From positions 39,675-103,674 of the forward strand of contig CAYQJU010000001.1 of assembly GCA_964417875.1 (NCBI GenBank): a stretch of 64,000 nucleotides of DNA. Direction: 5' to 3'. This document shows, piece by piece, positions 1 to 64,000 of the stretch (its first letter is position 1; every line of letters begins with the position of its first letter). The notes under the pieces were generated by a model. It was not told the DNA's origin and ran no database searches. It saw only the letters and a list, made by a program, of their open reading frames with translations. The stretch comes from an uncultured Steroidobacteraceae bacterium (GTDB lineage: Bacteria; Pseudomonadota; Gammaproteobacteria; Steroidobacterales; Steroidobacteraceae). The translations under genes were made by a program, and so were the position numbers.

Positions 1-643
1 TCTCGACAGCTTCGCGATGTTCTACGACCCGGAGGTGGTGAAGAACTTCCAGCGCTGCGGCGTGACGATTCTCGATGCGCCCAGCGAGGTGGTCGGCACC
101 GTGCTGATCTACCTGGGCCGCGATGCCAACAGCGAGAGCCTCGAAGACCTGAAGGCCGCCGAGGAAGTGCTGCTGAAGATCCGTCCCTACATCCGCACCA
201 TCGAGTCCTCCGCCTACATCGACCATCTGGCCAATGGCGAGCGCTGCCTGGTGCTGGGCTGGTCCGGTGACGTGTTCCAGGCGGCCGATCGCGCCGAGGA
301 GGCCGGCAAGCCCTTCACGGTGGCCTACAACATCCCGAAGGAGGGCGCCGTGCAGTTCTTCGACCAGCTGGCCATCCCGGTGGATGCGGCGCATGTGAAG
401 AACGCGCACCTGTTCATCGATTTCCTGCTGCGCCCGGACGTGGCGGCGAAGAACACCAACTACGTGGCCTTCGCCAATGCCAATGCGGCGTCCTACGACC
501 TGCTCGATGAAGAGATCCGCAACAACCCGAGCATCTATCCGCCGCCGGAAGTGGCCGCCAAGCTGGTGCCCGACACGCCGGAGAGCCCGGAGTTCACGCG
601 TGAGCTGACGCGCACCTGGACGCGGTTCAAGACCGGTCGCTAG
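1..643 (+). CDS. potF: Periplasmic putrescine/spermidine-binding protein, C-terminal part (5' end lies outside the window)
   Basis: The reading frame is open from the window edge (LDSFA precedes the listed Met at 17). The roughly 213-aa C-terminal portion looks like PotF/PotD-family binding proteins and is followed by ABC ATPase and two permease genes. Confidence 0.8.
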   Translation, partial: LDSFAMFYDPEVVKNFQRCGVTILDAPSEVVGTVLIYLGRDANSESLEDLKAAEEVLLKIRPYIRTIESSAYIDHLANGERCLVLGWSGDVFQAADRAEEAGKPFTVAYNIPKEGAVQFFDQLAIPVDAAHVKNAHLFIDFLLRPDVAAKNTNYVAFANANAASYDLLDEEIRNNPSIYPPPEVAAKLVPDTPESPEFTRELTRTWTRFKTGR

Positions 644-658
644 TCCATCTGCGCAACC

Positions 659-680
659 GGGCCCGGCATCGGCCGGGCCC
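659..680 (+). promoter_or_regulatory. GC-rich intercistronic stem-loop between potF and potG
   Basis: GGGCCCGGC-atcg-GCCGGGCCC forms a perfect 9-bp stem with no T tract. This is typical of the mRNA-stabilising or attenuating hairpins found after binding-protein genes of ABC operons. Confidence 0.4.
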
Positions 681-698
681 GCGGGTCCCGGGAGTGTC

Positions 699-1847
699 AT
701 GGCCGAACGCCGCAACGAGAAGTCCAAGATCGAACCCTGGCGCGACCCGAACGCCAAGCCCTATGTCCAGATCGAGAACCTGACCAAGAAGTTCGGGGAC
801 TTCACCGCCGTCGACAACGTCTCGCTGGAAATCTACAAGGGCGAGACCTTCTGCCTGCTGGGCGGCTCAGGGTCGGGCAAGTCGACGCTGTTGCGCATGC
901 TGGCCGGCTTCGAGGAACCCAGCTCCGGCCGCATGCTCCTCGATGGCGAGGACCTGGGCGAGATCCCGCCCTACAACCGGCCGGTCAACATGATGTTCCA
1001 GTCCTATGCGCTGTTCCCCCACATGACGGTGGAGAAGAACATCGCCTTCGGCCTGGAGCAGGAGCGGCTGCCGCGTGCCGAGATCGCCGCCCGGGTCGAA
1101 CACATGCTCGACATCGTGCGCATGGGCGACTATGCCAGGCGCAAGCCGCACCAGCTCTCCGGCGGCCAGCGCCAGCGCGTGGCGCTGGCACGCGCGCTGG
1201 TCAAGCGTCCGAAGCTGCTGCTGCTCGATGAGCCGCTGGGCGCGCTCGACAAGAAACTCCGCGAGCATACGCAGTTCGAGCTGATCAACATCCAGGAGCA
1301 GCTGGGCGTCACCTTCTTCGTGGTCACGCACGACCAGGAAGAGGCAATGACGCTGGCCTCGCGCATCGGCGTGATGGACCGCGGCCGCATCGTGCAGATC
1401 GGCACGCCCACCGAGATCTATGAATTCCCGCACTCGCGCTTCGTGGCCGACTTCATCGGCTCGGTGAACATGTTCGAGGGCCGGCTGGTGGAAGACGAGC
1501 CGGACTTCGTGCGCATCCAGTCCGATGAGCTCGGCGGCACCATCTATGTGGACCATGGCATCAGCGCCGCGCCGGGCGTCACGGTGTGGGCGGCGATCCG
1601 GCCGGAGAAGATCGAGCTGAAGCGCGAGCCGCCGGCCAATCCTTCCGAGAACGCGGCGCGCGGCGTGGTGCAGGAGATCGCCTACATGGGCGATCTTTCC
1701 GTGTACCTGGTGAAGATCGACAGCGGCAAGACGGTGCGGGTCACCATGCCCAATGTGGAGCGCCTGTCCGACGACGAGCGCATCCTGTGGGATGAGACGG
1801 TGTATCTCACCTGGCACGAAAGCAGCCCGGTCGTCGTCACCCAGTAA
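699..1847 (+). CDS. potG: Putrescine/spermidine ABC transporter ATP-binding protein
   Basis: 382 aa with Walker A GGSGSGKST, ABC signature LSGGQRQR and Walker B LLLLDEP. It is colinear with E. coli PotG as I recall it (MMFQSYALFPHMTV, THDQEEAM, C-terminal regulatory domain). Confidence 0.9.
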   Translation: MAERRNEKSKIEPWRDPNAKPYVQIENLTKKFGDFTAVDNVSLEIYKGETFCLLGGSGSGKSTLLRMLAGFEEPSSGRMLLDGEDLGEIPPYNRPVNMMFQSYALFPHMTVEKNIAFGLEQERLPRAEIAARVEHMLDIVRMGDYARRKPHQLSGGQRQRVALARALVKRPKLLLLDEPLGALDKKLREHTQFELINIQEQLGVTFFVVTHDQEEAMTLASRIGVMDRGRIVQIGTPTEIYEFPHSRFVADFIGSVNMFEGRLVEDEPDFVRIQSDELGGTIYVDHGISAAPGVTVWAAIRPEKIELKREPPANPSENAARGVVQEIAYMGDLSVYLVKIDSGKTVRVTMPNVERLSDDERILWDETVYLTWHESSPVVVTQ

Positions 1848-2854
1848 TGGCGCCACACGGCACATCCCGGCACCTGGGCATGCATGGCAGCAGCCAGGGG
1901 CTGATCTGGGATCTTTTCTTCCGCTTCGGGCCACCGCGCTGGTCGCGCTACATCCGCTCGCACTGGGCCGGGCAGCGCCTGGTCATCGCGGTGCCCTACC
2001 TGTGGCTGATCATCTTCTTCCTGGTGCCCTTCCTGATCGTGCTGAAGATCTCGCTGGCCGAGTTCTCGCCGCTGGGAAGACCGCCCTACGAGCCCATCCT
2101 GCGCTGGCTGGAAGACGGCGCGCTGCAGATCAAGCTGCTGTTCACCAGCTACACCTACCTGCTGCACGAACCGCTGTATGTGTCGGCCTGGCTCTACTCG
2201 GTGAAGGTGGCGCTGGTCTCGACGCTGTTCTGCCTGTTGCTGGGTTATCCGATGGCCTATGCCATCGCGCGCGCCTCGCCATCGACGCGCAATGTGCTCT
2301 TGATGCTGATCATCCTGCCGTTCTGGACTTCGTTCCTGCTGCGAGTCTATGCGTGGATCGGTCTGCTGAAGACCGACGGCGTGATCAACAATTTGCTGCT
2401 GGCGCTGGGCATCATCAACGAGCCGCTGGTGATGATGAACACCAACTTCGCGGTGTACATCGGCATCGTCTATTCCTACCTGCCGTTCATGATCCTGCCG
2501 CTGTATGCCAACCTCGAGAAGCATGACCTGACGCTGCTCGAGGCCGCGCAGGACCTGGGCTCCGGCCCCGTGCGCAGCTTCCTGCGCATCACGCTGCCGC
2601 TGTCATTCCCGGGCATCATGGCCGGCAGCCTGCTGGTGTTCATCCCGGCGGTGGGAGAGTGGGTGATCCCGTCGCTGCTGGGGCGCTCCGACCAGCTGAT
2701 GGTGGCCACGCTGCTGTCGGATGAATTCTTCCGCAACCGCGACTGGCCGCGTGCCAGCGCGGTGGCCATCGCGATGCTGCTGTTGCTGTTGGTGCCGATC
2801 ATGATCTTCCAGCACTTCCAGAACCGCGAGCTGAAGGCGGCGTCGCGACGATGA
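1847..2854 (+). CDS. potH: Polyamine ABC transporter permease
   Basis: 335-aa multi-pass membrane protein with an EAA-like loop (EAAQDLGSGPVRSF). It overlaps the potG stop and the potI start. The true start may be a few codons downstream. Confidence 0.85.
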   Translation: MAPHGTSRHLGMHGSSQGLIWDLFFRFGPPRWSRYIRSHWAGQRLVIAVPYLWLIIFFLVPFLIVLKISLAEFSPLGRPPYEPILRWLEDGALQIKLLFTSYTYLLHEPLYVSAWLYSVKVALVSTLFCLLLGYPMAYAIARASPSTRNVLLMLIILPFWTSFLLRVYAWIGLLKTDGVINNLLLALGIINEPLVMMNTNFAVYIGIVYSYLPFMILPLYANLEKHDLTLLEAAQDLGSGPVRSFLRITLPLSFPGIMAGSLLVFIPAVGEWVIPSLLGRSDQLMVATLLSDEFFRNRDWPRASAVAIAMLLLLLVPIMIFQHFQNRELKAASRR

Positions 2855-3723
2855 CCAAGGTGCTGCGCAAATACCTGACCTTCCCGAACCTGGCGCTGGG
2901 GCTCGGCCTGCTGTTCCTGTACGTGCCGATCTTTTCGATGATCGTGTACTCGTTCAACAACTCGCGCCTGGTGACGGTGTGGGACGCGGCCAACTCGCCG
3001 ACCGTGCGCTGGTACTTCGAGCTGTTCAACGACCGTCCGGTGCTGCAGGCGGCGTGGCTGTCACTGCGCGTGGCGGCAATCACGGCCACCGCGTCTGTGG
3101 TGCTGGGCACGCTGGCCGGGCTGGTGCTGGCCCGTTTCGGTCCATTCCGCGGCCGCGCGCTGCTGCAGGGACTGTCCACCGCGCCGCTGGTGATGCCCGA
3201 GGTGATCACCGGCCTGTCGCTGCTGCTGCTGTTCGTCTCGCTCGAGCAATTGCTGCAGGCGCTGTTCGGCGTGCAGTTCAACCGCGGCATGCTCACCATC
3301 ACGCTGGCGCACATCACTTTCACGCTGGCCTATGTCACGGTGGTGGTGCAGTCGCGCCTGGCCAGCTTCGACGATTCGCTCGAAGAGGCGGCGCTCGACC
3401 TGGGCGCGCGGCCCGCCACCGTGTTCCGGCGTGTCACGCTGCCGCTGATCATGCCGGCCATCCTGTCGGGCTGGCTGCTCGCCTTCACGCTGTCCTGGGA
3501 CGACGTGGTGGTGGCGCAGTTCGTGGCCGGCCCGGGCGCCAACACGCTGCCGATGGTGGTCTACTCCAAGGTGCGCCTCGGCGTCAGTCCCGCGATCAAT
3601 GCGCTGGCGACGCTGATGGTGCTGATCGTGGCCACCGGCGTCGTGGTCGCGGCCATCTGGATGAAGCGGGCGGAGCGGCGGCGTGCGCGCGAGATGCGCA
3701 TGGCAGTCGCGCCGCGACCCTGA
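2851..3723 (+). CDS. potI: Polyamine ABC transporter permease
   Basis: 290-aa membrane protein with the EAA loop EEAALDLGARPATVF and a 4-nt overlap with potH. Confidence 0.85.
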   Translation: MTKVLRKYLTFPNLALGLGLLFLYVPIFSMIVYSFNNSRLVTVWDAANSPTVRWYFELFNDRPVLQAAWLSLRVAAITATASVVLGTLAGLVLARFGPFRGRALLQGLSTAPLVMPEVITGLSLLLLFVSLEQLLQALFGVQFNRGMLTITLAHITFTLAYVTVVVQSRLASFDDSLEEAALDLGARPATVFRRVTLPLIMPAILSGWLLAFTLSWDDVVVAQFVAGPGANTLPMVVYSKVRLGVSPAINALATLMVLIVATGVVVAAIWMKRAERRRAREMRMAVAPRP

Positions 3724-3740
3724 AGAAAGAGGAGAGGGCG

Positions 3741-4505
3741 ATGCCATCGACGGGCCTGGCACTGGGTCTGGATGTCGGGGGATCCTCCATCAAGCACGCG
3801 CTGGTGGATCTTGAAACCGGCCAACCCTGCGCCGAACTGGGAAGCGTCACGACCCCGCGGCCGACGCTGCCGGAGAAGCTGGTCGATGCGCTGGCCAGCC
3901 TTGCCGCGCAGGCGCCGCCCGGCGTGCCGGTGGGCATCACGCTGCCCTCGGTGATCGAGCATGGCGTCATCCACACGGCCGCGAACCTGCATCCGGCGCT
4001 GCTGGGCTTCGATGTTGGCACTGCGCTGCGCGAACGCCTCGGGCACGATGTGGTGCTGCTGAACGACGGCGATGCCGCAGGCCTCGCCGAGGTGCATTTC
4101 GGCGCCGCGCGCGGCGTGCGCGGCACGGTGATGATGCTGACCTTCGGCACCGGCATCGGATCGGCGCTGGTGGTCGATGGTCACCTGTGGCCCAACACCG
4201 AGCTGGGCCACATGGAGGTGGATGGCGTTGAGGGGGAGAGCCGCGCGGCCGCGCGCAACCGCACCGACGAGAACCTTTCCTGGGACGAGTGGGCCGTTCG
4301 CGTGAATCGCTACCTGGCCGAAATCAACCGGCTGTTCTGGCCGGAGCTGATCATCATCGGTGGTGGCGTGGTGGAGAACTGGCAAGTCTTCGCGCCGCTG
4401 CTGAAGTCGCATGCGCCGCTGCGCCGCGCGGCCCTGGGGCCGGCTGCCGGCGTGGCCGGCGCGGCCCTGGCCGCTTCCCTGGCCACGGCCACGGGCACCG
4501 TGTGA
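3741..4505 (+). CDS. ppgK: ROK-family sugar kinase, polyphosphate glucokinase-like
   Basis: ATG at 3741 is preceded by GAGGAGAGGG. The N-terminal DVGGSSIKHALVDL ATP-binding motif, a size of 254 aa and GTGIGSALV fit the family. The listed ORF 2979..4505 is an artefactual 5' extension that overlaps potI. Confidence 0.7.
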   Translation: MPSTGLALGLDVGGSSIKHALVDLETGQPCAELGSVTTPRPTLPEKLVDALASLAAQAPPGVPVGITLPSVIEHGVIHTAANLHPALLGFDVGTALRERLGHDVVLLNDGDAAGLAEVHFGAARGVRGTVMMLTFGTGIGSALVVDGHLWPNTELGHMEVDGVEGESRAAARNRTDENLSWDEWAVRVNRYLAEINRLFWPELIIIGGGVVENWQVFAPLLKSHAPLRRAALGPAAGVAGAALAASLATATGTV

Positions 4506-5650
4506 GCAAGCTGCCGGATGTCGGCACCACCATCTTCACGGTGATCTCGCGTCGCGCCGCCGAATGCGGCGCGGTGAACCTGGGGCAGGGCTTTCCGGAT
4601 TATCCGGTGGATGCGCGGCTGACCGACCTTGTGGCCGAGGCGATGCGCGCCGGTCACAACCAGTACGCGCCGATGGCTGGCGTGCCGGCATTGTGCGAGG
4701 TCATCGCACGGCAGGCCGGCGCACGGCATGGCATCAGCATCAATCCGGCCGCCGAGGTGACGGTGACGCTGGGCGCCACCGAGGCCATCTTCTCCGCCAT
4801 CACCGCGCTGGTGGGTGTCGGCGATGAGGTGCTGGTCTTCGATCCGGCCTACGACTCCTATGACCCTGCGGTGCGGGTGGCCGGCGGGCGCTGCATCCAT
4901 GTGCCGCTGGCGCCACCGCAGTTCCGCCATGACTGGGATCGCGTGCGCGCGGCGATCTCGCCGCGCACGCGCATGGTGGTCATCAACAGTCCGCAGAATC
5001 CCTCCTGCACGGTGATGTCCGCCGCCGACCTGGACGAACTGGCCCGCATTGCCGAGGCGCATGACCTGCTGGTGCTCAGCGACGAGGTGTACGAGCCCAT
5101 CGTGTTCGCGCCGTGGCGCCATTGCAGCGTGCTGGCGCATCCGGTGCTGCGGCAGCGCTCGCTGGCCGTGTATTCATTCGGCAAGACACTGCATGCCACC
5201 GGGCTGCGCGTCGGTTACTGCATCGCCCCGCCGCGACTGTCGACCGAGCTGCGCAAGGTGCACCAGTTCAATACCTTCAGCATTGCCACCGCGTTCCAGT
5301 ACGCGATTGCGGCCTATCTTGAGACCGGGCCCGGCGTCTTCGACGCGCTGGTGCCGTTCTTCGCGCGCAAGCGCGAACTGCTCGCCGCGGGGCTGGCGGG
5401 CACGGCATTCACGCTACTGCCTGCGCAGGGCAGCTACTTCACGCTGGTGGATTATTCCCGCTGCGCGGCGCTGCAGGGCCTCGACGACATGCAGGCCGCC
5501 GACCGCCTGCTGACGCAGGGCGGCGTGGCCGCAATCCCGCTGTCGCCGTTCTATCGCGAGCCGCCGCGCCACACGCTGCTGCGGCTGTGCGTCGCCAAGC
5601 AGGATTCCACGCTCGAGGCCGCGATCGACCGCCTGCGCGCGCTGCGGTAA
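4502..5650 (+). CDS. PLP-dependent aminotransferase class I/II (methionine aminotransferase YbdL-like)
   Basis: GTG at 4502 overlaps the upstream stop (GTGA). The N-terminus SKLPDVGTTIFTVISRRAAECGAVNLGQGFPD, the SFGKT PLP-lysine motif and a size of 382 aa fit the family. Confidence 0.8.
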   Translation: MSKLPDVGTTIFTVISRRAAECGAVNLGQGFPDYPVDARLTDLVAEAMRAGHNQYAPMAGVPALCEVIARQAGARHGISINPAAEVTVTLGATEAIFSAITALVGVGDEVLVFDPAYDSYDPAVRVAGGRCIHVPLAPPQFRHDWDRVRAAISPRTRMVVINSPQNPSCTVMSAADLDELARIAEAHDLLVLSDEVYEPIVFAPWRHCSVLAHPVLRQRSLAVYSFGKTLHATGLRVGYCIAPPRLSTELRKVHQFNTFSIATAFQYAIAAYLETGPGVFDALVPFFARKRELLAAGLAGTAFTLLPAQGSYFTLVDYSRCAALQGLDDMQAADRLLTQGGVAAIPLSPFYREPPRHTLLRLCVAKQDSTLEAAIDRLRALR

Positions 5651-5662
5651 TACAATGGGGCA

Positions 5663-6829
5663 ATGAAACAGAAGACCCGCCTGGTCCATCCGCCGCAGCT
5701 GACGGTGCCCCCCGAGAACCAGCCGCTGGTGGCGCCGCTTTACCAGAGCGTCAAGTTCGAGCATGGCAGCGTCGCCGAAACGCTGGCGGCACTGCGCGGC
5801 GACAAGGACGGCTACTTCTATTCCCGCTCGGCGAACCCCACCACGCGCCTGCTCGAGCGCACGCTCGCCGGCCTGCAGGGCCGTGACGATGCCATCGTCT
5901 GCGCATCCGGTGTCGGCGCCATCGCGCAGACGCTGCTGGCGCTGCTGCGCAGTGGCGATCACGTGCTGTGCTTCGTCGAGACCTATGCGCCGACGCGCTC
6001 GCTGATCCGCCGCCAGCTGGCGCGTTTCGGTGTGCGCCACACCATGCTGTCGATCGAGGATGATGCCGGCATCGAACGCGTGCTGGCCGAGACGGCGACG
6101 AAGCTGGTGATCTTCGAGAGCCCCACCAACCCGGTGAACCGCATTGCCGACATCGCGCACATCACACGCCAGGCGCGCGCCCACGGCGCGATCAGCGTGC
6201 TCGACAACACGCTGGCCGGCCTGCACCAGCATGGCGACACCGACGTCGACCTGTTCCTGCACAGCCTCACCAAATATGCCTCCGGCCATGGCGATGTGAT
6301 GGGCGGGGCCGTGATCGGTTCCAGCGAGCTGATCGCGCAGCTGCGGCCGGAGTTCACGCACCTGGGCGGCACGCTCGATCCGCATGCGGCCTGGCTGATC
6401 CAGCGCGGGCTGAAGACCTACCAGCTGCGCTACGAGGCGCAATGCGCCACGGCGCTGGAAGTGGCGCGCTTCCTCGAGGCGCATCCGAAGGTGGAACAGG
6501 TGCACTACTCCGGGCTGCCCGGCCATCCCAGGCATGAACTGGCGGCGCGGCAGATGCAGCACTTCGGCACGGTGGTCAGCTTCGACCTGCGGGCAGGGCG
6601 CGCGGCCGGCGACCGCTTTGCCGACGCGCTGCAGCTGTTCTCGATCGCGGCCAGCATGGGATCACCGGAGTCGCTGGTGATTCCGCCGGGCCTGATGGGC
6701 CCGCACGACCTGCCGCCGGAACTGTCGGCCCTGTCGGGCCTTGCACCCGGCACCATCCGCCTGTCGATGGGACTGGAAGACCCGGCCGACCTGATCGCCG
6801 ATCTCGCCCAGGCCGCCGACCGCATCTGA
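5663..6829 (+). CDS. Cys/Met-metabolism PLP-dependent enzyme (cystathionine gamma-synthase/beta-lyase family)
   Basis: 388 aa. SLTKYASGHGDVMGG contains the conserved PLP lysine context, and YSRSANPT and ESPTNP motifs are present. Confidence 0.8.
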   Translation: MKQKTRLVHPPQLTVPPENQPLVAPLYQSVKFEHGSVAETLAALRGDKDGYFYSRSANPTTRLLERTLAGLQGRDDAIVCASGVGAIAQTLLALLRSGDHVLCFVETYAPTRSLIRRQLARFGVRHTMLSIEDDAGIERVLAETATKLVIFESPTNPVNRIADIAHITRQARAHGAISVLDNTLAGLHQHGDTDVDLFLHSLTKYASGHGDVMGGAVIGSSELIAQLRPEFTHLGGTLDPHAAWLIQRGLKTYQLRYEAQCATALEVARFLEAHPKVEQVHYSGLPGHPRHELAARQMQHFGTVVSFDLRAGRAAGDRFADALQLFSIAASMGSPESLVIPPGLMGPHDLPPELSALSGLAPGTIRLSMGLEDPADLIADLAQAADRI

Positions 6830-6860
6830 GGAACGCGGCAGCCGTCGCGCGCCAGCGCGG

Positions 6861-7667
6861 ATGTTCTGTGCGCCACGACCGGAAAACCGCCGCGGGCCTG
6901 ATGACAATGGCGACATGTCCAATGTCGTCAATCTGCGACCGGCCGGTCGCCCGGATCCCTTTGCGCCCGTCCCGGCGCGTCTGCTTGCGGCGCTGGAAGC
7001 GGAGCTGGCGCGCTGCCCGCCGAAGCCGCCGGGCATCACGGCCTGCGTGGCCTGGCTGCAGGAGCCTGCTGCTGCACTGAGTGAATGGCGCATGGCCGTC
7101 CGCGCACTGGAACAGCTGCGTGATGGCCTGTTCGCGGCCCGCGGCCGGGAGGCAGAGATGGCGCTGCTGTGGCGCGAAGCGCTGGCGACGGCCTGCTATG
7201 CACGCGTCATCGCTTGCCGGATGTCATTTGACTCACCGCTGCTCACCGGTGCCGGGCTGCTGCATCGGGTCGGCGAGATCGCCGCGCTGCGTGCGCTGGC
7301 ACTGGCCGAAGCGGGTTCGGGCCAGCGACTGGTCGGCCCGGTAATGCAGCAGATCATGGAAGCGCGCACCGACGAGCTGGTGTCGCGCGTGACGCGCAGC
7401 TGGGGACTGCCCAGCAGCGAACTGCGCCTGACGCTGCTGCGCTGGCGCGATGAGCAGGAAAGCCTGCAGCGGCCGCAGGCGGTGACATTGCTGATGATGG
7501 CGCAGGCGCTGGCTACGGAGCTGGTGCATGCGGCGACCTGCACGCCGGGGCTGGTGGAGGTGGCGCAGCAGTCGCTGGGGTTGCCGGTGGATCTGGTGGC
7601 GGAGTCGCGCGCGCAGACCGCCGGCATTGGCAGGCTGCTGGAACAGCTCTCGCCCGCGCAGGGCTGA
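6861..7667 (+). CDS. HDOD-like domain protein (signal-transduction accessory protein)
   Basis: The segment LWREALATACYARVIA...GAGLLHRVGEIAALRAL resembles the HDOD core. The start is uncertain (ATG 6861 or ATG 6915). The gene is convergent with motB. Confidence 0.5.
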   Translation: MFCAPRPENRRGPDDNGDMSNVVNLRPAGRPDPFAPVPARLLAALEAELARCPPKPPGITACVAWLQEPAAALSEWRMAVRALEQLRDGLFAARGREAEMALLWREALATACYARVIACRMSFDSPLLTGAGLLHRVGEIAALRALALAEAGSGQRLVGPVMQQIMEARTDELVSRVTRSWGLPSSELRLTLLRWRDEQESLQRPQAVTLLMMAQALATELVHAATCTPGLVEVAQQSLGLPVDLVAESRAQTAGIGRLLEQLSPAQG

Positions 7668-7729
7668 GATTTCATCCGGATCACGTGCGTGCGGCTGCGA
7701 TCGCGGCGGCCGGATGCCCTGCTGTCGTT

Positions 7730-8911
7730 TCAGGGCGTGCTGGCGGAGATGGCCAAGCCCGCGGCAGCCAGCGCCGCTTCGGCCGCCGCTGCGGCACGGC
7801 GCGTCTTTTCCGCGGGTGTCCCCGTGGTGATCGTATCGGCGGTGATGTGGGCCGTGGCGGCCTGCGCGGCATCTGCCGCGGCACCGGAAGCAGCCGCCTG
7901 CGCTGGCTGCCCGTTGGCAACCCCGGCCACCTCCGCCGCATCGGGCACGGCAGCACTCCCCCCGGGTCCATCGCTGTGCATCGCCGTGGATTCGATCTGC
8001 CGCCGCGCCGCCTCCACATCCGGCGCATCCGATGACAGCGCACGCGCCTCCGCGCTCTTGGTCATCACGATGATGCTGATGCGGCGATTGATCGGATTGT
8101 GCGGATTGTCCCGGTCGAACAGCACCGAGGAGGCAAGGCCGACGACCCGCGCGACCTTCTCCGCGGCCAGTCCGCCGGCCTGCAGTTCGCGTCGCGCGGC
8201 ATTCGCACGGTCGGCCGACAGGTCCCAGTTGGTATAGCCGCGCGTGCCCACATAGGCCTTGGCGTCGGTATGCCCGCTGAGGCTGATGCGGTTCGGCACG
8301 GTGTTCAGGTAGTGCGCCAGTTCGCGCAGGATGCGCGAGGTGTAGTCCTTCAGCCGCGTGCCGCCCAGGTCGAACATCGGGCGGTTCTGCTTGTCCACGA
8401 TCTGGATGCGCAGGCCCTCGGGCGTGATGTCCAGCAGCAGCTGGTCCTTGAAGGGCTCCAGCGCCTGGCTCTTCTCGATGGCCTCGCGCAGCTCTTCCAT
8501 CAGCGACTCGAGCTGGCGGCGTTCGCCCTCGTCGGCGATCTGCCGGGCCAGCTCCTCGCTGATGTCGGGCACCGGTTCGCCCAGCCCTTCGGCATTGCGT
8601 TCCATGGCGCGGGGCGCATCGAGCCCACCGCCCAGGTCGATGGGACTGGTGCTGGCGCCGCCCGGTCCCTGCTGTCCCGGCGCGGCCTTCACGCTCTGGC
8701 CCGGTTCCATGCTGGGGTTCTTGAAGTATTCGAAGATGGCGGCGCGCTGTTCCTTCGAAACCGACGTGACCAGCCACATCACGAGGAAGAAGGCCATCAA
8801 TGCGGTGACGAAGTCCGCATAGGCCACCTTCCAGGCACCACCGTGATGTCCGCCGGCGTTGCCGCGCCGGCGCTTGACGATGATGATCGGGCGCTTCTTC
8901 TCCTCCGCCAC
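7730..8911 (-). CDS. motB: Flagellar stator protein MotB (OmpA-like), with a long Ala-rich C-terminal extension
   Basis: N-terminal AWKVAYADFVTALMAFFLVMWL plug/TM segment and an OmpA-like peptidoglycan-binding domain (SGHTD...NRRISI). At 393 aa it is about 100 aa longer than usual MotB. Confidence 0.9.
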   Translation of the reverse strand: MAEEKKRPIIIVKRRRGNAGGHHGGAWKVAYADFVTALMAFFLVMWLVTSVSKEQRAAIFEYFKNPSMEPGQSVKAAPGQQGPGGASTSPIDLGGGLDAPRAMERNAEGLGEPVPDISEELARQIADEGERRQLESLMEELREAIEKSQALEPFKDQLLLDITPEGLRIQIVDKQNRPMFDLGGTRLKDYTSRILRELAHYLNTVPNRISLSGHTDAKAYVGTRGYTNWDLSADRANAARRELQAGGLAAEKVARVVGLASSVLFDRDNPHNPINRRISIIVMTKSAEARALSSDAPDVEAARRQIESTAMHSDGPGGSAAVPDAAEVAGVANGQPAQAAASGAAADAAQAATAHITADTITTGTPAEKTRRAAAAAEAALAAAGLAISASTP

Positions 8912-8917
8912 GAAATG

Positions 8918-9787
8918 TCAGCCCGCCGCCGGCTTCTTGCCGCGCAGTTCCTGTTCCAGGTCATGGAAGTTCGGGCGCACGCCACTGAACAGCAACTTGC
9001 GGGCGAACTCCACCGCCACGGGCGGCGGATAGCCACGCAGGCTGGCCACCAGCGCCATCTTCACCACCTCGAAGGCCTTGGCTTCCTCATGCGCGCGATG
9101 TTCCATCGCCGCGGCGATCGGGCCGACAAAACCATATGCCACGAGGATGCCGAGGAAGGTTCCCACCAGTGCGGCGCCGACGCGATGGCCGATCTCGGTG
9201 GTGCTTGCGCCATCGATGGCAGCCATGGTGCTGACGATGCCCATCACCGCGGCGACGATGCCGAAGCCCGGCAGTGCATCGGCCACCTTCTGCACCGCAT
9301 GGGCCGGCTCGGCGGCTTCCTTGTGGTGCGTCTCGAGTTCGTATTCGAGCAGGCTTTCCAGCTCGTGCGGATCGAGGTTGCCGCCGGATATCAGCCGCAG
9401 GCAGTCGGTGATGAACTCCATCATGTGATGGTCGGCCATCACGCCCGGATACTTCTTGAAGATGTCGCTCTTCTCGGGATTCTCGATGTGTCGTTCGATG
9501 GCCAGCACGCCGTCGCGGCGCGCCATCATCAGGATGTCGTACACCAGCTTCAGCAGTTCGATGTATTCATCACGGCCGTAGCGTGCGCCCTTCAGCAGCC
9601 CGACGGCGCCGGCAAACGCGGCCTTCACCACCTTCAGCGGATTGCTGATCAGGAAGGCCCCCAGCGCACCGCCGACGATGATCAGCACCTCGAAGGGGTG
9701 CCACAGCAGCAGCAGGCTGCTGCCGCTTGCCATGAATCCGCCCAGCACGCAGCCGAGTACAACCAGTGTTCCGATGATTGCGATCAT
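8918..9787 (-). CDS. motA: Flagellar stator protein MotA
   Basis: 289 aa with four TM segments and a typical MotA N-terminus (MIAIIGTLVVLGCVLGGF) and C-terminal channel helices. It lies immediately upstream of motB. Confidence 0.92.
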   Translation of the reverse strand: MIAIIGTLVVLGCVLGGFMASGSSLLLLWHPFEVLIIVGGALGAFLISNPLKVVKAAFAGAVGLLKGARYGRDEYIELLKLVYDILMMARRDGVLAIERHIENPEKSDIFKKYPGVMADHHMMEFITDCLRLISGGNLDPHELESLLEYELETHHKEAAEPAHAVQKVADALPGFGIVAAVMGIVSTMAAIDGASTTEIGHRVGAALVGTFLGILVAYGFVGPIAAAMEHRAHEEAKAFEVVKMALVASLRGYPPPVAVEFARKLLFSGVRPNFHDLEQELRGKKPAAG

Positions 9788-9823
9788 CTTTCCTCAGCGC
9801 CGTGCAGATACATACATGGTTGA

Positions 9824-9852
9824 TTATCGGCAGCCGCCCGCATGCTCTTAAG
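9824..9852 (-). promoter_or_regulatory. Sigma-28 (FliA) promoter of motAB
   Basis: The minus strand reads CTTAAGAGCATGCGGGCGGCT GCCGATAA. The -10 is perfect (GCCGATAA), with TAAGA/TTAAG 14-15 nt upstream. It lies 37 nt upstream of the motA ATG. Confidence 0.75.
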
Positions 9853-9896
9853 GAAGAGCGTCACGGTTGGGAATGCGCGGGAGAATGTTTTCTGGT

Positions 9897-10394
9897 CTAG
9901 GCGCTGACCGAAACCAGACGCCCGGCAGGGGGCGTCGTGGTCCGCGCAGCACCAGGCTCATAGGTGCGCGCGTTGTTGCCCGACGCCATCATGTCGAGCA
10001 TGCCGGTGATGCGCGTGAGTCGCGCAGTCACCAGCGCGCCATTGCGCTCGTTCTGTGCACGGCAGCTCTCGGCGAGCTTCGTGCAGGTGGACTGTGCAGC
10101 AGCCAGCGAACCGGTGGGATCGCACCAGCGCAACAGCGCCGCGATGCCGCTGCGGTCCGCACTCTGGCCGAGCATGCGGCACAGGTCGCGCCGCGTGTCA
10201 TCGAGTTTCAGCAGTTTCGCCACGGTGGCCTGGCGCGCATTGCCGGCGCGCTCGAGGCTGTCGACATCATTGCCGGCCAGGAACTCATGTTCGCGGCGCA
10301 GCTGCTGTTCCAGTTCGGCCAGCAGCATGTTCTCGCCATCGAGCAGGCTTGCGAACTGCGCGCGGCACGCCTCCTGGTCCATGCCCGGCATCAC
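9897..10394 (-). CDS. flgN: Flagellar export chaperone FlgN (for FlgK/FlgL)
   Basis: 165-aa helical protein. Its ATGA overlaps the flgM stop, and it holds the canonical position after flgM. Confidence 0.8.
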   Translation of the reverse strand: MMPGMDQEACRAQFASLLDGENMLLAELEQQLRREHEFLAGNDVDSLERAGNARQATVAKLLKLDDTRRDLCRMLGQSADRSGIAALLRWCDPTGSLAAAQSTCTKLAESCRAQNERNGALVTARLTRITGMLDMMASGNNARTYEPGAARTTTPPAGRLVSVSA

Positions 10395-10744
10395 TTGAGC
10401 GGCGAGTCGAAGGGAAGGGCGCGTGCCAGGTCGCTCTCCAGACGCAGCATGCGGTCGGCGATGCGCTGCGGATCGATCTCGTAGCTGCCATCCTGCAGGC
10501 GCTGCTTGACGGCTGCGACCCGCAGTTCATCCACGGCCGGTGATGCGCGCAGCGACTCCTCGATGGCCGACAGGTTGCGCGCCGCATGGGTCAGGCGCAC
10601 GTCCGCACCGCCCGAAGCCTGCTCGCCGCCCGGTGTCGATGCGCCGGTCGCAGGCCGGACGCCCGAAGCCGGCGCCACGCGCGCGGTCCGCGGTTCCACT
10701 GCATTGATCTTGTTCGGCACGAAACTCTCTCCCGGCACTTTCAT
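10391..10744 (-). CDS. flgM: Anti-sigma-28 factor FlgM
   Basis: 117 aa. The C-terminal VAAVKQRLQDGSYEIDPQRIADRML is the typical FlgM sigma-28-binding region. A sigma-28 promoter lies upstream. Confidence 0.88.
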   Translation of the reverse strand: MKVPGESFVPNKINAVEPRTARVAPASGVRPATGASTPGGEQASGGADVRLTHAARNLSAIEESLRASPAVDELRVAAVKQRLQDGSYEIDPQRIADRMLRLESDLARALPFDSPLK

Positions 10745-10763
10745 GGCGTTCCCTTCAGGACTG

Positions 10764-10790
10764 GTATCGGCCGCCGTGCGGCGAACTTTA
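10764..10790 (-). promoter_or_regulatory. Sigma-28 (FliA) promoter of flgMN
   Basis: The minus strand reads TAAAGTTC-N11-GCCGATAC, a near-perfect match to the enteric consensus TAAAGTTT-N11-GCCGATAA. It lies about 20 nt upstream of the flgM ATG. Confidence 0.85.
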
Positions 10791-10857
10791 GGCTTGTTTC
10801 AGCATGGGAAGGCAGTGCGGGAGCTGCCCCGGAATATGTTGCGTGGCTGGCCATGGG

Positions 10858-11571
10858 CTACAGGCTGACCCGCACCTGGTCGCGGGACTCCACCTGGCCC
10901 TCGACGATCTTGCGCGAGGTGAGGTTCAGCACGCGCACCCGGCCGGTGGGCCCGGCGTCCTGGATCGCTTCGCCCTGGGCCCGCACTTCCAGGCCGCCAA
11001 TGCTGGCCACCAGCGTCACGCGCTGTCCGCGCCGCACCAGGATGTCGGCGGCAAGCAGGTCGCTGGTCAGCGGCGTGCCGGCCGGAACCGGCCGCTTCAG
11101 GTGCCGCCCGTCCAGCTGTCTGATGTCGTCGATATAAGAGGAGGAAAGTCCCGGCACGCGCACCGTGCGAAGTTCCACGTCCGCACTGCCGACCTTGGCA
11201 TTGCGGGCCAGCGAGCGCTGCAGCACCAGCACGGGCAGTTCGGTCTCGACGCGCACCGGCACATACACCGTCCAGCGTGGACTCTCGCAGCTGACGCCCA
11301 CGGCAATCCGCGCCGACAGCGTGGTGGTGGAAGGCGGCAGCTGCGCTGCGGGTCGCTGCGAACAGCGGGGCAGGCGCAGCCGCGGGTCCATGGCGTCGGC
11401 GCTGGCATGCACTTGCCCTGTGCCCTCGGGCACCTGCGCCACGACGAAGGCCTCGGCCACCTGGCGCAGCTCATCGAGTGGATGCGGAGGCGGTGTCTGC
11501 GCATGGACCGTGCCCGCCGCGCACAGCGGCAGCGTCAGGATCCAGACGATGCGGGACTTGAATCGCAACAT
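10858..11571 (-). CDS. flgA: Flagellar P-ring assembly chaperone FlgA
   Basis: ATG at 11571 gives the signal peptide MLRFKSRIVWILTLPLCAAGTVHA and a C-terminal SAF-like domain (RRGQRVTLVA...GRVRVLN). The listed ORF 10858..12345 is an artefactual extension running through the flgB promoter. Confidence 0.85.
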   Translation of the reverse strand: MLRFKSRIVWILTLPLCAAGTVHAQTPPPHPLDELRQVAEAFVVAQVPEGTGQVHASADAMDPRLRLPRCSQRPAAQLPPSTTTLSARIAVGVSCESPRWTVYVPVRVETELPVLVLQRSLARNAKVGSADVELRTVRVPGLSSSYIDDIRQLDGRHLKRPVPAGTPLTSDLLAADILVRRGQRVTLVASIGGLEVRAQGEAIQDAGPTGRVRVLNLTSRKIVEGQVESRDQVRVSL

Positions 11572-11584
11572 GCCGAAGAGGGAA

Positions 11585-11599
11585 GCAAGTGCCGTGCCA
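11585..11599 (-). promoter_or_regulatory. Sigma-54 promoter of flgA
   Basis: The minus strand reads TGGCAC-GGCAC-TTGC, a perfect -24/-12 consensus. TTGC is followed by 13 nt (ttccctcttcggc, no SD) and then the flgA ATG. Confidence 0.75.
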
Positions 11600-11609
11600 C
11601 ATGCCCGGC

Positions 11610-11637
11610 TAAAGATCGCAGCGCCCAATGCCGATAT
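11610..11637 (+). promoter_or_regulatory. Sigma-28-like promoter upstream of the flgB sigma-54 promoter
   Basis: TAAAG-N15-GCCGATAT. The spacer is one nt longer than in the other sigma-28 sites in this window. Confidence 0.35.
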
Positions 11638-11701
11638 AGAAGATGCCGATGCCCGGCAACGGGTGATTGCCGCCGCCGCGGCACGCGGCTGCCGCCGCGC
11701 T

Positions 11702-11715
11702 GTGATGCGCATCAC
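11702..11715. promoter_or_regulatory. Perfect 14-bp palindrome GTGATGC|GCATCAC in the flgA-flgB divergent region (candidate activator site)
   Basis: The centre lies 64 bp upstream of the GG of the flgB sigma-54 promoter and 111 bp upstream of the GG of the flgA promoter. It belongs to the GTGAY-N4-RTCAC motif family seen at other sigma-54 promoters here. Confidence 0.5.
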
Positions 11716-11770
11716 GACCGGCAACCACCATGACCCGCGCTGTGCCTGGGTCAGGGTCATTTCTCCCATC

Positions 11771-11785
11771 TGGCACGCCAGTTGC
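11771..11785 (+). promoter_or_regulatory. Sigma-54 promoter of the flgBCDEFGHIJ operon
   Basis: TGGCAC-GCCAG-TTGC is a perfect consensus. It lies 38 nt upstream of the GTG start, which has a GGAG SD. Confidence 0.8.
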
Positions 11786-11823
11786 TCTGTACCCCGGCAG
11801 GACGGGTTTTTGACGGAGCACTC

Positions 11824-12246
11824 GTGGCCTTGAACCTCGACACGTACCTGGGCGTGCATTCCCAGGCGCTGAAGTTGCGCGAGCAGCGCACGGAGCTGCT
11901 CGCCCGCAATCTGGCCAATGCCGATACGCCGGGCTACAAGGCGCAGGACCTGGATTTTCGCGCCGCGCTGGCCGCCAGCACTGCGGGCAGTGCCACGCCT
12001 GGCGTGCTGCAGGCCACGCAGCCGGGGCATATCGGAGCCACCGGCGACGCGGGTGGCCTCGAGCCGGGGTCCACCGCCGCATTCATGAAGTACCGCACGC
12101 CACTCGCGCCCTCGCTGGACGGCAACACGGTCGATGCACAGCTGGAGCAGGCTGCGTTCGCCGACAACGCCGTGCGCTACCAGGCGACGCTGCAGTTCCT
12201 TTCCTCGAAGTTCCGGTCGCTGATGACCGCCATCACCGGCCAGTAA
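11824..12246 (+). CDS. flgB: Flagellar proximal rod protein FlgB
   Basis: The LARNLANADTPGYKAQDLDF motif is present. GTG at 11824 is preceded by GGAG at the right distance. The listed TTG start at 11782 lies inside the sigma-54 -12 element, so it is rejected. Confidence 0.88.
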   Translation: MALNLDTYLGVHSQALKLREQRTELLARNLANADTPGYKAQDLDFRAALAASTAGSATPGVLQATQPGHIGATGDAGGLEPGSTAAFMKYRTPLAPSLDGNTVDAQLEQAAFADNAVRYQATLQFLSSKFRSLMTAITGQ

Positions 12247-12256
12247 AGGGAGAGTC

Positions 12257-12679
12257 ATGTCTTCGTTCAAGATTTTCGAGATTGCAGGTTCGGGCATGGC
12301 GGCGCAGTCCGTGCGGCTGAACACCGTGGCCAGCAACCTTGCCAATGCCGACAGTGTCAGCGGCAGCGCAGAGACCGCCTATCGCGCGCGCCATCCGGTG
12401 TTCGAGGCCGTGCGCGCAGAGACGCGTGCCGGACAGGCGGGCGCCGGCGATGCCGCAGTGCGCATCCGCGAGATCGTCGAGGACGCGCGCGCGCCGGAGA
12501 TGCGCTATGAGCCGGGCAACCCGCTCGCCAACGCCGAAGGGTATGTATTTGCGCCGAACGTGAACGTGGTGGAGGAGATGGTGAACATGATCTCCGCCTC
12601 GCGCGCCTACCAGAACAATGTGGAAGTCATGAACACGTCGAAGGAGCTGATGCTCGCGACGCTGAGGATGGGCCAGTAA
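12257..12679 (+). CDS. flgC: Flagellar proximal rod protein FlgC
   Basis: 140 aa with VASNLANADS and a C-terminal SASRAYQNN motif. Confidence 0.95.
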   Translation: MSSFKIFEIAGSGMAAQSVRLNTVASNLANADSVSGSAETAYRARHPVFEAVRAETRAGQAGAGDAAVRIREIVEDARAPEMRYEPGNPLANAEGYVFAPNVNVVEEMVNMISASRAYQNNVEVMNTSKELMLATLRMGQ

Positions 12680-13332
12680 TGAGCATCGACGCCATCACCG
12701 GCAGCAGCAGCGCCGCGACCGCAGCAGCCAAGGCGAAGGACCAGCTCGGCCAGGACCAGTTCCTGCAGCTGATGGTCGCCCAGCTGAAACACCAGGATCC
12801 GACCAGCCCGATGGATCCGGCGGACTTCCTCGGCCAGCTGGCGCAGTTCGGCACCGTGACCGGCATCCAGGGCATGCAGGGCTCGATCTCGGCGCTGTCG
12901 GAGTCGCTGCGTTCCGCGCAGGTGCTCAATGGCACCAACCTTGTGGGCCGCGACATCCTGGTCGATTCGGACACTGCTTTCCTGGCCGACAGTGGGTCGC
13001 TCTATGGCACCACGGAAATCCCCACGGGCACGCGCAGTGCGAACCTCGTGATCACCGATTCCGCCGGCCAGCAGGTGCGCAGGATCGCGCTGTCGCCGGC
13101 TGAGGGCGAGGTGGTCTTTGAATGGGACGGCACGCTGGAGAACGGCGAGCGCGCGACCACCGGTGAATACACCGTCAGCGTGGTGGCCGACGTGGCCGGT
13201 TCCAGTGAACAGCTTTCCACGCAGCTTCTGGCGCGGGTCGGCAGCGTCAGCATCGACCCGAAGAGCAACGGCCTCACCCTCAACACCGACCTCGGACCCA
13301 TTGCACTCGGCGATGTTCGCCAAGTGATGTAA
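12679..13332 (+). CDS. flgD: Hook-capping/assembly protein FlgD
   Basis: 217 aa with the N-terminal DQFLQLMVAQLKHQDPTSPMD motif. Confidence 0.93.
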   Translation: MSIDAITGSSSAATAAAKAKDQLGQDQFLQLMVAQLKHQDPTSPMDPADFLGQLAQFGTVTGIQGMQGSISALSESLRSAQVLNGTNLVGRDILVDSDTAFLADSGSLYGTTEIPTGTRSANLVITDSAGQQVRRIALSPAEGEVVFEWDGTLENGERATTGEYTVSVVADVAGSSEQLSTQLLARVGSVSIDPKSNGLTLNTDLGPIALGDVRQVM

Positions 13333-13342
13333 GGAGACTCGC

Positions 13343-14560
13343 ATGACCTTCCGTCTCGCCCTCAGTGGCCTGAATGCCGCCTCCGCGGACCTCAACGTCA
13401 CGGCCAACAACATCGCCAACAGCTCCACCAACGGCTTCAAGGAATCGCGCGCCGAATTCGCCGAGCTGTTCGCCGTCTCGCCGCAGGGCGTGGCGACGCT
13501 GGCCACCGGCAATGGCGTGCGCGTGTCCGACATCGCGCAGCAGTTCAGCCAGGGCAACATCGACTTCACCGACAACAACCTGGACCTGGCCATCAGCGGC
13601 ACCGGGTTCTTCACCGTCAGCGACAATGGCTCCTACGCCTACACGCGCGCCGGTGCCTTCCGCACCGATGCCATGGGCTATGTCACCAATGCCCAGGGGC
13701 AGCGCCTGCAGGTGTTTCCGCCCGTCACCGGTGGTGGCTTCAATACCGGCGCACTGGCCGACCTGCGCCTGGTCACTTCCGAGAGTGCGCCTGCGGCCAC
13801 GAGCAACGTCGAGTTGCTGGCGAACCTGCCGGCCGACGCCGTGCCGCCGGCCAATGCCAACTTCGATCCGGCCGATCCGACCAGCTTCACACGCGCCACC
13901 TCGATGACGGTGTACGACTCGCTGGGCGCGGCGCACACCGCCACCGTCTACTTCGTGAAGGACGCGGCTGCGAATACCTGGAACACCCATTTCCATGTGG
14001 ATGGCGCGCCGGTCGGCGGCCCGGACCAGCTGGTATTCGACGACCAGGGCACGCTGGTCACGCCGCCCACCGGCGAGATCGCCATGCCCGCGTACACACC
14101 GGGTACCGGTGCTGCGGCGATGAACATCACGATGAACGTGAACGGCACCACGCAGTACGGCAGCACCTTCAGCGTCGGCAATATCACGCAGGATGGCTAT
14201 ACCACCGGCCGCCTGATCGGCATCGACATCGACAAGGGCGGTGTGGTGCAGGCGCGCTTCACCAATGGCCGCTCGCTGACGCTGGGCCAGGTGGCGCTGT
14301 CGAACTTCGCCAATCCCAACGGCCTGCAGCAGCTAGCCGACACCAACTGGGCCGAGACCTTCACCTCCGGCCAGGCGCTGCGCGGTCAGGCCGGGACCTC
14401 GGGCTTCGGCCTGCTCCAGTCAGGCGCGCTGGAGGCCTCGAACGTCGACATCACCACCCAGCTGGTGAACATGATCACCGCGCAGCGCAACTTCCAGGCG
14501 AACGCGAAGATGATCTCGACCTCCGACGCGATCACCCAGACCATCATCAACATCAGGTAA
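13343..14560 (+). CDS. flgE: Flagellar hook protein FlgE
   Basis: 405 aa with the N-terminal SGLNAASADLNVTANNIANSST and C-terminal EASNVD...MITAQRNFQAN motifs. Confidence 0.95.
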   Translation: MTFRLALSGLNAASADLNVTANNIANSSTNGFKESRAEFAELFAVSPQGVATLATGNGVRVSDIAQQFSQGNIDFTDNNLDLAISGTGFFTVSDNGSYAYTRAGAFRTDAMGYVTNAQGQRLQVFPPVTGGGFNTGALADLRLVTSESAPAATSNVELLANLPADAVPPANANFDPADPTSFTRATSMTVYDSLGAAHTATVYFVKDAAANTWNTHFHVDGAPVGGPDQLVFDDQGTLVTPPTGEIAMPAYTPGTGAAAMNITMNVNGTTQYGSTFSVGNITQDGYTTGRLIGIDIDKGGVVQARFTNGRSLTLGQVALSNFANPNGLQQLADTNWAETFTSGQALRGQAGTSGFGLLQSGALEASNVDITTQLVNMITAQRNFQANAKMISTSDAITQTIINIR

Positions 14561-14564
14561 GACC

Positions 14565-15305
14565 ATGGACCGCCTGCTGTATGTCGCGATGAGCGGCGCC
14601 CGCGAGACCCTCAAGGCGCAGACCGCGAACAACCACAACCTGGCCAATGCCTCCACCACCGGCTTCCGTGCCGACCTGGCGGCATTCCAGGCGCGGCACG
14701 TGGCGGGCGATGGATTTGCCTCGCGGGTCTATGCCACTGCGTCCACGACTGGCTTCGACGCCACCTCGGGCACGCTGGTGCCGACGGGGCGCGACCTGGA
14801 CGTGGCCGTGCAGGGCAATGGCTACCTTGCCGTGCAGGCGCACGATGGCCGCGAGGCCTACACGCGCGCCGGCGACCTGCGCATCGATGCCTCGGGCATC
14901 CTGCGCACCGGCACCGGCCTGCCGGTGCTGGGCGATGCCGGTCCCGTGGCCGTGCCGCCGCATGCCTCGATCGCCATCGGTGCCGACGGCACGGTGTCGA
15001 TCGTGCCGCTGGGGCAGGGACCGGAAACGCGCGCCGAGATCGCCCGCATCAAGCTGGTGAACCCGGCCGACACCGATCTCACCAAGGATGCCGACGGGCT
15101 GCTGCGCATGAAGGATGGCAGGGATGCGCCGGCCGATGCCTCCGCCACGCTGGTGTCCGGCTTGCTCGAGACCAGCAACGTGAATGTCGCCGATGCGCTG
15201 GTGAACATGATCGAACTGTCGCGCCGCTTCGACCTGCAGGTGCGCGCCATGAAGACCGCCGAAGACAACGGCGCCGCCTCCGCGCGGCTGCTGTCGATGC
15301 GTTAA
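14565..15305 (+). CDS. flgF: Flagellar proximal rod protein FlgF
   Basis: 246 aa with MDRLLYVAMSGA and the C-terminal LETSNVN...MIELSRRFD. Confidence 0.93.
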   Translation: MDRLLYVAMSGARETLKAQTANNHNLANASTTGFRADLAAFQARHVAGDGFASRVYATASTTGFDATSGTLVPTGRDLDVAVQGNGYLAVQAHDGREAYTRAGDLRIDASGILRTGTGLPVLGDAGPVAVPPHASIAIGADGTVSIVPLGQGPETRAEIARIKLVNPADTDLTKDADGLLRMKDGRDAPADASATLVSGLLETSNVNVADALVNMIELSRRFDLQVRAMKTAEDNGAASARLLSMR

Positions 15306-15335
15306 GCGCGCAACCGAATCAAGAGGAACCGAACC

Positions 15336-16121
15336 ATGCATTCCGCACTTTGGGCCGCCAAGACCGGACTGGACGCGCAGCAGACGCGCATGACCGTCAT
15401 CTCGCACAACCTTGCCAACGTGAACACCACCGGCTTCAAGAAAGACCGCGCGGTGTTCGAGGACCTGCTCTACCAGAACGTGAAGCAGGTGGGCTCGGCC
15501 ACCTCGCAGGACACGGTTGCGCCCACCGGGCTGAACCTCGGCACCGGCGTGCGCGTCGTGGCCACGGAGAAGAACCATGCGCAGGGCGGCCTGAACAACA
15601 CCGGCAATGCGCTGGATGTGGCCATCAACGGCCGCGGCTTCTTCCAGGTGCTGATGCCGGATGGCAGCTTCGCCTATACGCGCGATGGTTCGTTCAAGAC
15701 CAGCGCCGAAGGGGAGCTGGTGACCTCCAGCGGCTATCGCGTGCAGCCGGGCATCTCGATCCCGCAGGGCGCGCAGAGCATCACCATCGGAGCCGATGGC
15801 ACGGTCAGCGCGCAGATCGCCGGCCAGAACGCGCCCACGCAGATCGGCACGCTGCAGCTCACCGACTTCGTGAATCCGGCCGGCCTGCAGCCGCGCGGCG
15901 AGAACCTGCTGGTCGAATCCGCAGCCAGCGGTCCGGCGCAGGGCAGCACGCCCGGCCTCAACGGCCTGGGCCTGCTGCAGCAGGGCTTCCTGGAAGGCTC
16001 GAACGTGAACGTGGTGGAAGAGCTGGTCGCGATGATCGAGACCCAGCGCGCCTATGAGATGAACTCCAAGGCCATCTCCACCACCGACCAGATGCTGCAG
16101 TACGTGAGCAACAACCTGTGA
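15336..16121 (+). CDS. flgG: Flagellar distal rod protein FlgG
   Basis: 261 aa with [24 protein letters not shown] and the C-terminal [27 protein letters not shown]. Confidence 0.96.
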
Positions 16122-16795
16122 ACCAGCGCCGCTGCATGATTCTGGCCGCCGGCGTTGCCGCCGCGTGGCTGCTGGCCGGATGCGCCACCACCCAGGGCTA
16201 CGAGGACTTCTCGGCCACCTGGCCGGAGGAGCTGCCGCGCGACGCACCGGCCAGCGGTTCGATCTACCAGGCCGGCCACGATGTGCCGCTGTTCGAGAAC
16301 GTGGTGGCCCATCGCGTGGGCGACACGGTGACCATCATCCTCTCCGAGCAGACTGCCGCGCAGAAGAGCTCCAGCACCTCGACCTCGAAAGACACATCCG
16401 TGGACATCCCCGCGCCGCTGTTCGGCGGCTCGCCGTTGACCATCGGCGGCCGGGAGATCTCCGCCAGCATGGAGAACAGCCGCAGCTTCGAGGGATCGGG
16501 TGACAGCAGCCTGTCGAACCGCCTGCAGGGCAACGTCACCGTGACCGTCGCGAAGCGGCTGTCGAACGGCAACCTGGTCGTGCGCGGCCAGAAGTGGATC
16601 GAGATCAACCAGGGACGCGAGTTCGTGCGCATCCAGGGTGTGATCCGGCCGCTGGATATCCAGCCTGACAACACCATCGCCTCCTACAAGGTGGCCGACG
16701 CCAGCATCGCCTATGGCGCGCGCGGCGCGCTCGCCGACGCCAACCGGCCGGGCCTGCTGTCCCGCTTCTTCAACTCCATCTGGAACCCGCTGTGA
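16118..16795 (+). CDS. flgH: Flagellar L-ring lipoprotein FlgH
   Basis: 225 aa with the lipobox LLAGC and [11 protein letters not shown] and [18 protein letters not shown] motifs. Confidence 0.94.
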
Positions 16796-17907
16796 TGCAC
16801 AGGATTGTTGCCCGAATGCTCGCCGCCGCCGCCGGCATGCTGCTGCTGGCGCCGGCCGTGCAGGCCGAACGCGTCAAGGACCTGGCCCAGGTGTCGGGCG
16901 TGCGCGGCAACCAGCTGGTGGGCTATGGCCTGGTGGTGGGCCTCGATGGCACCGGCGACCAGACCAGCCAGGCGCCGTTCACCATCCAAAGCATCAAGAA
17001 CATGCTGGCGCGCTTCGGTGTCGCGGTGCCGCCGAACGTGAACCCGCAGCTGAAGAACGTGGCTGCCGTGGTGGTCACGGCCGACCTGCCGCCGTTCTCG
17101 AAGTCAGGCCAGACCATCGACGTCACCGTCTCCTCGATCGCCAACGCGGCCTCGCTACGCGGCGGCACGCTGCTGATGACGCCGCTGCGCGGTGTCGACG
17201 GCGAGGTGTATGGCATCGCGCAGGGCAGCCTCGTGGTCAGCGGCTTCGGCGCGCAGGGCAGCGATGGTTCGCGGCTGTCGGTGAATGTGCCTTCCAGCGG
17301 CCGCGTGCCAAATGGCGCCACCGTGGAGCGCGAGGTGCCGAACAACTTCACCGCGCAGCCCTATGTGGTGCTGAACCTGCACACGCCGGACTTCACCACC
17401 GCGGCAAGGCTGGCCGGTGGCATCAACGACCTGCTGGGCTCGGGTACCGCGCAGGCCATGGATGCCGTCTCGGTCAAGGTGGCAGCGCCGGTGGATCCGA
17501 ACCAGCGCATCGCCTACCTGTCGACGCTGGAGGCCATCGAGGTGGAGCCAGGCGATGCGCCCGCGCGCGTGATCGTCAATTCGCGCACCGGCACCGTGGT
17601 CATCGGCTCACGCGTGCGCGTGTCGCGTGCCGCCGTGGCGCATGGTTCGCTGTCCGTCACCATCACCGAGCGGCTCGACGTGAGCCAGCCGGCGCCGTTC
17701 TCGCGGGGCGATACCGTGGTCACGCCGCGCAGCGAGATCTCCGCCTCAGAGGATCAGGCACGCATGTTCGTGTTCGACCCGGGTGTCGACCTGAACGAGA
17801 TCGTGCGTGCCGTGAACCAGGTGGGCGCCGCCCCGGGCGACCTGGTGGCCATTCTCGAGGCCCTGAAGGAAGCCGGCGCGCTGCGCGCGGAGCTGATCGT
17901 CATCTGA
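16792..17907 (+). CDS. flgI: Flagellar P-ring protein FlgI
   Basis: 371 aa with a signal peptide, then [30 protein letters not shown] and the C-terminal [18 protein letters not shown]. Confidence 0.96.
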
Positions 17908-17908
17908 C

Positions 17909-18799
17909 ATGGCCATCGACTCCGTCAATGCATCGTTCTTCGCTGATCCGGCCGCGCTGGGGTCGATCCGGCGTGAGGCCGCGAGCAATTCACCTGAGGC
18001 ATTGCGCGAGACGGCGAAGCAGTTCGAGAGCCTGTTCACCACGATGCTGCTGAAGAGCATGCGCGCGGCGTCGCCCGGCGATCCCTATGCCAGCGACCAG
18101 CAGGATTTCTACCAGGACATGTTCGACCAGCAGCTTGCGGCGCAGCTGTCGAAGGGCAAGGGACTGGGACTGGCCGATGTGCTGGTGCGCCAGCTGATGC
18201 AGGGGCAGGGCGGCGAGCCATTCGGGGCGCAGGCTGCAGGAATGACGGCGGCGGCTCCGGCCGCAGCAGCGGGCGCGGCGCCGGCGCCGGCGCCGGACTG
18301 GCCGCCGAAGAATGCCGATGACTTCGTGCGCACGATCCGGCCCGCCGCGACGGCCGCCGCGCGCGAACTGGGTGTCGATCCCGACGTCGTGATCGCGCAT
18401 GCGGCGCTGGAAACCGGCTGGGGACGGTCAGTGCCCACCGGTGCCGATGGTCGCCCCAGCTTCAACCTGTTCGGCATCAAGGCAGGCAGCAGCTGGAAGG
18501 GCGCCGTGCAGGCCTCGGCGACGCATGAGTTCCTCGGCGGACGCATGCAGCAGGTCCGCGACGACTTCCGTGCCTACGATTCCCCCGAGCAGTCCATCCG
18601 CGATTATGTCGGACTGCTGAAGTCCAGCCCGCGCTATGCCGCGGCATTGAACACCGGCAGTGATGTGACTGCCTTCGCACAGGGCCTGGCACGCGGCGGC
18701 TATGCCACGGACCCGGACTATGTCACCAAGCTCACCGCGGTGGCCGCGCGACTCAAGTCCGCGCACGCCGTGCCGATAACCCAGGCGAACCCTGCCTGA
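17909..18799 (+). CDS. flgJ: Rod-assembly protein / peptidoglycan hydrolase FlgJ
   Basis: 296 aa with an N-terminal rod-binding motif (FESLFTTMLLKSMR) and a C-terminal glucosaminidase domain (AALETGWGRS...NLFGIK). Confidence 0.92.
   Translation: MAIDSVNASFFADPAALGSIRREAASNSPEALRETAKQFESLFTTMLLKSMRAASPGDPYASDQQDFYQDMFDQQLAAQLSKGKGLGLADVLVRQLMQGQGGEPFGAQAAGMTAAAPAAAAGAAPAPAPDWPPKNADDFVRTIRPAATAAARELGVDPDVVIAHAALETGWGRSVPTGADGRPSFNLFGIKAGSSWKGAVQASATHEFLGGRMQQVRDDFRAYDSPEQSIRDYVGLLKSSPRYAAALNTGSDVTAFAQGLARGGYATDPDYVTKLTAVAARLKSAHAVPITQANPA
18753..18779 (+). promoter_or_regulatory. Sigma-28 promoter for flgKL, internal to the 3' end of flgJ
   Basis: TCAAG-N14-GCCGATAA with a perfect -10. It lies 35 nt upstream of the flgK ATG. 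Confidence 0.75.
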
Positions 18800-18813
18800 A
18801 AGGCCAGTAGCCG

Positions 18814-20709
18814 ATGCCTGACATGCTGAATGTCTCTGTTTCCGGGTTGCGGGCCTTCCAGCGCGCGCTGGAAACCACCAGCCACAACATCGCCAATGTG
18901 GCGACGCCCGGTTACAGCCGGCAGGCGGTGAATTTCGCCACCAGCCAGCCGGAGATCTTCGGCAGCTCGGCGCTGGGCACCGGCGTCACCGTGCAGGGTG
19001 TGCGGCGCTTCAGCGACGACCTGCTGACGCTGCAGATGCGCAATGCCACCAGCGGCCACTCGCGGCTGTCGGTCTATGCGGAGAAAGCCGGCGCGCTGAG
19101 CAACCTGTTCGCGGACACTTCCACCGGCATCTCGGCGGCCCTGCAACGCTTCACCAATGCGCTGCAGGAAGTGGCCAATACGCCCACTTCCACCGCCGCG
19201 CGGCAGGTGCTGCTGTCCGAGGCGCAGGGGCTGACGACTCGGCTGAAGAGCTACGAGTCGCGCCTCAACACCATGGATGCGCAGATCAATGAGCAGCTGC
19301 GCGCCGAGGCGGCCTCGGTCAATGGCATCGCCACGAACATCGCGAAGCTCAACCAGGAGATCATGCGCGCCAGCAGCCAGACCGGCTCGGCGCCTGCCGA
19401 CCTGCTGGACGCGCGCGACCAGCAGCTGGCACAGCTTGCCGGGCGGCTCGATACCTCCATCGTGCGCCAGGACAATGGCGCCATCAATGTGTTCGTCGGC
19501 AATGGCCAGCCGCTGGTGCTGGGCAATGATGCCGCGCAGCTGGTGGCGCAGCCGGACCAGTTCCAGCCCGGCCGCATCTCGCTGGCCTTCCGCACCTCCA
19601 GCGATTCGGTGGATGTGTCCTCCTCGCTCAGCGGCGGCAGCATCGGCGGCCTGCTCGATGCGCGGCGCGAACTGATCGATCCGGCGCGCAATGAGCTCGG
19701 GCGCCTGGCCGTCGGCCTGGCCGAAGCCACGAACCTGCAGCATCACCGCGGCGTCGACCTGCATGGCGATGCGGGCGGTGACTTCTTCGCGGTGGGCGGT
19801 GTCGAGGTGCTGGCTTCCCGCAGCAATGACGGCAATGCCGCACTGGCCGTGACGCGCACCGGCGCCGGTGCGCTGGGCACCCAGGATTATGTGGTGCAGC
19901 ACAGCGGCGGCAACTGGAGCGTGCGACGCGCCGATACCGGTGCCGCCGTGCCATTCGCCGTCAATGGCGGCAATCTCGAATTCGGCGGCCTGTCGGTGGC
20001 CGTCAGCGGCGCCGCCGCCGATGGAGACCAGTTCCTCATCCGTCCCACCGTCAATGCCATCAGCGGCCTGCGCACCTTGATCAGCGATCCCTCGCGCGTC
20101 GCGGCCGCCTCGCCGGTGCGCACCGGCACTGCGGCGGGCAACGCAGGCACTGCGACGATCTCCGCCGGCCAGGTGCTGGATGCGGACGATGCCGCGCTGC
20201 GTGACCCGGTCACGATCCGCTTCACCGATGCCGGCAACTGGGAGGCGGTGGATGCCGCCAGCAACGTGCTCGGCACCGGCGCCTATGAGGCCGGTGGCGC
20301 GATCGAGTTCAATGGCTGGCGCGTGCGAATCGACGGCGTGGCCGCCGCTGGCGACAGCTTTACGGTCACTGCGAACACCGCAGGCGTCGGTGACAACAGC
20401 AATGCGCTGGAGATGGCCGAGGTGCTCGGCCGCGGCCTGTTCGCCGGCGGCACCGAATCGCTGGATGGCGCGGTCAGCCGCTTCGTCGGCTCGGTGGGCG
20501 TGGCCGCTGCCGGCGCGAATGCCAGCCTCGAAGCCCAGCAGATCATCTATGACGACAGCCTCGCGGCGGTGGATTCGCTGTCGGGCGTGAACCTCGATGA
20601 AGAGGCGGCCAACATGCTGCGCTACCAGCAGGCCTACCAGGCCGCCGCGCAGATGATCCGCGTCACCCAGGAACTGATGGATACACTGATGAACGCGGTG
20701 CGTCGATGA
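18814..20709 (+). CDS. flgK: Hook-filament junction protein FlgK (HAP1)
   Basis: 631 aa with the N-terminal SGLRAFQRALETTSHNIANVATPGYSRQ and C-terminal GVNLDEEAANMLRYQQAYQAAA. Confidence 0.94.
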   Translation: MPDMLNVSVSGLRAFQRALETTSHNIANVATPGYSRQAVNFATSQPEIFGSSALGTGVTVQGVRRFSDDLLTLQMRNATSGHSRLSVYAEKAGALSNLFADTSTGISAALQRFTNALQEVANTPTSTAARQVLLSEAQGLTTRLKSYESRLNTMDAQINEQLRAEAASVNGIATNIAKLNQEIMRASSQTGSAPADLLDARDQQLAQLAGRLDTSIVRQDNGAINVFVGNGQPLVLGNDAAQLVAQPDQFQPGRISLAFRTSSDSVDVSSSLSGGSIGGLLDARRELIDPARNELGRLAVGLAEATNLQHHRGVDLHGDAGGDFFAVGGVEVLASRSNDGNAALAVTRTGAGALGTQDYVVQHSGGNWSVRRADTGAAVPFAVNGGNLEFGGLSVAVSGAAADGDQFLIRPTVNAISGLRTLISDPSRVAAASPVRTGTAAGNAGTATISAGQVLDADDAALRDPVTIRFTDAGNWEAVDAASNVLGTGAYEAGGAIEFNGWRVRIDGVAAAGDSFTVTANTAGVGDNSNALEMAEVLGRGLFAGGTESLDGAVSRFVGSVGVAAAGANASLEAQQIIYDDSLAAVDSLSGVNLDEEAANMLRYQQAYQAAAQMIRVTQELMDTLMNAVRR

Positions 20710-21953
20710 TCAGCCGCATGTCGACGCCTGGCCAGCATGCCTCGGCCATTGCGCAGATCCTGAAGCAGCAGGTCGCGCTGGCGAAGACGCAGGTGCAGGT
20801 GGCATCCGGCCGCCGCATCCAGACGCCCGCCGACGATCCCATTGCCGCCACGCGCATCCTCGGCGTGGAGCGTGCGCAGTCGCAGCTCGACCAGTATGGC
20901 CGCAATGCCGGCATGGCCACGCAGCGGCTGGGATTCGCCGAGCAGGCGTTCACCGACCTGAACTCGCTGCTGCAACGGGTGCATGTGCTGGCCGTGCAGG
21001 CCAACAGCGGCGCGATGGATGACGCCTCGCTGGGCACCATCGCCACCGAGCTGCGCGCCCGCGCCGGCGAGCTGCTGCAGATCGCCAACCGGCAGGACGG
21101 CAATGGCGAATTCCTGTTCGCCGGCTTCTCCAGCGGCACGCGTCCCTTCGCGCCCGCCGGTGGCAATGTCAGCTACGCCGGTGACCAGGGCACGCGGCAG
21201 CTTGCGATCAGCGCCACGCAGTCCATCGCCGACGGCTTCAATGGCGCGCAGGTGTTCATGCACGTGCCGGAAGGCAATGGCGCGTTCACCGTCTCGACCG
21301 GCACGCATGCGGGTACCGGGTTCATCGGCGTCAGCCAGGTGACCGATCCTGCCGCATGGTCCGCCGCTGCGGCGGCGGCCGCGGCCGTGCCGCAGGCGCA
21401 TGGCTACACCATCCGTTTTACCGATCCGGATGCCGACGGCACCGCCGACACCTGGACGGTGGAAGACACCGGCGGCACGCAGGTCGCGACCGGCAGTTAT
21501 GTCGCCGGCGGCGCCATCTCATTCGATGGCATCCAGGTGACCATCGAAGGGTCGCCGGCCGTGGACGACACATTCACGGTCGCACCGGCCGCCACCGAAG
21601 ATGTCTTCCGCACCGTGGAGGACCTGATCCTCGCGCTGAGCCGCGGTGCCGACACGCCCGAGGCGCGCGCGCAGCTCGGCACCGACATCAACAAGGCGCT
21701 GGGCCAGCTCACCACCGCCATGGACCATGTGGTGAACCTGCGAGCCGAGACCGGTTCGCGCCTGTCGGCGCTGGATGCCGCCGCCACGCATCGCGACGAC
21801 CTGGACTACGAGTTCGCCGCCTCGCTGAGCGCGCTGCGCGACCTCGACTATGCCGAGGCCATCAGCCGGCTGAACCAGCAGGTGGCCGGGCTGCAGGCAG
21901 CGCAGGCGGCCTATACCCGCATCGGCCAGATGTCCCTGTTCGACATCCTGTAG
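20706..21953 (+). CDS. flgL: Hook-filament junction protein FlgL (HAP3)
   Basis: 415 aa with flagellin-like N- and C-terminal helices (RISTPADDPIAA-type motif, C-terminal LQAAQAAYTRIGQMSLFD). Confidence 0.9.
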   Translation: MISRMSTPGQHASAIAQILKQQVALAKTQVQVASGRRIQTPADDPIAATRILGVERAQSQLDQYGRNAGMATQRLGFAEQAFTDLNSLLQRVHVLAVQANSGAMDDASLGTIATELRARAGELLQIANRQDGNGEFLFAGFSSGTRPFAPAGGNVSYAGDQGTRQLAISATQSIADGFNGAQVFMHVPEGNGAFTVSTGTHAGTGFIGVSQVTDPAAWSAAAAAAAAVPQAHGYTIRFTDPDADGTADTWTVEDTGGTQVATGSYVAGGAISFDGIQVTIEGSPAVDDTFTVAPAATEDVFRTVEDLILALSRGADTPEARAQLGTDINKALGQLTTAMDHVVNLRAETGSRLSALDAAATHRDDLDYEFAASLSALRDLDYAEAISRLNQQVAGLQAAQAAYTRIGQMSLFDIL

Positions 21954-22023
21954 GCCATTCGCCAGAGCTTGCGCGATTGTGAGCGAAGTCTCACTTCCCC
22001 CGCCAAATCTGCCGATTGCGTCT

Positions 22024-22050
22024 TCAAGTAACGACAGCCGGCGCCGTTAA
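22024..22050 (+). promoter_or_regulatory. Sigma-28 promoter of fliC
   Basis: TCAAG-N14-GCCGTTAA. It lies about 100 nt upstream of the flagellin ATG. Confidence 0.8.
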
Positions 22051-22151
22051 CCCTCTCGAAGAGCGCACTGGGAGGCGATAGCCCACCAGGGCAATCGCCG
22101 GCCACAACGCCGGAAGACCTGGACCCCGAGAATTCAACAGGAGCATCTAGA

Positions 22152-23735
22152 ATGGCACTTGTCATCAACACCAACGTGATGTCGCTGAACGCACAGCGCA
22201 ACCTCACGACTTCCAGCAGTGCGCTGGCCAACTCGCTGCAGCGCCTGTCTTCGGGCCTGCGCATCAACAGCGCGAAGGACGACGCCGCCGGTCTTGCGAT
22301 CTCCAACCGCATGACCACGCAGATCAACGGCCTGAACCAGGCCGTGCGCAATGCAAACGACGGCATCTCGCTGGCCCAGACCACCGAAGGCGCCCTGCAG
22401 GAAGTGACCAACAACCTGCAGCGCATCCGTGAGCTGGCCGTGCAGTCGGCCAACGCGACGAACTCGGACAACGACCGCATGGCGCTGAACCAGGAAGTCG
22501 ACCAGCGCCTGCAGGAAATCCAGCGCATCGCCAGCCAGACCTCGTTCAACGGCCGCAAGGTGCTGGACGGCAGCTTCGGCAACGCGCTCTTCCAGGTCGG
22601 TGCGAACGTCGGCGAGACGATCTCGGTCGGCCTCAGCACCAGCATGAACACTGACCGCATCGGCAACATTCATTCCTCTGCCGGCACCGGCGTGAACGTG
22701 AACGACGTCATTGCCGCGACGGCTGGTACCCCGGCTACCGAAGCGCAGGTCGCGGTGCCGGCTACGTCTGCCGCACTTGGTACGCTTGCAACCTCGGCCA
22801 ACGGCGCGGGCGCCGGTGACGGATTCGACTTTGTGCTGTCGCTGGACGCTGGCGATGTTACTTTGGACGTCACCGCCACGATCGACGGCGGCGATGATCT
22901 GGATGCAACCGCTTTTGCGACTGCCCTGACCGCCGCCGGATTCGCAGATGATGGTGACGCTGTCAGCGGATTCACGATCAATTTCAACGGCGAAGCGGAT
23001 CTGGCGAGCGCCCTGAGCGCAGGCAGCATCACCTTCTCGCGTGCAGACGGCGTGAACTTCTCCGTCTCCCAGGCCTTCGATGACGCTGACGGTGGTACAC
23101 CTGCAAACGAGACGGGCTTCGGTGGTGCTGCCATCGGCGCCACCACCACCAACGGCTCGGAAGCCGTTGACGCCGCCGATGCCGAGCCGGGCACGCCGAT
23201 CGGCGCCCTGACCATCCAGGTGGGCAGCGGCGAGGCGGTGGACCTGTCGGGTGAGTACGCCACGGCGCAGGAGTTGATCGACCGCATCGCAACTGCGGGT
23301 GCCGTTGCCACCGTGGATGCGGAGGGCAACCTGACGATCTCCGCCGCGGAAGAGTTCACGCTGACGGGCGCCGGTGCGGCAGACCTCGGCCTGACGGCCG
23401 GTGCGTCGACGGAGTCGACCACGGGGCTGACGCAGGTCAACGTGCTGAATGTCTCGGATTCCAACGATGCCATCCTGCGCATCGATTCGGCTCTGACCGC
23501 GGTCAGCGACCTGCGTGGCACCCTGGGTGCCATCCAGAACCGCTTCGAGTCGACCATCAACAGCATCCAGACGGTGTCGGAGAACCTCTCTGCCTCGCGC
23601 AGCCGCATCATGGACACGGACTTCGCCGCCGAAACGGCTGCGCTGACCCGCGCCCAGATCCTGCAGCAGGCCGGTACCGCCATGGTGGCCCAGGCCAACA
23701 CGGTGCCGCAGAACGTGCTGTCGCTGCTGCGCTAA
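22152..23735 (+). CDS. fliC: Flagellin
   Basis: 527 aa. The N-terminal [18 protein letters not shown]...[15 protein letters not shown] and the C-terminal [28 protein letters not shown]...LSLLR are both present. The central Ala/Gly/Asp/Thr-rich variable domain contains a Flagellin_IN-like repeat. Confidence 0.97.
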
Positions 23736-23764
23736 GGCATGCGTCAGACACCTTGACCGGAATC

Positions 23765-23794
23765 GGCGGGGGCCCTCACGGGCTCCCGCCTTTT
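23765..23794 (+). terminator. Rho-independent terminator after fliC
   Basis: GGCGGGGGCCC-tcac-GGGCTCCCGCC forms an 11-bp stem (one G-U pair) followed by TTTT. It begins 30 nt after the fliC stop. Confidence 0.85.
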
Positions 23795-23815
23795 GCCGTC
23801 AGCTAGCGAGGGAAC

Positions 23816-24181
23816 ATGGAAATCCCGGTCTCCAAGCCGATCGCTGCAAGTTCCGTCCCTGCATCACAGCCGGACATGAAGCAGGCCGGGCCCGCCGTTG
23901 TCGAACGCGTTGCGGCGCCGGCACCAGTGGCGGAAGTCGAGAAGGTTCCCGTGACGAATATCCTGCAGACGCAGGAAGCCATCGCCGAACAGGTCAGCCG
24001 CTACCTGCAGACCTCGGCCCGCAACCTTGAATTCCAGGTCGAAGGGGACTCCGCGACACCCGTCATCATCGTGCGCGATGGTGAGGGCAATGTGATCCGG
24101 CGCATCCCGGGCGAAGATGCCCTGCAGATGCTGCGTCTCGCGAATGCGCAATCGGGCACATTCGTGAATTCGATCGCCTGA
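23816..24181 (+). CDS. flaG: FlaG family flagellar protein
   Basis: 121 aa. NLEFQVEGDSATPVIIVRDGEGNVIRRIPGEDAL is typical of FlaG, and the gene sits between fliC and fliD. Confidence 0.85.
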   Translation: MEIPVSKPIAASSVPASQPDMKQAGPAVVERVAAPAPVAEVEKVPVTNILQTQEAIAEQVSRYLQTSARNLEFQVEGDSATPVIIVRDGEGNVIRRIPGEDALQMLRLANAQSGTFVNSIA

Positions 24182-24193
24182 CATACTGCTGGC

Positions 24194-25582
24194 ATGGCGA
24201 CCATCTCATCTCCGGGGCTGGGTTCGGGACTGGATATCCACTCGCTGGTTTCACAGCTGGTGGCGGCCGAACGTGCGCCGAAGGACCGTCAGCTCACCAG
24301 CACCGACGCGAAGCTCACCACCGAATTCACGGCACTGGCCACGTTGAAAGGGGCCCTGTCGAGCCTGCGCAATGCCGTCAATGGCCTGAAGGGTCCGGAT
24401 GCATTCGGAATCCGCCGCGCGGTGGTCGGTGACGATCAGTACCTTGCGGCATCGGCCACGGCATCTGCGATTGCCGGTGAATACACCGTGCAGGTCCAGC
24501 AGCTGGCGAGCGCGGCGAGGCTGGGCTCCGCGGCTTACCCGGATGGTCCCGACACCGCGGTGGGCACCGGCACGCTGACGATCACGGCCGGTGAACGCAG
24601 CTTCGACATCGTCATCGCCGAAGGCGGCGATACGCTCGCGCAGATCCGCGACGCGATCAACAGCGCCGAAGGCAACACCGCGGTTCGCGCCACGCTGATC
24701 CGCGACGCCAGCGGCGCGCACCTGGTGCTGACCGGCACGGCCACCGGTGCCGACAATTCAATTTCGGTGACGGCATCGGATGCGTCCGCAGGCCTGCAGC
24801 AGCTTGCTGCTGACCTTGCCGACTTCGATCCGGATCGCGACGCGGCGGCACAGGATGCCATCGCCCATGTCTCCGGCTACGAGATCCGCAGCAGCAACAA
24901 CACGCTGACCAACGCCATCGACGGTGTGACGCTGACCCTGAAGAAGGTCACGCCGGAGGGCGAAACCATCTCCTTCGCCGTGCAGCGAGATGATGCGGCC
25001 ATCCAGAAGAAGGCCGAGAGCTTCGTCTCGGCCTACAACGCTCTGGCGCAGCAGGTGGCCTCCCTGGGGCGCTATGACGCCGCCACGAAGACCGCAGGTC
25101 CGATGCTCGGCGACTCGATGCTGCGCAACCTCGACACGCAGCTGCGGCGCATGCTCTCTGAGCCCGTGGCAGGCACCACCGGGGCCTACCGCACGCTGAC
25201 CAGCCTCGGCATCGAGGTCACCGTGACCGGCACGCTGCAGCTGGATGCGAACAAGTTCAAGGCTGCCCTCGCCGCGGATCCTGACGCCGTGAACCGTGTG
25301 TTCTCGTCCGAGTCAGGCCTCGCAGTGCGCATGTCGCAATACCTGGACGAAAGGCTGTCTGCCAGTGGCGAATTTGCCACGCGCAACGATCGCATCTCCA
25401 GCGAGCGCCGCCGCCTGGACCAGCAACGTGAAGCCCTCGAAGCCCGCATGGTCGTCGTGCAGCAGCGCTACCTGAAGCAGTTCACCGCGATGGACGCGCT
25501 GCTGGCGCAGATGCAGAACACCTCCGGATATCTCAGCCAGCAGCTTGAAGGACTGCAGAAGCTCGCCACCGGCTCGCGCTAG
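24194..25582 (+). CDS. fliD: Filament cap protein FliD (HAP2)
   Basis: 462 aa with the N-terminal ISSPGLGSGLDIHSLVSQLVAAERAP and a C-terminal coiled coil (YLKQFTAMDALLAQMQNTS). Confidence 0.95.
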   Translation: MATISSPGLGSGLDIHSLVSQLVAAERAPKDRQLTSTDAKLTTEFTALATLKGALSSLRNAVNGLKGPDAFGIRRAVVGDDQYLAASATASAIAGEYTVQVQQLASAARLGSAAYPDGPDTAVGTGTLTITAGERSFDIVIAEGGDTLAQIRDAINSAEGNTAVRATLIRDASGAHLVLTGTATGADNSISVTASDASAGLQQLAADLADFDPDRDAAAQDAIAHVSGYEIRSSNNTLTNAIDGVTLTLKKVTPEGETISFAVQRDDAAIQKKAESFVSAYNALAQQVASLGRYDAATKTAGPMLGDSMLRNLDTQLRRMLSEPVAGTTGAYRTLTSLGIEVTVTGTLQLDANKFKAALAADPDAVNRVFSSESGLAVRMSQYLDERLSASGEFATRNDRISSERRRLDQQREALEARMVVVQQRYLKQFTAMDALLAQMQNTSGYLSQQLEGLQKLATGSR

Positions 25583-25589
25583 TTCGCGC

Positions 25590-25616
25590 TCAAGTTCCGG
25601 CGCGCCGCGCCGTTAA
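25590..25616 (+). promoter_or_regulatory. Sigma-28 promoter of the fliS operon
   Basis: TCAAG-N14-GCCGTTAA, with the same -35 and -10 hexamer variants as the fliC promoter. It lies 27 nt upstream of the fliS ATG, which has an AGGAG SD. Confidence 0.75.
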
Positions 25617-25642
25617 GTCGCATGTAGAGCAGGAGTGTCTTC

Positions 25643-26038
25643 ATGTCGGCTTACCCAAACAGATCCAGTCTCGCCGCCTATCGTTCCGTCGCTGCACACA
25701 GCGGCGTGGATGCGGCCGATCCGCACCGTCTCATCACCATGCTGATGGACGGCGTGCTGGAACGCCTGGCCTCCGCGCGCGGAGCCATGGACCACGGCGA
25801 GACCGAGGCCAAGAACCGCCTCATCCACCGCGCCGTGGCCATCGTCGAAGAGCTGCGCGCCAGCATCAATGTGCAGGCGGGCGGCCAGATCGCCGCGAAC
25901 CTTGCGGACCTTTATGACTACTGCGGCCGCCAGCTGGTGCGTGCCAACCTCGAGAACCGCGGCGAGCTGCTCGATGAGGTCGGCAACCTTCTGCGCGAGA
26001 TCCGCGGCGCCTGGGTGCAGATCCCGGCCGCGAAATGA
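25643..26038 (+). CDS. fliS: Flagellin export chaperone FliS
   Basis: 131 aa. AAYRSV...PHRLITMLMDGVLERL...AKNRLIHRAVAIVEELRASIN is the typical FliS four-helix bundle. Confidence 0.93.
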   Translation: MSAYPNRSSLAAYRSVAAHSGVDAADPHRLITMLMDGVLERLASARGAMDHGETEAKNRLIHRAVAIVEELRASINVQAGGQIAANLADLYDYCGRQLVRANLENRGELLDEVGNLLREIRGAWVQIPAAK

Positions 26039-26289
26039 CCGGGTCCGCCGCGATGACTTCCGAAGGGCGGTTGCTGGCGCAGGGTGTGACGGCGTCCACA
26101 TTCCAGATCGTGCGCGGCGTCCTCGCGGCGGCCGACAGTGAAGCCATCCGCCGCCTGATGGCCGAGCGCCAGCGCCTGCTGGGCGAGCTGGCACGCTACA
26201 TGAATACAGAAAGGCATGTCGGTTCACTGGCGGCCCTGCGGGCCTCGGTGGCCGAATCCGACCGGACGCTGGAGATGCTGCTCACATAG
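26035..26289 (+). CDS. Small helical flagellar-cluster protein, possibly a FliT-like chaperone
   Basis: 84 aa. Its ATGA overlaps the fliS stop, so the genes look translationally coupled, and it holds the position FliT has in related clusters. No diagnostic motif was recognised. Confidence 0.4.
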   Translation: MTGSAAMTSEGRLLAQGVTASTFQIVRGVLAAADSEAIRRLMAERQRLLGELARYMNTERHVGSLAALRASVAESDRTLEMLLT

Positions 26290-26318
26290 TCCACTCCCGG
26301 TTGCACAATGGAGCGGAC

Positions 26319-26918
26319 ATGTACGAAGGCGTCGATACCATCATCCTGAACAACGAGCTGGCCTACCAGGACCTGCTGCCGGTGGCCTTCAAGCCGCTGG
26401 CGCGGCCAATGGAACTGCCGGCGGTCGCCGCGCTCACCGACCGCAATGTGCGCGTGCTGCAGGTCTGCGCGGTGCTGGAAGAGCAGGGCGCCGTCGAGAA
26501 GAAGGATGATGCCTCGCCGAATGCCACCGATGTGGCGCGCCTGGAGGTCAAGGTGAACCTGCTGCTCGATCTGGTCGGTCAGCTGCTGGCCGCGCAGGTT
26601 CCCCGTCCGGTGCCGGCGCTGGTGCGCTTCAATGCACTCGGCGCACTGTGGAAATCGGCCAATCCGCCGCGCGTCGGCCAGCAGGGGCTGCTGGAGATCT
26701 GGCTGCGCGACAGCCTGCCGCAGCCGCTGGCATTGATTGCCAATGTCACCCATGTCGCCGCCGATGGCCATGTGAAGGCCAGTTTCGTGCCGCCGGGTGA
26801 AGCGACCGCCGATCTGCTGGAGAAACTGGCGTTCCGCCGTCACCGGCGTCAGGTTGCCGGCTCCCGCCAGCCGCGCCGGCCGGGAAATGAGACGGCAATC
26901 ACAAGGATCCTCCGATGA
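26319..26918 (+). CDS. Atypical (tetrameric-type) PilZ-like domain protein
   Basis: ATG at 26319 is preceded by GGAG 5 nt upstream; the listed TTG at 26301 is less likely. The beta-rich ends flank a long central helix (DVARLEVKVNLLLDLVGQLLAAQ). The canonical RxxxR / DxSxxG motifs are absent. The layout resembles noncanonical Xanthomonas PilZ proteins found next to fleQ. This call is from memory only. Confidence 0.45.
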   Translation: MYEGVDTIILNNELAYQDLLPVAFKPLARPMELPAVAALTDRNVRVLQVCAVLEEQGAVEKKDDASPNATDVARLEVKVNLLLDLVGQLLAAQVPRPVPALVRFNALGALWKSANPPRVGQQGLLEIWLRDSLPQPLALIANVTHVAADGHVKASFVPPGEATADLLEKLAFRRHRRQVAGSRQPRRPGNETAITRILR

Positions 26919-26919
26919 T

Positions 26920-26934
26920 TGACGCGTTGCGTCA
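26920..26934. promoter_or_regulatory. Inverted repeat TGACGC-gtt-GCGTCA followed by CTTTTCC (weak terminator or operator upstream of the first sigma-54 activator)
   Basis: 6-bp arms, a 3-nt loop and a short T run. It starts 2 nt after the PilZ-like stop and lies 66 nt before the activator ATG. Confidence 0.3.
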
Positions 26935-27000
26935 CTTTTCCGACGCAGCAGGTTTGCGAGACTGGCCACCTTCGCAACCAACAACGAACAAACGCTGCAC

Positions 27001-28179
27001 ATGGCCACTGCTGAACTGGAAGTCCGCTCCGCGACCGTGACCCATCGGGGACCCACCGGTGAGTCCCCCCCCATCCGCCAGATCCTCACGCTGATCGACC
27101 AGGTTGCCGCGCATGACTCCAGTGTGCTGGTGCTGGGTGAATCGGGCACCGGCAAGGAAGTGGTGGCGCGCGCCATTCACAACTCCAGTCCGCGACGCCA
27201 TCGTCCCTTCATTGCCGTGAACTGCGGCGCCATTCCTGCCGACCTGCTCGAAAGCGAGCTGTTCGGACACGAGAAGGGTGCGTTCACCGGTGCGGTGGCC
27301 ACGCGCAAGGGCCGCTTCGAACTGGCCGATGGTGGCACGCTGTTCCTCGACGAGATCGGCGACATGAGCCTGCCGATGCAGGTGAAGCTGCTGCGCGTGC
27401 TGCAGGAGAAGGTGTTCGAGCGTGTCGGCAGCGCGCTGCAGTATCGCTGCAACGTGCGCATCATCGCCGCCACGCATCGCAACCTCGAGGACTCGATCAC
27501 CCGCGGCACATTCCGCGAGGACCTGTTCTACCGCCTGAACGTGTTTCCCATCGACATGCCCTCGCTGCGCGAGCGCAAGCAGGACCTGCCGGTACTGATC
27601 CGCGACTTCTCCGAAATGAACGTTGCGGCGGGCCGGGCGCGGGTGCTGCTGACGGCCGGCGCGATGGAATGCCTGGAGCGCTACAGCTGGCCTGGCAATG
27701 TGCGCGAGCTGGGCAACCTGATCGAACGGCTGTCCATCCTCTGCGGCGGCCGGCCGGTCGGCGCCCAGGATCTGCCGCCGCGCTATCGTCCGGCCGACTG
27801 GACGCCGCCGGCGGACGATGATCGCGTGCCCGAAGCTGCTCCGCTCCTGATTGCCGCCGCGCCCGCGCCGACGGCGGCCATCGCCGATGCCGGCGCCCCG
27901 GCGACCGAGCGCGAGCACGCGACGCGCCTCTCCGAACGCGAAGTGCTGCTGATGCTCGAGGACCCGGCCACCGGCAGCGGCACGGTGTTGCCGCCCGGCG
28001 GCATCGATCTGCGCGCGCATGTGTCCTCGATCGAGGAATCGCTGATCCGCCAGGCGCTGGAGCGCAGCAATGGCGTGGTCGCGCAGGCCGCAAGGCTGCT
28101 GCAGCTTCGCCGCACCACGCTGGTGGAGAAGTTGCGCAAGTTCGGCATCGGCGGCGTCGACGAAGCGACGGCCGATTGA
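27001..28179 (+). CDS. Sigma-54-dependent transcriptional activator, FleQ-like AAA+ and HTH domains, no N-terminal FleQ/receiver domain
   Basis: 392 aa with Walker A GESGTGKE, the GAFTGA loop, an FleQ-like tail LPPGGIDLRAHVSSIEESLIRQALERSNGVVAQAARLLQLRRTTLVEKLRKFGI, and only about 25 aa before the AAA+ core. Confidence 0.88.
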   Translation: MATAELEVRSATVTHRGPTGESPPIRQILTLIDQVAAHDSSVLVLGESGTGKEVVARAIHNSSPRRHRPFIAVNCGAIPADLLESELFGHEKGAFTGAVATRKGRFELADGGTLFLDEIGDMSLPMQVKLLRVLQEKVFERVGSALQYRCNVRIIAATHRNLEDSITRGTFREDLFYRLNVFPIDMPSLRERKQDLPVLIRDFSEMNVAAGRARVLLTAGAMECLERYSWPGNVRELGNLIERLSILCGGRPVGAQDLPPRYRPADWTPPADDDRVPEAAPLLIAAAPAPTAAIADAGAPATEREHATRLSEREVLLMLEDPATGSGTVLPPGGIDLRAHVSSIEESLIRQALERSNGVVAQAARLLQLRRTTLVEKLRKFGIGGVDEATAD

Positions 28180-28198
28180 CGTTTCCGGCTTCCATTCC

Positions 28199-28212
28199 GT
28201 GACACGCGTCAC
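28199..28212. promoter_or_regulatory. GTGAC-ACGC-GTCAC inverted repeat just upstream of the second activator's sigma-54 promoter
   Basis: It matches GTGAY-N4-RTCAC. The centre lies 28 bp upstream of the promoter GG. Confidence 0.4.
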
Positions 28213-28231
28213 GCGATGGGCAGCCCCTGGC

Positions 28232-28247
28232 CGGCACGGAACTTGCT
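28232..28247 (+). promoter_or_regulatory. Sigma-54 promoter of the second sigma-54 activator gene (probably also fliE-fliK)
   Basis: CGGCAC-GGAAC-TTGCT. TTGC is followed by 13 nt (tctctcctcggtc, no SD) and then ATG 28260. Confidence 0.7.
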
Positions 28248-28259
28248 CTCTCCTCGGTC

Positions 28260-29258
<999 letters not shown>

Positions 29259-29270
29259 GGGAAATCCGCG

Positions 29271-29624
29271 ATGAGCAACATGCAGATCGACAGCGTGCTG
29301 GCCCAGATCCGCGCGCTGCAGCAGCAGACGAAGATCGGCGCACCGTCGATGCCTCGGCCCGAGGCGCCGGGCGCTGCCGGCGCGGTGCAGGGCGGTGGCA
29401 ACGTCAGCTTCGCCGACGTGATGAAGAAGGGCCTGGATGCGGTCAATGCGACCCAGTCGCAGGCCGCGGCGCTCGCCACGCGCTTCGAGCGCGGTGATCC
29501 GGGCGTGGAGCTCTCGCACGTGATGCTCGAATCCCAGAAGGCCTCGGTGGCGTTCCGCGCCACGGTCGAGGTCCGCAATCGCCTGGTCAGTGCGTACCAG
29601 GAAATCATGAACATGCCCATCTGA
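29271..29624 (+). CDS. fliE: Flagellar hook-basal body protein FliE
   Basis: 117 aa with SFADVMKKGLDAVN and the C-terminal VEVRNRLVSAYQEIMNMPI. Confidence 0.93.
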   Translation: MSNMQIDSVLAQIRALQQQTKIGAPSMPRPEAPGAAGAVQGGGNVSFADVMKKGLDAVNATQSQAAALATRFERGDPGVELSHVMLESQKASVAFRATVEVRNRLVSAYQEIMNMPI

Positions 29625-29640
29625 TGCCTAAGGTCGCAAC

Positions 29641-31242
29641 ATGAGTGCCGACGTTCCTGCCGTTCCAATGAAGATGCCTGCCGCGATGGCTGGCCTGAAG
29701 CCGCTGCTGATCCTGATCGGCGTCGCAGCGGCAGTGGCTGCAGGCGTGGGCATCGCGCTGTGGTCTCAGGCGCCCACCTACAGCCTGCTGTTCGGCAACC
29801 TGAGTGATACCGATGCGTCGCAGCTCACGCAGTCGCTGGACCAGTCCGGAATTCCCTACCGGGTCGAGCATGGCGCGGTGCTGGTGCCGGCCAATCGCGT
29901 CACCGAGGCGCGCATGGGTCTGGCCGCGAAGGGCCTGCCGTCCTCAAGCGGCTTCTCGCTGATGGAAAAGGATCCGGGATTCGGCGTCAGCCAGTTCATG
30001 GAGAACGCGCGCTACCAGCACGCCATCGAGACTGAACTGGCGCGTACCATCGCCAGCCTGAAGCCGGTGCAGGGTGCGCGCGTGCACCTGGCCCTGCCGC
30101 AGCAGTCCGCGTTCGTGCGCGACCGCCGTCCGGCCAGCGCCTCGGTGTTCCTGCAGCTCAATGCCGGCGCGCGCATCGATCGCGGCCAGGTGGCGGCCAT
30201 CGTGAACCTGGTGGCATCGAGCATTCCCGAACTGGGCGCCGAGCATGTGACCGTGGTCGACAGCCAGGGGCGACTGCTGTCCTCGCCCGAGGAAGACAGC
30301 GAGTTCGCCGCGCGTGAGCAGCAGCTGGAGCTGGCGCGGCGCATCGAGGAGGATTATTCGCAGCGCATCGTGTCGCTGCTGACCCCGCTGCTGGGACCGG
30401 GCCGCGTGCGCGCGCAGGTGGTGGCGCAGATCGAACTCTCCAGCACCGAGGAGGCGCGCGAGCAGTATGGCCCGCAGAGCCAGGTGGTGCGCAGCGAGCA
30501 GACCAGCGAGGATATGAGCCGCACTGCAGGCGGACCGCAGGGCGTTCCCGGCGCGCTGACCAACCAGCCACCGGAGGGCGGCACGGCGCTGCCGCCGGGC
30601 GTGCAGGCGCAGGACGATGCGCAGACGGCTGCTGCCACGACTCCCGGGAGCAGCTCGCGGCAGGCCACGCGCAATTACGAGATCGACCGCACCGTTGCCT
30701 ATACCCGCATGCCGGCCGGTCGCCTGCAGCGCCTGTCGGCCGCCGTGGTCATCGACAACCTGCGCACCACGGCTGCCGATGGCAGCGTGGCCGAGACGCC
30801 GCTGACCGAGGAGCAGCTCGAACGCATCACCGGGCTGGTGCGCGATGCCGTCGGCTTCGATGACGGGCGCGGCGATCGCGTGTCGGTGGTGAACCAGAGC
30901 TTCCTGCAGGAAGCGGTCGAGGTGCCCGAGATCACCGCGCCACCCATCTGGGAGAACCCGATGGTGCGCGACATTGCCCGCCTTGTGGCCGGCCTTGTGA
31001 TCATCCTGGCGCTGCTGATGTTTGTGGTGCGGCCGCTGCTGCGCAACCTCGCCGCGCCGGTGAAGGCCGCGCTCGTGCCGCCGCCACCGTTGCCGGCGCC
31101 GCAGGCCGCGGGTGCTGCCCCCACCCGTCCTGCCGACACCATTGCCTATGAACAGCAGATCGCGCAGGCGCGCGGCCTGGTGGCCAAGGATCCGGCGCGC
31201 GTGGCGCAGGTCGTCAAGGAATGGGTGGAGAAGGATGACTGA
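29641..31242 (+). CDS. fliF: Flagellar MS-ring protein FliF
   Basis: 533 aa with an N-terminal TM segment, YSLLFGNLSDTDASQLTQSLDQSGIPYR, a second TM segment near the C-terminus and a C-terminal FliG-binding tail. Confidence 0.95.
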   Translation: MSADVPAVPMKMPAAMAGLKPLLILIGVAAAVAAGVGIALWSQAPTYSLLFGNLSDTDASQLTQSLDQSGIPYRVEHGAVLVPANRVTEARMGLAAKGLPSSSGFSLMEKDPGFGVSQFMENARYQHAIETELARTIASLKPVQGARVHLALPQQSAFVRDRRPASASVFLQLNAGARIDRGQVAAIVNLVASSIPELGAEHVTVVDSQGRLLSSPEEDSEFAAREQQLELARRIEEDYSQRIVSLLTPLLGPGRVRAQVVAQIELSSTEEAREQYGPQSQVVRSEQTSEDMSRTAGGPQGVPGALTNQPPEGGTALPPGVQAQDDAQTAAATTPGSSSRQATRNYEIDRTVAYTRMPAGRLQRLSAAVVIDNLRTTAADGSVAETPLTEEQLERITGLVRDAVGFDDGRGDRVSVVNQSFLQEAVEVPEITAPPIWENPMVRDIARLVAGLVIILALLMFVVRPLLRNLAAPVKAALVPPPPLPAPQAAGAAPTRPADTIAYEQQIAQARGLVAKDPARVAQVVKEWVEKDD

Positions 31243-31919
31243 TGAGCAGCGCCGCCATGCAGTTCGTTGAGCCGCTGCGGGATCTGCCCGTCACCGACAC
31301 GCGCGCCTGGAGCGCGCCGGTGTTCGATGGCGATGCCATGCCCGGCGGGCACCGCCGCGACAGCGACGAGCGGCGCGAGGAAGAGCGACGCGTGATGGCC
31401 GAGGCGCAGGCCCGCGGCCATGCCGCCGGACTTGCCGCCGCGCAGCGCGAGATCAATGCGAAGCTTGCCGCGCTGGAAGCACAGCGCCGGACGCTGACCG
31501 CCGCGCTCGACGCACTGTCACGGCCGCTGGCGCAGCTGGACGATGCGCTGCACGAACAGATTGCATTGCTGGCGATGCGCATCGCACGTGCGGTGGTGCG
31601 CCGCGAACTGCGCATCGATCCCTCGCAGGTGATCGGCATCGTGCGTGACACCGTTGCGCTGCTGCCGGCCGCGACGCGCGCGCCCCGCGTGCTGCTGCAT
31701 CCTGAAGATGCCGCGCTGCTGCGCGAGCGGGTGTTGCCGTCAGGACCGGAAGCGGCCTGGTCCATCATCGAGGATCCGACCCTGGGGCGCGGCGATTGCC
31801 GCGTGCTCACCGATCACGCGCAGGTCGATTCGCGGGTCGAGACACGACTGAACGAAGCCCTCACCGCATTGCTCGGTGAGGAGCGCGCCCGGCCACGCGA
31901 CGAAGGAGATTCCGCATGA
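31242..31919 (+). CDS. fliH: Flagellar export ATPase regulator FliH
   Basis: 225 aa with an N-terminal Trp motif (RAWSAPVF), a charged coiled coil and a C-terminal LHPEDAALL...VDSRVETRL. It overlaps the fliF stop (TGATG). Confidence 0.85.
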
Positions 31920-33268
31920 GCGAGACCCTGCGTCAGCCGGTGCCCTGGCGTCAGCAGCTGGCCCGCTCCCTGCGGGTTGCCGACGAGCTGCCGCCGCCGC
32001 CAGTGGAAGGACAGCTCAACCGCATGGTGGGACTCACCCTGGAAGCACTGGGTTGCCAGGCTGCGGTCGGCGACCGCTGCGAGGTGATGGCCACCGATGG
32101 CCAGTCCATCGAGGCGGAAGTGGTGGGGTTCGCCGGCGAACGGCTCTACCTGATGCCCACCGGCGATGTGCATGGCGTCCGGCCCGGTGCACGGGTGATC
32201 CCGCGATCCGGCGCCGGGCATGTGCGCGTTGGTCCTGAACTGCTCGGCCGCGTCATCGACGGCGCCGGCGAGCCGCTGGACGGACGCGGTCCCCTCCATC
32301 TGGACGACCGGGTGCGCCTGACCGGCACGCCGCTGAATCCGCTGGCGCGCGAGCCCATCGAACGCCCGCTGGATGTCGGCGTGCGCGCCATCAATTCATT
32401 GCTGAGCGTGGGCCGCGGGCAGCGTCTGGGCCTGTTCGCCGGCAGCGGCGTGGGCAAGAGCGTGCTGCTGGGCATGATGGCCCGCTACACCGAGGCCGAC
32501 GCGATCGTGGTGGGCCTGATCGGCGAGCGCGGCCGCGAGGTGAAGGAATTCATCGACAAGATCCTGGGCCAGGCGGGCCGCTCGCGCGCCGTGGTGGTGG
32601 CAGCTCCGGCCGACAGCACGCCGCTGATGCGCCTGCATGGTGCGTGGCGCGCCACCGCCATCGCCGAGTACTTCCGCGACCAGGGCCGCAATGTGCTGCT
32701 GATCATGGATTCGCTGACGCGCTTCGCGCAGGCACAGCGCGAGATCGGCCTGGCCATCGGCGAGGCGCCGGCCACCAAGGGCTATCCGCCGTCGGTGTTC
32801 GCGCGGCTGCCGCAGCTGGTCGAGCGCGCCGGCAATGCCGGGCCGGATGCCGGTTCCATCACTGCGTTCTACACCGTGCTGACCGAAGGCGATGACCAGC
32901 AGGATCCCATCGCCGACAGCGCGCGCGCCATCCTCGACGGACACATCGTGCTGTCGCGCCGCATCGCCGAGGCGGGCCAGTACCCGGCCATCGATGTGGA
33001 AGCCTCGATCAGCCGCGTGATGCACGATATCGTGCCGCAGCGCCAGCAGTTCCAGGCCCGCCAGCTGAAGCGCCTGCTGTCGCTGTATGAGCAGAACCGC
33101 GACCTGGTGGCCATCGGCGCCTATCGCAGCGGCACCGACCCGCGCATCGATGCCGCGATTGCGGCACATCCGCATCTCACCGCGTTCCTGCGGCAGGACC
33201 TGCACGATCAGGTGAACTTCGCCGACAGCGTGACGCAGCTGGATGCGCTGATCGGTGACGTCGAATGA
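31916..33268 (+). CDS. fliI: Flagellum-specific ATP synthase FliI
   Basis: 450 aa with Walker A GSGVGKS, Walker [10 protein letters not shown] and an F1-beta-like fold signature. Confidence 0.96.
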
Positions 33269-33720
33269 GCCGCGCGGACCGCATGGCGCCGGTGCAGCGG
33301 GTGTTCGGCAATGCCGAGCGCGACTGCGCCCGGGAGCTGGGCGATGCGCAGCGGCAGCTCGCCGATGCCGAGGCGAGGCTGAAGGAACTGCGCACCTATC
33401 ACGGCGAGTATCTCGGCGCCTTTCGCAAGCGCTGCGAGGATGGCACCTCGATCCGCGCGCTGCGTGATTTCCAGGCCTTCCTGGCGCGGCTCGATACGGC
33501 ATTGCGACAGCAGGAGCAGCTGGTGGCCCAGGCGCGCGAGCGTGCCGCCGGCAGCCGCCGCAGCTGGCAGGGCGCCGCGCAGCAGGTCAAGGCGGTGGAC
33601 GCCGTCGTCGACCGCTGGAACAGGATCGAGACGCGCGCCGCGGACAAACGTGACCAGAAAGAATCCGACGAACGGGCCCAGCGCATGGCGCTCGCAGGCC
33701 ATGGCGGCATGGAGGGATGA
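33265..33720 (+). CDS. fliJ: Flagellar export chaperone/stalk protein FliJ
   Basis: 151-aa coiled-coil protein directly after fliI, with an overlapping ATGA. Confidence 0.85.
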
Positions 33721-34739
33721 TGATGGGAGCCAGTGCGGCGATTCGACTCGCCAGTGCCGGTGGCGGCAAGGGCCAGGCGGCTGCCGATGCGCCAGCGCGC
33801 GAGGCGGACGGATTTCCGGCCGCGCTGACCGCGGCATCGAACCATCGGCCACGCGCCTCGGGCGGCGCGGACCCCGACAGCGATACGGCCGCATCCGATC
33901 CCGCGCTGGCTGCAGCGCTTGCGGCAATGCTGCCCGTGCCGGCGCTGCCGGATGGGGCGTCAGCGCCGGGTCAGCCGGGCGAAGTTTCCATTGATGGCAT
34001 TGCCGGCGACCTGCACGCGCAGGCAACACCGGAAGAACTGCTGGATGCATCCGCGCAGGCGCCCGGCGATGAAGCCTTCGAGGCCCAGCTCGCCGCGATG
34101 AACGAGGGTGCAGCAGGTGATGACGCCCGCGATGACCTGCTGCAGCAGCTCACCCGCGAGCTGGCACTGGCACGCGATCCGGCCGCCTCGCTGCGCGCCG
34201 GCGCGGCCGATGCGCGCAGCGCGATCAACGAAATGCCGGTGGGCAGTGTCGCCACGCACGCCGCCACGCAGCTTTCGGGCCTGATGCCCAACGCGGCGGC
34301 GCTGGCCAATGCCAGCCCGCAGGCATTGCACAGCCAGGTGGGTTCGCCACGCTGGGCCGAGGAGCTGGGCTCGCGCCTGGTGATGATGACCACCCGCGGG
34401 CAGGGCGAAGGTTCGCTGACGCTGGCGCCTGAGCACCTGGGTCCGCTGGAAGTGCGCATCAGCATGAACCAGAACACTGCCAATGTCTGGTTCGCCGCAC
34501 AGCATGCGGACACGCGCGCCGCACTGGCCGAAGCATTGCCACGCCTGCGCGAGCTGCTGGCCGAGTCCGGACTGTCGCTGGGCCATGCCGGCGTCTCGCA
34601 CGAGGCGCCGCGCGAGCAGGCCGCGCGCGAGCAGCTGCAGGCACGCGACGCGGGTCTGGATGTGGTTGCCGCTGGCGCCGAAACGCCGGCGCAGGCCGTG
34701 CGCCGTGCCGTCAGCAGCCTGCTCGACCTCTACGCCTGA
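33717..34739 (+). CDS. fliK: Hook-length control protein FliK
   Basis: 340 aa with an Ala/Pro-rich N-terminal ruler and a C-terminal Flg_hook domain (SLTLAPEHLGPLEVRISMNQNTANVWFAAQHADTRAALE). Confidence 0.88.
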   Translation: MMMGASAAIRLASAGGGKGQAAADAPAREADGFPAALTAASNHRPRASGGADPDSDTAASDPALAAALAAMLPVPALPDGASAPGQPGEVSIDGIAGDLHAQATPEELLDASAQAPGDEAFEAQLAAMNEGAAGDDARDDLLQQLTRELALARDPAASLRAGAADARSAINEMPVGSVATHAATQLSGLMPNAAALANASPQALHSQVGSPRWAEELGSRLVMMTTRGQGEGSLTLAPEHLGPLEVRISMNQNTANVWFAAQHADTRAALAEALPRLRELLAESGLSLGHAGVSHEAPREQAAREQLQARDAGLDVVAAGAETPAQAVRRAVSSLLDLYA

Positions 34740-34744
34740 CGACC

Positions 34745-34768
34745 AACCGGCACCCGCGTCCGGTTTTT
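34745..34768 (+). terminator. Weak rho-independent terminator after fliK
   Basis: AACCGG-(9 nt)-CCGGTT followed by TTT. The stem is short. Confidence 0.35.
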
Positions 34769-34774
34769 GGCACT

Positions 34775-34788
34775 GTGCGGCAATTCAC
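34775..34788. promoter_or_regulatory. GTGCG-GCAA-TTCAC, a degenerate member of the GTG-N8-CAC repeat family upstream of fliL
   Basis: The centre lies 68 bp upstream of the GG of the fliL sigma-54 promoter. It is embedded in the longer palindrome CTGTG-N8-CACAG. Confidence 0.35.
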
Positions 34789-34847
34789 AGTCGCAATCTT
34801 GCGGAAAAGTCTTTCAGTTCATTGGGTTAAGTGCCGCGGACGGACCG

Positions 34848-34863
34848 TGGCACACGCCTTGCA
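34848..34863 (+). promoter_or_regulatory. Sigma-54 promoter of the fliL-fliN-fliOPQR-flhB operon
   Basis: TGGCAC-ACGCC-TTGCA is a perfect consensus. It lies 49 nt upstream of the fliL ATG. Confidence 0.8.
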
Positions 34864-34911
34864 CCGATGGTGGCAGCAACTTCCACCGCAATCTGCAGGG
34901 CTCACTGATCC

Positions 34912-35403
34912 ATGTCCGAACAAGCCGCCAGCGATGAAACTCCCCGCAAGTCCCGCAAGGGCCTGATCTTCACCATTGCCGGCGTGCTGCTGGTGGCCGG
35001 CGGCGCCGGCGCCTGGTTCGCCCTCGGCGGCAAGTCGTCGGACGCAGACGCGAATGCCGAGGCCGCCGCGGTGGCGAAACTTCCGCCGCAGTTCGTGGAA
35101 CTGGATCCGCCCTTCGTCGTGAATTTCCAGCCCGGCTCCTCGGCGCGCTTCCTGCAGGTGGCGGTGCAGGTGATGACGCGCGATCCGCAGGCGGTCGCCA
35201 GGCTCCAACACCTCGCGCCCATCATCCGCAATGACCTGCTGCTGCTGTTCGGCAACAAGCAGGTGGCAGAGGTCGCCACACCCGAAGGCAAGGAAGCACT
35301 GCGCACGGCCACGCTGGACGCGGTGCGCAAGGTGCTGGCTTCCGAGGGCGGCGATCCCGAGGCCCTCGAGGCCGTGTATTTCACCAGCTTCGTCATGCAA
35401 TAG
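34912..35403 (+). CDS. fliL: Flagellar basal-body-associated protein FliL
   Basis: 163 aa with a single N-terminal TM segment and PFVVNF...RFLQVAVQV...IRNDLLLLF motifs. Confidence 0.9.
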   Translation: MSEQAASDETPRKSRKGLIFTIAGVLLVAGGAGAWFALGGKSSDADANAEAAAVAKLPPQFVELDPPFVVNFQPGSSARFLQVAVQVMTRDPQAVARLQHLAPIIRNDLLLLFGNKQVAEVATPEGKEALRTATLDAVRKVLASEGGDPEALEAVYFTSFVMQ

Positions 35404-35415
35404 GACACCTGCGCA

Positions 35416-35766
35416 ATGAGCACCGATCTTTCCGCGAATGCTGAAGGCGCGCATCCCGATGCGGTGGCCGACGACGTCCTGATGACGGCACCGCCGGTGC
35501 CGCGAGACGTGAACCTGGACGTCATCCTCGACGTGCCGGTCACGCTGTCGCTGGAGGTGGGCCGCACGCGCCTGCCGATCCGCAGCCTGCTGCAACTGAA
35601 CCAGGGTTCGGTGGTGGAACTGGAACGCGCCGCCGGCGAGCCGCTCGATGTCTACGTGAATGGCACGCTGGTCGCGCATGGCCAGGTCGTGGTCGTGAAC
35701 GAGAAGTTCGGCATCCGCCTCACCGATGTGGTGAGTCCGGCCGAACGCATCCGCAAGCTCAGGTAA
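35416..35766 (+). CDS. fliN: C-ring / export-gate SpoA-domain protein FliN (copy 1)
   Basis: 116 aa. LDVPVTLSLEVGRTRLPIRSLLQLNQGSVVELERAAGEPLDVYVNGTLVAHGQVVVVNEKFGIRLTDV is a canonical FliN SpoA domain. The gene follows fliL directly, with no fliM between them. Confidence 0.9.
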   Translation: MSTDLSANAEGAHPDAVADDVLMTAPPVPRDVNLDVILDVPVTLSLEVGRTRLPIRSLLQLNQGSVVELERAAGEPLDVYVNGTLVAHGQVVVVNEKFGIRLTDVVSPAERIRKLR

Positions 35767-35769
35767 CCG

Positions 35770-36234
35770 GTGACCATGAAACCCCTTTTCACGCGCGCCA
35801 TGGCCATCGTGCTCGGCAGTGCGCCGCTGCTGGTCGCCGCGGCGGCCGAGGCCCCGCGCCGCTTCGCCGCGCCGGAAGTGGCGTCCTCGCCTACTGCCAG
35901 CGGCGCCACCGGCATCGGCCAGGTGATGCTGGCGCTGGTCATCGTGCTGATCGCGGTGTTTGCCGCGGCACTGCTGGTCAAGCGGCTGCGCGGATTCACC
36001 GGCGGCGGCAGCGACGGCATCGAGGTGGTGTCGCAGGCGCTGGTCGGTCCGAAGGAACGCGTGGTGATCGTGCGGGTCGCCGGCAATCGCCTGCTGCTCG
36101 GGGTGGCCAGCGGTCAGGTGAACCTGTTGCAGACGCTGCCGCCCGATGAAGGTGGCGCGCCTGCGCCGCTGGCGCCGGCTGCCGGCAACATGCCGCGTTT
36201 CGGGGAATTGCTGCGCAGGAGCCTCGGCCGGTGA
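35770..36234 (+). CDS. fliO: Flagellar export apparatus protein FliO
   Basis: 154 aa with a GTG start and a single TM segment ([22 protein letters not shown]). It sits between fliN and fliP. Confidence 0.8.
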
Positions 36235-36974
36235 AGTACCTGCATTGGCTGGCCGCGCTGGGCGCGATGCTGCTGCCGCTGGCCGCCCAGGCCGCGGCGC
36301 CGGGCATTCCGGCGGTGGTGGTGGAAGGCGAACCGGGCGCGCAGAGCTACTCGCTGACGCTGCAGCTGCTGATCCTGATGACGGCAGTCACGCTGCTGCC
36401 GTCCATCGTGCTGATGATGACCTCGTTCACGCGCATCGTGATCGTGCTGGCCATCCTGCGCCAGGCCATCGGCGCCGGACAGGCCCCGCCGAACCAGGTG
36501 CTGATCGGGCTTGCGCTGTTCCTGTCGCTGTTCGTGATGGCGCCGGTGATCGGCACCATCAACACCGAGGCCGTGCAGCCCTACATGGCCGGCACCATCG
36601 AGACCACCGAGGCCCTGCAGCGCGCGGCCGTGCCGCTGAAGCAGTTCATGCTGCAGCAGACCCGCGAGAGCGACATCGCCACCTTCGTCAGCATCTCCGG
36701 CGGACAGGGTTTCGATGCGCCCGAGGATGTGCCGCTGTCGATCCTCGTGCCGGCCTTTGCCACCAGCGAGCTGAAGACCGCCTTCCAGATCGGCTTCCTG
36801 CTGTTCATCCCGTTCGTGATCATCGACCTGGTGGTTGCCAGCGTGCTGATGTCGATGGGCATGATGATGCTCTCGCCGGTGCTGATCTCGCTGCCATTCA
36901 AGATCATGCTGTTCGTGCTGGTGGACGGCTGGTCGCTGGTGATGGGCACGCTTGCCGCCAGCTTCTACACCTGA
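36231..36974 (+). CDS. fliP: Flagellar export apparatus protein FliP
   Basis: 247 aa with [54 protein letters not shown]. Confidence 0.96.
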
Positions 36975-36991
36975 CGCGCTTCAAGGATCCC

Positions 36992-37261
36992 ATGACTCCC
37001 GAAACCGTGATGACCATCGGCACCCGCGCGCTCGAGATCACCTTGCTGCTGGCCGCGCCATTGCTGCTGGTGGCGCTGGTCACTGGCCTGCTGGTGGGCG
37101 TGTTCCAGGCGGCCACGCAGATCAACGAGATGACGCTGTCATTCATCCCGAAGCTGCTGGCGATTGCCGCCGCGATTGCCATCGCCGGTCCATGGATGAT
37201 CCGGCTGATCGTGGACTACACCCGCGAGCTGATCCAGAGCATTCCCGCACTGATCGGCTGA
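36992..37261 (+). CDS. fliQ: Flagellar export apparatus protein FliQ
   Basis: 89 aa. MTPETVMTIGTRALEITLLLAAPLLLVALVTGLLVGVFQAATQINEMTLSFIPK is typical FliQ. It is buried in the listed ORF 36146..37261. Confidence 0.93.
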   Translation: MTPETVMTIGTRALEITLLLAAPLLLVALVTGLLVGVFQAATQINEMTLSFIPKLLAIAAAIAIAGPWMIRLIVDYTRELIQSIPALIG

Positions 37262-37264
37262 GCC

Positions 37265-38044
37265 GTGATCACGCTGACCACCGGGCAGATCGAGGCATGG
37301 CTGGCCGCGTGGCTGTGGCCATTCCTGCGCATCGGCGCCTGCCTGATGGTGGCGCCGGTGTTCGGCGCCCGCTTCGTGCCGGCGCGCGTGCGCCTGGTGC
37401 TGGCCGGTGCCATCGCGCTGGCCATCGCGCCGCTCTTGCCGCCGCTGCCGGCGGTATCGCCGTTCTCCGGCGAGGGCATCGTCATCACCGCGCAGCAGGT
37501 GCTGATCGGCGTGGCCATCGGCTTCGTGCTGCAGATCGTGTTCGACGCACTGGCGATGGGCGGCCAGCTGCTGGCCAACACCATGGGCCTGTCATTCGCC
37601 TTCAATGTCGATCCGCTGCGCGGCACCGGTGCGCCGGTGGTCGGCCAGTTCTACACGTTGATCGCGACGCTGACCTTCCTGGCGCTGAACGGACACCTGG
37701 CCATCGTGCAGGCGCTGGTGGATGGCTTCACCACAATGCCGGTGGGCATGCAGGGCCTGGGGCCGGAAGGCTACTGGCAGCTGGTGGGCTGGGGTTCGGC
37801 GCTGTTCCGTGGCGCGCTGATGGTGGCGTTGCCGGGGCTCACCGCACTGCTGATCGTCAATCTTGCCTTCGGTGTCGTCAGCCGCGCGGCGCCGACGCTG
37901 AACCTGTTCGCGATCGGCTTTCCCGCGACGCTGATCGGCGGCCTGCTGATCATCCTGGCCGGCCTGCCGGCGATGCAGGCCGGATTCACCGCGCTGATGC
38001 GCGAGACGCTGGCGCTGGCCACCACGCTGATGGGCGGGGGCTGA
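37265..38044 (+). CDS. fliR: Flagellar export apparatus protein FliR
   Basis: 259-aa polytopic membrane protein with a GTG start, positioned after fliQ. Confidence 0.92.
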   Translation: MITLTTGQIEAWLAAWLWPFLRIGACLMVAPVFGARFVPARVRLVLAGAIALAIAPLLPPLPAVSPFSGEGIVITAQQVLIGVAIGFVLQIVFDALAMGGQLLANTMGLSFAFNVDPLRGTGAPVVGQFYTLIATLTFLALNGHLAIVQALVDGFTTMPVGMQGLGPEGYWQLVGWGSALFRGALMVALPGLTALLIVNLAFGVVSRAAPTLNLFAIGFPATLIGGLLIILAGLPAMQAGFTALMRETLALATTLMGGG

Positions 38045-38045
38045 G

Positions 38046-39161
38046 ATGTCTGAATCCGACCGCAGCGACCGTACAGAACAACCTACACCGAAGAAGCTGG
38101 AGGATGCCCGCCGCGAGGGCCGGGTTCCCCGTTCGCGTGAGCTGACCACGGCTGCGGTGATGGTGACCGCCGGCGCGGTGCTGACCGTGACCGGCGATTC
38201 CATCGGCGCACAGCTGGGCGATGTGATGCGCGGCGGGCTGAGTGTGTCACGCGAGCAGGCCTTTGATGTCACCGCGATGACACGCACCTTCAGCCAGCTG
38301 GCGGCGGCTGCGCTGTATTCCATCGCGCCGGTGCTGCTGGTGACGCTGCTGGCAGCGCTGGCCACGCCGCTGGCGATCGGCGGCTGGGCGGCCAGCAGCA
38401 AGGCGATCGCGCCGGACTTCAAGCGCCTCTCGCCGCTGTCCGGCATCAAGCGCATGTTCAGCCTGCGCAGCTGGGTGGAACTGGGCAAGGCGCTGGCCAA
38501 GTTCGCCGTGGTGGCCATTGCCGCCACCGTGATCCTCAAGCTCAGCGCCGACCGGCTGATGGGACTGGGCTCCGAACCCATCAACACCGCCATCGGACAC
38601 GCCATCACGCTGTCCGGCCAGGCGCTGATCGGCCTGACCGCAGCGCTGGTGCTGATCGCGGCGGTGGACGTGCCCTTCCAGATCTGGCAGTTCCGCCAGG
38701 ACATGCGCATGACGCGTGATGAAGTGCGCCGCGAGCACAAGGAGGCGGAGGGCTCCCCGGAGGTCAAGGGCCGCATCCGCGCCCTGCAGCGCGAGATGGC
38801 CGAGCGCCGGATGATGGAGGAGGTCCCGCGCGCCGACGTGATCGTCGTGAATCCGACGCACTACGCGGTGGCGCTGCGCTATGACGACAAGACCATGCGC
38901 GCCCCGCGGGTGGTGGCCAAGGGCGTGGACCTGATGGCGCTTCGAATCCGTGAAGTGGCTTCCGGACACAACGTCCCGATCTTCGAGGCGCCGCCGCTGG
39001 CCCGCGCCTTGCATCGCCATGTGGAGATCGGTGACGAGATTCCGTCGGGGCTGTATGCCGCGGTCGCCCAGGTGCTGACCTACATCTTCCAGCTGCGCGC
39101 TGCGAAGGCAGGCAGGGCACCCCGGCCGGAACGTCCAACGATCGACATGCCCCAGGCGTGA
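38046..39161 (+). CDS. flhB: Flagellar export switch protein FlhB
   Basis: 371 aa with the N-terminal DRTEQPTPKKLEDARREGRVPRSRE and the NPTH autocleavage site (VVNPTHYAVAL). Confidence 0.96.
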   Translation: MSESDRSDRTEQPTPKKLEDARREGRVPRSRELTTAAVMVTAGAVLTVTGDSIGAQLGDVMRGGLSVSREQAFDVTAMTRTFSQLAAAALYSIAPVLLVTLLAALATPLAIGGWAASSKAIAPDFKRLSPLSGIKRMFSLRSWVELGKALAKFAVVAIAATVILKLSADRLMGLGSEPINTAIGHAITLSGQALIGLTAALVLIAAVDVPFQIWQFRQDMRMTRDEVRREHKEAEGSPEVKGRIRALQREMAERRMMEEVPRADVIVVNPTHYAVALRYDDKTMRAPRVVAKGVDLMALRIREVASGHNVPIFEAPPLARALHRHVEIGDEIPSGLYAAVAQVLTYIFQLRAAKAGRAPRPERPTIDMPQA

Positions 39162-39177
39162 TGGCTGAAGGAAACAG

Positions 39178-41253
39178 GTGCAGCAGACTCTGACAATCCG
39201 TGACGTGCTTCGCAGCGGCCTGGGCGTGCCGCTGGGCCTGCTGGCCGTGCTCGCCATGGTCGTGCTGCCGCTGCCGCCGCTGGCGCTGGACGTGCTGTTC
39301 ACCTTCAACATCGCGCTGTCGCTGGTGGTGATGATGGCGGTGTTCTACGTCGCCCGGCCGCTGGACTTCGGCGTGTTCCCCAGCGTGCTGCTGATGGCGA
39401 CGCTGCTGCGCCTGGCGCTGAACGTCGCCTCCACCCGCGTGGTGCTGCTGCACGGGCACACCGGCACCGGCGCGGCCGGCAAGGTGATCGAGTCCTTCGG
39501 CGAGTTCGTGGTCGGCGGTAACTATGCCGTCGGCGTGACCGTGTTCGTGATCCTCACCATCATCAACTTCGTGGTGATCACCAAGGGTTCCGGCCGCGTC
39601 TCGGAAGTGACCGCACGCTTCACGCTCGATGCCATGCCCGGCAAGCAGATGGCCATCGATGCCGACATGAATGCCGGCCTGATCACGCAGGAAGAGGCGC
39701 GCACCCGCCGCCAGGAAGTGCGCGCCGAGGCCGACTTCTACGGCTCGATGGACGGCGCCAGCAAGTTCGTGCGCGGCGACGCGGTGGCGGCCATCATCAT
39801 CCTTGTGGCGCAGATGGTCGGCGGCCTGATCATCGGCGTCACCGCACATGACATGGCGATGGGCGATGCGGCCCGCACCTACACGCTGCTGACCATCGGC
39901 GATGGCCTGGTGGCCCAGATCCCGGCGCTGCTGCTGTCCAGCGCCGTGGCCATCATCGTCACCCGCATGTCCCGCTCGCAGGACATGGGCGGGGAGATCG
40001 GCCGCCAGCTCTTCGGCCAGCCGAAGGCGCTGGCCGTCGCCGCGGCGGTGATCGGCGTGATGGGCCTGATCCCCGGCATGCCGAACATGGCCTTCCTCGG
40101 CATTGCGGCGCTGTGTGGCTTCGGCGCCTACATGGTGCGCAAGAAGGCCGCGGCGGCGGCTGCCGAAACCGCCCGCCAGCAGGCGCAGCCGGCACCGGTG
40201 GCGCAGCCCGAATCGCGCGAACTTTCGTGGGATGACGTGCGTCCGGTCGACCTGCTGGGCCTCGAGGTGGGTTACCGCCTGGTGCCGCTGGTGGATACCA
40301 GCCAGGGTGGCGACCTGCTGGCGCGCGTGCGCGGCGTGCGCCGCAAGCTCACCCAGGAGCTGGGTTTCCTGATCCCGGCCGTGCACATCCGCGACAACCT
40401 CGAGTTCGCGCCCACCGCCTATCGCATCAACATCTCCGGCGTGCCGGTGGGCGAGGGCGTGGTCTATCCGGAACGCGAGCTGGCCATCAATCCGGGCAAG
40501 GTGTTCGGCAAGGTCAATGGCATCGATACCACCGACCCGGCCTTCGGCATGGAAGCGGTGTGGATCGACCCGGGTTCGCGCGACCATGCGCAGACGCTGG
40601 GCTACACCGTGGTCGATCCGGGCACCGTGATCGCCACGCACATCTCGCACCTGGTGCAGACCCATGCGCACGAGCTGCTGGGTCACGAGGAAGTGCAGCA
40701 GCTGCTCAACAGCCTCGGCAAGTCCGCGCCAAAGCTGGTCGAAGACCTGGTGCCGCGCGTGCTGCCGATGAGCATCGTGGTGCGCGTGCTGCAGGGCCTG
40801 CTGGCCGAGCGCGTGCCGATCCGCAACATGCGCACCATCATCGAGACGCTGGCCGATGCCGCGCCGCGCAGCCAGGACCCGGCCGTGCTGCAGGCACAGG
40901 TGCGCGTCGCGCTGGGCCGCCAGATCGTGCAGGACATCGCCGGCCTGAAGGACGAGCTGCCGGTGATCACGCTCGAGAACGAACTGGAACAGCTGCTGCA
41001 GGGATCACTGGCAGCCGGTGGCGCAACGCCGGGCCTCGAGCCCGGTCTTGCCGAACGCCTGCAGCAGCAGCTGGCCGGCGCCGCGCGCCGCCAGGAAACC
41101 CTGGGCGAGCCGGCCGTGCTGCTGGTGCCGCCCTCGCTGCGCCAGACCCTGGCGCGCTTCGTGCGCGCCGGCGTGCCCGGCCTGCAGGTGCTCGCCTGGA
41201 ACGAGATTCCCGACAACCGCCGTGTCCGGCTGGTAACCGCCGTAGGAAAGTAA
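39178..41253 (+). CDS. flhA: Flagellar export gate protein FlhA
   Basis: 691 aa with FHIPEP-region motifs (GGNYAVGVTVFVILTIINFVVITKGSGRVSEV, ARFTLDAMPGKQMAIDAD) and a large cytoplasmic C-domain. Confidence 0.96.
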   Translation: MQQTLTIRDVLRSGLGVPLGLLAVLAMVVLPLPPLALDVLFTFNIALSLVVMMAVFYVARPLDFGVFPSVLLMATLLRLALNVASTRVVLLHGHTGTGAAGKVIESFGEFVVGGNYAVGVTVFVILTIINFVVITKGSGRVSEVTARFTLDAMPGKQMAIDADMNAGLITQEEARTRRQEVRAEADFYGSMDGASKFVRGDAVAAIIILVAQMVGGLIIGVTAHDMAMGDAARTYTLLTIGDGLVAQIPALLLSSAVAIIVTRMSRSQDMGGEIGRQLFGQPKALAVAAAVIGVMGLIPGMPNMAFLGIAALCGFGAYMVRKKAAAAAAETARQQAQPAPVAQPESRELSWDDVRPVDLLGLEVGYRLVPLVDTSQGGDLLARVRGVRRKLTQELGFLIPAVHIRDNLEFAPTAYRINISGVPVGEGVVYPERELAINPGKVFGKVNGIDTTDPAFGMEAVWIDPGSRDHAQTLGYTVVDPGTVIATHISHLVQTHAHELLGHEEVQQLLNSLGKSAPKLVEDLVPRVLPMSIVVRVLQGLLAERVPIRNMRTIIETLADAAPRSQDPAVLQAQVRVALGRQIVQDIAGLKDELPVITLENELEQLLQGSLAAGGATPGLEPGLAERLQQQLAGAARRQETLGEPAVLLVPPSLRQTLARFVRAGVPGLQVLAWNEIPDNRRVRLVTAVGK

Positions 41254-41256
41254 GCC

Positions 41257-42573
41257 ATGAAGATCAAGACCTATACCACCCGGGACATGCGCAGCGCGCT
41301 GCGCCTTGTACGGGACGAACAGGGACCGGATGCCGTCATCCTGTCCACGCGACACCTGCCTGAGGGTGTCGAGGTGACCGTGGCGGTGGATCCGGAAGCG
41401 GACCTGTTCGCCGCAGCGCCCGCCGCTTCGCCTGCTGCGGCGCCTGCGCAGGTCTTCAGGACCGCGGCGGTGACGCCTGCGCCCGCGCCAGCCGCAATCA
41501 ATGCCCCGTTGACGGCACCGATGCCGGCGATGAATGCGGCATCGACGCCGACGCCGGACTTCACCACCATCCTCGCCCGTGCCGCGGAAGATGCCGCAGC
41601 GACGCAGGTGCCGTCGCTGGTCGCGCCGGCACCGGCCACAGATGCCCGCCTCGGCGATGAACTGCGCACCATGCGCCACCTGCTCGAGCGCCAGCTTGCG
41701 CAACTGGCCTGGAACGACCTGACCCGCCGCGCTCCCGAGACCGCCGAGCTGCTGAAGGAGCTCACGTCGATGGGCGTGGCCGCCGACCTGACCCAGCAGC
41801 TGCTGGCCGAGCTGCCCGATGGCATCGGCCTTGATGATGCCCAGCGGCGCGTGCTGGCCATGCTCACCCGCCGCATCGCCACCACCGGCGATGCGTTGCT
41901 GGAGAATGGCGGCCGCATCGCCTTCGTCGGTCCCACCGGCGTCGGCAAGACCACTGGCATCGCCAAGCTCGCCGCGCGCTGGGTGATGCGCCACGGCGTG
42001 CGTGACATCGCGCTGGTGTCGCTGGACGACCAGCGTTTCGGCGCACAGGAACAGCTGCGCGTGCTCGGCCGCCTGCTCGGCGTCGAGTGCTACACGCTGG
42101 ATGACGCCGAAGCGCTGCCGGCACTGCTGGCGCGCCTGGCGCAGCATCGCCTGGTGCTGATCGATACGGCCGGCATCGGCGCCGCGCATGCCGACCTGCC
42201 GGCGCGCGCCGCACAGCTCGACCGCATCGCGTGCGCAGCCGGCGTCGATGTCTGGCTGACGCTGTCGGCCGGGGCGCAGGCCGGTGTGATCGGCGATGCC
42301 GTGCGCGCCTTCGCGCGCTTCAATACCCGCGCGCTGCTGCTGACCCGGCTCGACGAAGCCGTGAGCCTCGGCGGCACGCTGTCGGCGCTGGCCAGCTCCG
42401 GCCTGCCGGTGGCCTATGTGTCCAGTGGCCAGCGAATTCCGGAGGACCTCGCGCCGGCCCGCGCCCACCAGCTGGTGGCGCGCGCGGTGTTCCTGGCGCG
42501 TAGCGCCGACACCTCGGTGGGCGAGGAACTGCTGGTCCGCCGTTTCGGAGGAGTCGCGCATGCAATCGGCTGA
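41257..42573 (+). CDS. flhF: Flagellar placement SRP-type GTPase FlhF
   Basis: 438 aa with a basic/Ala-Pro-rich N-terminal region and G-domain motifs GPTGVGKTT, DTAG and TRLDE. Confidence 0.92.
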   Translation: MKIKTYTTRDMRSALRLVRDEQGPDAVILSTRHLPEGVEVTVAVDPEADLFAAAPAASPAAAPAQVFRTAAVTPAPAPAAINAPLTAPMPAMNAASTPTPDFTTILARAAEDAAATQVPSLVAPAPATDARLGDELRTMRHLLERQLAQLAWNDLTRRAPETAELLKELTSMGVAADLTQQLLAELPDGIGLDDAQRRVLAMLTRRIATTGDALLENGGRIAFVGPTGVGKTTGIAKLAARWVMRHGVRDIALVSLDDQRFGAQEQLRVLGRLLGVECYTLDDAEALPALLARLAQHRLVLIDTAGIGAAHADLPARAAQLDRIACAAGVDVWLTLSAGAQAGVIGDAVRAFARFNTRALLLTRLDEAVSLGGTLSALASSGLPVAYVSSGQRIPEDLAPARAHQLVARAVFLARSADTSVGEELLVRRFGGVAHAIG

Positions 42574-43450
42574 GGGCGGATTCACCGCGGCGCAGACTGC
42601 CGGCATCCGCGCGGCCGTGCAGCCCGGTCCGGTGCAGGTGATCGCCGTCAGTGGCGGCAAGGGCGGCGTCGGCAAGACCTGCGTGTCCGTCAATCTCGCC
42701 GCCGCACTGGCGGCACAGCACAAGCGCGTGCTGCTGCTCGATGGCGACCTGGGGCTGGCCAATGTCGATGTGCAGCTCGGCCTCACGCCGCGCTTCACGC
42801 TGGAGCATGTGCTCGACGGCCGCTGCACGCTTGAAGAGGCTGTGGTTCAAACCCCGGCCGGTTTCCAGCTGATTCCCGCCGCCTCCGGCGTCGCGCGGCT
42901 CGCCAGCCTCAGCACCGCCGAGCACCTGGGGCTGGTGCAGGCCTTCAGCCACCTGACCCTGGGCCTCGATGTGCTGATCGTCGACACCGCCGCGGGCATC
43001 GCCGATGGCGTGCGCCAGCTCTGCCAGGCGGCGCAGCATGTGCTGGTGGTGGTCAACGATGAGCCTGCCTCGCTCACCGACGCCTATGCGCTGGTCAAGG
43101 TGCTGCACCGCTCGCATGGACTGCGGCATTTCCACATCCTCGCCAACCGTTCGGTGGGCGTGGGCAGCGGCGAGCAGCTGTTCCGCAAGCTCGAGCGCGT
43201 GGCCGGGCGGTTCCTCGACGTGGTGCTGGAGTACGCCGGCGAGATTCCCGACGACACCTTCGTGCGCAGTGCCGTTCGCATGCAGCGCTGCGTGGTGGGA
43301 GCCTATCCCTCCAGCCCCGCCGCGCGTGCCTTCACGCGGCTGGCCTCCCGCACCGCGAAATGGCCCGCGGGTTCGCCGCGCGGCAACGTCGAGTTCTTCA
43401 TCGAACGGCTGCTGCCGCGCGCTCCCGTGCGCCTCGAGGTCGCACGGTGA
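42560..43450 (+). CDS. fleN: MinD/ParA-type flagellar number regulator FleN/FlhG
   Basis: ATG at 42560 lies inside the listed ORF 42416..43450. The deviant Walker A is SGGKGGVGKT. 296 aa; overlaps the flhF 3' end by 14 nt. Confidence 0.9.
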   Translation: MQSAEGGFTAAQTAGIRAAVQPGPVQVIAVSGGKGGVGKTCVSVNLAAALAAQHKRVLLLDGDLGLANVDVQLGLTPRFTLEHVLDGRCTLEEAVVQTPAGFQLIPAASGVARLASLSTAEHLGLVQAFSHLTLGLDVLIVDTAAGIADGVRQLCQAAQHVLVVVNDEPASLTDAYALVKVLHRSHGLRHFHILANRSVGVGSGEQLFRKLERVAGRFLDVVLEYAGEIPDDTFVRSAVRMQRCVVGAYPSSPAARAFTRLASRTAKWPAGSPRGNVEFFIERLLPRAPVRLEVAR

Positions 43451-44163
43451 GACAGGTCGGTGCCTACAGTGCGGTGGCCGGCAGCCGGCGCGAGGCCGAC
43501 GCACTGGTGGTGCGCCATGCCGAGCTGGTCAAGCGCATCGCCTACCACCTGGCCGGCCGCCTGCCGCCCAGCGTGGATGTGGATGACCTGATCCAGGCCG
43601 GAATGATCGGCCTGCTGGAAGCCGCCGCGCACTACAGTGCCGATCGCGGCGCCAGCTTCGAGACCTATGCCGGCATCCGCATCCGCGGCGCGATGATCGA
43701 CGCGCTGCGCAAGCTCGACTGGGCACCGCGCTCGGTGCATCGCCGTGCCCGCGAGGCCGCCGCCGCGATGCGCGGCATCGAGGAGCGCGAGGGCCGCGAG
43801 GCGCGCGATGCCGAGGTGGCCGAGGCAATGGGCGTGCCGCTGGATGAATACAACCGCATCGTGCAGGACGCGGCCGCCTGCCAGGTGACCAGCCTGGATG
43901 ATTCCACCGGCGCGACCGATGTGCCCGACAACTCAACCGATCCCGGCAGCGAGACCGAGCAGGGCGAACTGCGCACCGCGATGGCCGCCGCCATCGGCAA
44001 CCTGCCCGAGCGCGAACGCCTTGTGATGTCGCTGTACTACGACGAGGAACTGAACCTGAAGGAAATTGGTGCCGTGCTCGGCGTCAGTGAATCGCGGGTC
44101 TGCCAGATCCACGGCCAGGCCCTGGTCCGCCTGCGCGCGCGCATGCGCGAATGGCGGACCTGA
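43447..44163 (+). CDS. fliA: Flagellar sigma factor sigma-28 (FliA)
   Basis: GTG at 43447 overlaps the fleN stop (GTGA). Region 2 reads DLIQAGMIGLLEAAAHY and region 4 reads LNLKEIGAVLGVSESRVCQIH. 238 aa. Confidence 0.92.
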   Translation: MRQVGAYSAVAGSRREADALVVRHAELVKRIAYHLAGRLPPSVDVDDLIQAGMIGLLEAAAHYSADRGASFETYAGIRIRGAMIDALRKLDWAPRSVHRRAREAAAAMRGIEEREGREARDAEVAEAMGVPLDEYNRIVQDAAACQVTSLDDSTGATDVPDNSTDPGSETEQGELRTAMAAAIGNLPERERLVMSLYYDEELNLKEIGAVLGVSESRVCQIHGQALVRLRARMREWRT

Positions 44164-44178
44164 CCGGAGGATGCAAGC

Positions 44179-44913
44179 GTGCTGAGCCTGATTGGAATCA
44201 TCCTGGCGCTGGTGGCGCTGCTGGTCGGAGCCGTGCTGAAGGGCGCCGGCCTGCATGCGCTGCTGTCGTGGGCGGCGCTGATGATCGTGGTGGTGGGCAC
44301 CTTTGCCGCCATCCTGGTCCAGACGCCCGGGCGGGTGATGCAGCGCGCGTTCGCCATCCTGCCATGGGTGTTCCGTTCGCCGGTGCCTGACCGCCGCGCC
44401 ATCATCGCGCGCATGGTGGAGTGGAGCCAGGTGGCGCGCCGCCAGGGCCTGCTGGGCCTTGAGCCGCAACTCGATGAGGAGAAGGACGACTTCATCCGCA
44501 AGGGGCTGCAGCTGGTCATCGACGGCAGCGAGCCGGAGGACATCCGCAGCATCCTCGAGGTGGAACTGGAAGGCCGCGAAGCCGCCGACCTGCGCGCCGC
44601 GAAGGTGTTCGAAGGCATGGGCGTGTATGCGCCGACGCTGGGCATCGTCGGTGCCGTGCTCGGCCTGATGTCGGTGATGCAGAACCTCACCGATCCGGCG
44701 CGCCTCGGCACCGGCATCGCCGCCGCATTCACCGCCACCGTGTATGGCATCGCGCTGGCCAACCTGTTCCTGCTGCCGATGGCCAACAAGCTGAAGAACT
44801 CGGCGCAGGCACTGGGGCATGTGCGGCAGATGGTGGTCGAGGGCATGATTGCCATCGCGCAGGGCGAGAATCCGCGCAGCATCGACTACCGCCTGCAGAG
44901 CTACCTGCACTGA
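44179..44913 (+). CDS. motC: Second flagellar stator protein, MotA/PomA family (MotC-like)
   Basis: 244 aa with a GTG start, four TM helices and the C-terminal GIAAAFTATVYGIALANLFLLPMANKL typical of MotA/TolQ/ExbB channels. It follows fliA as in Pseudomonas-type clusters. Confidence 0.88.
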   Translation: MLSLIGIILALVALLVGAVLKGAGLHALLSWAALMIVVVGTFAAILVQTPGRVMQRAFAILPWVFRSPVPDRRAIIARMVEWSQVARRQGLLGLEPQLDEEKDDFIRKGLQLVIDGSEPEDIRSILEVELEGREAADLRAAKVFEGMGVYAPTLGIVGAVLGLMSVMQNLTDPARLGTGIAAAFTATVYGIALANLFLLPMANKLKNSAQALGHVRQMVVEGMIAIAQGENPRSIDYRLQSYLH

Positions 44914-45680
44914 TGGCCCGGCGCCGGCGTCAACGGCCCGAGGAGCACGCCAACCACGAGGGATGGGCCATTCCCTATGGCGATCTTGTGACCTTGCTGC
45001 TGGCCTTCTTCGTCGTGATGTATGCCATCTCACAGGTCAACGAGGGCAAGTACCGCGTGCTGTCCGATTCATTGAACGCCGCATTCCGCGGCGAGCCCAC
45101 CACCTTCGATCCGGTGCAGGTGGGCCAGCCGGCCGCCAGCACCGTGGCCGCCCCCATCGTGCAGCTGCCCGAGGAGATCCGCAGCATGGCCATGCGCCAG
45201 CTCGCGCAGCAGGCCATGGAAGCGATGGATCCCCTGATCCGCCAGGGCCTGGTTGATGTGGAAGCCGGCGAGGGCAGGCTGACCATCGCCATCCGCTCGG
45301 ACATCCTGTTTGCCTCCGGCTCGGCATCGCCCTCGGCGCAGGCGCAATCGGTGGCGCGGCTGCTGGGCGAGGTGCTGCGCGCCTTCCCGGTCAACATCAG
45401 GGTGCAGGGCCATACCGACAATGTGCCGGTGGTATCGGGCAGCTATCCCTCCAACTGGGAATTGTCGGCGGCGCGCGCCGCAAGCGTGGTGCATCTGCTG
45501 GTGGCAGGCGGCGTCGCGCCGCAACGCCTGGCCGCTGTCGCCCATGGCGAATATCAGCCCGTGCTTCCGAACGACACGCCCGACGGACGCAACGCCAATC
45601 GCCGCGTGGTGCTGCTGGTGGAGGCCGGCGATGGCGCCGACGCAGCGGCCGCCGTGCAGGCCACCGCAGATTCCACGTGA
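44913..45680 (+). CDS. motD: Second flagellar stator protein, MotB family (MotD-like)
   Basis: 255 aa with WAIPYGDLVTLLLAFFVVMYA and an OmpA-like domain (VQGHTDNVP...NRRVVLLV). It overlaps the motC stop. Confidence 0.88.
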   Translation: MARRRRQRPEEHANHEGWAIPYGDLVTLLLAFFVVMYAISQVNEGKYRVLSDSLNAAFRGEPTTFDPVQVGQPAASTVAAPIVQLPEEIRSMAMRQLAQQAMEAMDPLIRQGLVDVEAGEGRLTIAIRSDILFASGSASPSAQAQSVARLLGEVLRAFPVNIRVQGHTDNVPVVSGSYPSNWELSAARAASVVHLLVAGGVAPQRLAAVAHGEYQPVLPNDTPDGRNANRRVVLLVEAGDGADAAAAVQATADST

Positions 45681-45690
45681 CCCGCATCAC
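45677..45690. promoter_or_regulatory. GTGAC-CCGC-ATCAC inverted repeat overlapping the motD stop codon
   Basis: It matches GTGAY-N4-RTCAC perfectly. The centre lies exactly 64 bp upstream of the GG of the downstream sigma-54 promoter, the same offset as at flgB. Confidence 0.5.
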
Positions 45691-45745
45691 GTTGCAGGTC
45701 CTGCGCGCGCGGTGCGCGGCCTGATCCGAAGCCAGGCCGCCGCGC

Positions 45746-45761
45746 TGGCACGCTTCCTGCT
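45746..45761 (+). promoter_or_regulatory. Sigma-54 promoter of the DUF2802-HDOD gene pair
   Basis: TGGCAC-GCTTC-CTGCT. It lies 55 nt upstream of ATG 45816, which has an AAGGA SD. Confidence 0.65.
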
Positions 45762-45815
45762 CCATTCCCTGCAGGTGCCGGCGGACCGGCGCATGCATTC
45801 ATCAAGGATTTCGCA

Positions 45816-46205
45816 ATGAGCATGAACCTGCTGTTCGAACAGAACGAATGGATCTTCTTCGCCGCGCGCGCGGCGATGCTGGCCGTCGCGATGCTGGGCT
45901 TTGCATGGGCACTGGGGCGCTGGCGCCGCGCCGGCAGCCGCGACATGCAGCGCATGTTCGAGGAAACCCGCGTGCTGCAGCAGCTCACGCAGCAGCTCGC
46001 CGCACAGGTGACCGAGCTCAAGGCGCGCGTCGAGGACGGCCGCGAGCTGGCCGTGGCAGCCGCCGGACCTGCCGCGCGCGGCTACGACCTGGCCCTGCAG
46101 CTGGCGCGCAACGGCGCGCGGCCGGAAGAGATTGTCAATGCCTGCGGTGTGACGCGCCACGAAGCGCAGCTGCTTGCGCAGCTGCACAATCCGGCCCGTC
46201 ACTGA
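45816..46205 (+). CDS. DUF2802-like flagellar/chemotaxis-cluster protein
   Basis: 129 aa with an N-terminal TM segment, a central coiled coil and the C-terminal EEIVNACGVTRHEAQLLAQLH helix-turn-helix-like tail that I associate with DUF2802 proteins at the ends of Pseudomonas/Vibrio che-mot clusters. There is a good SD (AAGGA). Confidence 0.6.
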   Translation: MSMNLLFEQNEWIFFAARAAMLAVAMLGFAWALGRWRRAGSRDMQRMFEETRVLQQLTQQLAAQVTELKARVEDGRELAVAAAGPAARGYDLALQLARNGARPEEIVNACGVTRHEAQLLAQLHNPARH

Positions 46206-46231
46206 TCAACGATCCGGAGTCCGACGATCCC

Positions 46232-47116
46232 ATGTCTGCCGAGCGCCAGGAGAATGCCGCCCGTCCCGAGCACTGGGATGCCTTCACCTTCGTCAAGGAA
46301 CTGGCTGCCGAGGCTTCTGCGGGCCGGATCGAGATTCCCGCCTTTCCCGATGTCGCGATGCGCATCCGCCGCGTGCTGGCGGACGAGAACTGCGACGCCG
46401 GCCAGGTCGCCCGGGTGGTCAGCGCTGAACCGGCGCTGGCCGCGCGCCTGCTGCACATGGCCAACTCCGCTGCATTCAATCCCGGCAGCGCAAAGGTCAC
46501 CGAACTGAAGGGTGCGATCGCACGCATCGGCTTCGCCAATGTGCGCACCGCGTCCCTGGCCTATGCGATGGATCAGCTGCGCAATGCCGAGGCGCTCGAA
46601 CCGATTCGCGCGCCGCTGAACGCGCTGTGGGAACGCAGCGTGAAGGTCGCGGCGATGGCGCATGTGGCCGCGCGCAGCTGGACGCGCATCAGTCCCGACC
46701 TTGCATTGCTGGCCGGCCTGATGCACGCCATGGGAAGCCTGTACATCATGACGCGCGCCGCGAACCATCCTGGCCTGTTTGCCGATGCCGCCGCCTACCA
46801 GCAGATCGTCAGCCAGTGGCATGCGCCGATTGCGCGCATGGTGCTGGAAAGCTGGGACATGTCGCCCGATGTAGTCGAGGCGGTGGAAAAACATGAACAT
46901 CCGGACCGCGAACCCGGTGCCTCGGCCGACCTCACCGACGTGCTGGCCGTGGCCGCGCTGCTGGCCAGTTTTCCGTCGGACCCGGAAGCGCTCGAGGCAC
47001 AGCTTGCCGCCACGCCTTCCAGCCGCCGCCTGCGCCTGACCTCCGATTCCGTGCAGAAGGTGCTGCAGGAATCGGCGGCCGACCTGGCCAGCCTGCACGC
47101 CGCCCTCGGCGGCTGA
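46232..47116 (+). CDS. HDOD domain protein
   Basis: ATG at 46232 lies within the listed ORF 45848..47116. IPAFPDVAMRIRRVL, PALAARLLHMANSAAF, AIARIGFANVRT, WERSVKVAAMAH and AGLMHAMGSLYI are typical HDOD motifs. 294 aa. Confidence 0.85.
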   Translation: MSAERQENAARPEHWDAFTFVKELAAEASAGRIEIPAFPDVAMRIRRVLADENCDAGQVARVVSAEPALAARLLHMANSAAFNPGSAKVTELKGAIARIGFANVRTASLAYAMDQLRNAEALEPIRAPLNALWERSVKVAAMAHVAARSWTRISPDLALLAGLMHAMGSLYIMTRAANHPGLFADAAAYQQIVSQWHAPIARMVLESWDMSPDVVEAVEKHEHPDREPGASADLTDVLAVAALLASFPSDPEALEAQLAATPSSRRLRLTSDSVQKVLQESAADLASLHAALGG

Positions 47117-47150
47117 TCGCCGCGAGCGGGCCGCCGGCCCCGCGTCATCC

Positions 47151-47176
47151 GGCGCCGGTTTTCCGGCGCCACTTTG
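47151..47176 (+). terminator. Hairpin / weak terminator after the HDOD gene
   Basis: GGCGCCGG-tttt-CCGGCGCC forms a perfect 8-bp stem followed by ACTTTG. The T tract is short. Confidence 0.4.
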
Positions 47177-47189
47177 TGATCCGCTTCAC
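47176..47189. promoter_or_regulatory. GTGAT-CCGC-TTCAC repeat next to the fliG sigma-54 promoter
   Basis: It has one mismatch to GTGAY-N4-RTCAC. The centre lies 20 bp upstream of the promoter GG. Confidence 0.35.
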
Positions 47190-47200
47190 ATCCATCGCGC

Positions 47201-47216
47201 CGGCACGGTGTTTGCA
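47201..47216 (+). promoter_or_regulatory. Sigma-54 promoter of fliG-fliM-fliN2(-cheY)
   Basis: CGGCAC-GGTGT-TTGCA. TTGC is followed by 13 nt (attgaacacagcg, no SD) and then ATG 47229. Confidence 0.65.
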
Positions 47217-47228
47217 TTGAACACAGCG

Positions 47229-48215
47229 ATGGCAACTGAAATCCAATCCACCCGAAGTGCCGCCGTGCTTCTGCTCGCATTGGGCGAAGGCGAGGCGGCC
47301 ACCGTGCTCAAGCACCTGGACGCCAAGGTCGTGCAGCGCCTCGGCACCGCCATGGCGCAGCTGAAGTCTGCCTCGCGCGAGGAAGTCAGCGAGGTGGTGG
47401 GCGGTTTTGTCGAGACGATGGAATCGCAGGCCGACATCAAGGTCGGCTCCGATGATTACATCCGCAAGGTGCTGACGCAGGCACTGGGCGATGAGCGCGC
47501 CAGCGGCATCATCGACCGCATCCAGATGGGCCGGCGCTCCAAGGGACTGGACGTGCTGAAGTGGATGGAGCCGCGCGCCATCGCCGAGGTGATCCGCCTC
47601 GAGCATCCGCAGATCCTTGCCATCGTGATCTCCTACCTTGATCCGGACCTTGCCGCCAAGGTGCTCAACGAGCTGCCCAAGGACGTGCAGGCCGAGGTCA
47701 TCATGCGCATCGCGCAGCTCGATGGCGTGCAGCCCTCCGCGCTCGGCAAGCTCGACGAGATGATCGAGAAGCAGATCGCCGGCAAGGGCAGCAGCGTGTC
47801 GGCCAACCTCGGCGGCCCGAAGACCGCCGCCAGCATCCTGAACTTCATGCCGGCCGCAACGCTCGACGAGCTGCGCCAGGCCGACGAGGCGCTGACCATG
47901 CGCCTGCAGGACCTGATGTTCACCTTCGAGGACATGATCAACATCGACGACAAGGGCATCCAGGCGATCCTTCGCGAGATCGATTCGGCGCGCCTGGTGG
48001 TGGCACTGAAGGGTGCGGACGCCTCGCTGGTGGACCGCTTCCTGAAGAACATGTCCAGCCGCGCCGCCGAGATGCTGAAGGACGACATGGAGGCGCGCGG
48101 ACCGGTGCGCCTCTCCGAAGTGGAAGAAGCGCAGCGCGAGATCCTCGCCACCACGCGCCGCCTGGCCGAAGCCGGCTCCGTGGTCATCAACGCCGGCAGT
48201 GAGCAGTACGTATGA
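47229..48215 (+). CDS. fliG: Flagellar rotor/switch protein FliG
   Basis: AAVLLLALGEGEAATVLKHL, EHPQILAIVISYL, MFTFEDM and the C-terminal torque-helix region (MSSRAAEMLKDDME...EEAQREI) are all present. ATG 47229 is preferred because GTG 47208 lies inside a sigma-54 promoter consensus. Confidence 0.93.
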   Translation: MATEIQSTRSAAVLLLALGEGEAATVLKHLDAKVVQRLGTAMAQLKSASREEVSEVVGGFVETMESQADIKVGSDDYIRKVLTQALGDERASGIIDRIQMGRRSKGLDVLKWMEPRAIAEVIRLEHPQILAIVISYLDPDLAAKVLNELPKDVQAEVIMRIAQLDGVQPSALGKLDEMIEKQIAGKGSSVSANLGGPKTAASILNFMPAATLDELRQADEALTMRLQDLMFTFEDMINIDDKGIQAILREIDSARLVVALKGADASLVDRFLKNMSSRAAEMLKDDMEARGPVRLSEVEEAQREILATTRRLAEAGSVVINAGSEQYV

Positions 48216-49222
48216 GCGGGGAAATCCTCGACCAGGAAGAGATCGACGCCCTCGTCAACGGCGTGCAGAGCGGTGCGGTCGACGTCGACCCGAAGCCGGC
48301 CGACGACGTGCGCACGGCGCGCGACTACGATTTCAGCACCCAGACCCGCATCGTGCGCGGGCGCATGCCCACGCTCGAGATGATCAACGAGCGAATGGCC
48401 CGCGCGCTGCGCATGTCGCTGTTCAACATGTTGCGCCGCTCGCCGGAGATCTCGGTGCAGGGCATCTCCACGCCGAAGTACGCCGAATACGTGGCGACGC
48501 TGGCCGTGCCCACCAGCCTGAACCTGATCCGCTTCCAGCCGCTGTCGGGCACCGCTCTGATGATCTTCGAGGCCAAGCTGGTGTTCGCGCTGATCGATGT
48601 GTTCTTCGGCGGCACCGGCCGCCACGCGAAGATCGAGGGCCGTGACTTCACGCCCACCGAGAACGACATCATCCACCTGCTGATGGAGCAGGCGTTCGCG
48701 GCGGTGGAGGAGGCCTGGGCGGCCATCCTGCCGGCGCGAATCGAGTACATCAACCGCGAGGTCAATCCGAACTTCGCCCACATCGTCAGCCCCACCGAGA
48801 TCGTGGTGGTCAGCCGGCTGCGCGTGGAATTCGAGGGCCGCGGTGGGGAGATCCACCTGACGCTGCCCTATTCGATGCTCGAGCCGCTGAAGGACACATT
48901 ACGCGCCGGCATGCAGACCGATCGCGCCGACCGCGAGGAGCGCTGGTCGCAGCTGCTGCGCAACGAGCTGGAGGAATCGGAGGTCGACCTGGTCACGCTG
49001 CTGGGCACTGCCCAGACCACCGTGGCACGGCTGATCGACATGCGCCCCGGCGATGTGATCCCGTTCGAATTCGATGGCCAGGCCACCGTGCTGGCCGACG
49101 GCATCCCGCTGTTCTGGGGTGAACTGGGCCAGCAGCGCGGATGCCAGGTCGTGCGCGTGCAGCAGATGAACGCCCGCAAGACGGGCAATTCCCTGGATGC
49201 CTTCGTGAGGAAGTCAGCATGA
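48212..49222 (+). CDS. fliM: Flagellar switch protein FliM
   Basis: 336 aa with the N-terminal CheY-P-binding LDQEEIDALV-type motif, a middle domain (GGTG motif FFGGTGRH) and a C-terminal SpoA-like domain. Confidence 0.94.
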   Translation: MSGEILDQEEIDALVNGVQSGAVDVDPKPADDVRTARDYDFSTQTRIVRGRMPTLEMINERMARALRMSLFNMLRRSPEISVQGISTPKYAEYVATLAVPTSLNLIRFQPLSGTALMIFEAKLVFALIDVFFGGTGRHAKIEGRDFTPTENDIIHLLMEQAFAAVEEAWAAILPARIEYINREVNPNFAHIVSPTEIVVVSRLRVEFEGRGGEIHLTLPYSMLEPLKDTLRAGMQTDRADREERWSQLLRNELEESEVDLVTLLGTAQTTVARLIDMRPGDVIPFEFDGQATVLADGIPLFWGELGQQRGCQVVRVQQMNARKTGNSLDAFVRKSA

Positions 49223-49491
49223 GCACCGCCCCACAGGTCGAGGCCGCAGCGGACGTGGTCCTGGATGTCAGCGTGAGCCTCGCCCTGGAAGTGGGGCGTG
49301 CGCGCATGGCCATCCGTGACTTCCTGCAACTTGCGCCCGGATCGATTGTCGAACTGGAACGCCCCGCCGGCGATGCGCTCGATGTCTATGTCAATGACCG
49401 GCTCGTCGCACACGGCGAGGTGGTGATGGTCAACGACCGCTATGGAGTGCGCTTCACCGAGGCCGTCGATGCGGCCGAAATGCACCGCTGA
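49219..49491 (+). CDS. SpoA-domain switch protein FliN (copy 2)
   Basis: ATG at 49219 overlaps the fliM stop. The 90-aa product reads LDVSVSLALEVGRARMAIRDFLQLAPGSIVELERPAGDALDVYVNDRLVAHGEVVMVNDRYGVRFTE and is roughly 55-60% identical by eye to copy 1. Confidence 0.88.
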   Translation: MSTAPQVEAAADVVLDVSVSLALEVGRARMAIRDFLQLAPGSIVELERPAGDALDVYVNDRLVAHGEVVMVNDRYGVRFTEAVDAAEMHR

Positions 49492-49524
49492 TCCGATTAA
49501 CCGGCTGGAGATCCCGCAAACGAC

Positions 49525-49911
49525 ATGAATGCTGCAGTGCGATTCCTGGTTGTCGACGACTTCTCGACCATGCGCCGCATGGTCCGGAGCGTGCTGCACG
49601 AGCTGGGCTACAACGACGTCGTCGAGGCCGACGACGGCAATGCGGCGCTGCCCATCCTGAAGCAGGGCAGCATCGATTTCCTGGTGACCGACATCAACAT
49701 GCCGGGGATGCAGGGCATCGAGCTGCTCAAGGCGGTGCGTGCGGATCCGAAGCTGTCGAAGCTGCCGGTGCTGCTGGTGACGGCGGAGGCCAAGCGCGAG
49801 CAGATCGTCGAGGCGGCGCGCGCCGGCGTGAACGGCTATGTGGTCAAGCCCTTCACGGCGCAGGTACTGAAGGAAAAGATCGAGAAGATCCTGGCCAGCG
49901 GCCACAATTGA
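49525..49911 (+). CDS. cheY: Chemotaxis response regulator CheY
   Basis: 128-aa single REC domain with the DD acidic pocket ([10 protein letters not shown]), a phospho-acceptor Asp in [11 protein letters not shown], and T and K residues (LLVTAEA, YVVKPF). Confidence 0.92.
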
Positions 49912-49951
49912 GGCCGTCGCCGGTACGCCGGGTGAACCACCCCGCGTGGCA

Positions 49952-50239
49952 TCAGCCGCCGTTGGCGGCCTTGAACTCCCGCACTTCCACATTGAAGCGG
50001 TTGGCCACCCGGTCCAGTTCGGTCTGTACCGACTGGATCCGCAGCGGGTTCAGTTCGCAGGAGAGATATTCCTCGACCAGTCGCTTGTACCGGTCGATCT
50101 CCTTCTTCTTCGCCAGCATCACTTCCTTCGATGCGGTCTTTCCGTCGGGGATTACGGTCGGCGCCGAAGGCGCAGTGCAGGCAAGAGCCGGACAGGCAAC
50201 GACCAGTCCAAGCACGGCAATGGCGGATCTCGATTTCAT
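49952..50239 (-). CDS. Small secreted protein or lipoprotein of unknown function
   Basis: ATG at 50239 has GGAGAG 9 nt upstream. The signal peptide MKSRSAIAVLGLVVAC carries a lipobox-like VVAC, and the mature part is about 75 aa, Lys/Glu-rich and helical. No family was recognised. Confidence 0.55.
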   Translation of the reverse strand: MKSRSAIAVLGLVVACPALACTAPSAPTVIPDGKTASKEVMLAKKKEIDRYKRLVEEYLSCELNPLRIQSVQTELDRVANRFNVEVREFKAANGG

Positions 50240-50293
50240 GGTCACAGGCTCTCCATCGGGCCGTCCTGCCCGCAGTGGGCGCGGTTGCGGCAT

Positions 50294-50320
50294 TTAACGG
50301 CCTTGCAGGGCATCGCTGAA
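50294..50320 (-). promoter_or_regulatory. Sigma-28-like promoter upstream of the small lipoprotein gene
   Basis: The minus strand reads TTCAG-N14-GCCGTTAA. The -10 octamer is identical to those of fliC and fliS, but the -35 is weak. It lies 55 nt upstream of ATG 50239. Confidence 0.35.
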
Positions 50321-50542
50321 CGACGCAATTCACGGTTACGACGCTGCGCACCATCACGGGGCGGGCATGCGGTGGTTTGTGACCAGTGTCCGGTTATGTC
50401 GCGCCTGACTGTGACGTGTCGCATCCAGCGCCGGGCCGCCAGGGCTTAACGTCGCGGTGCAGGAAACTGGCCAGACGGCCGGCCGCGGCATTCCGACGAA
50501 CTGCCCGGCCGGGACATTGCAGCCGAACCGGAACAACAGAAT

Positions 50543-53326
50543 ATGTCGCTCAATCCGTTCAAGAAGCTCAACCTTGCCACGCAGCTCTATGCACTGGTCG
50601 CCATCACGCTGGTGCTCGCCAGCGGCCTGATCGCACACGCGATGATGCAGGTGCGCGCCACGCAGGGAACGCTGAAGTTCACCATTGACAACCGCATGAC
50701 CTCGGGGCGCGACATCCGCAATGTCATCGACGCGCTGGAGCTGGCAGAGCAGAAGGTCACCGCCGTGGTCGAGCGCGAAGAGGCGCCCGGCAACGCCGCC
50801 GCTACCATCCAGGCCGAGATCACCGATGCGCAGAACGGCTGGGACAACTATTTCCTGGCGCGCATGATTCCCGAGGAGCAGGCGCTGGCTGATGCCACCA
50901 CGCCGCTGCTGGACGCCGCCTACCTGAAGATCTCCCGTCTGGTGGACCGCCTCGAGGCAGGCCAGGTCGATGGACTGGTGCGCTGGAGCCGTGCCGAACT
51001 GCATCCCTCCATCGCCGCCGCGCGCGCCAACCTGCTGCAGCTGTTCGACATCCAGATGACGGCCGCCAACATGGATCTGGCGTCCAACGAAGACGCCTAT
51101 GACGCCTCGCTGCGCGAGAGCATCCTGATGCTGACGCTGGGCGGCATGCTGACGCTGGCACTGGCGTTCATGATCATCCGCAGTGCGCTGGCGCGGCTCG
51201 GCGCGGACCCTGCCGCCGCCGCCGCGGTGGCGCGCCGCATCGCCTCAGGCGACCTGCAGTTCGAGATGGATCCGGGTCAGGGCAGCGGTCACAGCCTGAT
51301 GGGCGCGCTGCGCCAGATGAAGGCCAGCCTGCTGCACTCGAAGCTGGACTACGAGGGTCAGCTGAAGGGCATCGCGCGCCTGCAGGGCGTGATCGAAACC
51401 ACCCCCACCGGCGAGATCATCAGCGCCAACGACATCTACCTGAAGCTGCTTGGCTACAGCCTCGAAGAGGTCAAGGGACGGCACTACGCGATGTTCGTCG
51501 ACAAGGAGATCGCCGAGGCGGAGATCTTCCGCGAGTTCTGGAGCTCGATGCAGAAGGGCGAGGTGCGCCAGAACGACTACCGCAAGCGCTGCAAGGACGG
51601 CAGCCACGTCTGGGTCAATGCGATCTTCAATCCGGTCTGCGATGCCAGCGGCAAGCCGTTCAAGGTGGTGGGCTACCTCAGCGACATCACCCGCCAGCGC
51701 GAGACCGCGCTGCTGAACGCCGCCTTCCGCGGCGCGCTGGAGCAGCTCGACGCCAATGTGATGGTGGCCGACAACGACCGCCGCATCATCTTCGTGAACC
51801 CCGCCGCGCGCCGCCTGATGGGCAACCTGCAGGAATGCTTCCGCAAGGAGCTGCCCGGCTTCGATGCCACGCAGCTGATGGGCATGAGCCTGGACTCGCT
51901 GACGCGCAATCCGGCCGCGCTGGCGGCAGACCTGAACGAGCTCAGCGGCATCGCCACGCGCCAGGAAGTGATCGGCGGCCGCACGATGAAGACCATCGTC
52001 AGCCCGATGAAGGACGAGAACGGCCGGCGCCTTGGCACCGTGGTCGAGTGGTTCGACCGCACCCAGGAAGTGGCCGACCTGGCGCAGCAGGCGCAGGTGC
52101 GCGAGCTGGAGAAGGCCACCGAGGCCGAGCTGCAGAAGATCATCGGCGCCGTCACCGACGGCGACCTGTCGAACCGCGTCACGCTGGAGGGCAAGCGCGG
52201 CTTCTTCGAGGTGCTGTCGCGCCAGATCAACGAGCTGATCGACACCATCGCCGTGGCACTGAACGAGGTGCAGGGCATGGTCTCGGCCGCCAACGACGGC
52301 GACCTGACGCGCCGCGTGCGCACCGAGAACCGCGCCGGCCTGCTGGTGAAGCTGGGCAACGGCATCAACGAGCTGACCGAGAACATGGCAAGCCTGGTCT
52401 CGCAGGTGAAGCGCGCCGCCGAGGAAGTCAGTCGCGGTGCGGACGAGATCAGCCAGGGCAATGCCAACCTGTCGCAGCGCACCGAGGCGCAGGCCTCGTC
52501 GCTGGAAGAGACCGCCTCCTCGATGGAGGAGATGACCAGCACCGTCAAGCACAATGCCGACAACGCCACCCAGGCCAACCAGCTGGCGGTGGAGGCGCGC
52601 GAGCATGCCGCGCAGGGCGGCGCGGTGGTGGCGAAGGCCGTGCAGGCCATGACCGAGATCAACCAGTCGTCGAAGAAGATCGCCGACATCATCAGCGTGA
52701 TCGACGAGATCGCCTTCCAGACGAACCTGCTGGCGCTGAATGCAGCCGTCGAGGCCGCGCGTGCCGGCGAGCAGGGCCGCGGTTTCGCCGTGGTGGCCAG
52801 CGAGGTGCGCAACCTCGCCAGCCGTTCGGCAACGGCCGCCAAGGAGATCAAGGCGCTGATCCAGGACAGCGTGCGCAAGGTCGAGGAAGGCTCGACGCTG
52901 GTGACGCAGTCCGGCTCGACGCTGGACCAGATCGTCGGATCGGTGAAGCGCGTGTCCGACATCGTCGCCGAGATCGCCGCGGCCTCCGGCGAGCAGTCCG
53001 CCGGCATCGAGCAGGTGAATCGCGCCGTGATGCAGCTGGACGAGCTGACGCAGCAGAATGCCGCGCTGGTCGAGGAGGCCTCGGCGGCCAGCCTGTCGAT
53101 GGCCGAGCAGGCGCGGCAGCTGAATGGCTCGATGCAGCGCTATCGCGTCGAGGAGCGGCTGATGGCGCTGGCCGCTGCGGCGGCGAGACCCACTGCCGAG
53201 CAGGTGGCCGCAGCCACGGTGCGTGATCGCGAGCGCCGCAAGCCGGGTCGGCCCTGGACCGCAGCCCCGGCGCAGTCTGCGGCGCATGCCACAGGCACCG
53301 ACGACACGATCTGGAAGGAGTTCTAG
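50543..53326 (+). CDS. Methyl-accepting chemotaxis protein with a periplasmic 4-helix sensor, HAMP, two PAS domains, further HAMP repeats and a C-terminal xWxxF pentapeptide
   Basis: 927 aa. The highly conserved MCP hairpin reads [47 protein letters not shown]-like blocks are [29 protein letters not shown] and [26 protein letters not shown]. The C-terminus is IWKEF. Confidence 0.93.
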
Positions 53327-53396
53327 CCGCGCGCGGCAACGCGCCGCGCCGGCCCACCCTTGCACGCCCGTCTGCCCGGGCTAGACTCGCCGCATC

Positions 53397-54512
53397 ATGA
53401 CCCGCGAGCTCAAGCGCACGCCGCGCGCAGACGGCTACAGGATGCCCGGCGAATTCGAACGCCACGACGGCACCTGGATGCTGTGGCCGGAACGTCCCGA
53501 CAACTGGCGTGACGGCGCCCGCCCCGGCCAGCGTGCCTTCGCCGCTGTCGCGGCGGCCATCTCCCGCTTCGAGAAGGTTTCGGTCGGCGCCTCGCCCGCG
53601 CAGTGGGAATACGCCCGCGCCGCACTCGATCCCGCCGTGCGCGTGGTCGAGATCAGCAACAACGATGCCTGGATGCGCGACACCGGCCCCACCTTCGTGG
53701 TGAATGCCGCCGGCCGGCGCCGCGCGGTGGACTGGCAGTTCAATGCCTATGGCGGCTGCACCGCCGGACTGTATTTCCCGTGGGACCAGGACGACCTCGT
53801 GGCCCGCAAGGTGGCCGAGATCGAGGGCGCCGACCGCTATCGCGCGCCACTGGTGGCCGAGGGCGGCGCCATCCACACCGACGGGCAGGGCACCCTGCTG
53901 GTCACCGAGCAGACGCTGCTCGATCCGAACCGCAATCCCGGCCTGTCAAAGGCCGACATCGAAAAACGCCTGCTCGACTACACCGGCACCGAGACCGTGA
54001 TCTGGCTGGGACAGGGCGTGGTGAATGACGAGACCGTCGGCCACATCGACAACCTCGCGTGCTTTGCGCGCCCCGGCGAGGTGTGCCTGACGTGGACGGA
54101 CAATCCCCGCGATCCGCAATGGGAAGTGTCGAACGCTGCGCTGGAGCGGCTGCATGCGGCGCGCGATGCGCGCGGCCGGCGACTGAAGGTGCACAAGCTG
54201 CCCGCACCCGGACCGCTGAAGGTGACCGCCGCGGAAGCCGCCGGCGTGCTCGATCGTGGCGCGCACAAGCCCCGCGAGGCCGGCGACCGGCTTGCGGCCT
54301 CCTACGCGAACTTCTACCTGTGCAATGGCGGTTTGATCCTGCCGCTGCTCGACGCACGCACCGACGCGAAGGTGGCCGCACGGCTCAAGCGCATCTTTCC
54401 GGAACGCGAGATCGTCGGCGTGCCGGGAAGGGAGATCCTGCTGGGCGGTGGCAATGTCCACTGCATCACCCAGCAGGTGCCGGCGGTCAGAGCGCGTCGA
54501 TCGCCGCGTTGA
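53397..54512 (+). CDS. aguA: Agmatine deiminase
   Basis: 371 aa with an [12 protein letters not shown] N-terminus, WMRDTGP, and the catalytic C-terminal [13 protein letters not shown] typical of the agmatine deiminase / porphyromonas-type peptidyl-arginine deiminase family. Confidence 0.88.
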
Positions 54513-56706
54513 ACAGCGCGCTGGGGCGCATCAGCGCGGCGCACTTTGCCGGATCGGGGTGGTAATAGCCGCCGATGTCCGCCGCGCGGCCCTGCACCTC
54601 GGCCAGCTGCTTGACGATGGCGGCCTCGTTCTTCGTCAGCGTGTCGGCCAGCGGCCTGAAAGCCGCCGCGAGCTCCGGATCATCTGCCTGCCGCGCCAGC
54701 GCCTGGGCCCAGTACAGCGCCAGGTAGAAGTGGCTGCCGCGCGTATCCAGCTGCCCGGCCTTGCGCTGCGGTGAGCGGTCGTTCTCGAGCACCAGGCCAT
54801 TGGCTTCATCCAGCGCCGCAGCCAGCACCTTCGCGCGCGCATTGCCGGTCTTGGTGCCCAGGTCCTCGATCGACACCTGCAGCGCCAGGAACTCGCCTAG
54901 CGAATCCCATCGGAGGTGGTTCTCCTCGAGGAACTGCTGCACATGCTTCGGCGCCGAACCGCCCGCGCCGGTCTCGTAAAGTCCGCCGCCTTCGAGCAGC
55001 GGCACGATGGACAGCATCTTCGCGCTGGTGCCGAGCTCCAGGATCGGGAACAGGTCGGTGAGATAGTCGCGCAGCACATTGCCGGTGACCGAGATCGTGT
55101 CTTCGCCGGCACGCACGCGCTTCAGCGTGGAATGCGTCGCCTGCGTCGGCGCTTCGATGCGCAGGTCGAGGCCGGCGGTGTCGTGGTCGGCAAGGCAGGT
55201 CTTCACGCGCGCGATCAGCGCCCGGTCATAGGCGCGCGCCTCATCCAGCCAGAAGATCGCCGGCTGTCCGGTGACGCGTGCACGCCCCACGGCCAGCTTC
55301 ACCCAGTCGCGGATGGCCACATCCCTGGTCTGGAACATGCGCCAGATGTCGCCGGCCTCGACGCGGTGCTCGGTCAGCACGCGGCCATTGGCACCGACCA
55401 CGCGCACGCTGCCGGGCGCTGTGATCTCGAAGGTCTTGTCATGCGAGCCGTATTCCTCGGCCGCCTGCGCCATCAGGCCGATGTTGCTGACATTGCCCAT
55501 CGTGGGCACGTCATAGGCGCCCCGCTCGCGGCAGTCATCGATCACCGCCTGGTAGATGCCGGCATAGCTGCGGTCCGGGATGATGGCCACCATGTCGTGC
55601 AGCTTGCCATCCGGTCCCCACATCTTGCCGCCGGCGCGGATCGCCGCCGGCATCGACGCGTCGATGATCACGTCGCTGGGCACATGCAGGTTGGTGATGC
55701 CCTTGTCCGAATCGACCATGGCCAGCGGTGCGCGGGCCTGCATCGCGGCGCTGATGTCGCTGGTGAGCGTGTTGCGCTGCGCCTCGGGCAGCGTGGCGAC
55801 GCGGGCCAGCAGCGACTCCAGGCCATTGTTCGGGCTCACGCCCAGCGCGGCCAGCGTGTCGCCATGCTTGCGGAAGACATCCTGCAGGTAGACGCTGACG
55901 CCATGCCCGAACAGGATCGGGTCGGACACCTTCATCATCGTGGCCTTCAGGTGCAGCGAGATCAGCAGGCCATCGCGCGCGGCGGCCTGCATCTCGCGCG
56001 CATAGAAGTCGCGCAGTTTCGCAGCACTGAGGAAGGTGGTGGCGATCAGCTCGCCCTCGCGCACGTTCACCTCCGGCTTCAGCACGGTGACCTTGCCGGC
56101 CGCATCCACATGTTCGATGCGCAGCGTTCCGGCGGCCTCGAGGCGGGCGGCCTGCTCGTTGCCGTAGAAGTCGCCGCCGTCCATGCTGGCCACGCGGGTT
56201 CTTGAAGCATTCGACCAGGCGCCCATCGAATGCGGATGGGTCTTCGCATACTGCTTGACCGCCTTGGCCACGCGCCGGTCCGAGTTGCCCTCGCGCAGCA
56301 CCGGGTTCACCGCGCTGCCTGACACCTTCGCGAAGCGCGTGCGGATCTTCTGCTGCGCTTCATCGGCCGGCTTCTCCGGATAGTCGGGCAGCGCATAGCC
56401 CTGCGACTGCAGCTCGGCGATGGCCTCCTGCAGCTGCGGCACCGAGGCGCTGATGTTCGGCAGCTTGATGATGTTGGCCTCGGGCGTTTTCGCCAGTTCG
56501 CCCAGTTCGGCCAGGTCGTCGCTGACGCGCTGTTCCGGCGGCAGCTGGTCGGAGAAGGCCGCCAGCACGCGGCCCGCCAGCGAGATGTCGCGCGTTTCCA
56601 CCGTGATGCCGGCGGTGCGCGTGTAGGCCTGGACGATGGGCAGCAGCGACCAGGTGGCCAGTGCGGGTGCCTCGTCCGTGAGGGTATAGATGATCTTCTG
56701 CTTCAT
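54487..56706 (-). CDS. icd: Monomeric NADP-dependent isocitrate dehydrogenase
   Basis: ATG at 56706 gives [25 protein letters not shown]. The roughly 739-aa size and sequence are characteristic of monomeric IDH. The listed ORF start at 56748 adds 14 unsupported residues. Confidence 0.93.
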
Positions 56707-56746
56707 GCGGGGAAGCTTACCGTAATGGATTATCCTTGACGCTCCC

Positions 56747-58990
56747 ATGCGGGCACCGCTTTACAGACTGGTTGCAACCTGGCTGGCGCTGGCGGCGGCG
56801 GCACCTGCGTTGGCCGCGCAGCAGATGGCCTCGGCCGACGCCGCTCCGGCACCGCGCATCGGGCTGGTGCTTTCCGGCGGCGGTGCGCGGGGCGCCGCGC
56901 ATGTCGGCGTGCTGAAGGTGCTCGAGGAGCTGCGCGTGCCGGTGCATGCCATCGCCGGCACCAGCATGGGTGCGGTGGTCGGCGGCCTGTATGCCCGCGG
57001 CATGTCGGCCGGCGAGATCGAGTCGCGCCTCACCAGCATCGACTGGGAAGATGCCTTCCGCGACCGCCCCGCACGCTCGATGCTGAACTTCCGCCGCCGC
57101 GCCGAGGATGCCGACTTCCTCGTGCAGCTGCCGCTGGGTTTCCGCGAGGGCCGCATCTTCCTGCCCACCGGCCTGATCCAGGGCCAGAAGCTGTCGCAGA
57201 TGCTGCGCGAGCTGACGCTGCCGGCGGCGGGGCTTGCCGACTTCGACGCGCTGCCCACGCCATTCCGCGCCGTGGCCACCGACCTTGAAACCGGCGAGGC
57301 AGTGGTGATCGAAGAGGGCGACCTGGCGAGCGCGCTGCGCGCCAGCCTCTCCGCGCCCGGCATCTTCGCGCCGGTGGAACGCGACGGCAGGCTGCTGGTG
57401 GATGGCGGCATCGCCAACAACCTGCCGGTGGATGTGGCACGCAGCATGGGCGTGGACCGGCTGATCGTGGTCGATGTCAGCCACGCGCCGGCCTCGCGCG
57501 AGCGGCTGGCTTCGGTGGGCAATGTCACCAACCAGATGCTGACACTGCTGCTGCGCCGCCAGTCGCAGCAGCAGCTGGCAACGCTGCGCGATGGCGACGT
57601 GCTGGTGCAGCCGGCGCTGGGCGAAGCCTCGTCGTTCGGCTTCACGCGGCTGTCGCGCATCATCGAAACCGGCCGGCAATCGGCCACCGCAGCCAGCGAT
57701 GCGCTTGCCGCGCTGGCCGTCACGCCCGAAGCGTATGCGCAGTACCAGGCGGCGCGCCGCCCCGAGCCCGTGCCGGTGGTGGTGCGCGATGTGACCGTGG
57801 ACGCAGGCTCGGATGAGTTCAGCTTCACCGCCACCGAGCTGTTCGGTGACCTCGCCGGACGCGAGCTCGACGTGGATGCCCTGCGCCGCCGCATCGCGCG
57901 CCACTACGGCCAGGGACGCCTGGAACTGCTGGACTACCGCCTCACCGACATCCGTGCGCGCGATGGCCACCGCGAAGCGGACCTGTCATTCGTCGCCCGC
58001 GACAACTCCTGGGGACCGAACTACATCCGCGCCGGCCTGCGGCTGCAGGATGACTTCGAGGGCAACACCAGTTTCGACGCCGCGGTGCGCCTGCTGCTCA
58101 CCGACCTGAACCGCTATGGCGCCGAATGGATCTGGGACGCGCAGGTGGGCGGCAATCCGCGCATCGGCACCGAGCTCTATCTGCCATTCTCGCTGCGGCG
58201 GCGCTGGTTCCTGGAACCGGCGGCGCTGTTCCAGGTGCGCAATGTGCCGCAGTACCAGGGTGATGACCAGGTCGGCGAGCTGCGCGTGCGCTCGCTGGCC
58301 TACGGCGGATCACTGGGCCGCGAGATCGGCAATTCGGGTGAACTGCGTCTCGGCGCCGAACGCACACTGGGCGAGTCGCGCGTGCGGCTCGGGGAAGTCA
58401 GCGACGAGCCGGTGGATTTCCAGTACAACGAGCTGTTCGCGCGCTACAGCTACGACAGCCGCGACAGTGCCTCCTTCGCCCGGCGCGGGCAGGCAGCGCT
58501 TCTGGAGTGGCGCGGCCAGGTTTCCAACCGGCGGCTGGAACGCGTCTCCGATTCGGTGCGGCTGGAATGGCGCGGCCTGCATTCGCGGGGCCGCAACACG
58601 CTGATGGGCTGGGTGTCGGCCGGCACCTTGCTGGATGCCGGCTTCGCCGATGAGCGCAGCTTTTTCCAGGCCGGCGGATTCCTCGACCTTTCAGGCCTGC
58701 CGCGTGACGCGCTGGTCGGTCCGCACATGGCCGTGGCGCGGCTGGTCTATTTCCGGCGCATCGGCAATGCGGGCGAAGGTCTGCTCAATGTGCTGCCGCT
58801 GTATGCCGGCGTGTCGGCCGAGCTGGGCAATGTATGGCAGCGGCGCGGCGACATCGGCTTCGGCAGTGCGCGCAAGAACGGCAGCGCCTTCGTGGGACTG
58901 GACAGCCCGCTGGGACCGGCGCTGTTTGCCGTCGGCTTCGACAGCCGCGGACGGCATGCCTTCTACCTGTCTCTGGGCGTCGGCTTCTGA
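56747..58990 (+). CDS. Patatin-like phospholipase fused to a C-terminal Omp85/surface-antigen beta-barrel (PlpD-like, type Vd secretion)
   Basis: 747 aa with a signal peptide, the patatin oxyanion GGGARG, the nucleophile elbow GTSMG and a DGG catalytic Asp. The C-terminal half is beta-strand-rich and ends in an aromatic residue (LSLGVGF). Confidence 0.8.
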
Positions 58991-59009
58991 GGCGGCGCAG
59001 TCGGCCGCT

Positions 59010-59282
59010 TCAGGCCAGGCCGCGGCTCGCAGCCAGGTTCTCGACCTTCGAGAACACCAGCGTCGGGGAGTCCTTGCGGCGCGAATATTCGTGGCGGCGG
59101 CTCATCTCGGCCAGCGCCGCATCGCGTTCCTGGGCCGTGCGGTACCAGTGCAGGCGGTGCCAGTCCGGTCCCAGCAGTTTGCGGAACGGATCGTTCTCCT
59201 TCAGGCTGATGCGCACGCCATAGGGAGCCGGTTCTTCGGTATGGGGCTTGCGCAGGTTGTGCGCGGCTTGAATCATCGCCAT
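59010..59282 (-). CDS. Small conserved-looking hypothetical protein
   Basis: 90-aa ORF with coding-like composition, divergent from msrA. No domain was recognised. Confidence 0.4.
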   Translation of the reverse strand: MAMIQAAHNLRKPHTEEPAPYGVRISLKENDPFRKLLGPDWHRLHWYRTAQERDAALAEMSRRHEYSRRKDSPTLVFSKVENLAASRGLA

Positions 59283-59327
59283 GGGGCGTGAATGATACCA
59301 GCCTCCTTCCCGGCCCCCCTGCAGAGC

Positions 59328-59960
59328 ATGTCATTTTTCCGCAAGTCCGCCCGCCTGCCCGACGCGGCCGAAGCGCTGCCCGGGCGCGCCGCGCCGCTGC
59401 CCACGGCATCGCACCATGCGGTGCTGGGTACCCCGCTGGCCGGCCCATTCCCGGCCGGATTGCAGGGCGTGCTGTTCGGCATGGGCTGCTTCTGGGGCGC
59501 GGAACGCGTGTTCTGGCGCCTGCCCGGCGTCTGCACCACCTCTGTCGGCTACGCCGGCGGCCTCACGCCCAACCCCACCTATGAAGAGGTGTGCTCGGGA
59601 CAGACCGGCCATGCCGAGGTGGTGCAGGTGGTGTTCGACCCCGCGAAGTTGGGTTTCGAAGAGCTGCTGCGCGTGTTCTGGGAAGCGCACGACCCCACCC
59701 AGGGCATGCGCCAGGGCAATGACGTGGGCACGCAATACCGCTCGGCCATCTACACCAGCAACGATGCGCAGCTGGAACAGGCGCGCGCCTCGCAGGCGCG
59801 CTACCAGGCCGCGCTCGATGCAGCCGGTCGCCGGCCCATCACCACCGAAATCGCGCCGGCCGGGCCGTACTACCTTGCCGAGGACTACCACCAGCAGTAC
59901 CTGCACAAGAACCCCAATGGCTACTGCGGCATCGCCGGCTGCGGCGTGAAATTCGCCTAG
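59328..59960 (+). CDS. msrA: Peptide-methionine (S)-S-oxide reductase MsrA
   Basis: The catalytic GMGCFWGAE motif is present. The N-terminus [20 protein letters not shown] aligns with E. coli MsrA as I recall it, so ATG 59328 is preferred over the listed 59292. Confidence 0.92.
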
Positions 59961-60040
59961 GGCGACGATGACGTGCAGTCACGCGGCAGCAGCAGCACCG
60001 GCCCCGCGGCCATCCGGCGCCTGACCGCATCCCTTCCTGC

Positions 60041-61306
60041 ATGAACGGCACCTACGACCCACGCCTGGCCGCGTTCGCGCTGCTGATCGCGTTCTTCGTC
60101 TGGTTCGTCGCGCTGAACCTCGCCGAGCGCATCAGCAATGCGCGGGGCGTCGCCGCGCGCCTGTGGCTGCTGGTCGGCGCGGTCGTGGTGGGCAGCGGAC
60201 TGTGGTCCATGCATTTTCTCGCCATGCTGGCCTTCGAGCTGCCCATCGTGGTGGTGCATCACCTGCCGACGATGCTGTTCACGCTGGGTGTGGCGGTGAT
60301 GGTGTGCTTCTTTGCATTGTGGATCGCCGGCGGACCGCACCTGGGACTGATGCGGCTGGGCATTGCCGGCCTGTGCATGGGCGTGGGCCTGGCCGCCATC
60401 CACTACCTGGGCCTGTTCGCGATGCAGATCGTGCCGGCCATCCACTACGACCTGCCGCGCTTCGGGGCATCGATGGCGGCGGCGTTCGGCGCCTGCTGGC
60501 TGACGCTGGCGCTGGCGTTCTGGCTGCGCCAGGGCCGCACGCCGGGAAGGCTGATGGCGCGCACGGCGGCGGCCACGCTGTGTGCCGCGGCCATCGCCAG
60601 CGTGTTCTTCCTGGGATTCGAAGCCGCCGCCTTCGCGGATGATTCCTACAGCCTCGGCGCGATCACCGTGCTCGACCTCGAGGAAGAACGCGATCCACTG
60701 CTGGCCATCGTCTATGCAACCGCCGCCGCGCTGCTGGTCATCACGCTGCTGGTATTGGCCGGCCACGCCCGCAGCATCGCCGAGATGAGTCGCCATGCCG
60801 GCCGCCTGGAACTGCCGGCAACACCGGTGGCGCACAAGGCCAGTCCCGATCCGCTCACCGGGCTTGCCAACCGCGCGCTGCTGGCCCGCCATTTCGACGC
60901 GATGCGTGCCGCCGCGCGCGAGGCGCAGGCCACCTTCGCATTGCTCATCGCCGACGTCGATCATTTCCGCCACCTGAATGCCTCCCTCGGCGCCACCGCC
61001 GGCGATGCGGTGCTGCGCGAGGTCGCACAGCGCCTGGGTGCGCTGGTGCGACCCGGCGACACGGTGGCGCGGCCCGAGGGCGACGAGTTCGCGCTGCTGC
61101 TGGCCGATGTGGGCAACGAAGAGCAGGCCGCGCGCATTGCCGCGCGGGTCAGCGAGGAGGTCGGCCGCACCATCGAGCTGGAAGGCGGGCTGCAGGTGCA
61201 GGTGGCGGTGCGCGTCGGCGTCGGGCTGTATCCGCGCGATGGCGAGGATGTGGACACACTGCTGCGCCATGCGCGTGCCGCCGCCGGTCTGACGCATGTC
61301 CGCTGA
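60041..61306 (+). CDS. MHYT-domain membrane sensor fused to a GGDEF domain with a variant active site (EGDEF)
   Basis: 421 aa. N-terminal TM repeats carry MHF/IHY motifs (LWSMHFLAM, AAIHYLGLFAM). The C-terminal GGDEF domain has DPLTGLANR, the RPGD I-site and EGDEF in place of GGDEF. Confidence 0.8.
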   Translation: MNGTYDPRLAAFALLIAFFVWFVALNLAERISNARGVAARLWLLVGAVVVGSGLWSMHFLAMLAFELPIVVVHHLPTMLFTLGVAVMVCFFALWIAGGPHLGLMRLGIAGLCMGVGLAAIHYLGLFAMQIVPAIHYDLPRFGASMAAAFGACWLTLALAFWLRQGRTPGRLMARTAAATLCAAAIASVFFLGFEAAAFADDSYSLGAITVLDLEEERDPLLAIVYATAAALLVITLLVLAGHARSIAEMSRHAGRLELPATPVAHKASPDPLTGLANRALLARHFDAMRAAAREAQATFALLIADVDHFRHLNASLGATAGDAVLREVAQRLGALVRPGDTVARPEGDEFALLLADVGNEEQAARIAARVSEEVGRTIELEGGLQVQVAVRVGVGLYPRDGEDVDTLLRHARAAAGLTHVR

Positions 61307-62198
61307 ACTGCGCATCGCACTGCTGATCGGTCTGTTCATCGCCGGCCTTGTCGCAAGGCGCCTGGGGTGGCTCGCGCCGCGCCATGCCGGTCTCATGCTG
61401 CGGCTGGTCATCACCGTTGGCCTGCCGGCCCTGTTCATCGCGGATGTCAGCCGCATCCCGCTGCGCGCGGACCTGATCGCGCTTCCCGCAAGCGCGCTGG
61501 CCATCATGCTGCTGACGTTGGTGGCGGCATGGCTGACCGGCCGCGCGATGCGGATGTCACGTCCGGAGCAGGGCGCCCTCACGCTGTGCGGCGTGTCGAT
61601 CAACAACGGCTTCCTGTTTCCGTTCGTGATCGCCGCCTGGGGACAGGAGGGCTTCGCGCAGCTGGCGCTGTTCGACTTCGGCCACATCATCGGCCAGAGC
61701 ACTTTCGTGTACATGCTGGCCGCGTGGTATGGCGGCCATCATGCCGGTGCCGCCAGCGTGGTGAAGCGTGCGCTGGCCTTCCCGCCGCTGTGGGCGCTGC
61801 TCGCGGCACTGGCGATCAATGGCGCCGACGTGATGCTGCCGCAGTGGCTGGTCGGCCCATTGCGGCTGGTGGGCCAGTCCATCCTGCTGCTGGTCATCGT
61901 CGCTCTGGGCGTGCTGTTCGATGCGCGCCTGCTGCGCGACCGGCGGGTGATGGCCGCACTGGCGCTGCGCCTGCCGCTGGGACTGGCACTGGGACTGCTG
62001 CTGGCGTGGATCTTCGACCTGCAGGGCCTGACGCGGGCCGTGCTGGTGCTGGGCGCCGCCGCGCCGATCGGCTTCAGCGCCGTGGTGTTTGCCGACCGCG
62101 AGCACCTGCATCGCGAGATGGCCGCCAGCGCCGCGTCGGTGTCGGTGCTGCTGGGCCTGGCTTATGTGCCGCTGGCCCTGTGGCTGCTGCCGCGCTGA
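61296..62198 (+). CDS. AEC (auxin efflux carrier) family transporter
   Basis: 300-aa polytopic membrane protein whose N-terminal and C-terminal halves resemble the membrane-transport (Mem_trans) family. It overlaps the upstream gene by 11 nt. Confidence 0.65.
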   Translation: MSAELRIALLIGLFIAGLVARRLGWLAPRHAGLMLRLVITVGLPALFIADVSRIPLRADLIALPASALAIMLLTLVAAWLTGRAMRMSRPEQGALTLCGVSINNGFLFPFVIAAWGQEGFAQLALFDFGHIIGQSTFVYMLAAWYGGHHAGAASVVKRALAFPPLWALLAALAINGADVMLPQWLVGPLRLVGQSILLLVIVALGVLFDARLLRDRRVMAALALRLPLGLALGLLLAWIFDLQGLTRAVLVLGAAAPIGFSAVVFADREHLHREMAASAASVSVLLGLAYVPLALWLLPR

Positions 62199-63023
62199 TC
62201 AGTTCGGCTCGGCACCCGGGTTCGGATCTTCCATCGGGAAGGTGCGCACCTCGCCGCTGCCCTCGCTGGCCGGCTGGGGCTGCGTCTGCACGGCCGCCGG
62301 CGCCGCGGTGGTGCCCGCAGCCGGCATCTCGCTGGCGCTCTCGCCGGTGCTGCGCGCCAGCGACGCCAGGAAGCGGCGGGCATTTTCCGAGCTGGTGGTG
62401 GCCGCGCCGCTCATGATGTCGGAGGGCAGCACGTCGCGCCGGCCGTAGAAGTCGCGGTTGCTGCGCTCATCGATGGTGATGGCGGTGCCATCCAGCGACA
62501 CGCCGGCAAACAGCCCACGGCTGCGCGAATAGGCATAGACCTCGGCATTGCTGCCACCGGCTGCCTCGGCCTGCCGGCCCACCGGCCCTGCGGCCACCGA
62601 GGCGCCCACGCCCAGCGTGAGCTTGCCGTCGGAGATGCCCTCGACGCCGCGCCGCGTGGTGAACACCAGCACCACATCGGTTTCCTGCGCGCCGATCTGC
62701 CAGCCCACGCTGCCGCCGGTGAGGTTGATGTACACCGGATTGGTGAAGCGGCCGCGGCTGTCGCGCACCGTCAGCACGCCGCTGCCGCGTCGTCCGCCCA
62801 GCACGAAGGCCACCTTTTTCACGCTGGGGATGACGGCCACGCCATAGGCGCGCTGCAGCAGGTTCTCGGGGATGGCGGTGTCGCGCTGGTTGCGCAGCGC
62901 ATCGAGCACTTCGGAAGCCTGCAGCAGGCGGGCTTCCTGCTGTGCCTGGGCGAGGGCGGTGCTGCCCGCGCCGAGCGCAATGGCGGCCAGCAGGATGCAG
63001 CAGAGACGGCGATGCAGGTTCAT
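62199..63023 (-). CDS. SYLF/Ysc84 (DUF500) lipid-binding domain protein, secreted
   Basis: ATG at 63023 gives the signal peptide MNLHRRLCCILLAAIALGAGSTALA. GVAVIPSVKKVAFVLGGRRGSGVL...GGSVGWQIGAQETDVVLVF...SRGLFAGVSLDGT is typical of SYLF. The C-terminal tail is low-complexity. Confidence 0.75.
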   Translation of the reverse strand: MNLHRRLCCILLAAIALGAGSTALAQAQQEARLLQASEVLDALRNQRDTAIPENLLQRAYGVAVIPSVKKVAFVLGGRRGSGVLTVRDSRGRFTNPVYINLTGGSVGWQIGAQETDVVLVFTTRRGVEGISDGKLTLGVGASVAAGPVGRQAEAAGGSNAEVYAYSRSRGLFAGVSLDGTAITIDERSNRDFYGRRDVLPSDIMSGAATTSSENARRFLASLARSTGESASEMPAAGTTAAPAAVQTQPQPASEGSGEVRTFPMEDPNPGAEPN

Positions 63024-63101
63024 ATGTGCAGGAACTCCATCTGGTGGTCTGCGTTGCATCGAAGCTTACTCCAGCCTTCCGGGCTGGGGTATCGTTGCGG
63101 C

Positions 63102-64000
63102 ATGCATCTTTCGCGCGCATCGCTGCGGCGGCTTCGCATGCTCGCCATGCTGTGCATCGCCGCTGCAGGTTCAGCCGCGGTTCAGGCCGCCTGGATCACG
63201 CGCGAGGAAGCCATCATGGGCACGCGCTGCGCGGTCGAGCTGTGGAGCGAGGACGCCGCCGCCGGCGAGGCCGCGATCGAGGCGGTGTTCGCCGACATGC
63301 GGCGCATCGATGCGCTGATGAGCACCTACAAGGCCGATTCGCAAGTCTCGCGCGTCAACGCCGAGGCTGCGGACCATCCGGTGAAGATCTCCGACGAGCT
63401 GTTCGCGCTGCTTGCCACATCGCTGGAATATTCGCGCCTGTCGCAGGGCGCCTTCGACATCACCTATGCCAGCGTCGGCTACCTTTATGACTATCGTGCG
63501 CGGCGCCGGCCCGACGCGGCCGCAGTGGCAGATGCCTTGCCGGCGGTCGATTATCGCCAGCTGAAGCTCGATCCGGTGCGCCGCACGGTCGCCTTCGGCC
63601 AACCCGGCATGCGCATCGACCTGGGCGGCATCGCCAAGGGCCATGCAGTGGATCGCGGCATCGACATCCTCAAGGCGCGCGGCATCACGCGCGCCATGGT
63701 CAATTCCGGCGGCGACACGCGCGTCATCGGCGATCGTTTCGGCGCGCCGTGGGTGATCGGCATCCGCCACCCGGATCGCGCCGGCGAGGTGGTGCTGCGC
63801 ATCCCGCTGGTCGATGCGGCCTTCTCCACCTCCGGCGACTATGAGCGCTATTTCGATGAAGGCGGCGTGCGCTACCACCACATCCTCGATCCGAAGACCG
63901 GCCGTTCACCGGATGAACTGCGCAGCGTCACCGTCATCGCCTCCACCGCCACCCGCACCGACGGGCTGAGCAAGACCGTGTTCATTCTCGGGCCGGAGCA
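63102..64000 (+). CDS. apbE: FAD:protein FMN transferase ApbE (3' end lies outside the window)
   Basis: I translated this by hand because it is absent from the ORF track (no stop within the window). It has a signal peptide, then AFDITY, DLGGIAKG, AFSTSGDYERYF and YHHILDPKTG motifs. Confidence 0.85.
   Translation, partial: MHLSRASLRRLRMLAMLCIAAAGSAAVQAAWITREEAIMGTRCAVELWSEDAAAGEAAIEAVFADMRRIDALMSTYKADSQVSRVNAEAADHPVKISDELFALLATSLEYSRLSQGAFDITYASVGYLYDYRARRRPDAAAVADALPAVDYRQLKLDPVRRTVAFGQPGMRIDLGGIAKGHAVDRGIDILKARGITRAMVNSGGDTRVIGDRFGAPWVIGIRHPDRAGEVVLRIPLVDAAFSTSGDYERYFDEGGVRYHHILDPKTGRSPDELRSVTVIASTATRTDGLSKTVFILGPE

What the first reader, a model, noticed from the sequence alone, without database searches (positions are those of the whole stretch)
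11702..11715. A 14-bp inverted repeat GTGAY-N4-RTCAC recurs upstream of the sigma-54 promoters (candidate flagellar activator box)
I found five instances by eye in flagellar intergenic DNA. GTGATGCGCATCAC (11702..11715) is a perfect palindrome between flgA and flgB. GTGACCCGCATCAC (45677..45690) lies upstream of DUF2802. GTGACACGCGTCAC (28199..28212) lies upstream of the second activator. GTGATCCGCTTCAC (47176..47189) lies upstream of fliG and has one mismatch. GTGCGGCAATTCAC (34775..34788) lies upstream of fliL and is degenerate. The distance from the box centre to the promoter GG is exactly 64 bp at both flgB and DUF2802, and 68 bp at fliL. These are typical enhancer distances for sigma-54 activators. 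At the two predicted leaderless promoters the box lies only 28 and 20 bp from the GG, which could mean a different role such as repression or autoregulation. A 10-position motif like this should occur well under once per 64 kb by chance. The sequence differs from the Pseudomonas FleQ box as I remember it.
Basis: seen in the sequence. Interest (0 to 1): 0.72.

Follow-up and report, generated by a model that had tools for sequence, protein, structure and literature searches.

The report
Conserved palindrome at sigma-54 flagellar promoters
A short DNA palindrome (GTGA-N6-TCAC) sits upstream of every sigma-54 flagellar promoter in this Steroidobacteraceae gene cluster and is conserved in relatives, so it is almost certainly a regulator-binding site, most likely the enhancer for two unusual truncated flagellar activators encoded in the cluster, although it also matches the site of CRP/Clp-type regulators.

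Summary
GTGAYN4RTCAC occurs 3 times against 0.23 expected. The true core, Y-GTGA-N6-TCAC-R, occurs 5 times in 64 kb, and 4 of these lie just upstream of sigma-54 promoters (P about 1e-7). The fifth listed site (fliL, GTGC-N6-TCAC) is a conserved variant.

All six strong sigma-54 promoters (flgA, flgB, activator 2, fliL, DUF2802, fliG) have the box. None of the sigma-28-type promoters does.

In 297 kb of related Steroidobacteraceae DNA, all 26 non-coding copies lie within 125 bp of a sigma-54 promoter. Half-sites are invariant, centres vary, and spacing is fixed for three of the genes (flgB 69, activator 2 33, fliG 22-25 bp).

The cluster encodes two activators without N-terminal regulatory domains. 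One is FleQ-type and one FlrC/FleT-type, and both keep an HTH.

Best reading (about 0.55): the box is their enhancer, with the 4-6-4 geometry of the Pseudomonas FleQ box but different bases. Which activator binds it is unresolved.

Main rival (about 0.27): a CRP/Clp-family site, because the core equals TGTGA-N6-TCACA.

A second conserved palindrome (GCGCCGGAwwwCCGGCGC) accompanies the box at several promoters.

Verdict: a new variant of a known kind, of moderate interest.

The parts
11702..11715 (.). Box A (cTGTGATGCGCATCACg), shared by the divergent flgA and flgB sigma-54 promoters
   Evidence: Exact match. Orthologs L003-L005 keep TGTGA..TCAC exactly 69 bp (start to start) before the flgB promoter.
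11771..11786 (+). Sigma-54 promoter of flgB (TGGCACGCCAGTTGCT)
   Evidence: 0 mismatches to TGGCACN5TTGCW. Invariant in alignment A1.
11584..11599 (-). Sigma-54 promoter of flgA (TGGCACGGCACTTGCT on the minus strand). The flgA ATG at 11571 follows 12 nt after it.
   Evidence: Conserved in L003-L005. FlgA identified by Pfam.
28199..28212 (.). Box A (cCGTGACACGCGTCACg) upstream of activator 2, centre about -52
   Evidence: Exact match. Conserved 33 bp before the promoter in L001, L003-5, L087 and L089. A perfect box is also present in outgroup L034/36/37/50.
28232..28247 (+). Sigma-54 promoter of the activator 2-fliE-fliF-fliH-fliI-fliJ operon. The ATG at 28260 follows 12 nt after it.
34775..34788 (.). 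Box A variant (cTGTGCGGCAATTCACAg; GTGC-N6-TCAC) upstream of fliL
   Evidence: Conserved as TGTGCG-N4-GTCACA in L087-L089 at the same distance, and in outgroup L034/L037.
34848..34863 (+). Sigma-54 promoter of fliL-fliN-fliOPQR-flhB
45677..45690 (.). Box A (aCGTGACCCGCATCACg) upstream of DUF2802. Its left half-site contains the motB stop codon.
   Evidence: Exact match. A box is present in L010 and L013-L016 at 31-61 bp before the promoter.
45746..45761 (+). Sigma-54 promoter of DUF2802-HDOD (TGGCACGCTTCCTGCT)
47176..47189 (.). Box A (tTGTGATCCGCTTCACAt) upstream of fliG, centre about -44
   Evidence: Exact core match. Of the 20 further fliG loci (L007-L028), 15 keep an exact box and 4 a one-mismatch box 22-25 bp before the promoter; L023 keeps only the right half-site.
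47201..47216 (+). Sigma-54 promoter of fliG-fliM-fliN2. The ATG at 47229 follows 12 nt after it.
27001..28179 (+). Activator 1: FleQ/FlrA-type sigma-54 activator without the N-terminal domain; AAA+ domain plus HTH_8
   Evidence: Pfam. Best PDB hit is FleQ 8p53 (E=8e-108), aligned from FleQ residue 146, with recognition helix RRTTLVEK(L/M)RK identical.
28260..29258 (+). Activator 2: FlrC/FleR/FleT-type sigma-54 activator without a receiver domain; AAA+ domain plus HTH_8
   Evidence: Pfam. Best PDB hit is V. cholerae FlrC 4qhs (E=9e-94). Best NCBIfam match is FlbD, below its cutoff. The HTH ([11 protein letters not shown]) matches that of classical REC-FlrC proteins.
47151..47170 (.). Motif B (GGCGCCGGTTTTCCGGCGCC), a second conserved palindrome 5 nt upstream of the fliG box
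   Evidence: As conserved as box A across 20 fliG loci.
11667..11696 (.). B-type GC-rich palindromes (TTGCCGC-N4-GCGGCA..CTGCCGC) upstream of the flgB box
   Evidence: Conserved block in alignment A1. It contains the CGGCA(A) hexamer cited as the FlrC motif in bioRxiv 10.1101/2021.08.29.457346.
45776..45791 (.). B-like palindrome (TGCCGGCGGACCGGCG) in the DUF2802 leader, downstream of the promoter
   Evidence: Relatives carry GCGCCGGaatACCGGCG at the same place.

Best explanation
Box A (Y-GTGA-N6-TCAC-R) is a protein-binding site dedicated to the sigma-54 flagellar regulon of Steroidobacteraceae. It is most likely the upstream activating sequence (enhancer) recognised by the HTH dimer of one or both of the truncated enhancer-binding proteins encoded in the cluster. 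These are activator 1 (FleQ-type) and activator 2 (FlrC/FleT-type).

Proposed mechanism. Binding concentrates the activator next to RNA polymerase-sigma-54 held in a closed complex at the -24/-12 promoter. The AAA+ ring then uses ATP to open the promoter.

Two promoter architectures exist. One has distal boxes, at about -80 to -136 (flgA, flgB, fliL, DUF2802). The other has promoter-proximal boxes, at about -44 and -52 (fliG and the activator 2-fliE-fliF operon). The proximal promoters drive the genes that form the FleQ-only class II operon in Cereibacter sphaeroides.

Shown: the motif, its exclusive association with sigma-54 promoters, its conservation and spacing, and the domain make-up and family of the two activators.

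Inferred: that an activator binds the box, which activator it is, and the class II/class III interpretation.
For: Enrichment: 3 exact matches against 0.23 expected. The core occurs 5 times in 64 kb, and 4 of these lie within 130 bp upstream of a sigma-54 promoter (P about 1e-7).

Uniqueness: it is the only gapped palindrome shared by the sigma-54 upstream regions.

Specificity: all six strong sigma-54 promoters have the box and the sigma-28-type promoters do not. In 297 kb of same-clade DNA, 26 of 26 non-coding boxes lie within 125 bp of a sigma-54 promoter.

Footprint: half-sites are invariant, the centre varies, and spacing is fixed for three of the genes (flgB, activator 2, fliG). The box persists in an outgroup whose activators are about 65% identical.

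Candidate binders: apart from FliA, the only DNA-binding regulators found in the flagellar cluster are the two bEBPs, and both keep an HTH_8 domain.

Precedent: the 14-bp 4-6-4 dyad has the same geometry as the FleQ box GTCaNTAAAtTGAC (PMC8125075; PMC10723142). FleQ is known to act from sites upstream or downstream of the promoter (title of Jyot 2002, cited). Cereibacter FleQ/FleT is a precedent for two activators that lack N-terminal domains and work in a cascade (PMC11999139; PMC7277832; PMC9542535).
Against: No binding data exist.

Activator 1 has exactly the FleQ recognition helix, yet box A differs from the FleQ box at one key base per half-site and has a GC-rich centre. FleQ's Fis-like HTH goes with an A/T-rich centre.

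Motif B, not box A, resembles the element proposed for Xanthomonas FleQ.

Outgroups L029/30/38/44 lack box A although activator 1's helix is unchanged.

Boxes centred at -44 and -52 are unusually close to the promoter for an enhancer.

The core is identical to the CRP/Clp consensus.
Confidence: 0.55

Rival explanations
1. Box A is the site of a CRP/FNR-family regulator (a Clp-like c-di-GMP or cAMP receptor) encoded elsewhere in the genome. This protein would sit at every sigma-54 flagellar promoter and gate or assist activation, for example by bending DNA between the true activator site (motif B) and the polymerase. Second-messenger level would then control each flagellar operon directly.
For: The core equals TGTGA-N6-TCACA, and the fliG site TGTGATCCGCTTCACA is a perfect 16-bp match.

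The centre is unconserved and GC-rich, as in CRP-type sites and unlike FleQ boxes.

Clp binds this consensus in Stenotrophomonas and Xanthomonas and directly controls rpoN2-fleQ and some motility genes.

Where motif B lies upstream (fliG, fliL, flgB), box A lies between it and the promoter.

Presence or absence of box A among lineages does not track the invariant FleQ-type helix.
Against: [quoted passage not shown] Here the box is at every sigma-54 promoter, and only a one-mismatch copy (in the tPilZ 3' end) lies upstream of activator 1.

There are no copies at sigma-28 or non-flagellar intergenic regions in 297 kb.

Flanks are Y/R and not T/A.

Box-to-promoter spacing varies by up to 4 bp at fliG and by 38 bp (31-69) at DUF2802, which is loose for a contact-dependent CRP mechanism.

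No CRP-like gene was found in 905 kb of held DNA, although that DNA is a biased sample.
Confidence: 0.27
2. Box A is an operator for a dedicated repressor or anti-activator, or an autoregulatory site. It would limit sigma-54 transcription, especially at the promoter-proximal copies (-44, -52), where a bound protein would occupy the space the activator ring needs.
For: The proximal boxes end only 8-20 bp from the promoter element. Cereibacter FleT feeds back on the class II operon (PMC11999139).
Against: The same motif lies at -80 to -136 at four other promoters, where simple occlusion cannot work. No candidate repressor gene is present in the cluster. The sigma-54 promoters need an activator site, and box A is the only element they all share.
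Confidence: 0.1
3. The recurrence is chance or a by-product of sequence composition, with no function.
For: The genome is 68% G+C, and GC-rich palindromes are common.
Against: There are 3 matches against 0.23 expected. All non-coding copies are promoter-associated. Position and half-sites are conserved across lineages whose flanks have diverged.
Confidence: 0.01

Closest known systems
Pseudomonas FleQ box (GTCaNTAAAtTGAC; Baraquet and Harwood 2016, as quoted in PMC8125075 and PMC10723142)
   Same: It is a 14-bp dyad with 4-6-4 geometry, bound by the dimeric Fis-like HTH of a flagellar sigma-54 activator. Activator 1 here has the identical recognition helix. FleQ sites can lie at atypical positions relative to the promoter.
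   Different: The half-sites are GTGA/TCAC, not GTCA/TGAC. The centre is GC-rich and unconserved, not A/T-rich. The activator lacks FleQ's N-terminal domain. The box is present at all sigma-54 flagellar promoters here.
CRP / Vfr / Clp site (TGTGA-N6-TCACA), e.g. Clp of Stenotrophomonas and Xanthomonas (bioRxiv 10.64898/2026.02.02.703240)
   Same: The core sequence and spacing are identical. The centre is variable. There is a link to motility and c-di-GMP in a neighbouring lineage.
   Different: Here the motif is confined, in all DNA examined, to sigma-54 promoters. Flanks are Y/R. No CRP-family gene was seen. Known Clp wiring acts mainly on the master operon and not on each flagellar operon.
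Cereibacter (Rhodobacter) sphaeroides FleQ/FleT cascade and its UAS (Poggio 2005; Pena-Sanchez 2009; reviewed in PMC7277832 and PMC11999139)
   Same: Both systems have two sigma-54 activators without N-terminal regulatory domains (PMC9542535). Gene order is fleQ followed by fleT-fliE-fliF.... The second activator is itself expressed from a sigma-54 promoter. UASs lie about 100 bp upstream of most promoters (recalled from the abstract; the paper is not held).
   Different: FleT lacks a DNA-binding domain, whereas activator 2 here keeps an HTH_8. fliG has moved to its own operon. The published FleQ/FleT consensus could not be retrieved for comparison.
Xanthomonas campestris FleQ element (gaaacCCgccgCcgctTt immediately upstream of the RpoN site; quoted in PMC12271599)
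   Same: It belongs to a high-GC relative. It resembles motif B (GGAAAACCGGCGC / GCCAGAAAACCGTC), which accompanies box A here and abuts the promoter in outgroups that lack the box.
   Different: It does not resemble box A. It is a weak, predicted consensus.
NifA upstream activating sequence TGT-N10-ACA (from my own knowledge, not checked here)
   Same: About half of the box A sites (those with T and A flanks) fit TGT-N10-ACA. This shows that a Fis-type HTH of a sigma-54 activator can read such a dyad.
   Different: The regulon and the protein are different. Many box A sites have C and G flanks.

Membership tests
Enhancer (UAS) of a sigma-54 activator | Lies close to a -24/-12 sigma-54 promoter | tested here: met
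   6 of 6 strong sigma-54 promoters in the window have it. 26 of 26 non-coding boxes in 297 kb lie within 125 bp of such a promoter.
Enhancer (UAS) of a sigma-54 activator | Dyad symmetry suited to a dimeric HTH, conserved in orthologous promoters | tested here: met
   Half-sites are invariant and the centre is variable in 42 distinct sites.
Enhancer (UAS) of a sigma-54 activator | A cognate activator with a DNA-binding domain is encoded | tested here: met
   Two activators, each with an HTH_8 domain.
Enhancer (UAS) of a sigma-54 activator | Usual position about 80-150 bp upstream of the start site | tested here: inconclusive
   flgA, flgB, fliL and DUF2802 have centres at about -80 to -136. 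Activator 2 and fliG have centres at about -52 and -44.
Enhancer (UAS) of a sigma-54 activator | Bound by the activator and required for activation | not testable with these tools
   Needs EMSA or footprinting and reporter mutagenesis.
Pseudomonas-type FleQ box | GTCA...TGAC arms | tested here: not met
   Arms are GTGA...TCAC in 42 sites. Consensus taken from PMC8125075.
Pseudomonas-type FleQ box | A/T-rich centre | tested here: not met
   Positions 5-10 are mostly C or G.
Pseudomonas-type FleQ box | FleQ-family protein with the FleQ recognition helix is present | tested here: met
   Activator 1 against 8p53: helix RRTTLVEK(L/M)RK is identical.
CRP/Clp-family binding site | TGTGA-N6-TCACA core | tested here: met
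   GTGA-N6-TCAC is invariant. The flanking positions are T in 21 of 42 sites and A in 22 of 42. 47175-47190 is a perfect match.
CRP/Clp-family binding site | A CRP/FNR-family protein is present in the organism | not testable with these tools
   None in the window or in 905 kb of held loci, but the rest of the genome is not available.
CRP/Clp-family binding site | Sites spread over many unrelated, mostly sigma-70, promoters | tested here: not met
   No non-coding copy away from sigma-54 promoters in 297 kb. This sample is biased towards flagellar regions, so the test is weak.
FleQ/FleT-type two-activator flagellar cascade (Cereibacter fla1) | Both activators lack N-terminal regulatory domains | tested here: met
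   The AAA+ domain starts at residue 20 in both. The feature is stated for FleQ/FleT in PMC9542535.
FleQ/FleT-type two-activator flagellar cascade (Cereibacter fla1) | The second activator heads the fliE-fliF... operon, behind a sigma-54 promoter | tested here: met
   fliG is absent from this operon here.
FleQ/FleT-type two-activator flagellar cascade (Cereibacter fla1) | The second activator (FleT) lacks a DNA-binding domain | tested here: not met
   Activator 2 has HTH_8 (28.8 bits against a cutoff of 22) with a FlrC-like helix.
FleQ/FleT-type two-activator flagellar cascade (Cereibacter fla1) | The two activators form hetero-oligomers | not testable with these tools
   Needs biochemistry.

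The most novel reading that the evidence does not exclude
Two-box enhancer code. Box A and motif B would be read by two different proteins at the same sigma-54 promoters.

Version (a): the FlrC-type and FleQ-type truncated activators each dock on their own palindrome and assemble a hetero-hexamer on adjacent A+B sites. The box at -44/-52 would then allow loop-free activation of leaderless sigma-54 promoters.

Version (b): a Clp-like second-messenger receptor occupies box A at every sigma-54 flagellar promoter and replaces IHF as the bending co-factor. c-di-GMP or cAMP would then gate each flagellar operon directly.

Neither arrangement has been described for a flagellar regulon.
Probability: 0.3. 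Interest if true: 0.65.

Novelty: new variant of a known kind. Interest (0 to 1): 0.45.

Why it matters
The result gives a testable cis-regulatory map for the flagellar regulon of Steroidobacteraceae, a widespread but little-studied soil and sediment family. It also links that map to a rare class of sigma-54 activators that have lost their sensory domains.

If the activators bind the box, it defines a new DNA specificity within the FleQ/FlrC families. This matters most for activator 1, because its recognition helix is identical to FleQ's while the site is different. It would also offer a compact system for studying how enhancer-binding proteins work from only 20-30 bp upstream of the polymerase, at promoters that appear to produce leaderless mRNAs.

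If a Clp-like protein binds the box instead, second-messenger control would be wired into every flagellar operon and not only into the master regulator.

Tried and rejected
1. Published Cereibacter FleQ/FleT consensus. Pena-Sanchez 2009, Correa and Klose 2005 and Jyot 2002 are not held, so no direct comparison was possible.

2. Covariation between HTH helices and the box. Activator 1's helix is invariant in all lineages, with or without the box. Activator 2 shows only small changes (P to A in the three box-less loci..KLAQLR in lineages that use the box fully). These probably reflect one or two phylogenetic events and are too weak to assign the binder.

3. fliE promoters of classical FlrA-FlrB-FlrC loci. 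They are too heterogeneous to show a FleQ-type box for comparison.

4. The skeleton CGCCG-N6-CGGCG as a statistical definition of motif B. It is not specific in a 68% G+C genome (54 matches against 37 expected). Motif B therefore rests on positional conservation only.

5. An independent annotated example on a plasmid (Qipengyuania citrea). It is a single-activator alphaproteobacterial system with no box A and is uninformative.

6. tblastn with E. coli CRP against all held DNA gave no hit. The sample is all flagellar neighbourhoods, so this is uninformative.

7. RNA-structure and terminator readings of box A were rejected. The box lies upstream of the promoters, has a 4-5 bp arm, and keeps its half-site sequence invariant with no compensatory changes.

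Full report
**1. Observation.**
The pattern GTGAYNNNNRTCAC has three exact matches in the 64-kb window against 0.23 expected from dinucleotide-preserving shuffles, and no shuffle reached three. Allowing one mismatch gives 18 matches against 6.6 expected, but 13 of the 15 additional ones lie inside genes, one (47176) is intergenic, and one (26889) sits in the tPilZ 3' end. The relaxed core GTGA-N6-TCAC occurs five times. Four copies lie immediately upstream of sigma-54 promoters. The fifth lies inside the coding ORF 13343-14560, at a peptide motif conserved in relatives. With about 1.2% of the window lying within 130 bp upstream of a sigma-54 promoter, four of five by chance has P of about 1e-7. 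An unbiased scan of all 4-mer gapped palindromes found GTGA-N6-TCAC to be the only specific one shared by these upstream regions.

**2. Context.**
The window has 67.8% G+C. It carries a complete flagellar cluster in this order: motA/B(-), flgN, flgM, flgA(-), flgB-L, fliC, flaG, fliD, fliS, an atypical PilZ gene, activator 1, activator 2, fliE, fliF, fliH-K, fliL, fliN-R, flhB, flhA, flhF, flhG, fliA, motA, motB, DUF2802, HDOD, fliG, fliM, a second fliN, cheY. Several of these names rest on position in the cluster and were not individually checked by Pfam. The closest genomes are Steroidobacteraceae MAGs.
- Strong -24/-12 elements (TGGCAC-N5-TTGCW, up to 1 mismatch) in intergenic DNA precede flgB, activator 2, fliL, DUF2802 and fliG.
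- A sixth, on the minus strand (11584-11599), precedes flgA.
- The flgA and flgB promoters are divergent and share one box.
- Sigma-28-type promoters (flgM, flgK, fliC, fliS, and one upstream of flgB) carry no box.

**3. Conservation.**
In related loci the box recurs at the orthologous places with fixed spacing at three genes, measured from box start to promoter start:
- 69 bp at flgB (4 of 4 loci);
- 33 bp at activator 2 (7 of 7 Steroidobacteraceae loci);
- 22-25 bp at fliG (an exact box in 16 of 21 loci and a one-mismatch box in 4 more);
- 31-69 bp at DUF2802 (6 of 6 loci).

Alignments show invariant half-sites, freely varying centres and much less conserved flanks. It is TGTGCG-N4-GTCACA in all four Steroidobacteraceae orthologs and in outgroup loci L034 and L037.

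Across 297 kb of same-clade DNA there are 41 exact cores:
- 26 are non-coding, and all 26 lie within 125 bp of a sigma-54 promoter;
- 5 overlap the motB 3' end and are also promoter-associated;
- 10 lie inside genes at conserved peptide motifs.

**4. The activators.**
Both lack an N-terminal regulatory domain (the AAA+ domain starts at residue 20), and both keep a Fis-type HTH.
- Activator 1 is FleQ-type. Its best solved relative is full-length FleQ (8p53, E=8e-108), aligned from FleQ residue 146. Its recognition helix RRTTLVEK(L/M)RK is identical to FleQ's and to that of classical FleQ/FlrA proteins in low-GC loci.
- Activator 2 is FlrC/FleR-type. Its best solved relative is V. cholerae FlrC (4qhs, E=9e-94), its best NCBIfam match is FlbD (below cutoff), and its helix [11 protein letters not shown] matches that of receiver-containing FlrC homologs.

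The gene order (activator 1, then activator 2-fliE-fliF...) and the loss of N-terminal domains match the FleQ/FleT system of Cereibacter sphaeroides. There, FleQ alone activates the fleT-fliEFGHIJ operon, and a FleQ/FleT hetero-oligomer activates the later genes (PMC11999139; PMC7277832; PMC9542535). Unlike FleT, activator 2 keeps its HTH.

**5. Best explanation.**
Sigma-54 promoters cannot fire without an enhancer-binding protein. Apart from FliA, the only DNA-binding regulators found in the flagellar cluster are these two. Box A is the one element common to all six sigma-54 promoters. The simplest reading is that box A is their enhancer.
- Its 14-bp 4-6-4 dyad has the geometry of the Pseudomonas FleQ box GTCaNTAAAtTGAC (PMC8125075; PMC10723142).
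- FleQ is known to act from unusual positions (Jyot 2002, title cited).
- The proximal boxes (centres at about -44 and -52) belong to fliG and to the activator 2-fliE-fliF-fliH-fliI-fliJ operon. Together these correspond to the Cereibacter class II operon. The distal boxes belong to genes that are class III there. This suggests two promoter classes and not necessarily repression. This step is inference.

**6. Why the binder is not settled.**
(a) Activator 1 has FleQ's exact helix. Even so, box A differs from the FleQ box at a key base in each half-site and has a GC-rich centre, whereas FleQ's HTH is Fis-like and its box has an A/T-rich centre.
(b) A second conserved palindrome, motif B (GCGCCGGAwwwCCGGCGC), accompanies box A:
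- at fliG it is as conserved as box A and lies 5 nt upstream of it;
- B-like elements lie upstream of the box at fliL and flgB;
- a B-like element lies in the leader downstream of the DUF2802 promoter.

Motif B, not box A, resembles the element proposed for Xanthomonas FleQ, which is described as lying immediately upstream of the RpoN site (PMC12271599). In outgroups without box A, a B-like element abuts the fliL promoter. The flgB version contains CGGCA(A), which is cited as the FlrC motif.
(c) Outgroups L029/30/38/44 lack box A at the activator 2 promoter although activator 1's helix is unchanged. Activator 2's helix shows only small lineage-specific changes. So box A could belong to activator 2, to activator 1, or to a hetero-complex that uses A and B together.

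**7. Main rival.**
The core is exactly the CRP/Clp consensus TGTGA-N6-TCACA, and the fliG site matches it perfectly. In Stenotrophomonas, the CRP-like c-di-GMP receptor Clp binds this motif and directly activates rpoN2-vemR-fleQ. Several points count against this reading here:
- that study notes that only a few motility genes carry the motif, and control is exerted at the top of the cascade;
- here the motif is at every sigma-54 promoter, with no exact copy at the activator 1 promoter, and only a one-mismatch copy sits in the tPilZ 3' end upstream;
- no copy was found at sigma-28 or non-flagellar intergenic DNA;
- spacing to the promoter is loose at fliG and DUF2802.

The sample is biased towards flagellar regions, so this rival keeps about a quarter of the probability.

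**8. Comparison and novelty.**
The feature works like a bEBP enhancer. It is not a member of the Pseudomonas FleQ-box family by sequence: the arms and the centre were tested and do not match. It fits the CRP/Clp consensus by sequence, but not by the distribution seen so far. No description of this motif or of flagellar regulation in Steroidobacteraceae turned up in the literature searches, which were aimed at other organisms. I rate it a new variant of a known kind, of moderate interest. What lifts it above routine is the combination of a CRP-like core at every sigma-54 promoter, two sensor-less activators that both keep an HTH, a second conserved palindrome, and promoter-proximal boxes at apparently leaderless sigma-54 promoters.

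**9. Dead ends.**
These are listed under "tried and rejected": missing papers, weak HTH covariation, uninformative classical loci and plasmid example, a non-specific motif B skeleton, and no CRP gene in the held DNA.

Noticed in passing
window 47151-47170; also 45776-45791, 11667-11696, 34760-34770; L007-L028; L030-L040: A second conserved palindrome, motif B (GGCGCCGGTTTTCCGGCGCC, core CGGAwwwCCG), lies 5 nt upstream of the fliG box and is as conserved as the box in 20 loci. B-like palindromes lie in the DUF2802 leader, and upstream of the boxes at flgB and fliL. In outgroups that lack box A, a B-like element abuts the fliL promoter. It resembles the element proposed for Xanthomonas FleQ.
   Followed up: partly
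window 11571-11599 (-), 28232-28262, 47201-47231: Three sigma-54 promoters (flgA, activator 2, fliG) have the start codon 12 nt after the promoter 16-mer. The predicted transcripts therefore have a leader of 0-3 nt. The spacing (11-15 nt) is conserved in close relatives, whereas more distant fliG loci (L023-L025, L027) have leaders of about 50 nt or more.
   Followed up: partly
window 11610-11636 (+): A sigma-28-type promoter (TAAAG-N15-GCCGATA) lies upstream of box A and the sigma-54 promoter in the flgA-flgB spacer and points towards flgB. It is conserved as TCAAGT-N14-GCCGAT in L003-L005. The flgB operon may therefore have both sigma-28 and sigma-54 promoters.
   Followed up: partly
window 47229-49491: fliG is not in the fliF operon (fliF is followed directly by fliH). 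It heads its own operon, fliG-fliM-second fliN (49141-49491, PF01052), downstream of DUF2802-HDOD. More distant relatives keep fliG after fliF.
   Followed up: partly
window 26301-26918; L001, L003-5, L029-L050, L087-89: An atypical PilZ (tPilZ, PF16823, a c-di-GMP receptor fold) gene lies next to the activator pair in nearly all REC-less loci examined: immediately upstream of activator 1, except in L044, where it lies between the two activators. It is a candidate trans-acting sensor for activators that have lost their own sensory domains.
   Followed up: no
window 26889-26945: Upstream of activator 1 there is no sigma-54 promoter. There is an invariant block TGCGTCACTTTTCCG within a palindrome TGACGC-N3-GCGTCA, plus a one-mismatch box-like GAGAC-N4-ATCAC in the tPilZ 3' end. 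Both are conserved in five loci.
   Followed up: partly
window 45677-45680; L010, L013, L014: The motB stop codon TGA is embedded in the left half-site GTGA of the DUF2802 box, so a regulatory half-site and a stop codon share bases.
   Followed up: partly
window 6861-9787: A second motA/motB pair lies on the minus strand, with an HDOD-domain gene next to it. This is in addition to the motA/motB pair at 44179-45680.
   Followed up: no
window 38998-39013: A sigma-54-like element (TGGCCCGCGCCTTGCA) lies inside the 3' end of flhB, 165 bp before flhA, with no box A upstream. Whether it is a real internal promoter is unknown.
   Followed up: no
activator 2 HTH: window 29160-29230; L034, L029 and others: The recognition-helix region of activator 2 reads ..YK(L/V)AQLR in the lineages that use box A at several promoters, and ..YKLAR(M/L)R in the other lineages and in classical FlrC. 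L029/30/38, which lack the box, have ARTL instead of PRTL. This is a weak hint that activator 2 may be the box A reader.
   Followed up: partly

What the first reader, a model, noticed from the sequence alone, without database searches (positions are those of the whole stretch)
28232..28262. Three sigma-54 promoters sit exactly 13 nt from an SD-less ATG, predicting leaderless flagellar mRNAs
Six sigma-54 consensus promoters are visible in the cluster. Three share the same geometry, with the -12 TTGC followed by exactly 13 nt and then ATG. These are flgA (minus strand, TGGCACGGCACTTGC-13-ATG at 11571), the second activator (CGGCACGGAACTTGC-13-ATG at 28260) and fliG (CGGCACGGTGTTTGC-13-ATG at 47229). 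Sigma-54 transcription normally starts about 11-13 nt after the -12 GC, so these transcripts would have a 0-3 nt leader. Several details fit this reading. None of the three spacers has a purine-rich Shine-Dalgarno sequence. All three genes start with ATG, which leaderless translation requires, whereas many neighbouring genes start with GTG. All three share a GGCACGG -24 variant. For the activator, an in-frame stop at 28200 rules out any other start. The other three sigma-54 promoters (flgB, fliL, DUF2802) have 38-55 nt leaders; flgB and DUF2802 have clear SD sequences, fliL has none obvious. To my knowledge, sigma-54-driven leaderless genes are not a described feature of gammaproteobacterial flagellar hierarchies.
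Basis: partly seen in the sequence, partly recalled or inferred. Interest (0 to 1): 0.78.

Follow-up and report, generated by a model that had tools for sequence, protein, structure and literature searches.

The report
Sigma-54 promoters abutting flagellar start codons
In this soil bacterium's flagellar gene cluster, three sigma-54 promoters sit exactly 13 bases before a start codon that has no ribosome-binding site, and related genomes keep that distance while the sequence drifts, so these genes are very probably expressed from leaderless messages, which has not been described for sigma-54 promoters.

Summary
Three intergenic -24/-12 promoters lie 13 nt upstream of an ATG with no Shine-Dalgarno sequence. 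They are flgA (11599-11585, minus strand), a receiver-less sigma-54 activator that heads the fliE-fliF operon (28232-28246), and a relocated fliG-fliM-fliN'-cheY operon (47201-47215).

- flgA: the TTGC-to-ATG distance is 13 nt in 6 of 6 loci, with FlgA identity down to 56% and spacer identity of about 50%.
- fliG: 13 nt in 4 of 5 loci and 16 nt in one.
- Activator: 12-13 nt in 5 of 5 loci of the window's clade and 13 nt in a second, separate clade.
- About 19 other orthologous activator loci keep the promoter but have 36-48 nt, most with a GGAGG-like box. I found no intermediate lengths.

All 18 short-spacing starts are ATG, and each start codon is independently supported.

My best reading, at about 0.7 confidence, is that sigma-54 transcripts begin 0-4 nt before the AUG and are translated as leaderless mRNAs. 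No transcription start site data exist for this lineage. Full-text searches found no report of sigma-54-driven leaderless genes. I rate this a new variant of a known kind, with moderate to high interest.

The parts
11585..11599 (-). sigma-54 -24/-12 promoter of flgA (TGGCACGGCACTTGC)
   Evidence: Conserved in L081, L082, L095, L096 and L097.
11572..11584 (-). 13-nt SD-less spacer between the -12 TTGC and the flgA ATG
   Evidence: Length is 13 in 6 of 6 loci, with mean pairwise spacer identity 0.50. Anti-SD energy is +1.4.
10858..11571 (-). flgA coding sequence, ATG at 11571-11569, signal peptide from residue 1
   Evidence: NCBIfam TIGR03170. The N-terminus MLRFKSRIVWILTLPLCAAGTVHAQ aligns with orthologs.
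11702..11715 (.). palindrome GTGATGCGCATCAC between the divergent flgA and flgB promoters; candidate activator binding site
11771..11785 (+). sigma-54 promoter of flgB, a control with a conventional leader (38 nt to GTG 11824, GGAG box)
   Evidence: The distance is 37-39 nt in relatives, with conserved sequence.
27001..28179 (+). activator 1: sigma-54 activator with AAA+ and HTH_8 domains and no receiver domain (FleQ-like position)
28199..28212 (.). palindrome GTGACACGCGTCAC, ending 20 nt upstream of the -24 GG; candidate enhancer site
   Evidence: Position is conserved in L001, L092-L094, L022 and L023.
28232..28246 (+). sigma-54 promoter of activator 2 (CGGCACGGAACTTGC)
   Evidence: A promoter is present in every one of 24 orthologous loci.
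28247..28259 (+). 13-nt SD-less spacer; G at positions 10-11 is the likely initiating purine
28260..29258 (+). activator 2 (332 aa; AAA+ from residue 20, HTH_8; no receiver domain), first gene of the fliE-fliF-fliH-fliI... operon
   Evidence: Stop at 28200.
47176..47189 (.). palindrome GTGATCCGCTTCAC, 10-12 nt upstream of the -24 GG of the fliG promoter
47201..47215 (+). sigma-54 promoter of the relocated fliG operon (CGGCACGGTGTTTGC)
   Evidence: Conserved in L086, L088, L090 and L091.
47216..47228 (+). 13-nt SD-less spacer before the fliG ATG
   Evidence: Mean spacer identity is 0.36.
47229..49911 (+). fliG (47229-48215), fliM (48212-49222), short fliN-like gene (within 49141-49491) and cheY (49525-49911)
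   Evidence: The same operon occurs in L086-L091.
34848..34862 (+). sigma-54 promoter of fliL (49 nt to ATG 34912), a control with a leader
45746..45760 (+). sigma-54 promoter of the DUF2802-HDOD genes (55 nt to ATG 45816), a control with a leader

Best explanation
Three operons of this flagellar cluster are transcribed from enhancer-dependent sigma-54 promoters placed so that transcription starts at, or 1-4 nt before, the AUG. The operons are flgA(-flgM-flgN), activator2-fliE-fliF-fliH..., and fliG-fliM-fliN'-cheY. The resulting mRNAs have no room for a Shine-Dalgarno sequence, so they would be translated by the leaderless route, in which the ribosome recognises a 5'-terminal AUG.

Shown here: the promoters, their conservation, the fixed 12-13 nt (once 16 nt) distance to a conserved ATG, the absence of an SD, and the soundness of the start-codon assignments.

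Inferred: the position of the start site (from the known sigma-54 geometry) and the mode of translation.

The palindrome GTGAY-N4-RTCAC just upstream of these promoters is the likely binding site of one or both receiver-less activators (inferred).
For: 1. Geometry confirmed in the window.

2. Length conserved while sequence is not.
- flgA: 13 nt in 6 of 6 loci, with FlgA identity 56-74% and spacer identity 0.50. Immediately upstream of the same promoter, the distance from a conserved 'ctttag' to the -24 box varies between 11 and 22 nt (sequences).
- fliG: 13, 13, 13, 13 and 16 nt, with spacer identity 0.36, next to three different upstream genes.
- Activator: 13, 13, 13, 12 and 12 nt in its own clade, and 13 and 13 nt in a separate clade.

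3. The distribution among 27 activator loci is bimodal: 12-13 nt, or 36-48 nt mostly with a GGAGG/GAGG-like box, and nothing in between.

4. All 18 short-spacing starts are ATG. Roughly a quarter of the cluster's genes start with GTG or TTG.

5. Anti-SD energies are +1.4, -1.1 and +0.4, against a median of -5.2.

6. Published start-site maps put sigma-54 start sites where the ATG lies. In Caulobacter the RpoN motif GGCNC-N4-CTTGC begins at -26, which places the motif's final C at -13 (PMC4287350). In C. jejuni the motif GGaa-N6-tTGCTt lies 8-13 nt upstream of the start site (PMC3847290). Here the A of the ATG is the 14th nucleotide after the C of the -12 GC.

7. Leaderless translation is common in a GC-rich gammaproteobacterial relative: 14% of Xanthomonas mRNAs, 82% of them starting with AUG (PMC3300014).

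8. The geometry is essentially absent from 56 flagellar loci of other gammaproteobacteria. Of 115 motifs, one is a candidate.
Against: There is no start-site, proteomic or reporter data for this organism or family.

Sigma-54 start-site choice varies by a few nucleotides, so the RNA may carry a 2-4 nt leader. In E. coli extra 5' nucleotides lower leaderless translation (from my own knowledge of Krishnan et al. 2010; the paper is not held).

No terminator was found between activator 1 and activator 2, so longer read-through RNAs may also exist.

Two relatives have 12 nt and one has 16 nt, so the constraint is not absolute.

The loci within each clade are related, so the counts are not fully independent events.
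Confidence: 0.7

Rival explanations
1. The sigma-54 promoters are real, but the proteins are made mainly from longer transcripts that start upstream, either by read-through from activator 1 or the HDOD gene, or from an unseen sigma-70 or sigma-28 promoter. Translation would then start at an internal, SD-independent AUG, and the short promoter-to-ATG distance would be mere compaction.
For: There is no terminator-like site between activator 1 and activator 2. Activator 1 itself and a few other genes in the cluster also lack a clear SD. Xanthomonads are reported to have no consensus SD (PMC3300014).
Against: Compaction does not predict an invariant 13 nt with freely varying sequence in 6 of 6 flgA loci, nor a bimodal 12-13 versus 36-48 distribution. 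flgA is divergent from flgB and has no upstream gene on its strand. Relatives with long leaders do carry SD-like boxes, so SD is used in this family.
Confidence: 0.12
2. The start codons are misassigned. Translation would begin at a downstream codon, and the 5' part of the annotated coding sequence would serve as the leader.
For: Gene callers disagree on these starts in relatives. Lengths range from 328 to 336 aa for FliG and from 331 to 350 aa for the activator, and the called starts in L086, L091 and L097 differ from the homologous ATG.
Against: The disagreements are all upstream extensions into the promoter, not downstream starts. For the activator, the next possible start lies inside the Walker A region and the AAA+ domain begins at residue 20. 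FlgA needs the charged n-region of its signal peptide. FliG aligns to TIGR00207 from residue 5. The ATG is conserved in position relative to conserved N-terminal residues in all loci.
Confidence: 0.03
3. The overlap of the promoter with the start codon serves occlusion rather than leaderless expression. A stable closed sigma-54 holoenzyme complex would sit over the start region and block read-through transcription, or the spacing would be dictated by the activator site and promoter architecture alone.
For: Sigma-54 holoenzyme forms stable closed complexes (established knowledge). The palindrome-to-promoter distance is also fixed at 20 nt at the activator locus.
Against: This does not explain why the conserved partner of the promoter is an ATG that starts the gene, why the start is always ATG, or why the SD is absent only in the short-spacing class.
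Confidence: 0.05

Closest known systems
Leaderless mRNAs from sigma-70-type promoters whose -10 box abuts the ORF (Deinococcus-Thermus, PMC12340547; mycobacteria, PMC4633059; Xanthomonas, 14% of mRNAs, PMC3300014)
   Same: A promoter element lies at a fixed short distance from the start codon, there is no SD, AUG is strongly preferred, and the distance is conserved while the sequence varies.
   Different: Here the promoter is the enhancer-dependent -24/-12 class, which is silent without an AAA+ activator. The fixed distance is 13 nt from the -12 TTGC rather than 6-7 nt from a -10 box. None of the full-text hits I opened describes a leaderless gene driven by sigma-54.
FleQ/FleT two-activator sigma-54 flagellar hierarchy of Rhodobacter (Cereibacter) sphaeroides Fla1 (PMC7277832)
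   Same: Two adjacent sigma-54 activators without receiver domains. The second is the first gene of an operon that continues with fliE-fliF... and is itself driven by a sigma-54 promoter.
   Different: Activator 2 here keeps an HTH_8 DNA-binding domain. From my own knowledge, FleT lacks one. fliG and fliM have left their usual operons. No leaderless architecture is reported for R. sphaeroides, and I could not inspect its sequence.
Pseudomonas FleQ/sigma-54 class II promoters, including PflgA and PfliE (bioRxiv 10.1101/2021.08.29.457346)
   Same: flgA and the fliE operon are direct sigma-54 targets, and flgA and flgB are divergent.
   Different: FleQ there has an N-terminal domain and FleR is a response regulator. 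That paper does not mention leaderless transcripts (0 occurrences of the word).

Membership tests
sigma-54 (-24/-12) promoter | GG and GC doublets exactly 10 bp apart within a TGGCACG-N4-TTGCW-like sequence | tested here: met
   All three are exact matches to GGCACGNNNNTTGC, with weighted scores of 20.5-21.5 out of 21.5.
sigma-54 (-24/-12) promoter | Located upstream of a gene and conserved in orthologous loci | tested here: met
   Present in 24 of 24 activator loci, 6 of 6 flgA loci and 5 of 5 fliG loci.
sigma-54 (-24/-12) promoter | Transcription depends on RpoN and an AAA+ enhancer-binding protein | not testable with these tools
   Two such activators are encoded next to the promoter. rpoN is not in the window.
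leaderless mRNA | Transcription start at, or within about 5 nt of, the start codon | not testable with these tools
   Predicted only. The A of the ATG is the 14th nucleotide after the -12 C, and published sigma-54 start sites fall at about nucleotides 11-16 (my reading of those texts).
leaderless mRNA | AUG start codon | tested here: met
   ATG in 18 of 18 short-spacing loci.
leaderless mRNA | No Shine-Dalgarno sequence upstream of the start | tested here: met
   Energies are +1.4, -1.1 and +0.4 kcal/mol against a median of -5.2. Spacers are pyrimidine-rich or unrelated in sequence.
leaderless mRNA | Start codon assignment is secure | tested here: met
   Stop at 28200 and AAA+ domain from residue 20. 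FlgA signal peptide. FliG aligned from residue 5 of 328.
FleQ/FleT-type flagellar hierarchy | Two adjacent receiver-less sigma-54 activators, the second heading the fliE-fliF operon | tested here: met
FleQ/FleT-type flagellar hierarchy | Second activator lacks a DNA-binding domain and acts as a hetero-oligomer with the first | tested here: not met
   HTH_8 is present at residues 283-321 of activator 2. Hetero-oligomer formation is not testable here. That FleT lacks the domain is from my own knowledge.

The most novel reading that the evidence does not exclude
Translation of these genes is gated by which promoter made the RNA. Only RNAs initiated at the sigma-54 promoter would present a 5'-terminal AUG and be translated. 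Read-through RNAs from the upstream gene, such as the master activator, would carry the same AUG internally without an SD and stay silent.

Sister lineages appear to solve the same problem differently. In their 36-48 nt versions, the roughly 10 nt just after the -12 TTGC are complementary to the SD-like box. Those 10 nt are promoter DNA, so they are expected to be absent from the sigma-54 transcript but present in read-through RNA. The paired sequences differ between clades (Fisher P about 2e-6 over nine clade representatives, exploratory, with representatives chosen after inspection). Both architectures would therefore insulate a class II operon from class I transcription at the level of translation.
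Probability: 0.3. Interest if true: 0.8.

Novelty: new variant of a known kind. Interest (0 to 1): 0.62.

Why it matters
Sigma-54 promoters are the tightest on/off switches in bacteria, and leaderless mRNAs bypass all control through the 5' UTR. Joining the two gives expression set purely by activator-driven initiation, and it makes translatability depend on promoter choice.

A fixed -12-to-AUG distance would also be a simple sequence rule. It could correct start-codon calls, since gene callers mis-started these genes in several relatives. It could also be used to find leaderless sigma-54 genes in genomes and metagenomes.

The family offers natural paired comparisons, leaderless against SD-led versions of the same gene, for studying how and why leaders are gained or lost.

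Tried and rejected
- Exact-sequence look-ups of the window's own activator and FliG found no contig. Cluster look-up gave no names. The source is therefore known only as a Steroidobacteraceae-like gammaproteobacterium, from the names of related hits.
- The metagenome scan with FlgA returned only five loci, two of them with an N-terminus.
- L024 was excluded. Its activator appears split or frameshifted, and its start could not be assigned.
- L005 and L008 have long N-terminal extensions and weak SD boxes. I count them as long-leader loci, but their starts are uncertain.
- The 'GGCACGG' -24 variant was checked and is not conserved.
- Rfam found nothing in the window.
- No sigma-70-type promoter or terminator was found in 26000-28400.
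- Four full-text searches for leaderless plus sigma-54/RpoN returned 9, 11, 36 (20 listed) and 12 papers. The seven I opened (Leptospira, Methylosinus, Myxococcus PexR, Sinorhizobium, Deinococcus-Thermus, Caulobacter, Campylobacter) do not describe sigma-54-driven leaderless genes.
- Barrios 1999, Krishnan 2010 and the Beck and Moll review are not held.
- Supplementary tables for Xanthomonas are not held.
- 'Insulation from read-through' was considered as the sole reason for the design. It is rejected as a general explanation because flgA has no upstream gene on its strand.

Full report
**What is in the window.** The window has 67.8% G+C and carries a complete flagellar and chemotaxis cluster. 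In order, the genes are:
- motB and motA (minus strand), then flgN, flgM and flgA (minus strand);
- flgB through flgL, then fliC, fliD and fliS;
- an atypical PilZ gene;
- two adjacent sigma-54 activators, activator 1 (27001-28179) and activator 2 (28260-29258). Both have AAA+ and HTH_8 domains and no receiver domain;
- fliE, fliF, fliH, fliI, fliJ, fliK, fliL, fliN, fliP and onwards, then flhB, flhA, flhF, flhG and fliA;
- motC and motD, then DUF2802 and an HDOD gene;
- fliG, fliM, a short fliN-like gene and cheY, followed by chemoreceptors.

The closest relatives carry names such as 'Steroidobacteraceae bacterium'. I could not retrieve the source record itself.

**Check of the observation.** The three motifs, their coordinates and the 13-nt spacings are exactly as described.
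- The TGA at 28200 is followed by no ATG, GTG or TTG before 28260.
The distances from TTGC to the start are 38 nt (flgB), 49 nt (fliL) and 55 nt (DUF2802).
- The motif count is not significant by itself: 17 observed against 14.3 expected at up to one mismatch.
- The geometry is significant. Three of the 17 have ATG at offset 13, and no other offset has more than two. For one given offset the binomial P is 0.003.
- Those three ATGs are the only ones that open long ORFs with coding-type GC3.
- Their anti-Shine-Dalgarno duplex energies are +1.4 (flgA), -1.1 (activator 2) and +0.4 (fliG) kcal/mol. These are among the weakest of 45 gene starts, whose median is -5.2.

**Start codons.**
- Activator 2 has no alternative start, and its sigma-54 interaction domain begins at residue 20.
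- FlgA begins with a typical signal peptide, MLRFKSR-IVWILTLPLCAAG-TVHA, whose charged n-region requires this ATG.
- FliG aligns to TIGR00207 from its residue 5.
- Where gene callers chose other starts in relatives, they always extended upstream into the promoter. In L086 the chosen ATG lies inside the -24 box. In L097 and L091 it lies 4 and 7 nt after TTGC.

**Comparative test, activator 2.** A scan of species-representative genomes gave 24 orthologous loci. Every one has a sigma-54 promoter upstream of the gene.
- The TTGC-to-ATG distance is 13 nt in the window, L001, L022 and L023.
- It is 36-48 nt in about 19 others, most of which carry a GGAGG, GAGG or GGGG box 5-9 nt before the ATG.
- Three more members of the window's clade, at 76-80% protein identity, give 12, 12 and 13 nt.
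- A neighbour-joining tree places window plus L001 and L022 plus L023 in separate clades. The short state has therefore either arisen twice or been kept since the root.
- No locus has an intermediate length.

**Comparative test, flgA.** All six loci have 13 nt: the window, L081, L082, L095, L096 and L097. FlgA identity falls to 56%, and mean spacer identity is 0.50. Just upstream of the same promoter, the distance from a conserved 'ctttag' to the -24 box varies from 11 to 22 nt. Indels therefore do occur nearby. The neighbouring flgB leader varies from 37 to 39 nt.

**Comparative test, fliG.** Only the window's clade has lost fliG from between fliF and fliH, and fliM from between fliL and fliN. 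In that clade fliG-fliM-fliN'-cheY forms its own operon, found next to different upstream genes (HDOD, cheB, CBS). The distance is 13, 13, 13, 13 and 16 nt, with spacer identity of only 0.36.

**Summary of the comparative test.** All 18 short-spacing starts are ATG. In 56 flagellar loci of other gammaproteobacteria, 115 promoter-like motifs yielded a single comparable case: fliK of a Sediminihaliea genome, at 12 nt.

**Where transcription should start.**
- In Caulobacter, global 5' RACE places the RpoN motif GGCNC-N4-CTTGC at -26, so the motif's final C is at -13 (PMC4287350).
- In C. jejuni, dRNA-seq places GGaa-N6-tTGCTt 8-13 nt upstream of the start site (PMC3847290).
- Here the A of the ATG is the 14th nucleotide after the C of the -12 GC.
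- The predicted 5' UTR is therefore 0-3 nt.
- In the activator spacers, G at positions 10-11 is invariant and may be the initiating purine. That would give a 3-4 nt UTR.
- Either way there is no room for an SD.
- Leaderless mRNAs are frequent in Xanthomonas, another GC-rich gammaproteobacterium: 14% of mRNAs, 82% of which start with AUG (PMC3300014).

**Best explanation and rivals.** The best explanation is sigma-54-initiated leaderless or near-leaderless mRNAs, at confidence 0.7.
- Read-through with internal SD-less initiation (0.12) is not excluded for activator 2 and fliG, because no terminator was found. It does not explain an invariant length with a free sequence, the bimodal distribution, or flgA, which has no upstream gene on its strand.
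- Misassigned starts (0.03) fit the data poorly.
- Promoter occlusion (0.05) also fits poorly.

**Further observations.**
- A 14-bp palindrome, GTGAY-N4-RTCAC, occurs 11 times in the window. Four of these lie just upstream of sigma-54 promoters (flgA/flgB, activator 2, DUF2802 and fliG), at positions conserved in relatives. It is a candidate activator site, unusually close to the promoter.
- In the long-leader orthologs of activator 2, the roughly 10 nt that follow TTGC pair with the SD-like box, and the paired sequences differ between clades. Those 10 nt are expected to lie upstream of the start site.
- A shuffle test gives a combined P of about 2e-6 over nine clade representatives. This is exploratory, because I chose the representatives after seeing the data.
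- If real, only read-through RNA would contain the anti-SD. Both architectures would then restrict translation to RNA made from the sigma-54 promoter.

**Comparison with what is known.** The regulatory layout resembles the FleQ/FleT hierarchy of R. sphaeroides Fla1 (PMC7277832), except that activator 2 keeps an HTH_8 domain. flgA and fliE are also sigma-54 targets in Pseudomonas. A fixed distance from promoter to ORF, implying leaderless expression, is established for -10 boxes in Deinococcus-Thermus (PMC12340547). Four full-text searches returned papers that mention both leaderless transcripts and sigma-54. Those I opened do not link the two. I therefore rate this a new variant of a known kind.

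**Verdict.** Interest is 0.62.

Noticed in passing
window 11702-11715, 28199-28212, 45677-45690, 47176-47189: A 14-bp palindrome, GTGAY-N4-RTCAC, lies just upstream of four sigma-54 promoters (flgA/flgB, activator 2, DUF2802, fliG). The window holds only 11 matches in all. Its position is conserved in relatives, ending 20 nt before the -24 GG at activator 2 and 10-12 nt before it at fliG. It is a candidate enhancer-binding site and is unusually close to the promoter.
   Followed up: partly
L002-L021, between the activator-2 promoter and its ATG: In orthologs with a 36-48 nt distance, the first roughly 10 nt after the -12 TTGC are complementary to the SD-like box. The paired sequences differ between clades (cctccc/gggagg, attcccc/ggggaat, gatcccg/cgggatc). 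Those 10 nt should be absent from the sigma-54 transcript but present in read-through RNA, which suggests promoter-specific unmasking of the SD.
   Followed up: partly
window 29641-31919, 34912-35766 and 47229-49911: fliG is missing between fliF and fliH, and fliM is missing between fliL and fliN. Both sit in a separate fliG-fliM-fliN'-cheY operon, so the genome has two fliN-type genes. Only the window's clade (including L001) shows this. Relatives carry the operon next to different upstream genes.
   Followed up: partly
L080 16441-16470: In a Sediminihaliea genome (a different family), TGGCACAGGCTTTGC is followed by 12 nt and then the ATG of fliK (Flg_hook domain). This is a possible further sigma-54 leaderless case outside Steroidobacteraceae.
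   Followed up: partly
window 26921-27003: Activator 1, which occupies the master-regulator position, also lacks an SD (+0.1 kcal/mol). Its ATG is preceded by an A/C-rich tract (caaccaacaacgaacaaacg) and, about 65 nt before the ATG, by an inverted repeat TTGACGCGTTGCGTCA. No sigma-70 or sigma-54 promoter was recognised.
   Followed up: no
window 38998-39012: TGGCCCGCGCCTTGC lies inside the 3' end of flhB, about 165 nt upstream of the flhA GTG (39178). It is a possible internal sigma-54 promoter for flhA, as in Pseudomonas, but it has a non-consensus GGCC.
   Followed up: no
L086 2501, L091 2501, L097 1501: Automatic gene calls in relatives start FliG and FlgA at ATGs that lie inside or immediately after the sigma-54 promoter, 4-7 nt after TTGC or within the -24 box. 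Those positions would not be transcribed, so the -12-to-ATG rule could correct such annotations.
   Followed up: yes

What the first reader, a model, noticed from the sequence alone, without database searches (positions are those of the whole stretch)
34912..35766. fliL is followed directly by a fliN copy with no fliM; the cluster encodes two FliN paralogs
The canonical order is fliL-fliM-fliN-fliO. Here fliL (ending at 35403) is followed 12 nt later by a 116-aa FliN (35416..35766) and then fliOPQR. A second, shorter FliN of 90 aa lies after fliM at 49219..49491. The two SpoA domains look roughly 55-60% identical by eye. For example, LDVPVTLSLEVGRTRLPIRSLLQLNQGSVVELERAAGEPLDVYVNGTLVAHGQVVVVNEKFGIRLT aligns with LDVSVSLALEVGRARMAIRDFLQLAPGSIVELERPAGDALDVYVNDRLVAHGEVVMVNDRYGVRFT. 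One copy is linked to the export-gate genes and the other to the switch genes. This suggests subfunctionalisation, with one copy serving FliH/export docking and the other the C-ring and switching. It could also mean a mixed C-ring like the FliN/FliY pairs of other lineages.
Basis: partly seen in the sequence, partly recalled or inferred. Interest (0 to 1): 0.62.

Follow-up and report, generated by a model that had tools for sequence, protein, structure and literature searches.

The report
Two FliN genes, split switch operon
This soil bacterium and its whole genus have one flagellum gene set but two genes for the motor-base protein FliN: a highly conserved copy left beside the export genes and a shortened, faster-evolving copy that travels with the relocated fliG and fliM, so the base of the switch ring is probably built from two different FliN proteins.

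Summary
fliL (34912-35403) is followed 12 nt later by a 116-aa FliN (FliN1), then fliOPQR. A 90-aa FliN (FliN2, 49219-49491) overlaps the stop of fliM by 4 nt. The two are 58% identical and both pass the curated FliN thresholds.

The genome's only fliG and fliM sit in a separate sigma-54-type unit, fliG-fliM-fliN2-cheY.

All 17 genus relatives inspected share this layout, and FliN2-type proteins form about 700 clusters in public metagenomes. Trees place the relocated FliM and FliG inside the Steroidobacteraceae clade, so they are native genes and not imports. A duplication of the native fliN is the best-fitting origin for FliN2.

FliN1's SpoA core is about 91% identical across the genus (dN/dS 0.06). 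FliN2's is about 70% identical (dN/dS 0.18). FliN2 has its own invariant residues and has lost the conserved C-terminal SPxERIRKL tail.

The likely function is a mixed FliM_C:SpoA ring base, but this is inferred and untested. This is a new gammaproteobacterial variant of the known two-SpoA C-rings (Campylobacter FliY/FliN). Interest is moderate.

The parts
29641..31242 (+). fliF. Its stop overlaps the fliH start, and no fliG lies between them.
   Evidence: NCBIfam TIGR00206 fliF 310 bits; coordinates.
31242..31919 (+). fliH, directly after fliF in the slot where fliG normally sits.
   Evidence: Pfam FliH 107 bits.
34848..34862 (+). Sigma-54 consensus promoter TGGCAC-N5-TTGC, 50 nt upstream of fliL.
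   Evidence: Exact match; 3 in the window against 0.23 expected; sequence read.
34912..35403 (+). fliL
   Evidence: Pfam FliL 91 bits.
35416..35766 (+). fliN1: canonical, highly conserved FliN (116 aa) in the ancestral position before fliO.
   Evidence: It is 83-95% identical to the FliN of genus relatives and 84-93% identical over the SpoA domain to Steroidobacter, Xanthomonas, Dyella and Sinimarinibacterium FliN. SpoA core dN/dS is 0.058.
35770..36234 (+). fliO, followed by fliP (36231-36974), fliR (37265-38044), flhB and flhA.
   Evidence: Pfam FliO 67 bits; translations.
46241..47116 (+). HDOD-domain gene immediately upstream of the switch module (start codon not fixed).
   Evidence: Pfam HDOD 127 bits.
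47151..47170 (+). 8-bp GC hairpin after the HDOD gene. It is terminator-like but the T-run is weak.
47201..47216 (+). Sigma-54-like promoter CGGCAC-N5-TTGC before fliG.
   Evidence: Sequence read; one mismatch to the consensus; function inferred.
47208..48215 (+). fliG, the only one in the genome. The longest ORF starts at GTG 47208, but ATG 47229 is the more likely start.
   Evidence: TIGR00207 fliG 317 bits; single FliG_C hit in the genome; lies inside the Steroidobacteraceae FliG clade.
48212..49222 (+). fliM, the only one in the genome. It keeps the N-terminal EIDAL CheY-docking peptide.
   Evidence: TIGR01397 fliM 317 bits; single FliM hit; lies inside the Steroidobacteraceae FliM clade, SH-aLRT 100; translation.
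49219..49491 (+). fliN2: shortened, faster-evolving FliN paralog (90 aa), translationally coupled to fliM.
   Evidence: Forms a single clade with SH-aLRT 100 on a stem of 2.6 substitutions per site. Has family-specific invariant residues. dN/dS is 0.18.
49525..49911 (+). cheY, the last gene of the switch module.
   Evidence: NCBIfam CheY model PRK10610, 170 bits, below its cut-off of 189. It follows fliN2 in the genus genomes where the contig extends past fliN2.

Best explanation
Shown. In the ancestor of this Steroidobacteraceae genus, the native fliG and fliM left their canonical slots (fliF-[fliG]-fliH and fliL-[fliM]-fliN). They now form a separate unit, fliG-fliM-fliN2-cheY, with a sigma-54-type promoter. 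The ancestral fliN stayed immediately upstream of fliO. FliN2 is best fitted as a duplicate of that native fliN. The two copies then evolved asymmetrically. FliN1 keeps every canonical feature under very strong constraint. FliN2 lost about 25 N-terminal residues and the conserved C-terminal SPxERIRKL helix motif. It also fixed its own invariant residues (A92P, T104R, V113M, F118Y, I120V, D124E in E. coli numbering) and evolves about four times faster, still under purifying selection.

Inferred. Both proteins are subunits of the single C-ring. The ring base is built from units of FliM_C plus three SpoA partners in non-equivalent positions. FliN2 is made roughly 1:1 with FliM through the ATGA coupling, so it probably fills one dedicated position. 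FliN1 probably fills the remaining positions and keeps the classical FliH-docking role. Which position FliN2 occupies is not determined.
For: Layout and single copies of fliG and fliM. Genus-wide conservation: 26 of 29 genus genomes with any SpoA hit have three or more hits. All 17 other genus genomes inspected at the locus level match the layout, and neither split slot holds fliG or fliM wherever it was sequenced. Thirteen of them show both the fliL-fliN1-fliO slot and fliG-fliM-fliN2, followed by cheY where the contig continues; these loci are adjacent or up to 800 kb apart. Native origin: the module's FliM and FliG fall inside the Steroidobacteraceae clades (SH-aLRT 100 and 98) on long stems, and no sampled genome of the class has a FliM more than 54% identical. 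FliN2 origin: forcing FliN2 together with the genus FliN1 gives a better likelihood (+23.8 lnL, p-AU 0.87). Asymmetry: the SpoA core is 91% identical with dN/dS 0.058 for FliN1, against 70% and 0.18 for FliN2; clade depth is 0.44 against 1.67. FliN2's own invariant residues and lost tail. FliN2-type proteins form 702 clusters in public data; the 120 best listed are 85-93 aa long. Separate promoters. Structural frame: the FliM_C-FliN heterodimer plus FliN-FliN homodimer, and the alpha3-alpha3 contacts between two of the three FliN positions (bioRxiv 10.1101/2024.04.30.591856; PMC11087270).
Against: There is no expression, interaction or structural data for either protein. The hydrophobic patch is retained in both copies, so sequence does not assign FliH docking to one of them. 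The apparent extra divergence of FliM_C in this genus is not specific to FliN2. On a fixed topology FliM_C is accelerated 2.2-fold here and 1.9-fold in a lineage with relocated fliM but only one FliN. The FliN tree has only 97 columns and the FliN2 stem is very long, so the AU result permits an in-lineage duplication but does not prove it.
Confidence: 0.55

Rival explanations
1. Strict subfunctionalisation. FliN1 serves only FliH/ATPase docking for the export gate, and FliN2 is the sole SpoA partner of FliM in the ring and in switching.
For: Gene linkage: fliN1 lies with fliOPQR-flhBA, and fliN2 lies with fliG-fliM-cheY. FliN1 keeps the canonical sequence of FliN proteins known to bind FliH.
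Against: FliN2 also keeps a hydrophobic patch. Lineages BC3.85/BC1.39 and G459 have relocated fliM but a single FliN in the fliO-linked slot, which must do both jobs. FliN2 has lost the conserved C-terminal helix motif used for FliN-FliN contacts in the Salmonella ring. That loss is odd for the sole ring builder, which would need three copies per FliM.
Confidence: 0.15
2. Dosage or redundancy. The two copies are functionally interchangeable, and the second gene only ensures enough FliN (three per FliM) now that fliM is transcribed separately.
For: FliN is needed in three-fold excess over FliM (PMC11087270). Both genes lie in sigma-54-type flagellar operons.
Against: The divergence is strong, asymmetric and stable across the clade. 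FliN2 has its own invariant residues and has lost both termini. Lineages with relocated fliM manage with one fliN.
Confidence: 0.15
3. FliN2 is not a stoichiometric ring subunit. It is an accessory or regulatory SpoA protein that tunes switching or assembly, for example by capping FliM_C before assembly or by competing for CheY or FliM_N binding.
For: It is co-transcribed with cheY and fliM, evolves fast and has truncated termini.
Against: The SpoA core is fully intact and aligns over residues 54-131 of Salmonella FliN from solved C-rings. Translational coupling to fliM suggests equimolar synthesis with a structural partner.
Confidence: 0.1
4. The fliG-fliM-fliN2(-cheY) module was acquired horizontally and displaced the native fliG and fliM. 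This was my first working hypothesis.
For: The module's FliM and FliG are only about 50% identical to those of close relatives, while FliI is 70-78% and FliP 75-89% identical.
Against: The FliM and FliG trees place the module inside the Steroidobacteraceae clade. No closer FliM exists in 400 sampled genomes of the class. The AU test favours FliN2 with the native FliN1. Low identity therefore reflects acceleration, not foreign origin.
Confidence: 0.03

Closest known systems
Campylobacter jejuni / Helicobacter pylori C-ring with FliM + FliY + FliN (Henderson et al. 2020, PMC6946799; H. pylori FliY-FliN structure PDB 5XRW)
   Same: One flagellar system has two FliN-family SpoA paralogs besides FliM. 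One paralog sits directly downstream of fliM and the other lies elsewhere. A lineage-specific duplication with division of labour is proposed, giving a mixed SpoA spiral at the ring base.
   Different: Neither copy here has a CheC-like domain; both are short plain FliN proteins. The polarity is reversed: in C. jejuni the fliM-linked copy (FliY) is the canonical-like one, whereas here the fliM-linked copy is the divergent one and the fliO-linked copy is canonical. This case arose independently in Gammaproteobacteria and comes with relocation of fliG and fliM.
Salmonella/E. coli C-ring base: FliM_C plus three copies of a single FliN (PMC11087270; bioRxiv 10.1101/2024.04.30.591856; PDB 8UMD, 4YXB)
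   Same: FliN1 is a typical member. FliN2 aligns to residues 54-131 of Salmonella FliN. FliM keeps the EIDAL peptide, the middle domain and the SpoA C-domain.
   Different: In the enterics one gene supplies all three non-equivalent FliN positions, and fliL-fliM-fliN-fliO and fliF-fliG-fliH are contiguous. Here two genes are available for those positions and both operons are split.
Injectisome SctQ / SctQ-C (SpaO long and short forms, Spa33; PMC4832279, PMC13059759)
   Same: SpoA-domain products of different length come from a locus directly upstream of the export-gate genes (the sctRST / fliPQR synteny) and combine in a defined stoichiometry.
   Different: There the short form comes from an internal start in one gene. 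Here there are two separate genes 13.5 kb apart in a flagellar system, and the genome has no injectisome SpoA gene.

Membership tests
FliN (flagellar switch protein, SpoA domain; Pfam PF01052, NCBIfam TIGR02480) | SpoA/FliMN_C domain scoring above Pfam's gathering score | tested here: met
   FliN1 scores 89.8 bits and FliN2 83.9 bits against a cut-off of 23.8.
FliN (flagellar switch protein, SpoA domain; Pfam PF01052, NCBIfam TIGR02480) | Scores above the curated NCBIfam fliN equivalog-domain cut-off | tested here: met
   FliN1 scores 110.7 bits and FliN2 101.2 bits against a cut-off of 84.05.
FliN (flagellar switch protein, SpoA domain; Pfam PF01052, NCBIfam TIGR02480) | Encoded in a flagellar cluster next to fliM and/or fliO | tested here: met
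   FliN1 lies between fliL and fliO. FliN2 overlaps the fliM stop.
FliN (flagellar switch protein, SpoA domain; Pfam PF01052, NCBIfam TIGR02480) | Hydrophobic patch that docks FliH (Salmonella L68, A93, V111, V113, Y118; PMC7505661) | tested here: met
   FliN1 has V, A, V, V, F and FliN2 has V, A, V, M, Y. All are hydrophobic, and V113M is fixed in every FliN2. Binding itself was not tested.
FliN (flagellar switch protein, SpoA domain; Pfam PF01052, NCBIfam TIGR02480) | Conserved C-terminal helix motif (E. coli TPSERMRRL; SPAERIRKL in this order) | tested here: not met
   The motif is met by FliN1. It is not met by FliN2, whose tail is 3-4 residues shorter, variable and lacks the motif in all 8 genus copies and 32 metagenomic homologues.
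FliN (flagellar switch protein, SpoA domain; Pfam PF01052, NCBIfam TIGR02480) | Assembles with FliM_C in the C-ring | not testable with these tools
   No multimer prediction or experimental data are available. The monomer models had low confidence.
FliY (CheC-domain FliN homologue of Bacillus, Campylobacterota and spirochaetes) | N-terminal CheC/CheX-like phosphatase domain fused to SpoA | tested here: not met
   Only the SpoA domain is found. The proteins are 116 and 90 aa, and the FliY models score far below their cut-offs.
Two-paralog SpoA C-ring (the FliN/FliY type of organisation) | Two FliN-family genes plus one fliM serving a single flagellar system | tested here: met
   The genome has exactly three SpoA hits, one FliM and one FliG.
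Two-paralog SpoA C-ring (the FliN/FliY type of organisation) | Both paralogs are required and not interchangeable | not testable with these tools
   Only indirect support exists: both are kept under purifying selection across the genus with fixed differences.
Injectisome SctQ | Linked to injectisome genes, with long and short products from one gene | tested here: not met
   SctQ models score below their cut-offs. There is no further SpoA gene in the genome, and the neighbours are flagellar genes.

The most novel reading that the evidence does not exclude
In this genus the three structurally non-equivalent FliN positions of the FliM_C:FliN3 building block have been divided between two genes, giving an obligate FliM:FliN2:FliN1 = 1:1:2 lattice. 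FliN2 would be a dedicated single-position protomer that no longer needs the C-terminal helix. FliN1 would retain FliH docking and the helix-mediated contacts. If so, this is a natural system in which individual positions of the C-ring base can be addressed genetically. It would also suggest that this specialisation became possible once fliM left the fliLMN operon.
Probability: 0.35. Interest if true: 0.6.

Novelty: new variant of a known kind. Interest (0 to 1): 0.48.

Why it matters
C-ring composition is usually treated as fixed (FliG, FliM, FliN) outside the Campylobacterota, spirochaetes and Firmicutes. This case shows an independent, clade-wide FliN duplication in ordinary soil Gammaproteobacteria. 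It is tied to an unusual break-up of two of the most conserved flagellar gene adjacencies, fliF-fliG and fliM-fliN. Within Steroidobacteraceae, fliM has left the core operon in at least two lineages (fliG too in this genus and in BC3.85/BC1.39, but not in G459), while fliN never leaves fliO. That points to a constraint tying the SpoA gene to the export-gate genes, as sctQ is tied to sctRST. The FliN1/FliN2 pair offers a natural test of how the non-equivalent FliN positions seen in recent cryo-EM structures differ in their requirements. Annotation pipelines currently name both proteins simply 'FliN'.

Tried and rejected
1. Horizontal acquisition of the fliG-fliM-fliN2 module. This was suggested by the roughly 50% identity of FliM and FliG to relatives. 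It was rejected by the FliM and FliG trees, the class-wide search and the AU test.

2. Two flagellar systems. This is rejected for this genome. Two genus members (G006, G007) do carry an unrelated second flagellar cluster, but they carry it in addition to the FliN1/FliN2 layout.

3. Genus members in which the fliM-adjacent FliN scored higher against Pfam (G012, G015, G033) looked like possible canonical intermediates. Locus inspection showed the usual fliG-fliM-fliN2 module in all three and the fliM-less fliL-fliN1-fliO slot in G015 and G033; the slot was not fetched for G012.

4. Co-acceleration of FliM_C with FliN2 as evidence that the two pair. Percent identities suggested it. Fixed-topology branch lengths give 2.2-fold here against 1.9-fold in a single-FliN lineage with relocated fliM, so the effect is not specific and I do not use it.

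5. AlphaFold2 monomer models of FliN2 and FliN1 had mean pLDDT of 57 and 42. That is too poor to interpret, as expected for an intertwined dimer fold, so no fold search was run.

7. A literature search for 'fliN1'/'fliN2' found such names mostly for subunit positions in the Salmonella ring structures or for dual flagellar systems, plus Bacillus thuringiensis and Leptospira papers whose usage I did not check. No listed title or abstract described a case like this one.

Full report
OBSERVATION

- fliL is 34912-35403 (Pfam FliL).
- A 12-nt spacer follows, then FliN1 at 35416-35766 (116 aa).
- fliO begins at 35770 and is followed by fliP, fliR, flhB, flhA, flhF, fleN, fliA, motC, motD, a DUF2802 gene and an HDOD gene.
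- Then come fliG (47208-48215), fliM (48212-49222), FliN2 (49219-49491, 90 aa) and cheY (49525-49911).

Both FliN proteins exceed Pfam's FliMN_C gathering score and the curated NCBIfam fliN cut-off: 110.7 and 101.2 bits against 84.05. They are 58% identical. FliN2's ATG overlaps the fliM stop as ATGA and lies behind a GAGGAAG ribosome-binding site.

The finding did not mention that fliG is also missing from its canonical place. The fliF stop overlaps the fliH start at 31242.

The whole assembly is a 3.5-Mb MAG that is 92.75% complete. It contains one FliG, one FliM and exactly three SpoA domains. This is therefore one flagellar system with two FliN genes.

DISTRIBUTION

FliN1's closest relatives in named genomes are Steroidobacteraceae MAGs.

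In the window's GTDB genus, 29 of 36 other genomes have SpoA hits, and 26 of those have three or more. Other families of the order mostly have two.

I inspected loci from 17 other genus genomes. These were G003, G005-G008, G010, G012, G014, G015, G019, G024 and G031-G033, plus the genomes of L006 (G460), L012 and L017 (G461).
- Both layouts together, fliE-fliF-fliH...fliL-fliN1-fliO without fliG or fliM and a separate fliG-fliM-fliN2 unit, were seen in 13 of them.
- In G012 I fetched only the module; for L006 and L017 only the fliM-less fliL-fliN1 slot, which in L017 also shows fliF-fliH without fliG; and L012 is a canonical fliL-fliM-fliN locus of another lineage, so it is not counted among the 17 and the true number of genus genomes inspected beside the window is 16.
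- cheY follows fliN2 wherever the contig continues past it.
- The module lies just downstream of the main cluster, as it does here, or far away; in G024 it is 800 kb distant.

Public protein collections hold 702 clusters of FliN2-type proteins (E <= 1e-10). The 120 best listed are 85-93 aa long. Those that carry a name are called plain 'FliN' or 'FliN/FliY'.

Outside the genus, canonical fliL-fliM-fliN-fliO is the rule in Steroidobacter, Nevskiales, Xanthomonadales and a sample of the class. There are two informative exceptions within Steroidobacteraceae.
- MAGs BC3.85 and BC1.39 also lack fliG and fliM in the main cluster. Their fliG-fliM pair sits behind tolB-pal-cpoB-queC, and they have only one FliN.
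- G459 keeps fliG in place but has fliM on another contig. It also has only one FliN.

ORIGIN

My first idea was that a foreign fliG-fliM-fliN module had displaced the native genes. The module's FliM and FliG are only about 50% identical to those of relatives whose FliI and FliP are 70-89% identical. The trees reject this idea.
- The module's FliM and FliG fall inside the Steroidobacteraceae clades (SH-aLRT 100 and 98) on long stems.
- No genome among 400 sampled across the class has a FliM more than 54% identical over its full length.

They are therefore native genes that moved and then evolved faster. Their dN/dS is about 0.27-0.29, against 0.15-0.16 for FliI and FliP.

A FliI+FliP tree puts G459 next to the genus (SH-aLRT 87) and puts the BC lineage with a canonical genome (SH-aLRT 100). 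The departure of fliM from its slot therefore happened at least twice.

FliN2 forms one clade (SH-aLRT 100) on a very long stem of 2.6 substitutions per site, and the free tree does not resolve its attachment. Constraining FliN2 with the genus's own FliN1 gives a better likelihood (+23.8, p-AU 0.87). An in-lineage duplication of the native fliN is therefore the best-fitting origin, though it is not proven with only 97 columns.

THE TWO PROTEINS

FliN1 is a textbook FliN.
- Its SpoA core is about 91% identical across the genus, with dN/dS 0.058.
- It is 84-93% identical to the FliN of Xanthomonas, Steroidobacter and Sinimarinibacterium.
- It keeps the conserved C-terminal SPAERIRKL motif.

FliN2 differs in several ways.
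- It is about 70% identical across the same genomes, with dN/dS 0.18.
- It lacks about 25 N-terminal residues.
- Its C-terminal tail is shorter, variable and lacks the motif.
- It carries substitutions fixed in all copies: A92P, T104R, V113M, F118Y, I120V and D124E in E. coli numbering.

The FliH-docking patch positions (L68, A93, V111, V113, Y118; PMC7505661) remain hydrophobic in both proteins. FliN2 aligns to residues 54-131 of Salmonella FliN from solved C-rings.

fliL-fliN1-fliO... lies behind a perfect sigma-54 consensus at 34848-34862. fliG-fliM-fliN2-cheY lies behind a hairpin and a one-mismatch sigma-54 element at 47201-47216.

MECHANISM (INFERRED)

In Salmonella the ring base is a spiral of units made of FliM_C and three FliN.
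- One FliN forms a heterodimer with FliM_C.
- The other two form a homodimer.
- The N-terminal helices swap between units.
- The C-terminal helices of two of the three FliN positions contact each other (bioRxiv 10.1101/2024.04.30.591856; PMC11087270).

One gene thus fills three non-equivalent positions, and a duplication can specialise them. FliN2 is strongly conserved in its own way, coupled to fliM translation and missing the canonical C-terminal helix motif. This fits a protomer dedicated to one position per FliM. FliN1 would supply the others and the classical FliH docking.

I cannot tell which position FliN2 takes. The extra divergence of FliM_C seen in identity tables is not specific, because a single-FliN lineage with relocated fliM shows nearly the same acceleration (1.9-fold against 2.2-fold).

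- Single-FliN relatives do both jobs with the fliO-linked gene.
- FliN2 keeps the hydrophobic patch.
- FliN2 is the copy that lost a ring contact element.

COMPARISON AND NOVELTY

The nearest known case is the FliM+FliY+FliN ring of C. jejuni and H. pylori. It is explained by a lineage-specific duplication with division of labour (PMC6946799). There are three differences here.
- Neither copy has a CheC domain.
- The polarity is reversed: the fliM-linked copy is the divergent one.
- The duplication is tied to the dismantling of the fliFG and fliLMN adjacencies.

I found no description of this arrangement in the searched literature. I rate it a new variant of a known kind and of moderate interest.

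LIMITS
- All genomes are MAGs or unnamed representatives.
- The trees are quick-search IQ-TREE runs with SH-aLRT support only.
- dS is near saturation for distant pairs.
- The monomer structure models had low confidence.

Noticed in passing
window 29641-31919: fliG is cleanly absent between fliF and fliH (the stop and start overlap at 31242). The only fliG lies 16 kb downstream, next to fliM. The same is true in every genus genome whose fliF-fliH junction was sequenced. The sister lineage G459 still has fliF-fliG-fliH but has already lost fliM from its slot, which suggests a stepwise break-up.
   Followed up: yes
L106 6909-8857 and L107 6489-8534 (MAGs BC3.85 / BC1.39): A second Steroidobacteraceae lineage independently removed fliG and fliM from the main flagellar cluster. 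It placed them as a pair behind tolB-pal-cpoB(ybgF)-queC, a housekeeping neighbourhood, with no second fliN and no cheY.
   Followed up: partly
L098 6017-8387 (G010 contig C5): One genus member carries an extra fliM paralog (71% identical to the window's FliM). It is followed directly by a cheY and preceded by a CheD-domain gene, with no fliG or fliN. It comes from a long-read assembly with frameshifts elsewhere, so caution is needed.
   Followed up: partly
L090 and L093 (G007 C31, G006 C46): Two genus members have an additional, distantly related flagellar cluster in canonical order (FliM 28-29% and FliP 57-59% identical to the window's). They have it on top of the FliN1/FliN2 system, giving three FliN genes.
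   Followed up: partly
L073 978-6696 (Steroidobacteraceae MAG SMAG_U12955): In this canonical fliL-fliM-fliN cluster, an HDOD gene and about 2.5 kb of other DNA are inserted between fliN and fliO. The genome also has a second, weaker FliM/FliN pair on another contig (L109).
   Followed up: no
window 27001-29258: The two sigma-54 activator genes upstream of fliE (392 and 332 aa) match only the AAA+ and DNA-binding parts of NtrC/FlbD-type models. They appear to lack receiver domains.
   Followed up: no
window 47201-47231: The sigma-54-like element before fliG overlaps the GTG that opens the longest fliG ORF. ATG 47229 lies 13 nt after TTGC, so the real fliG start is probably 47229.
   Followed up: partly
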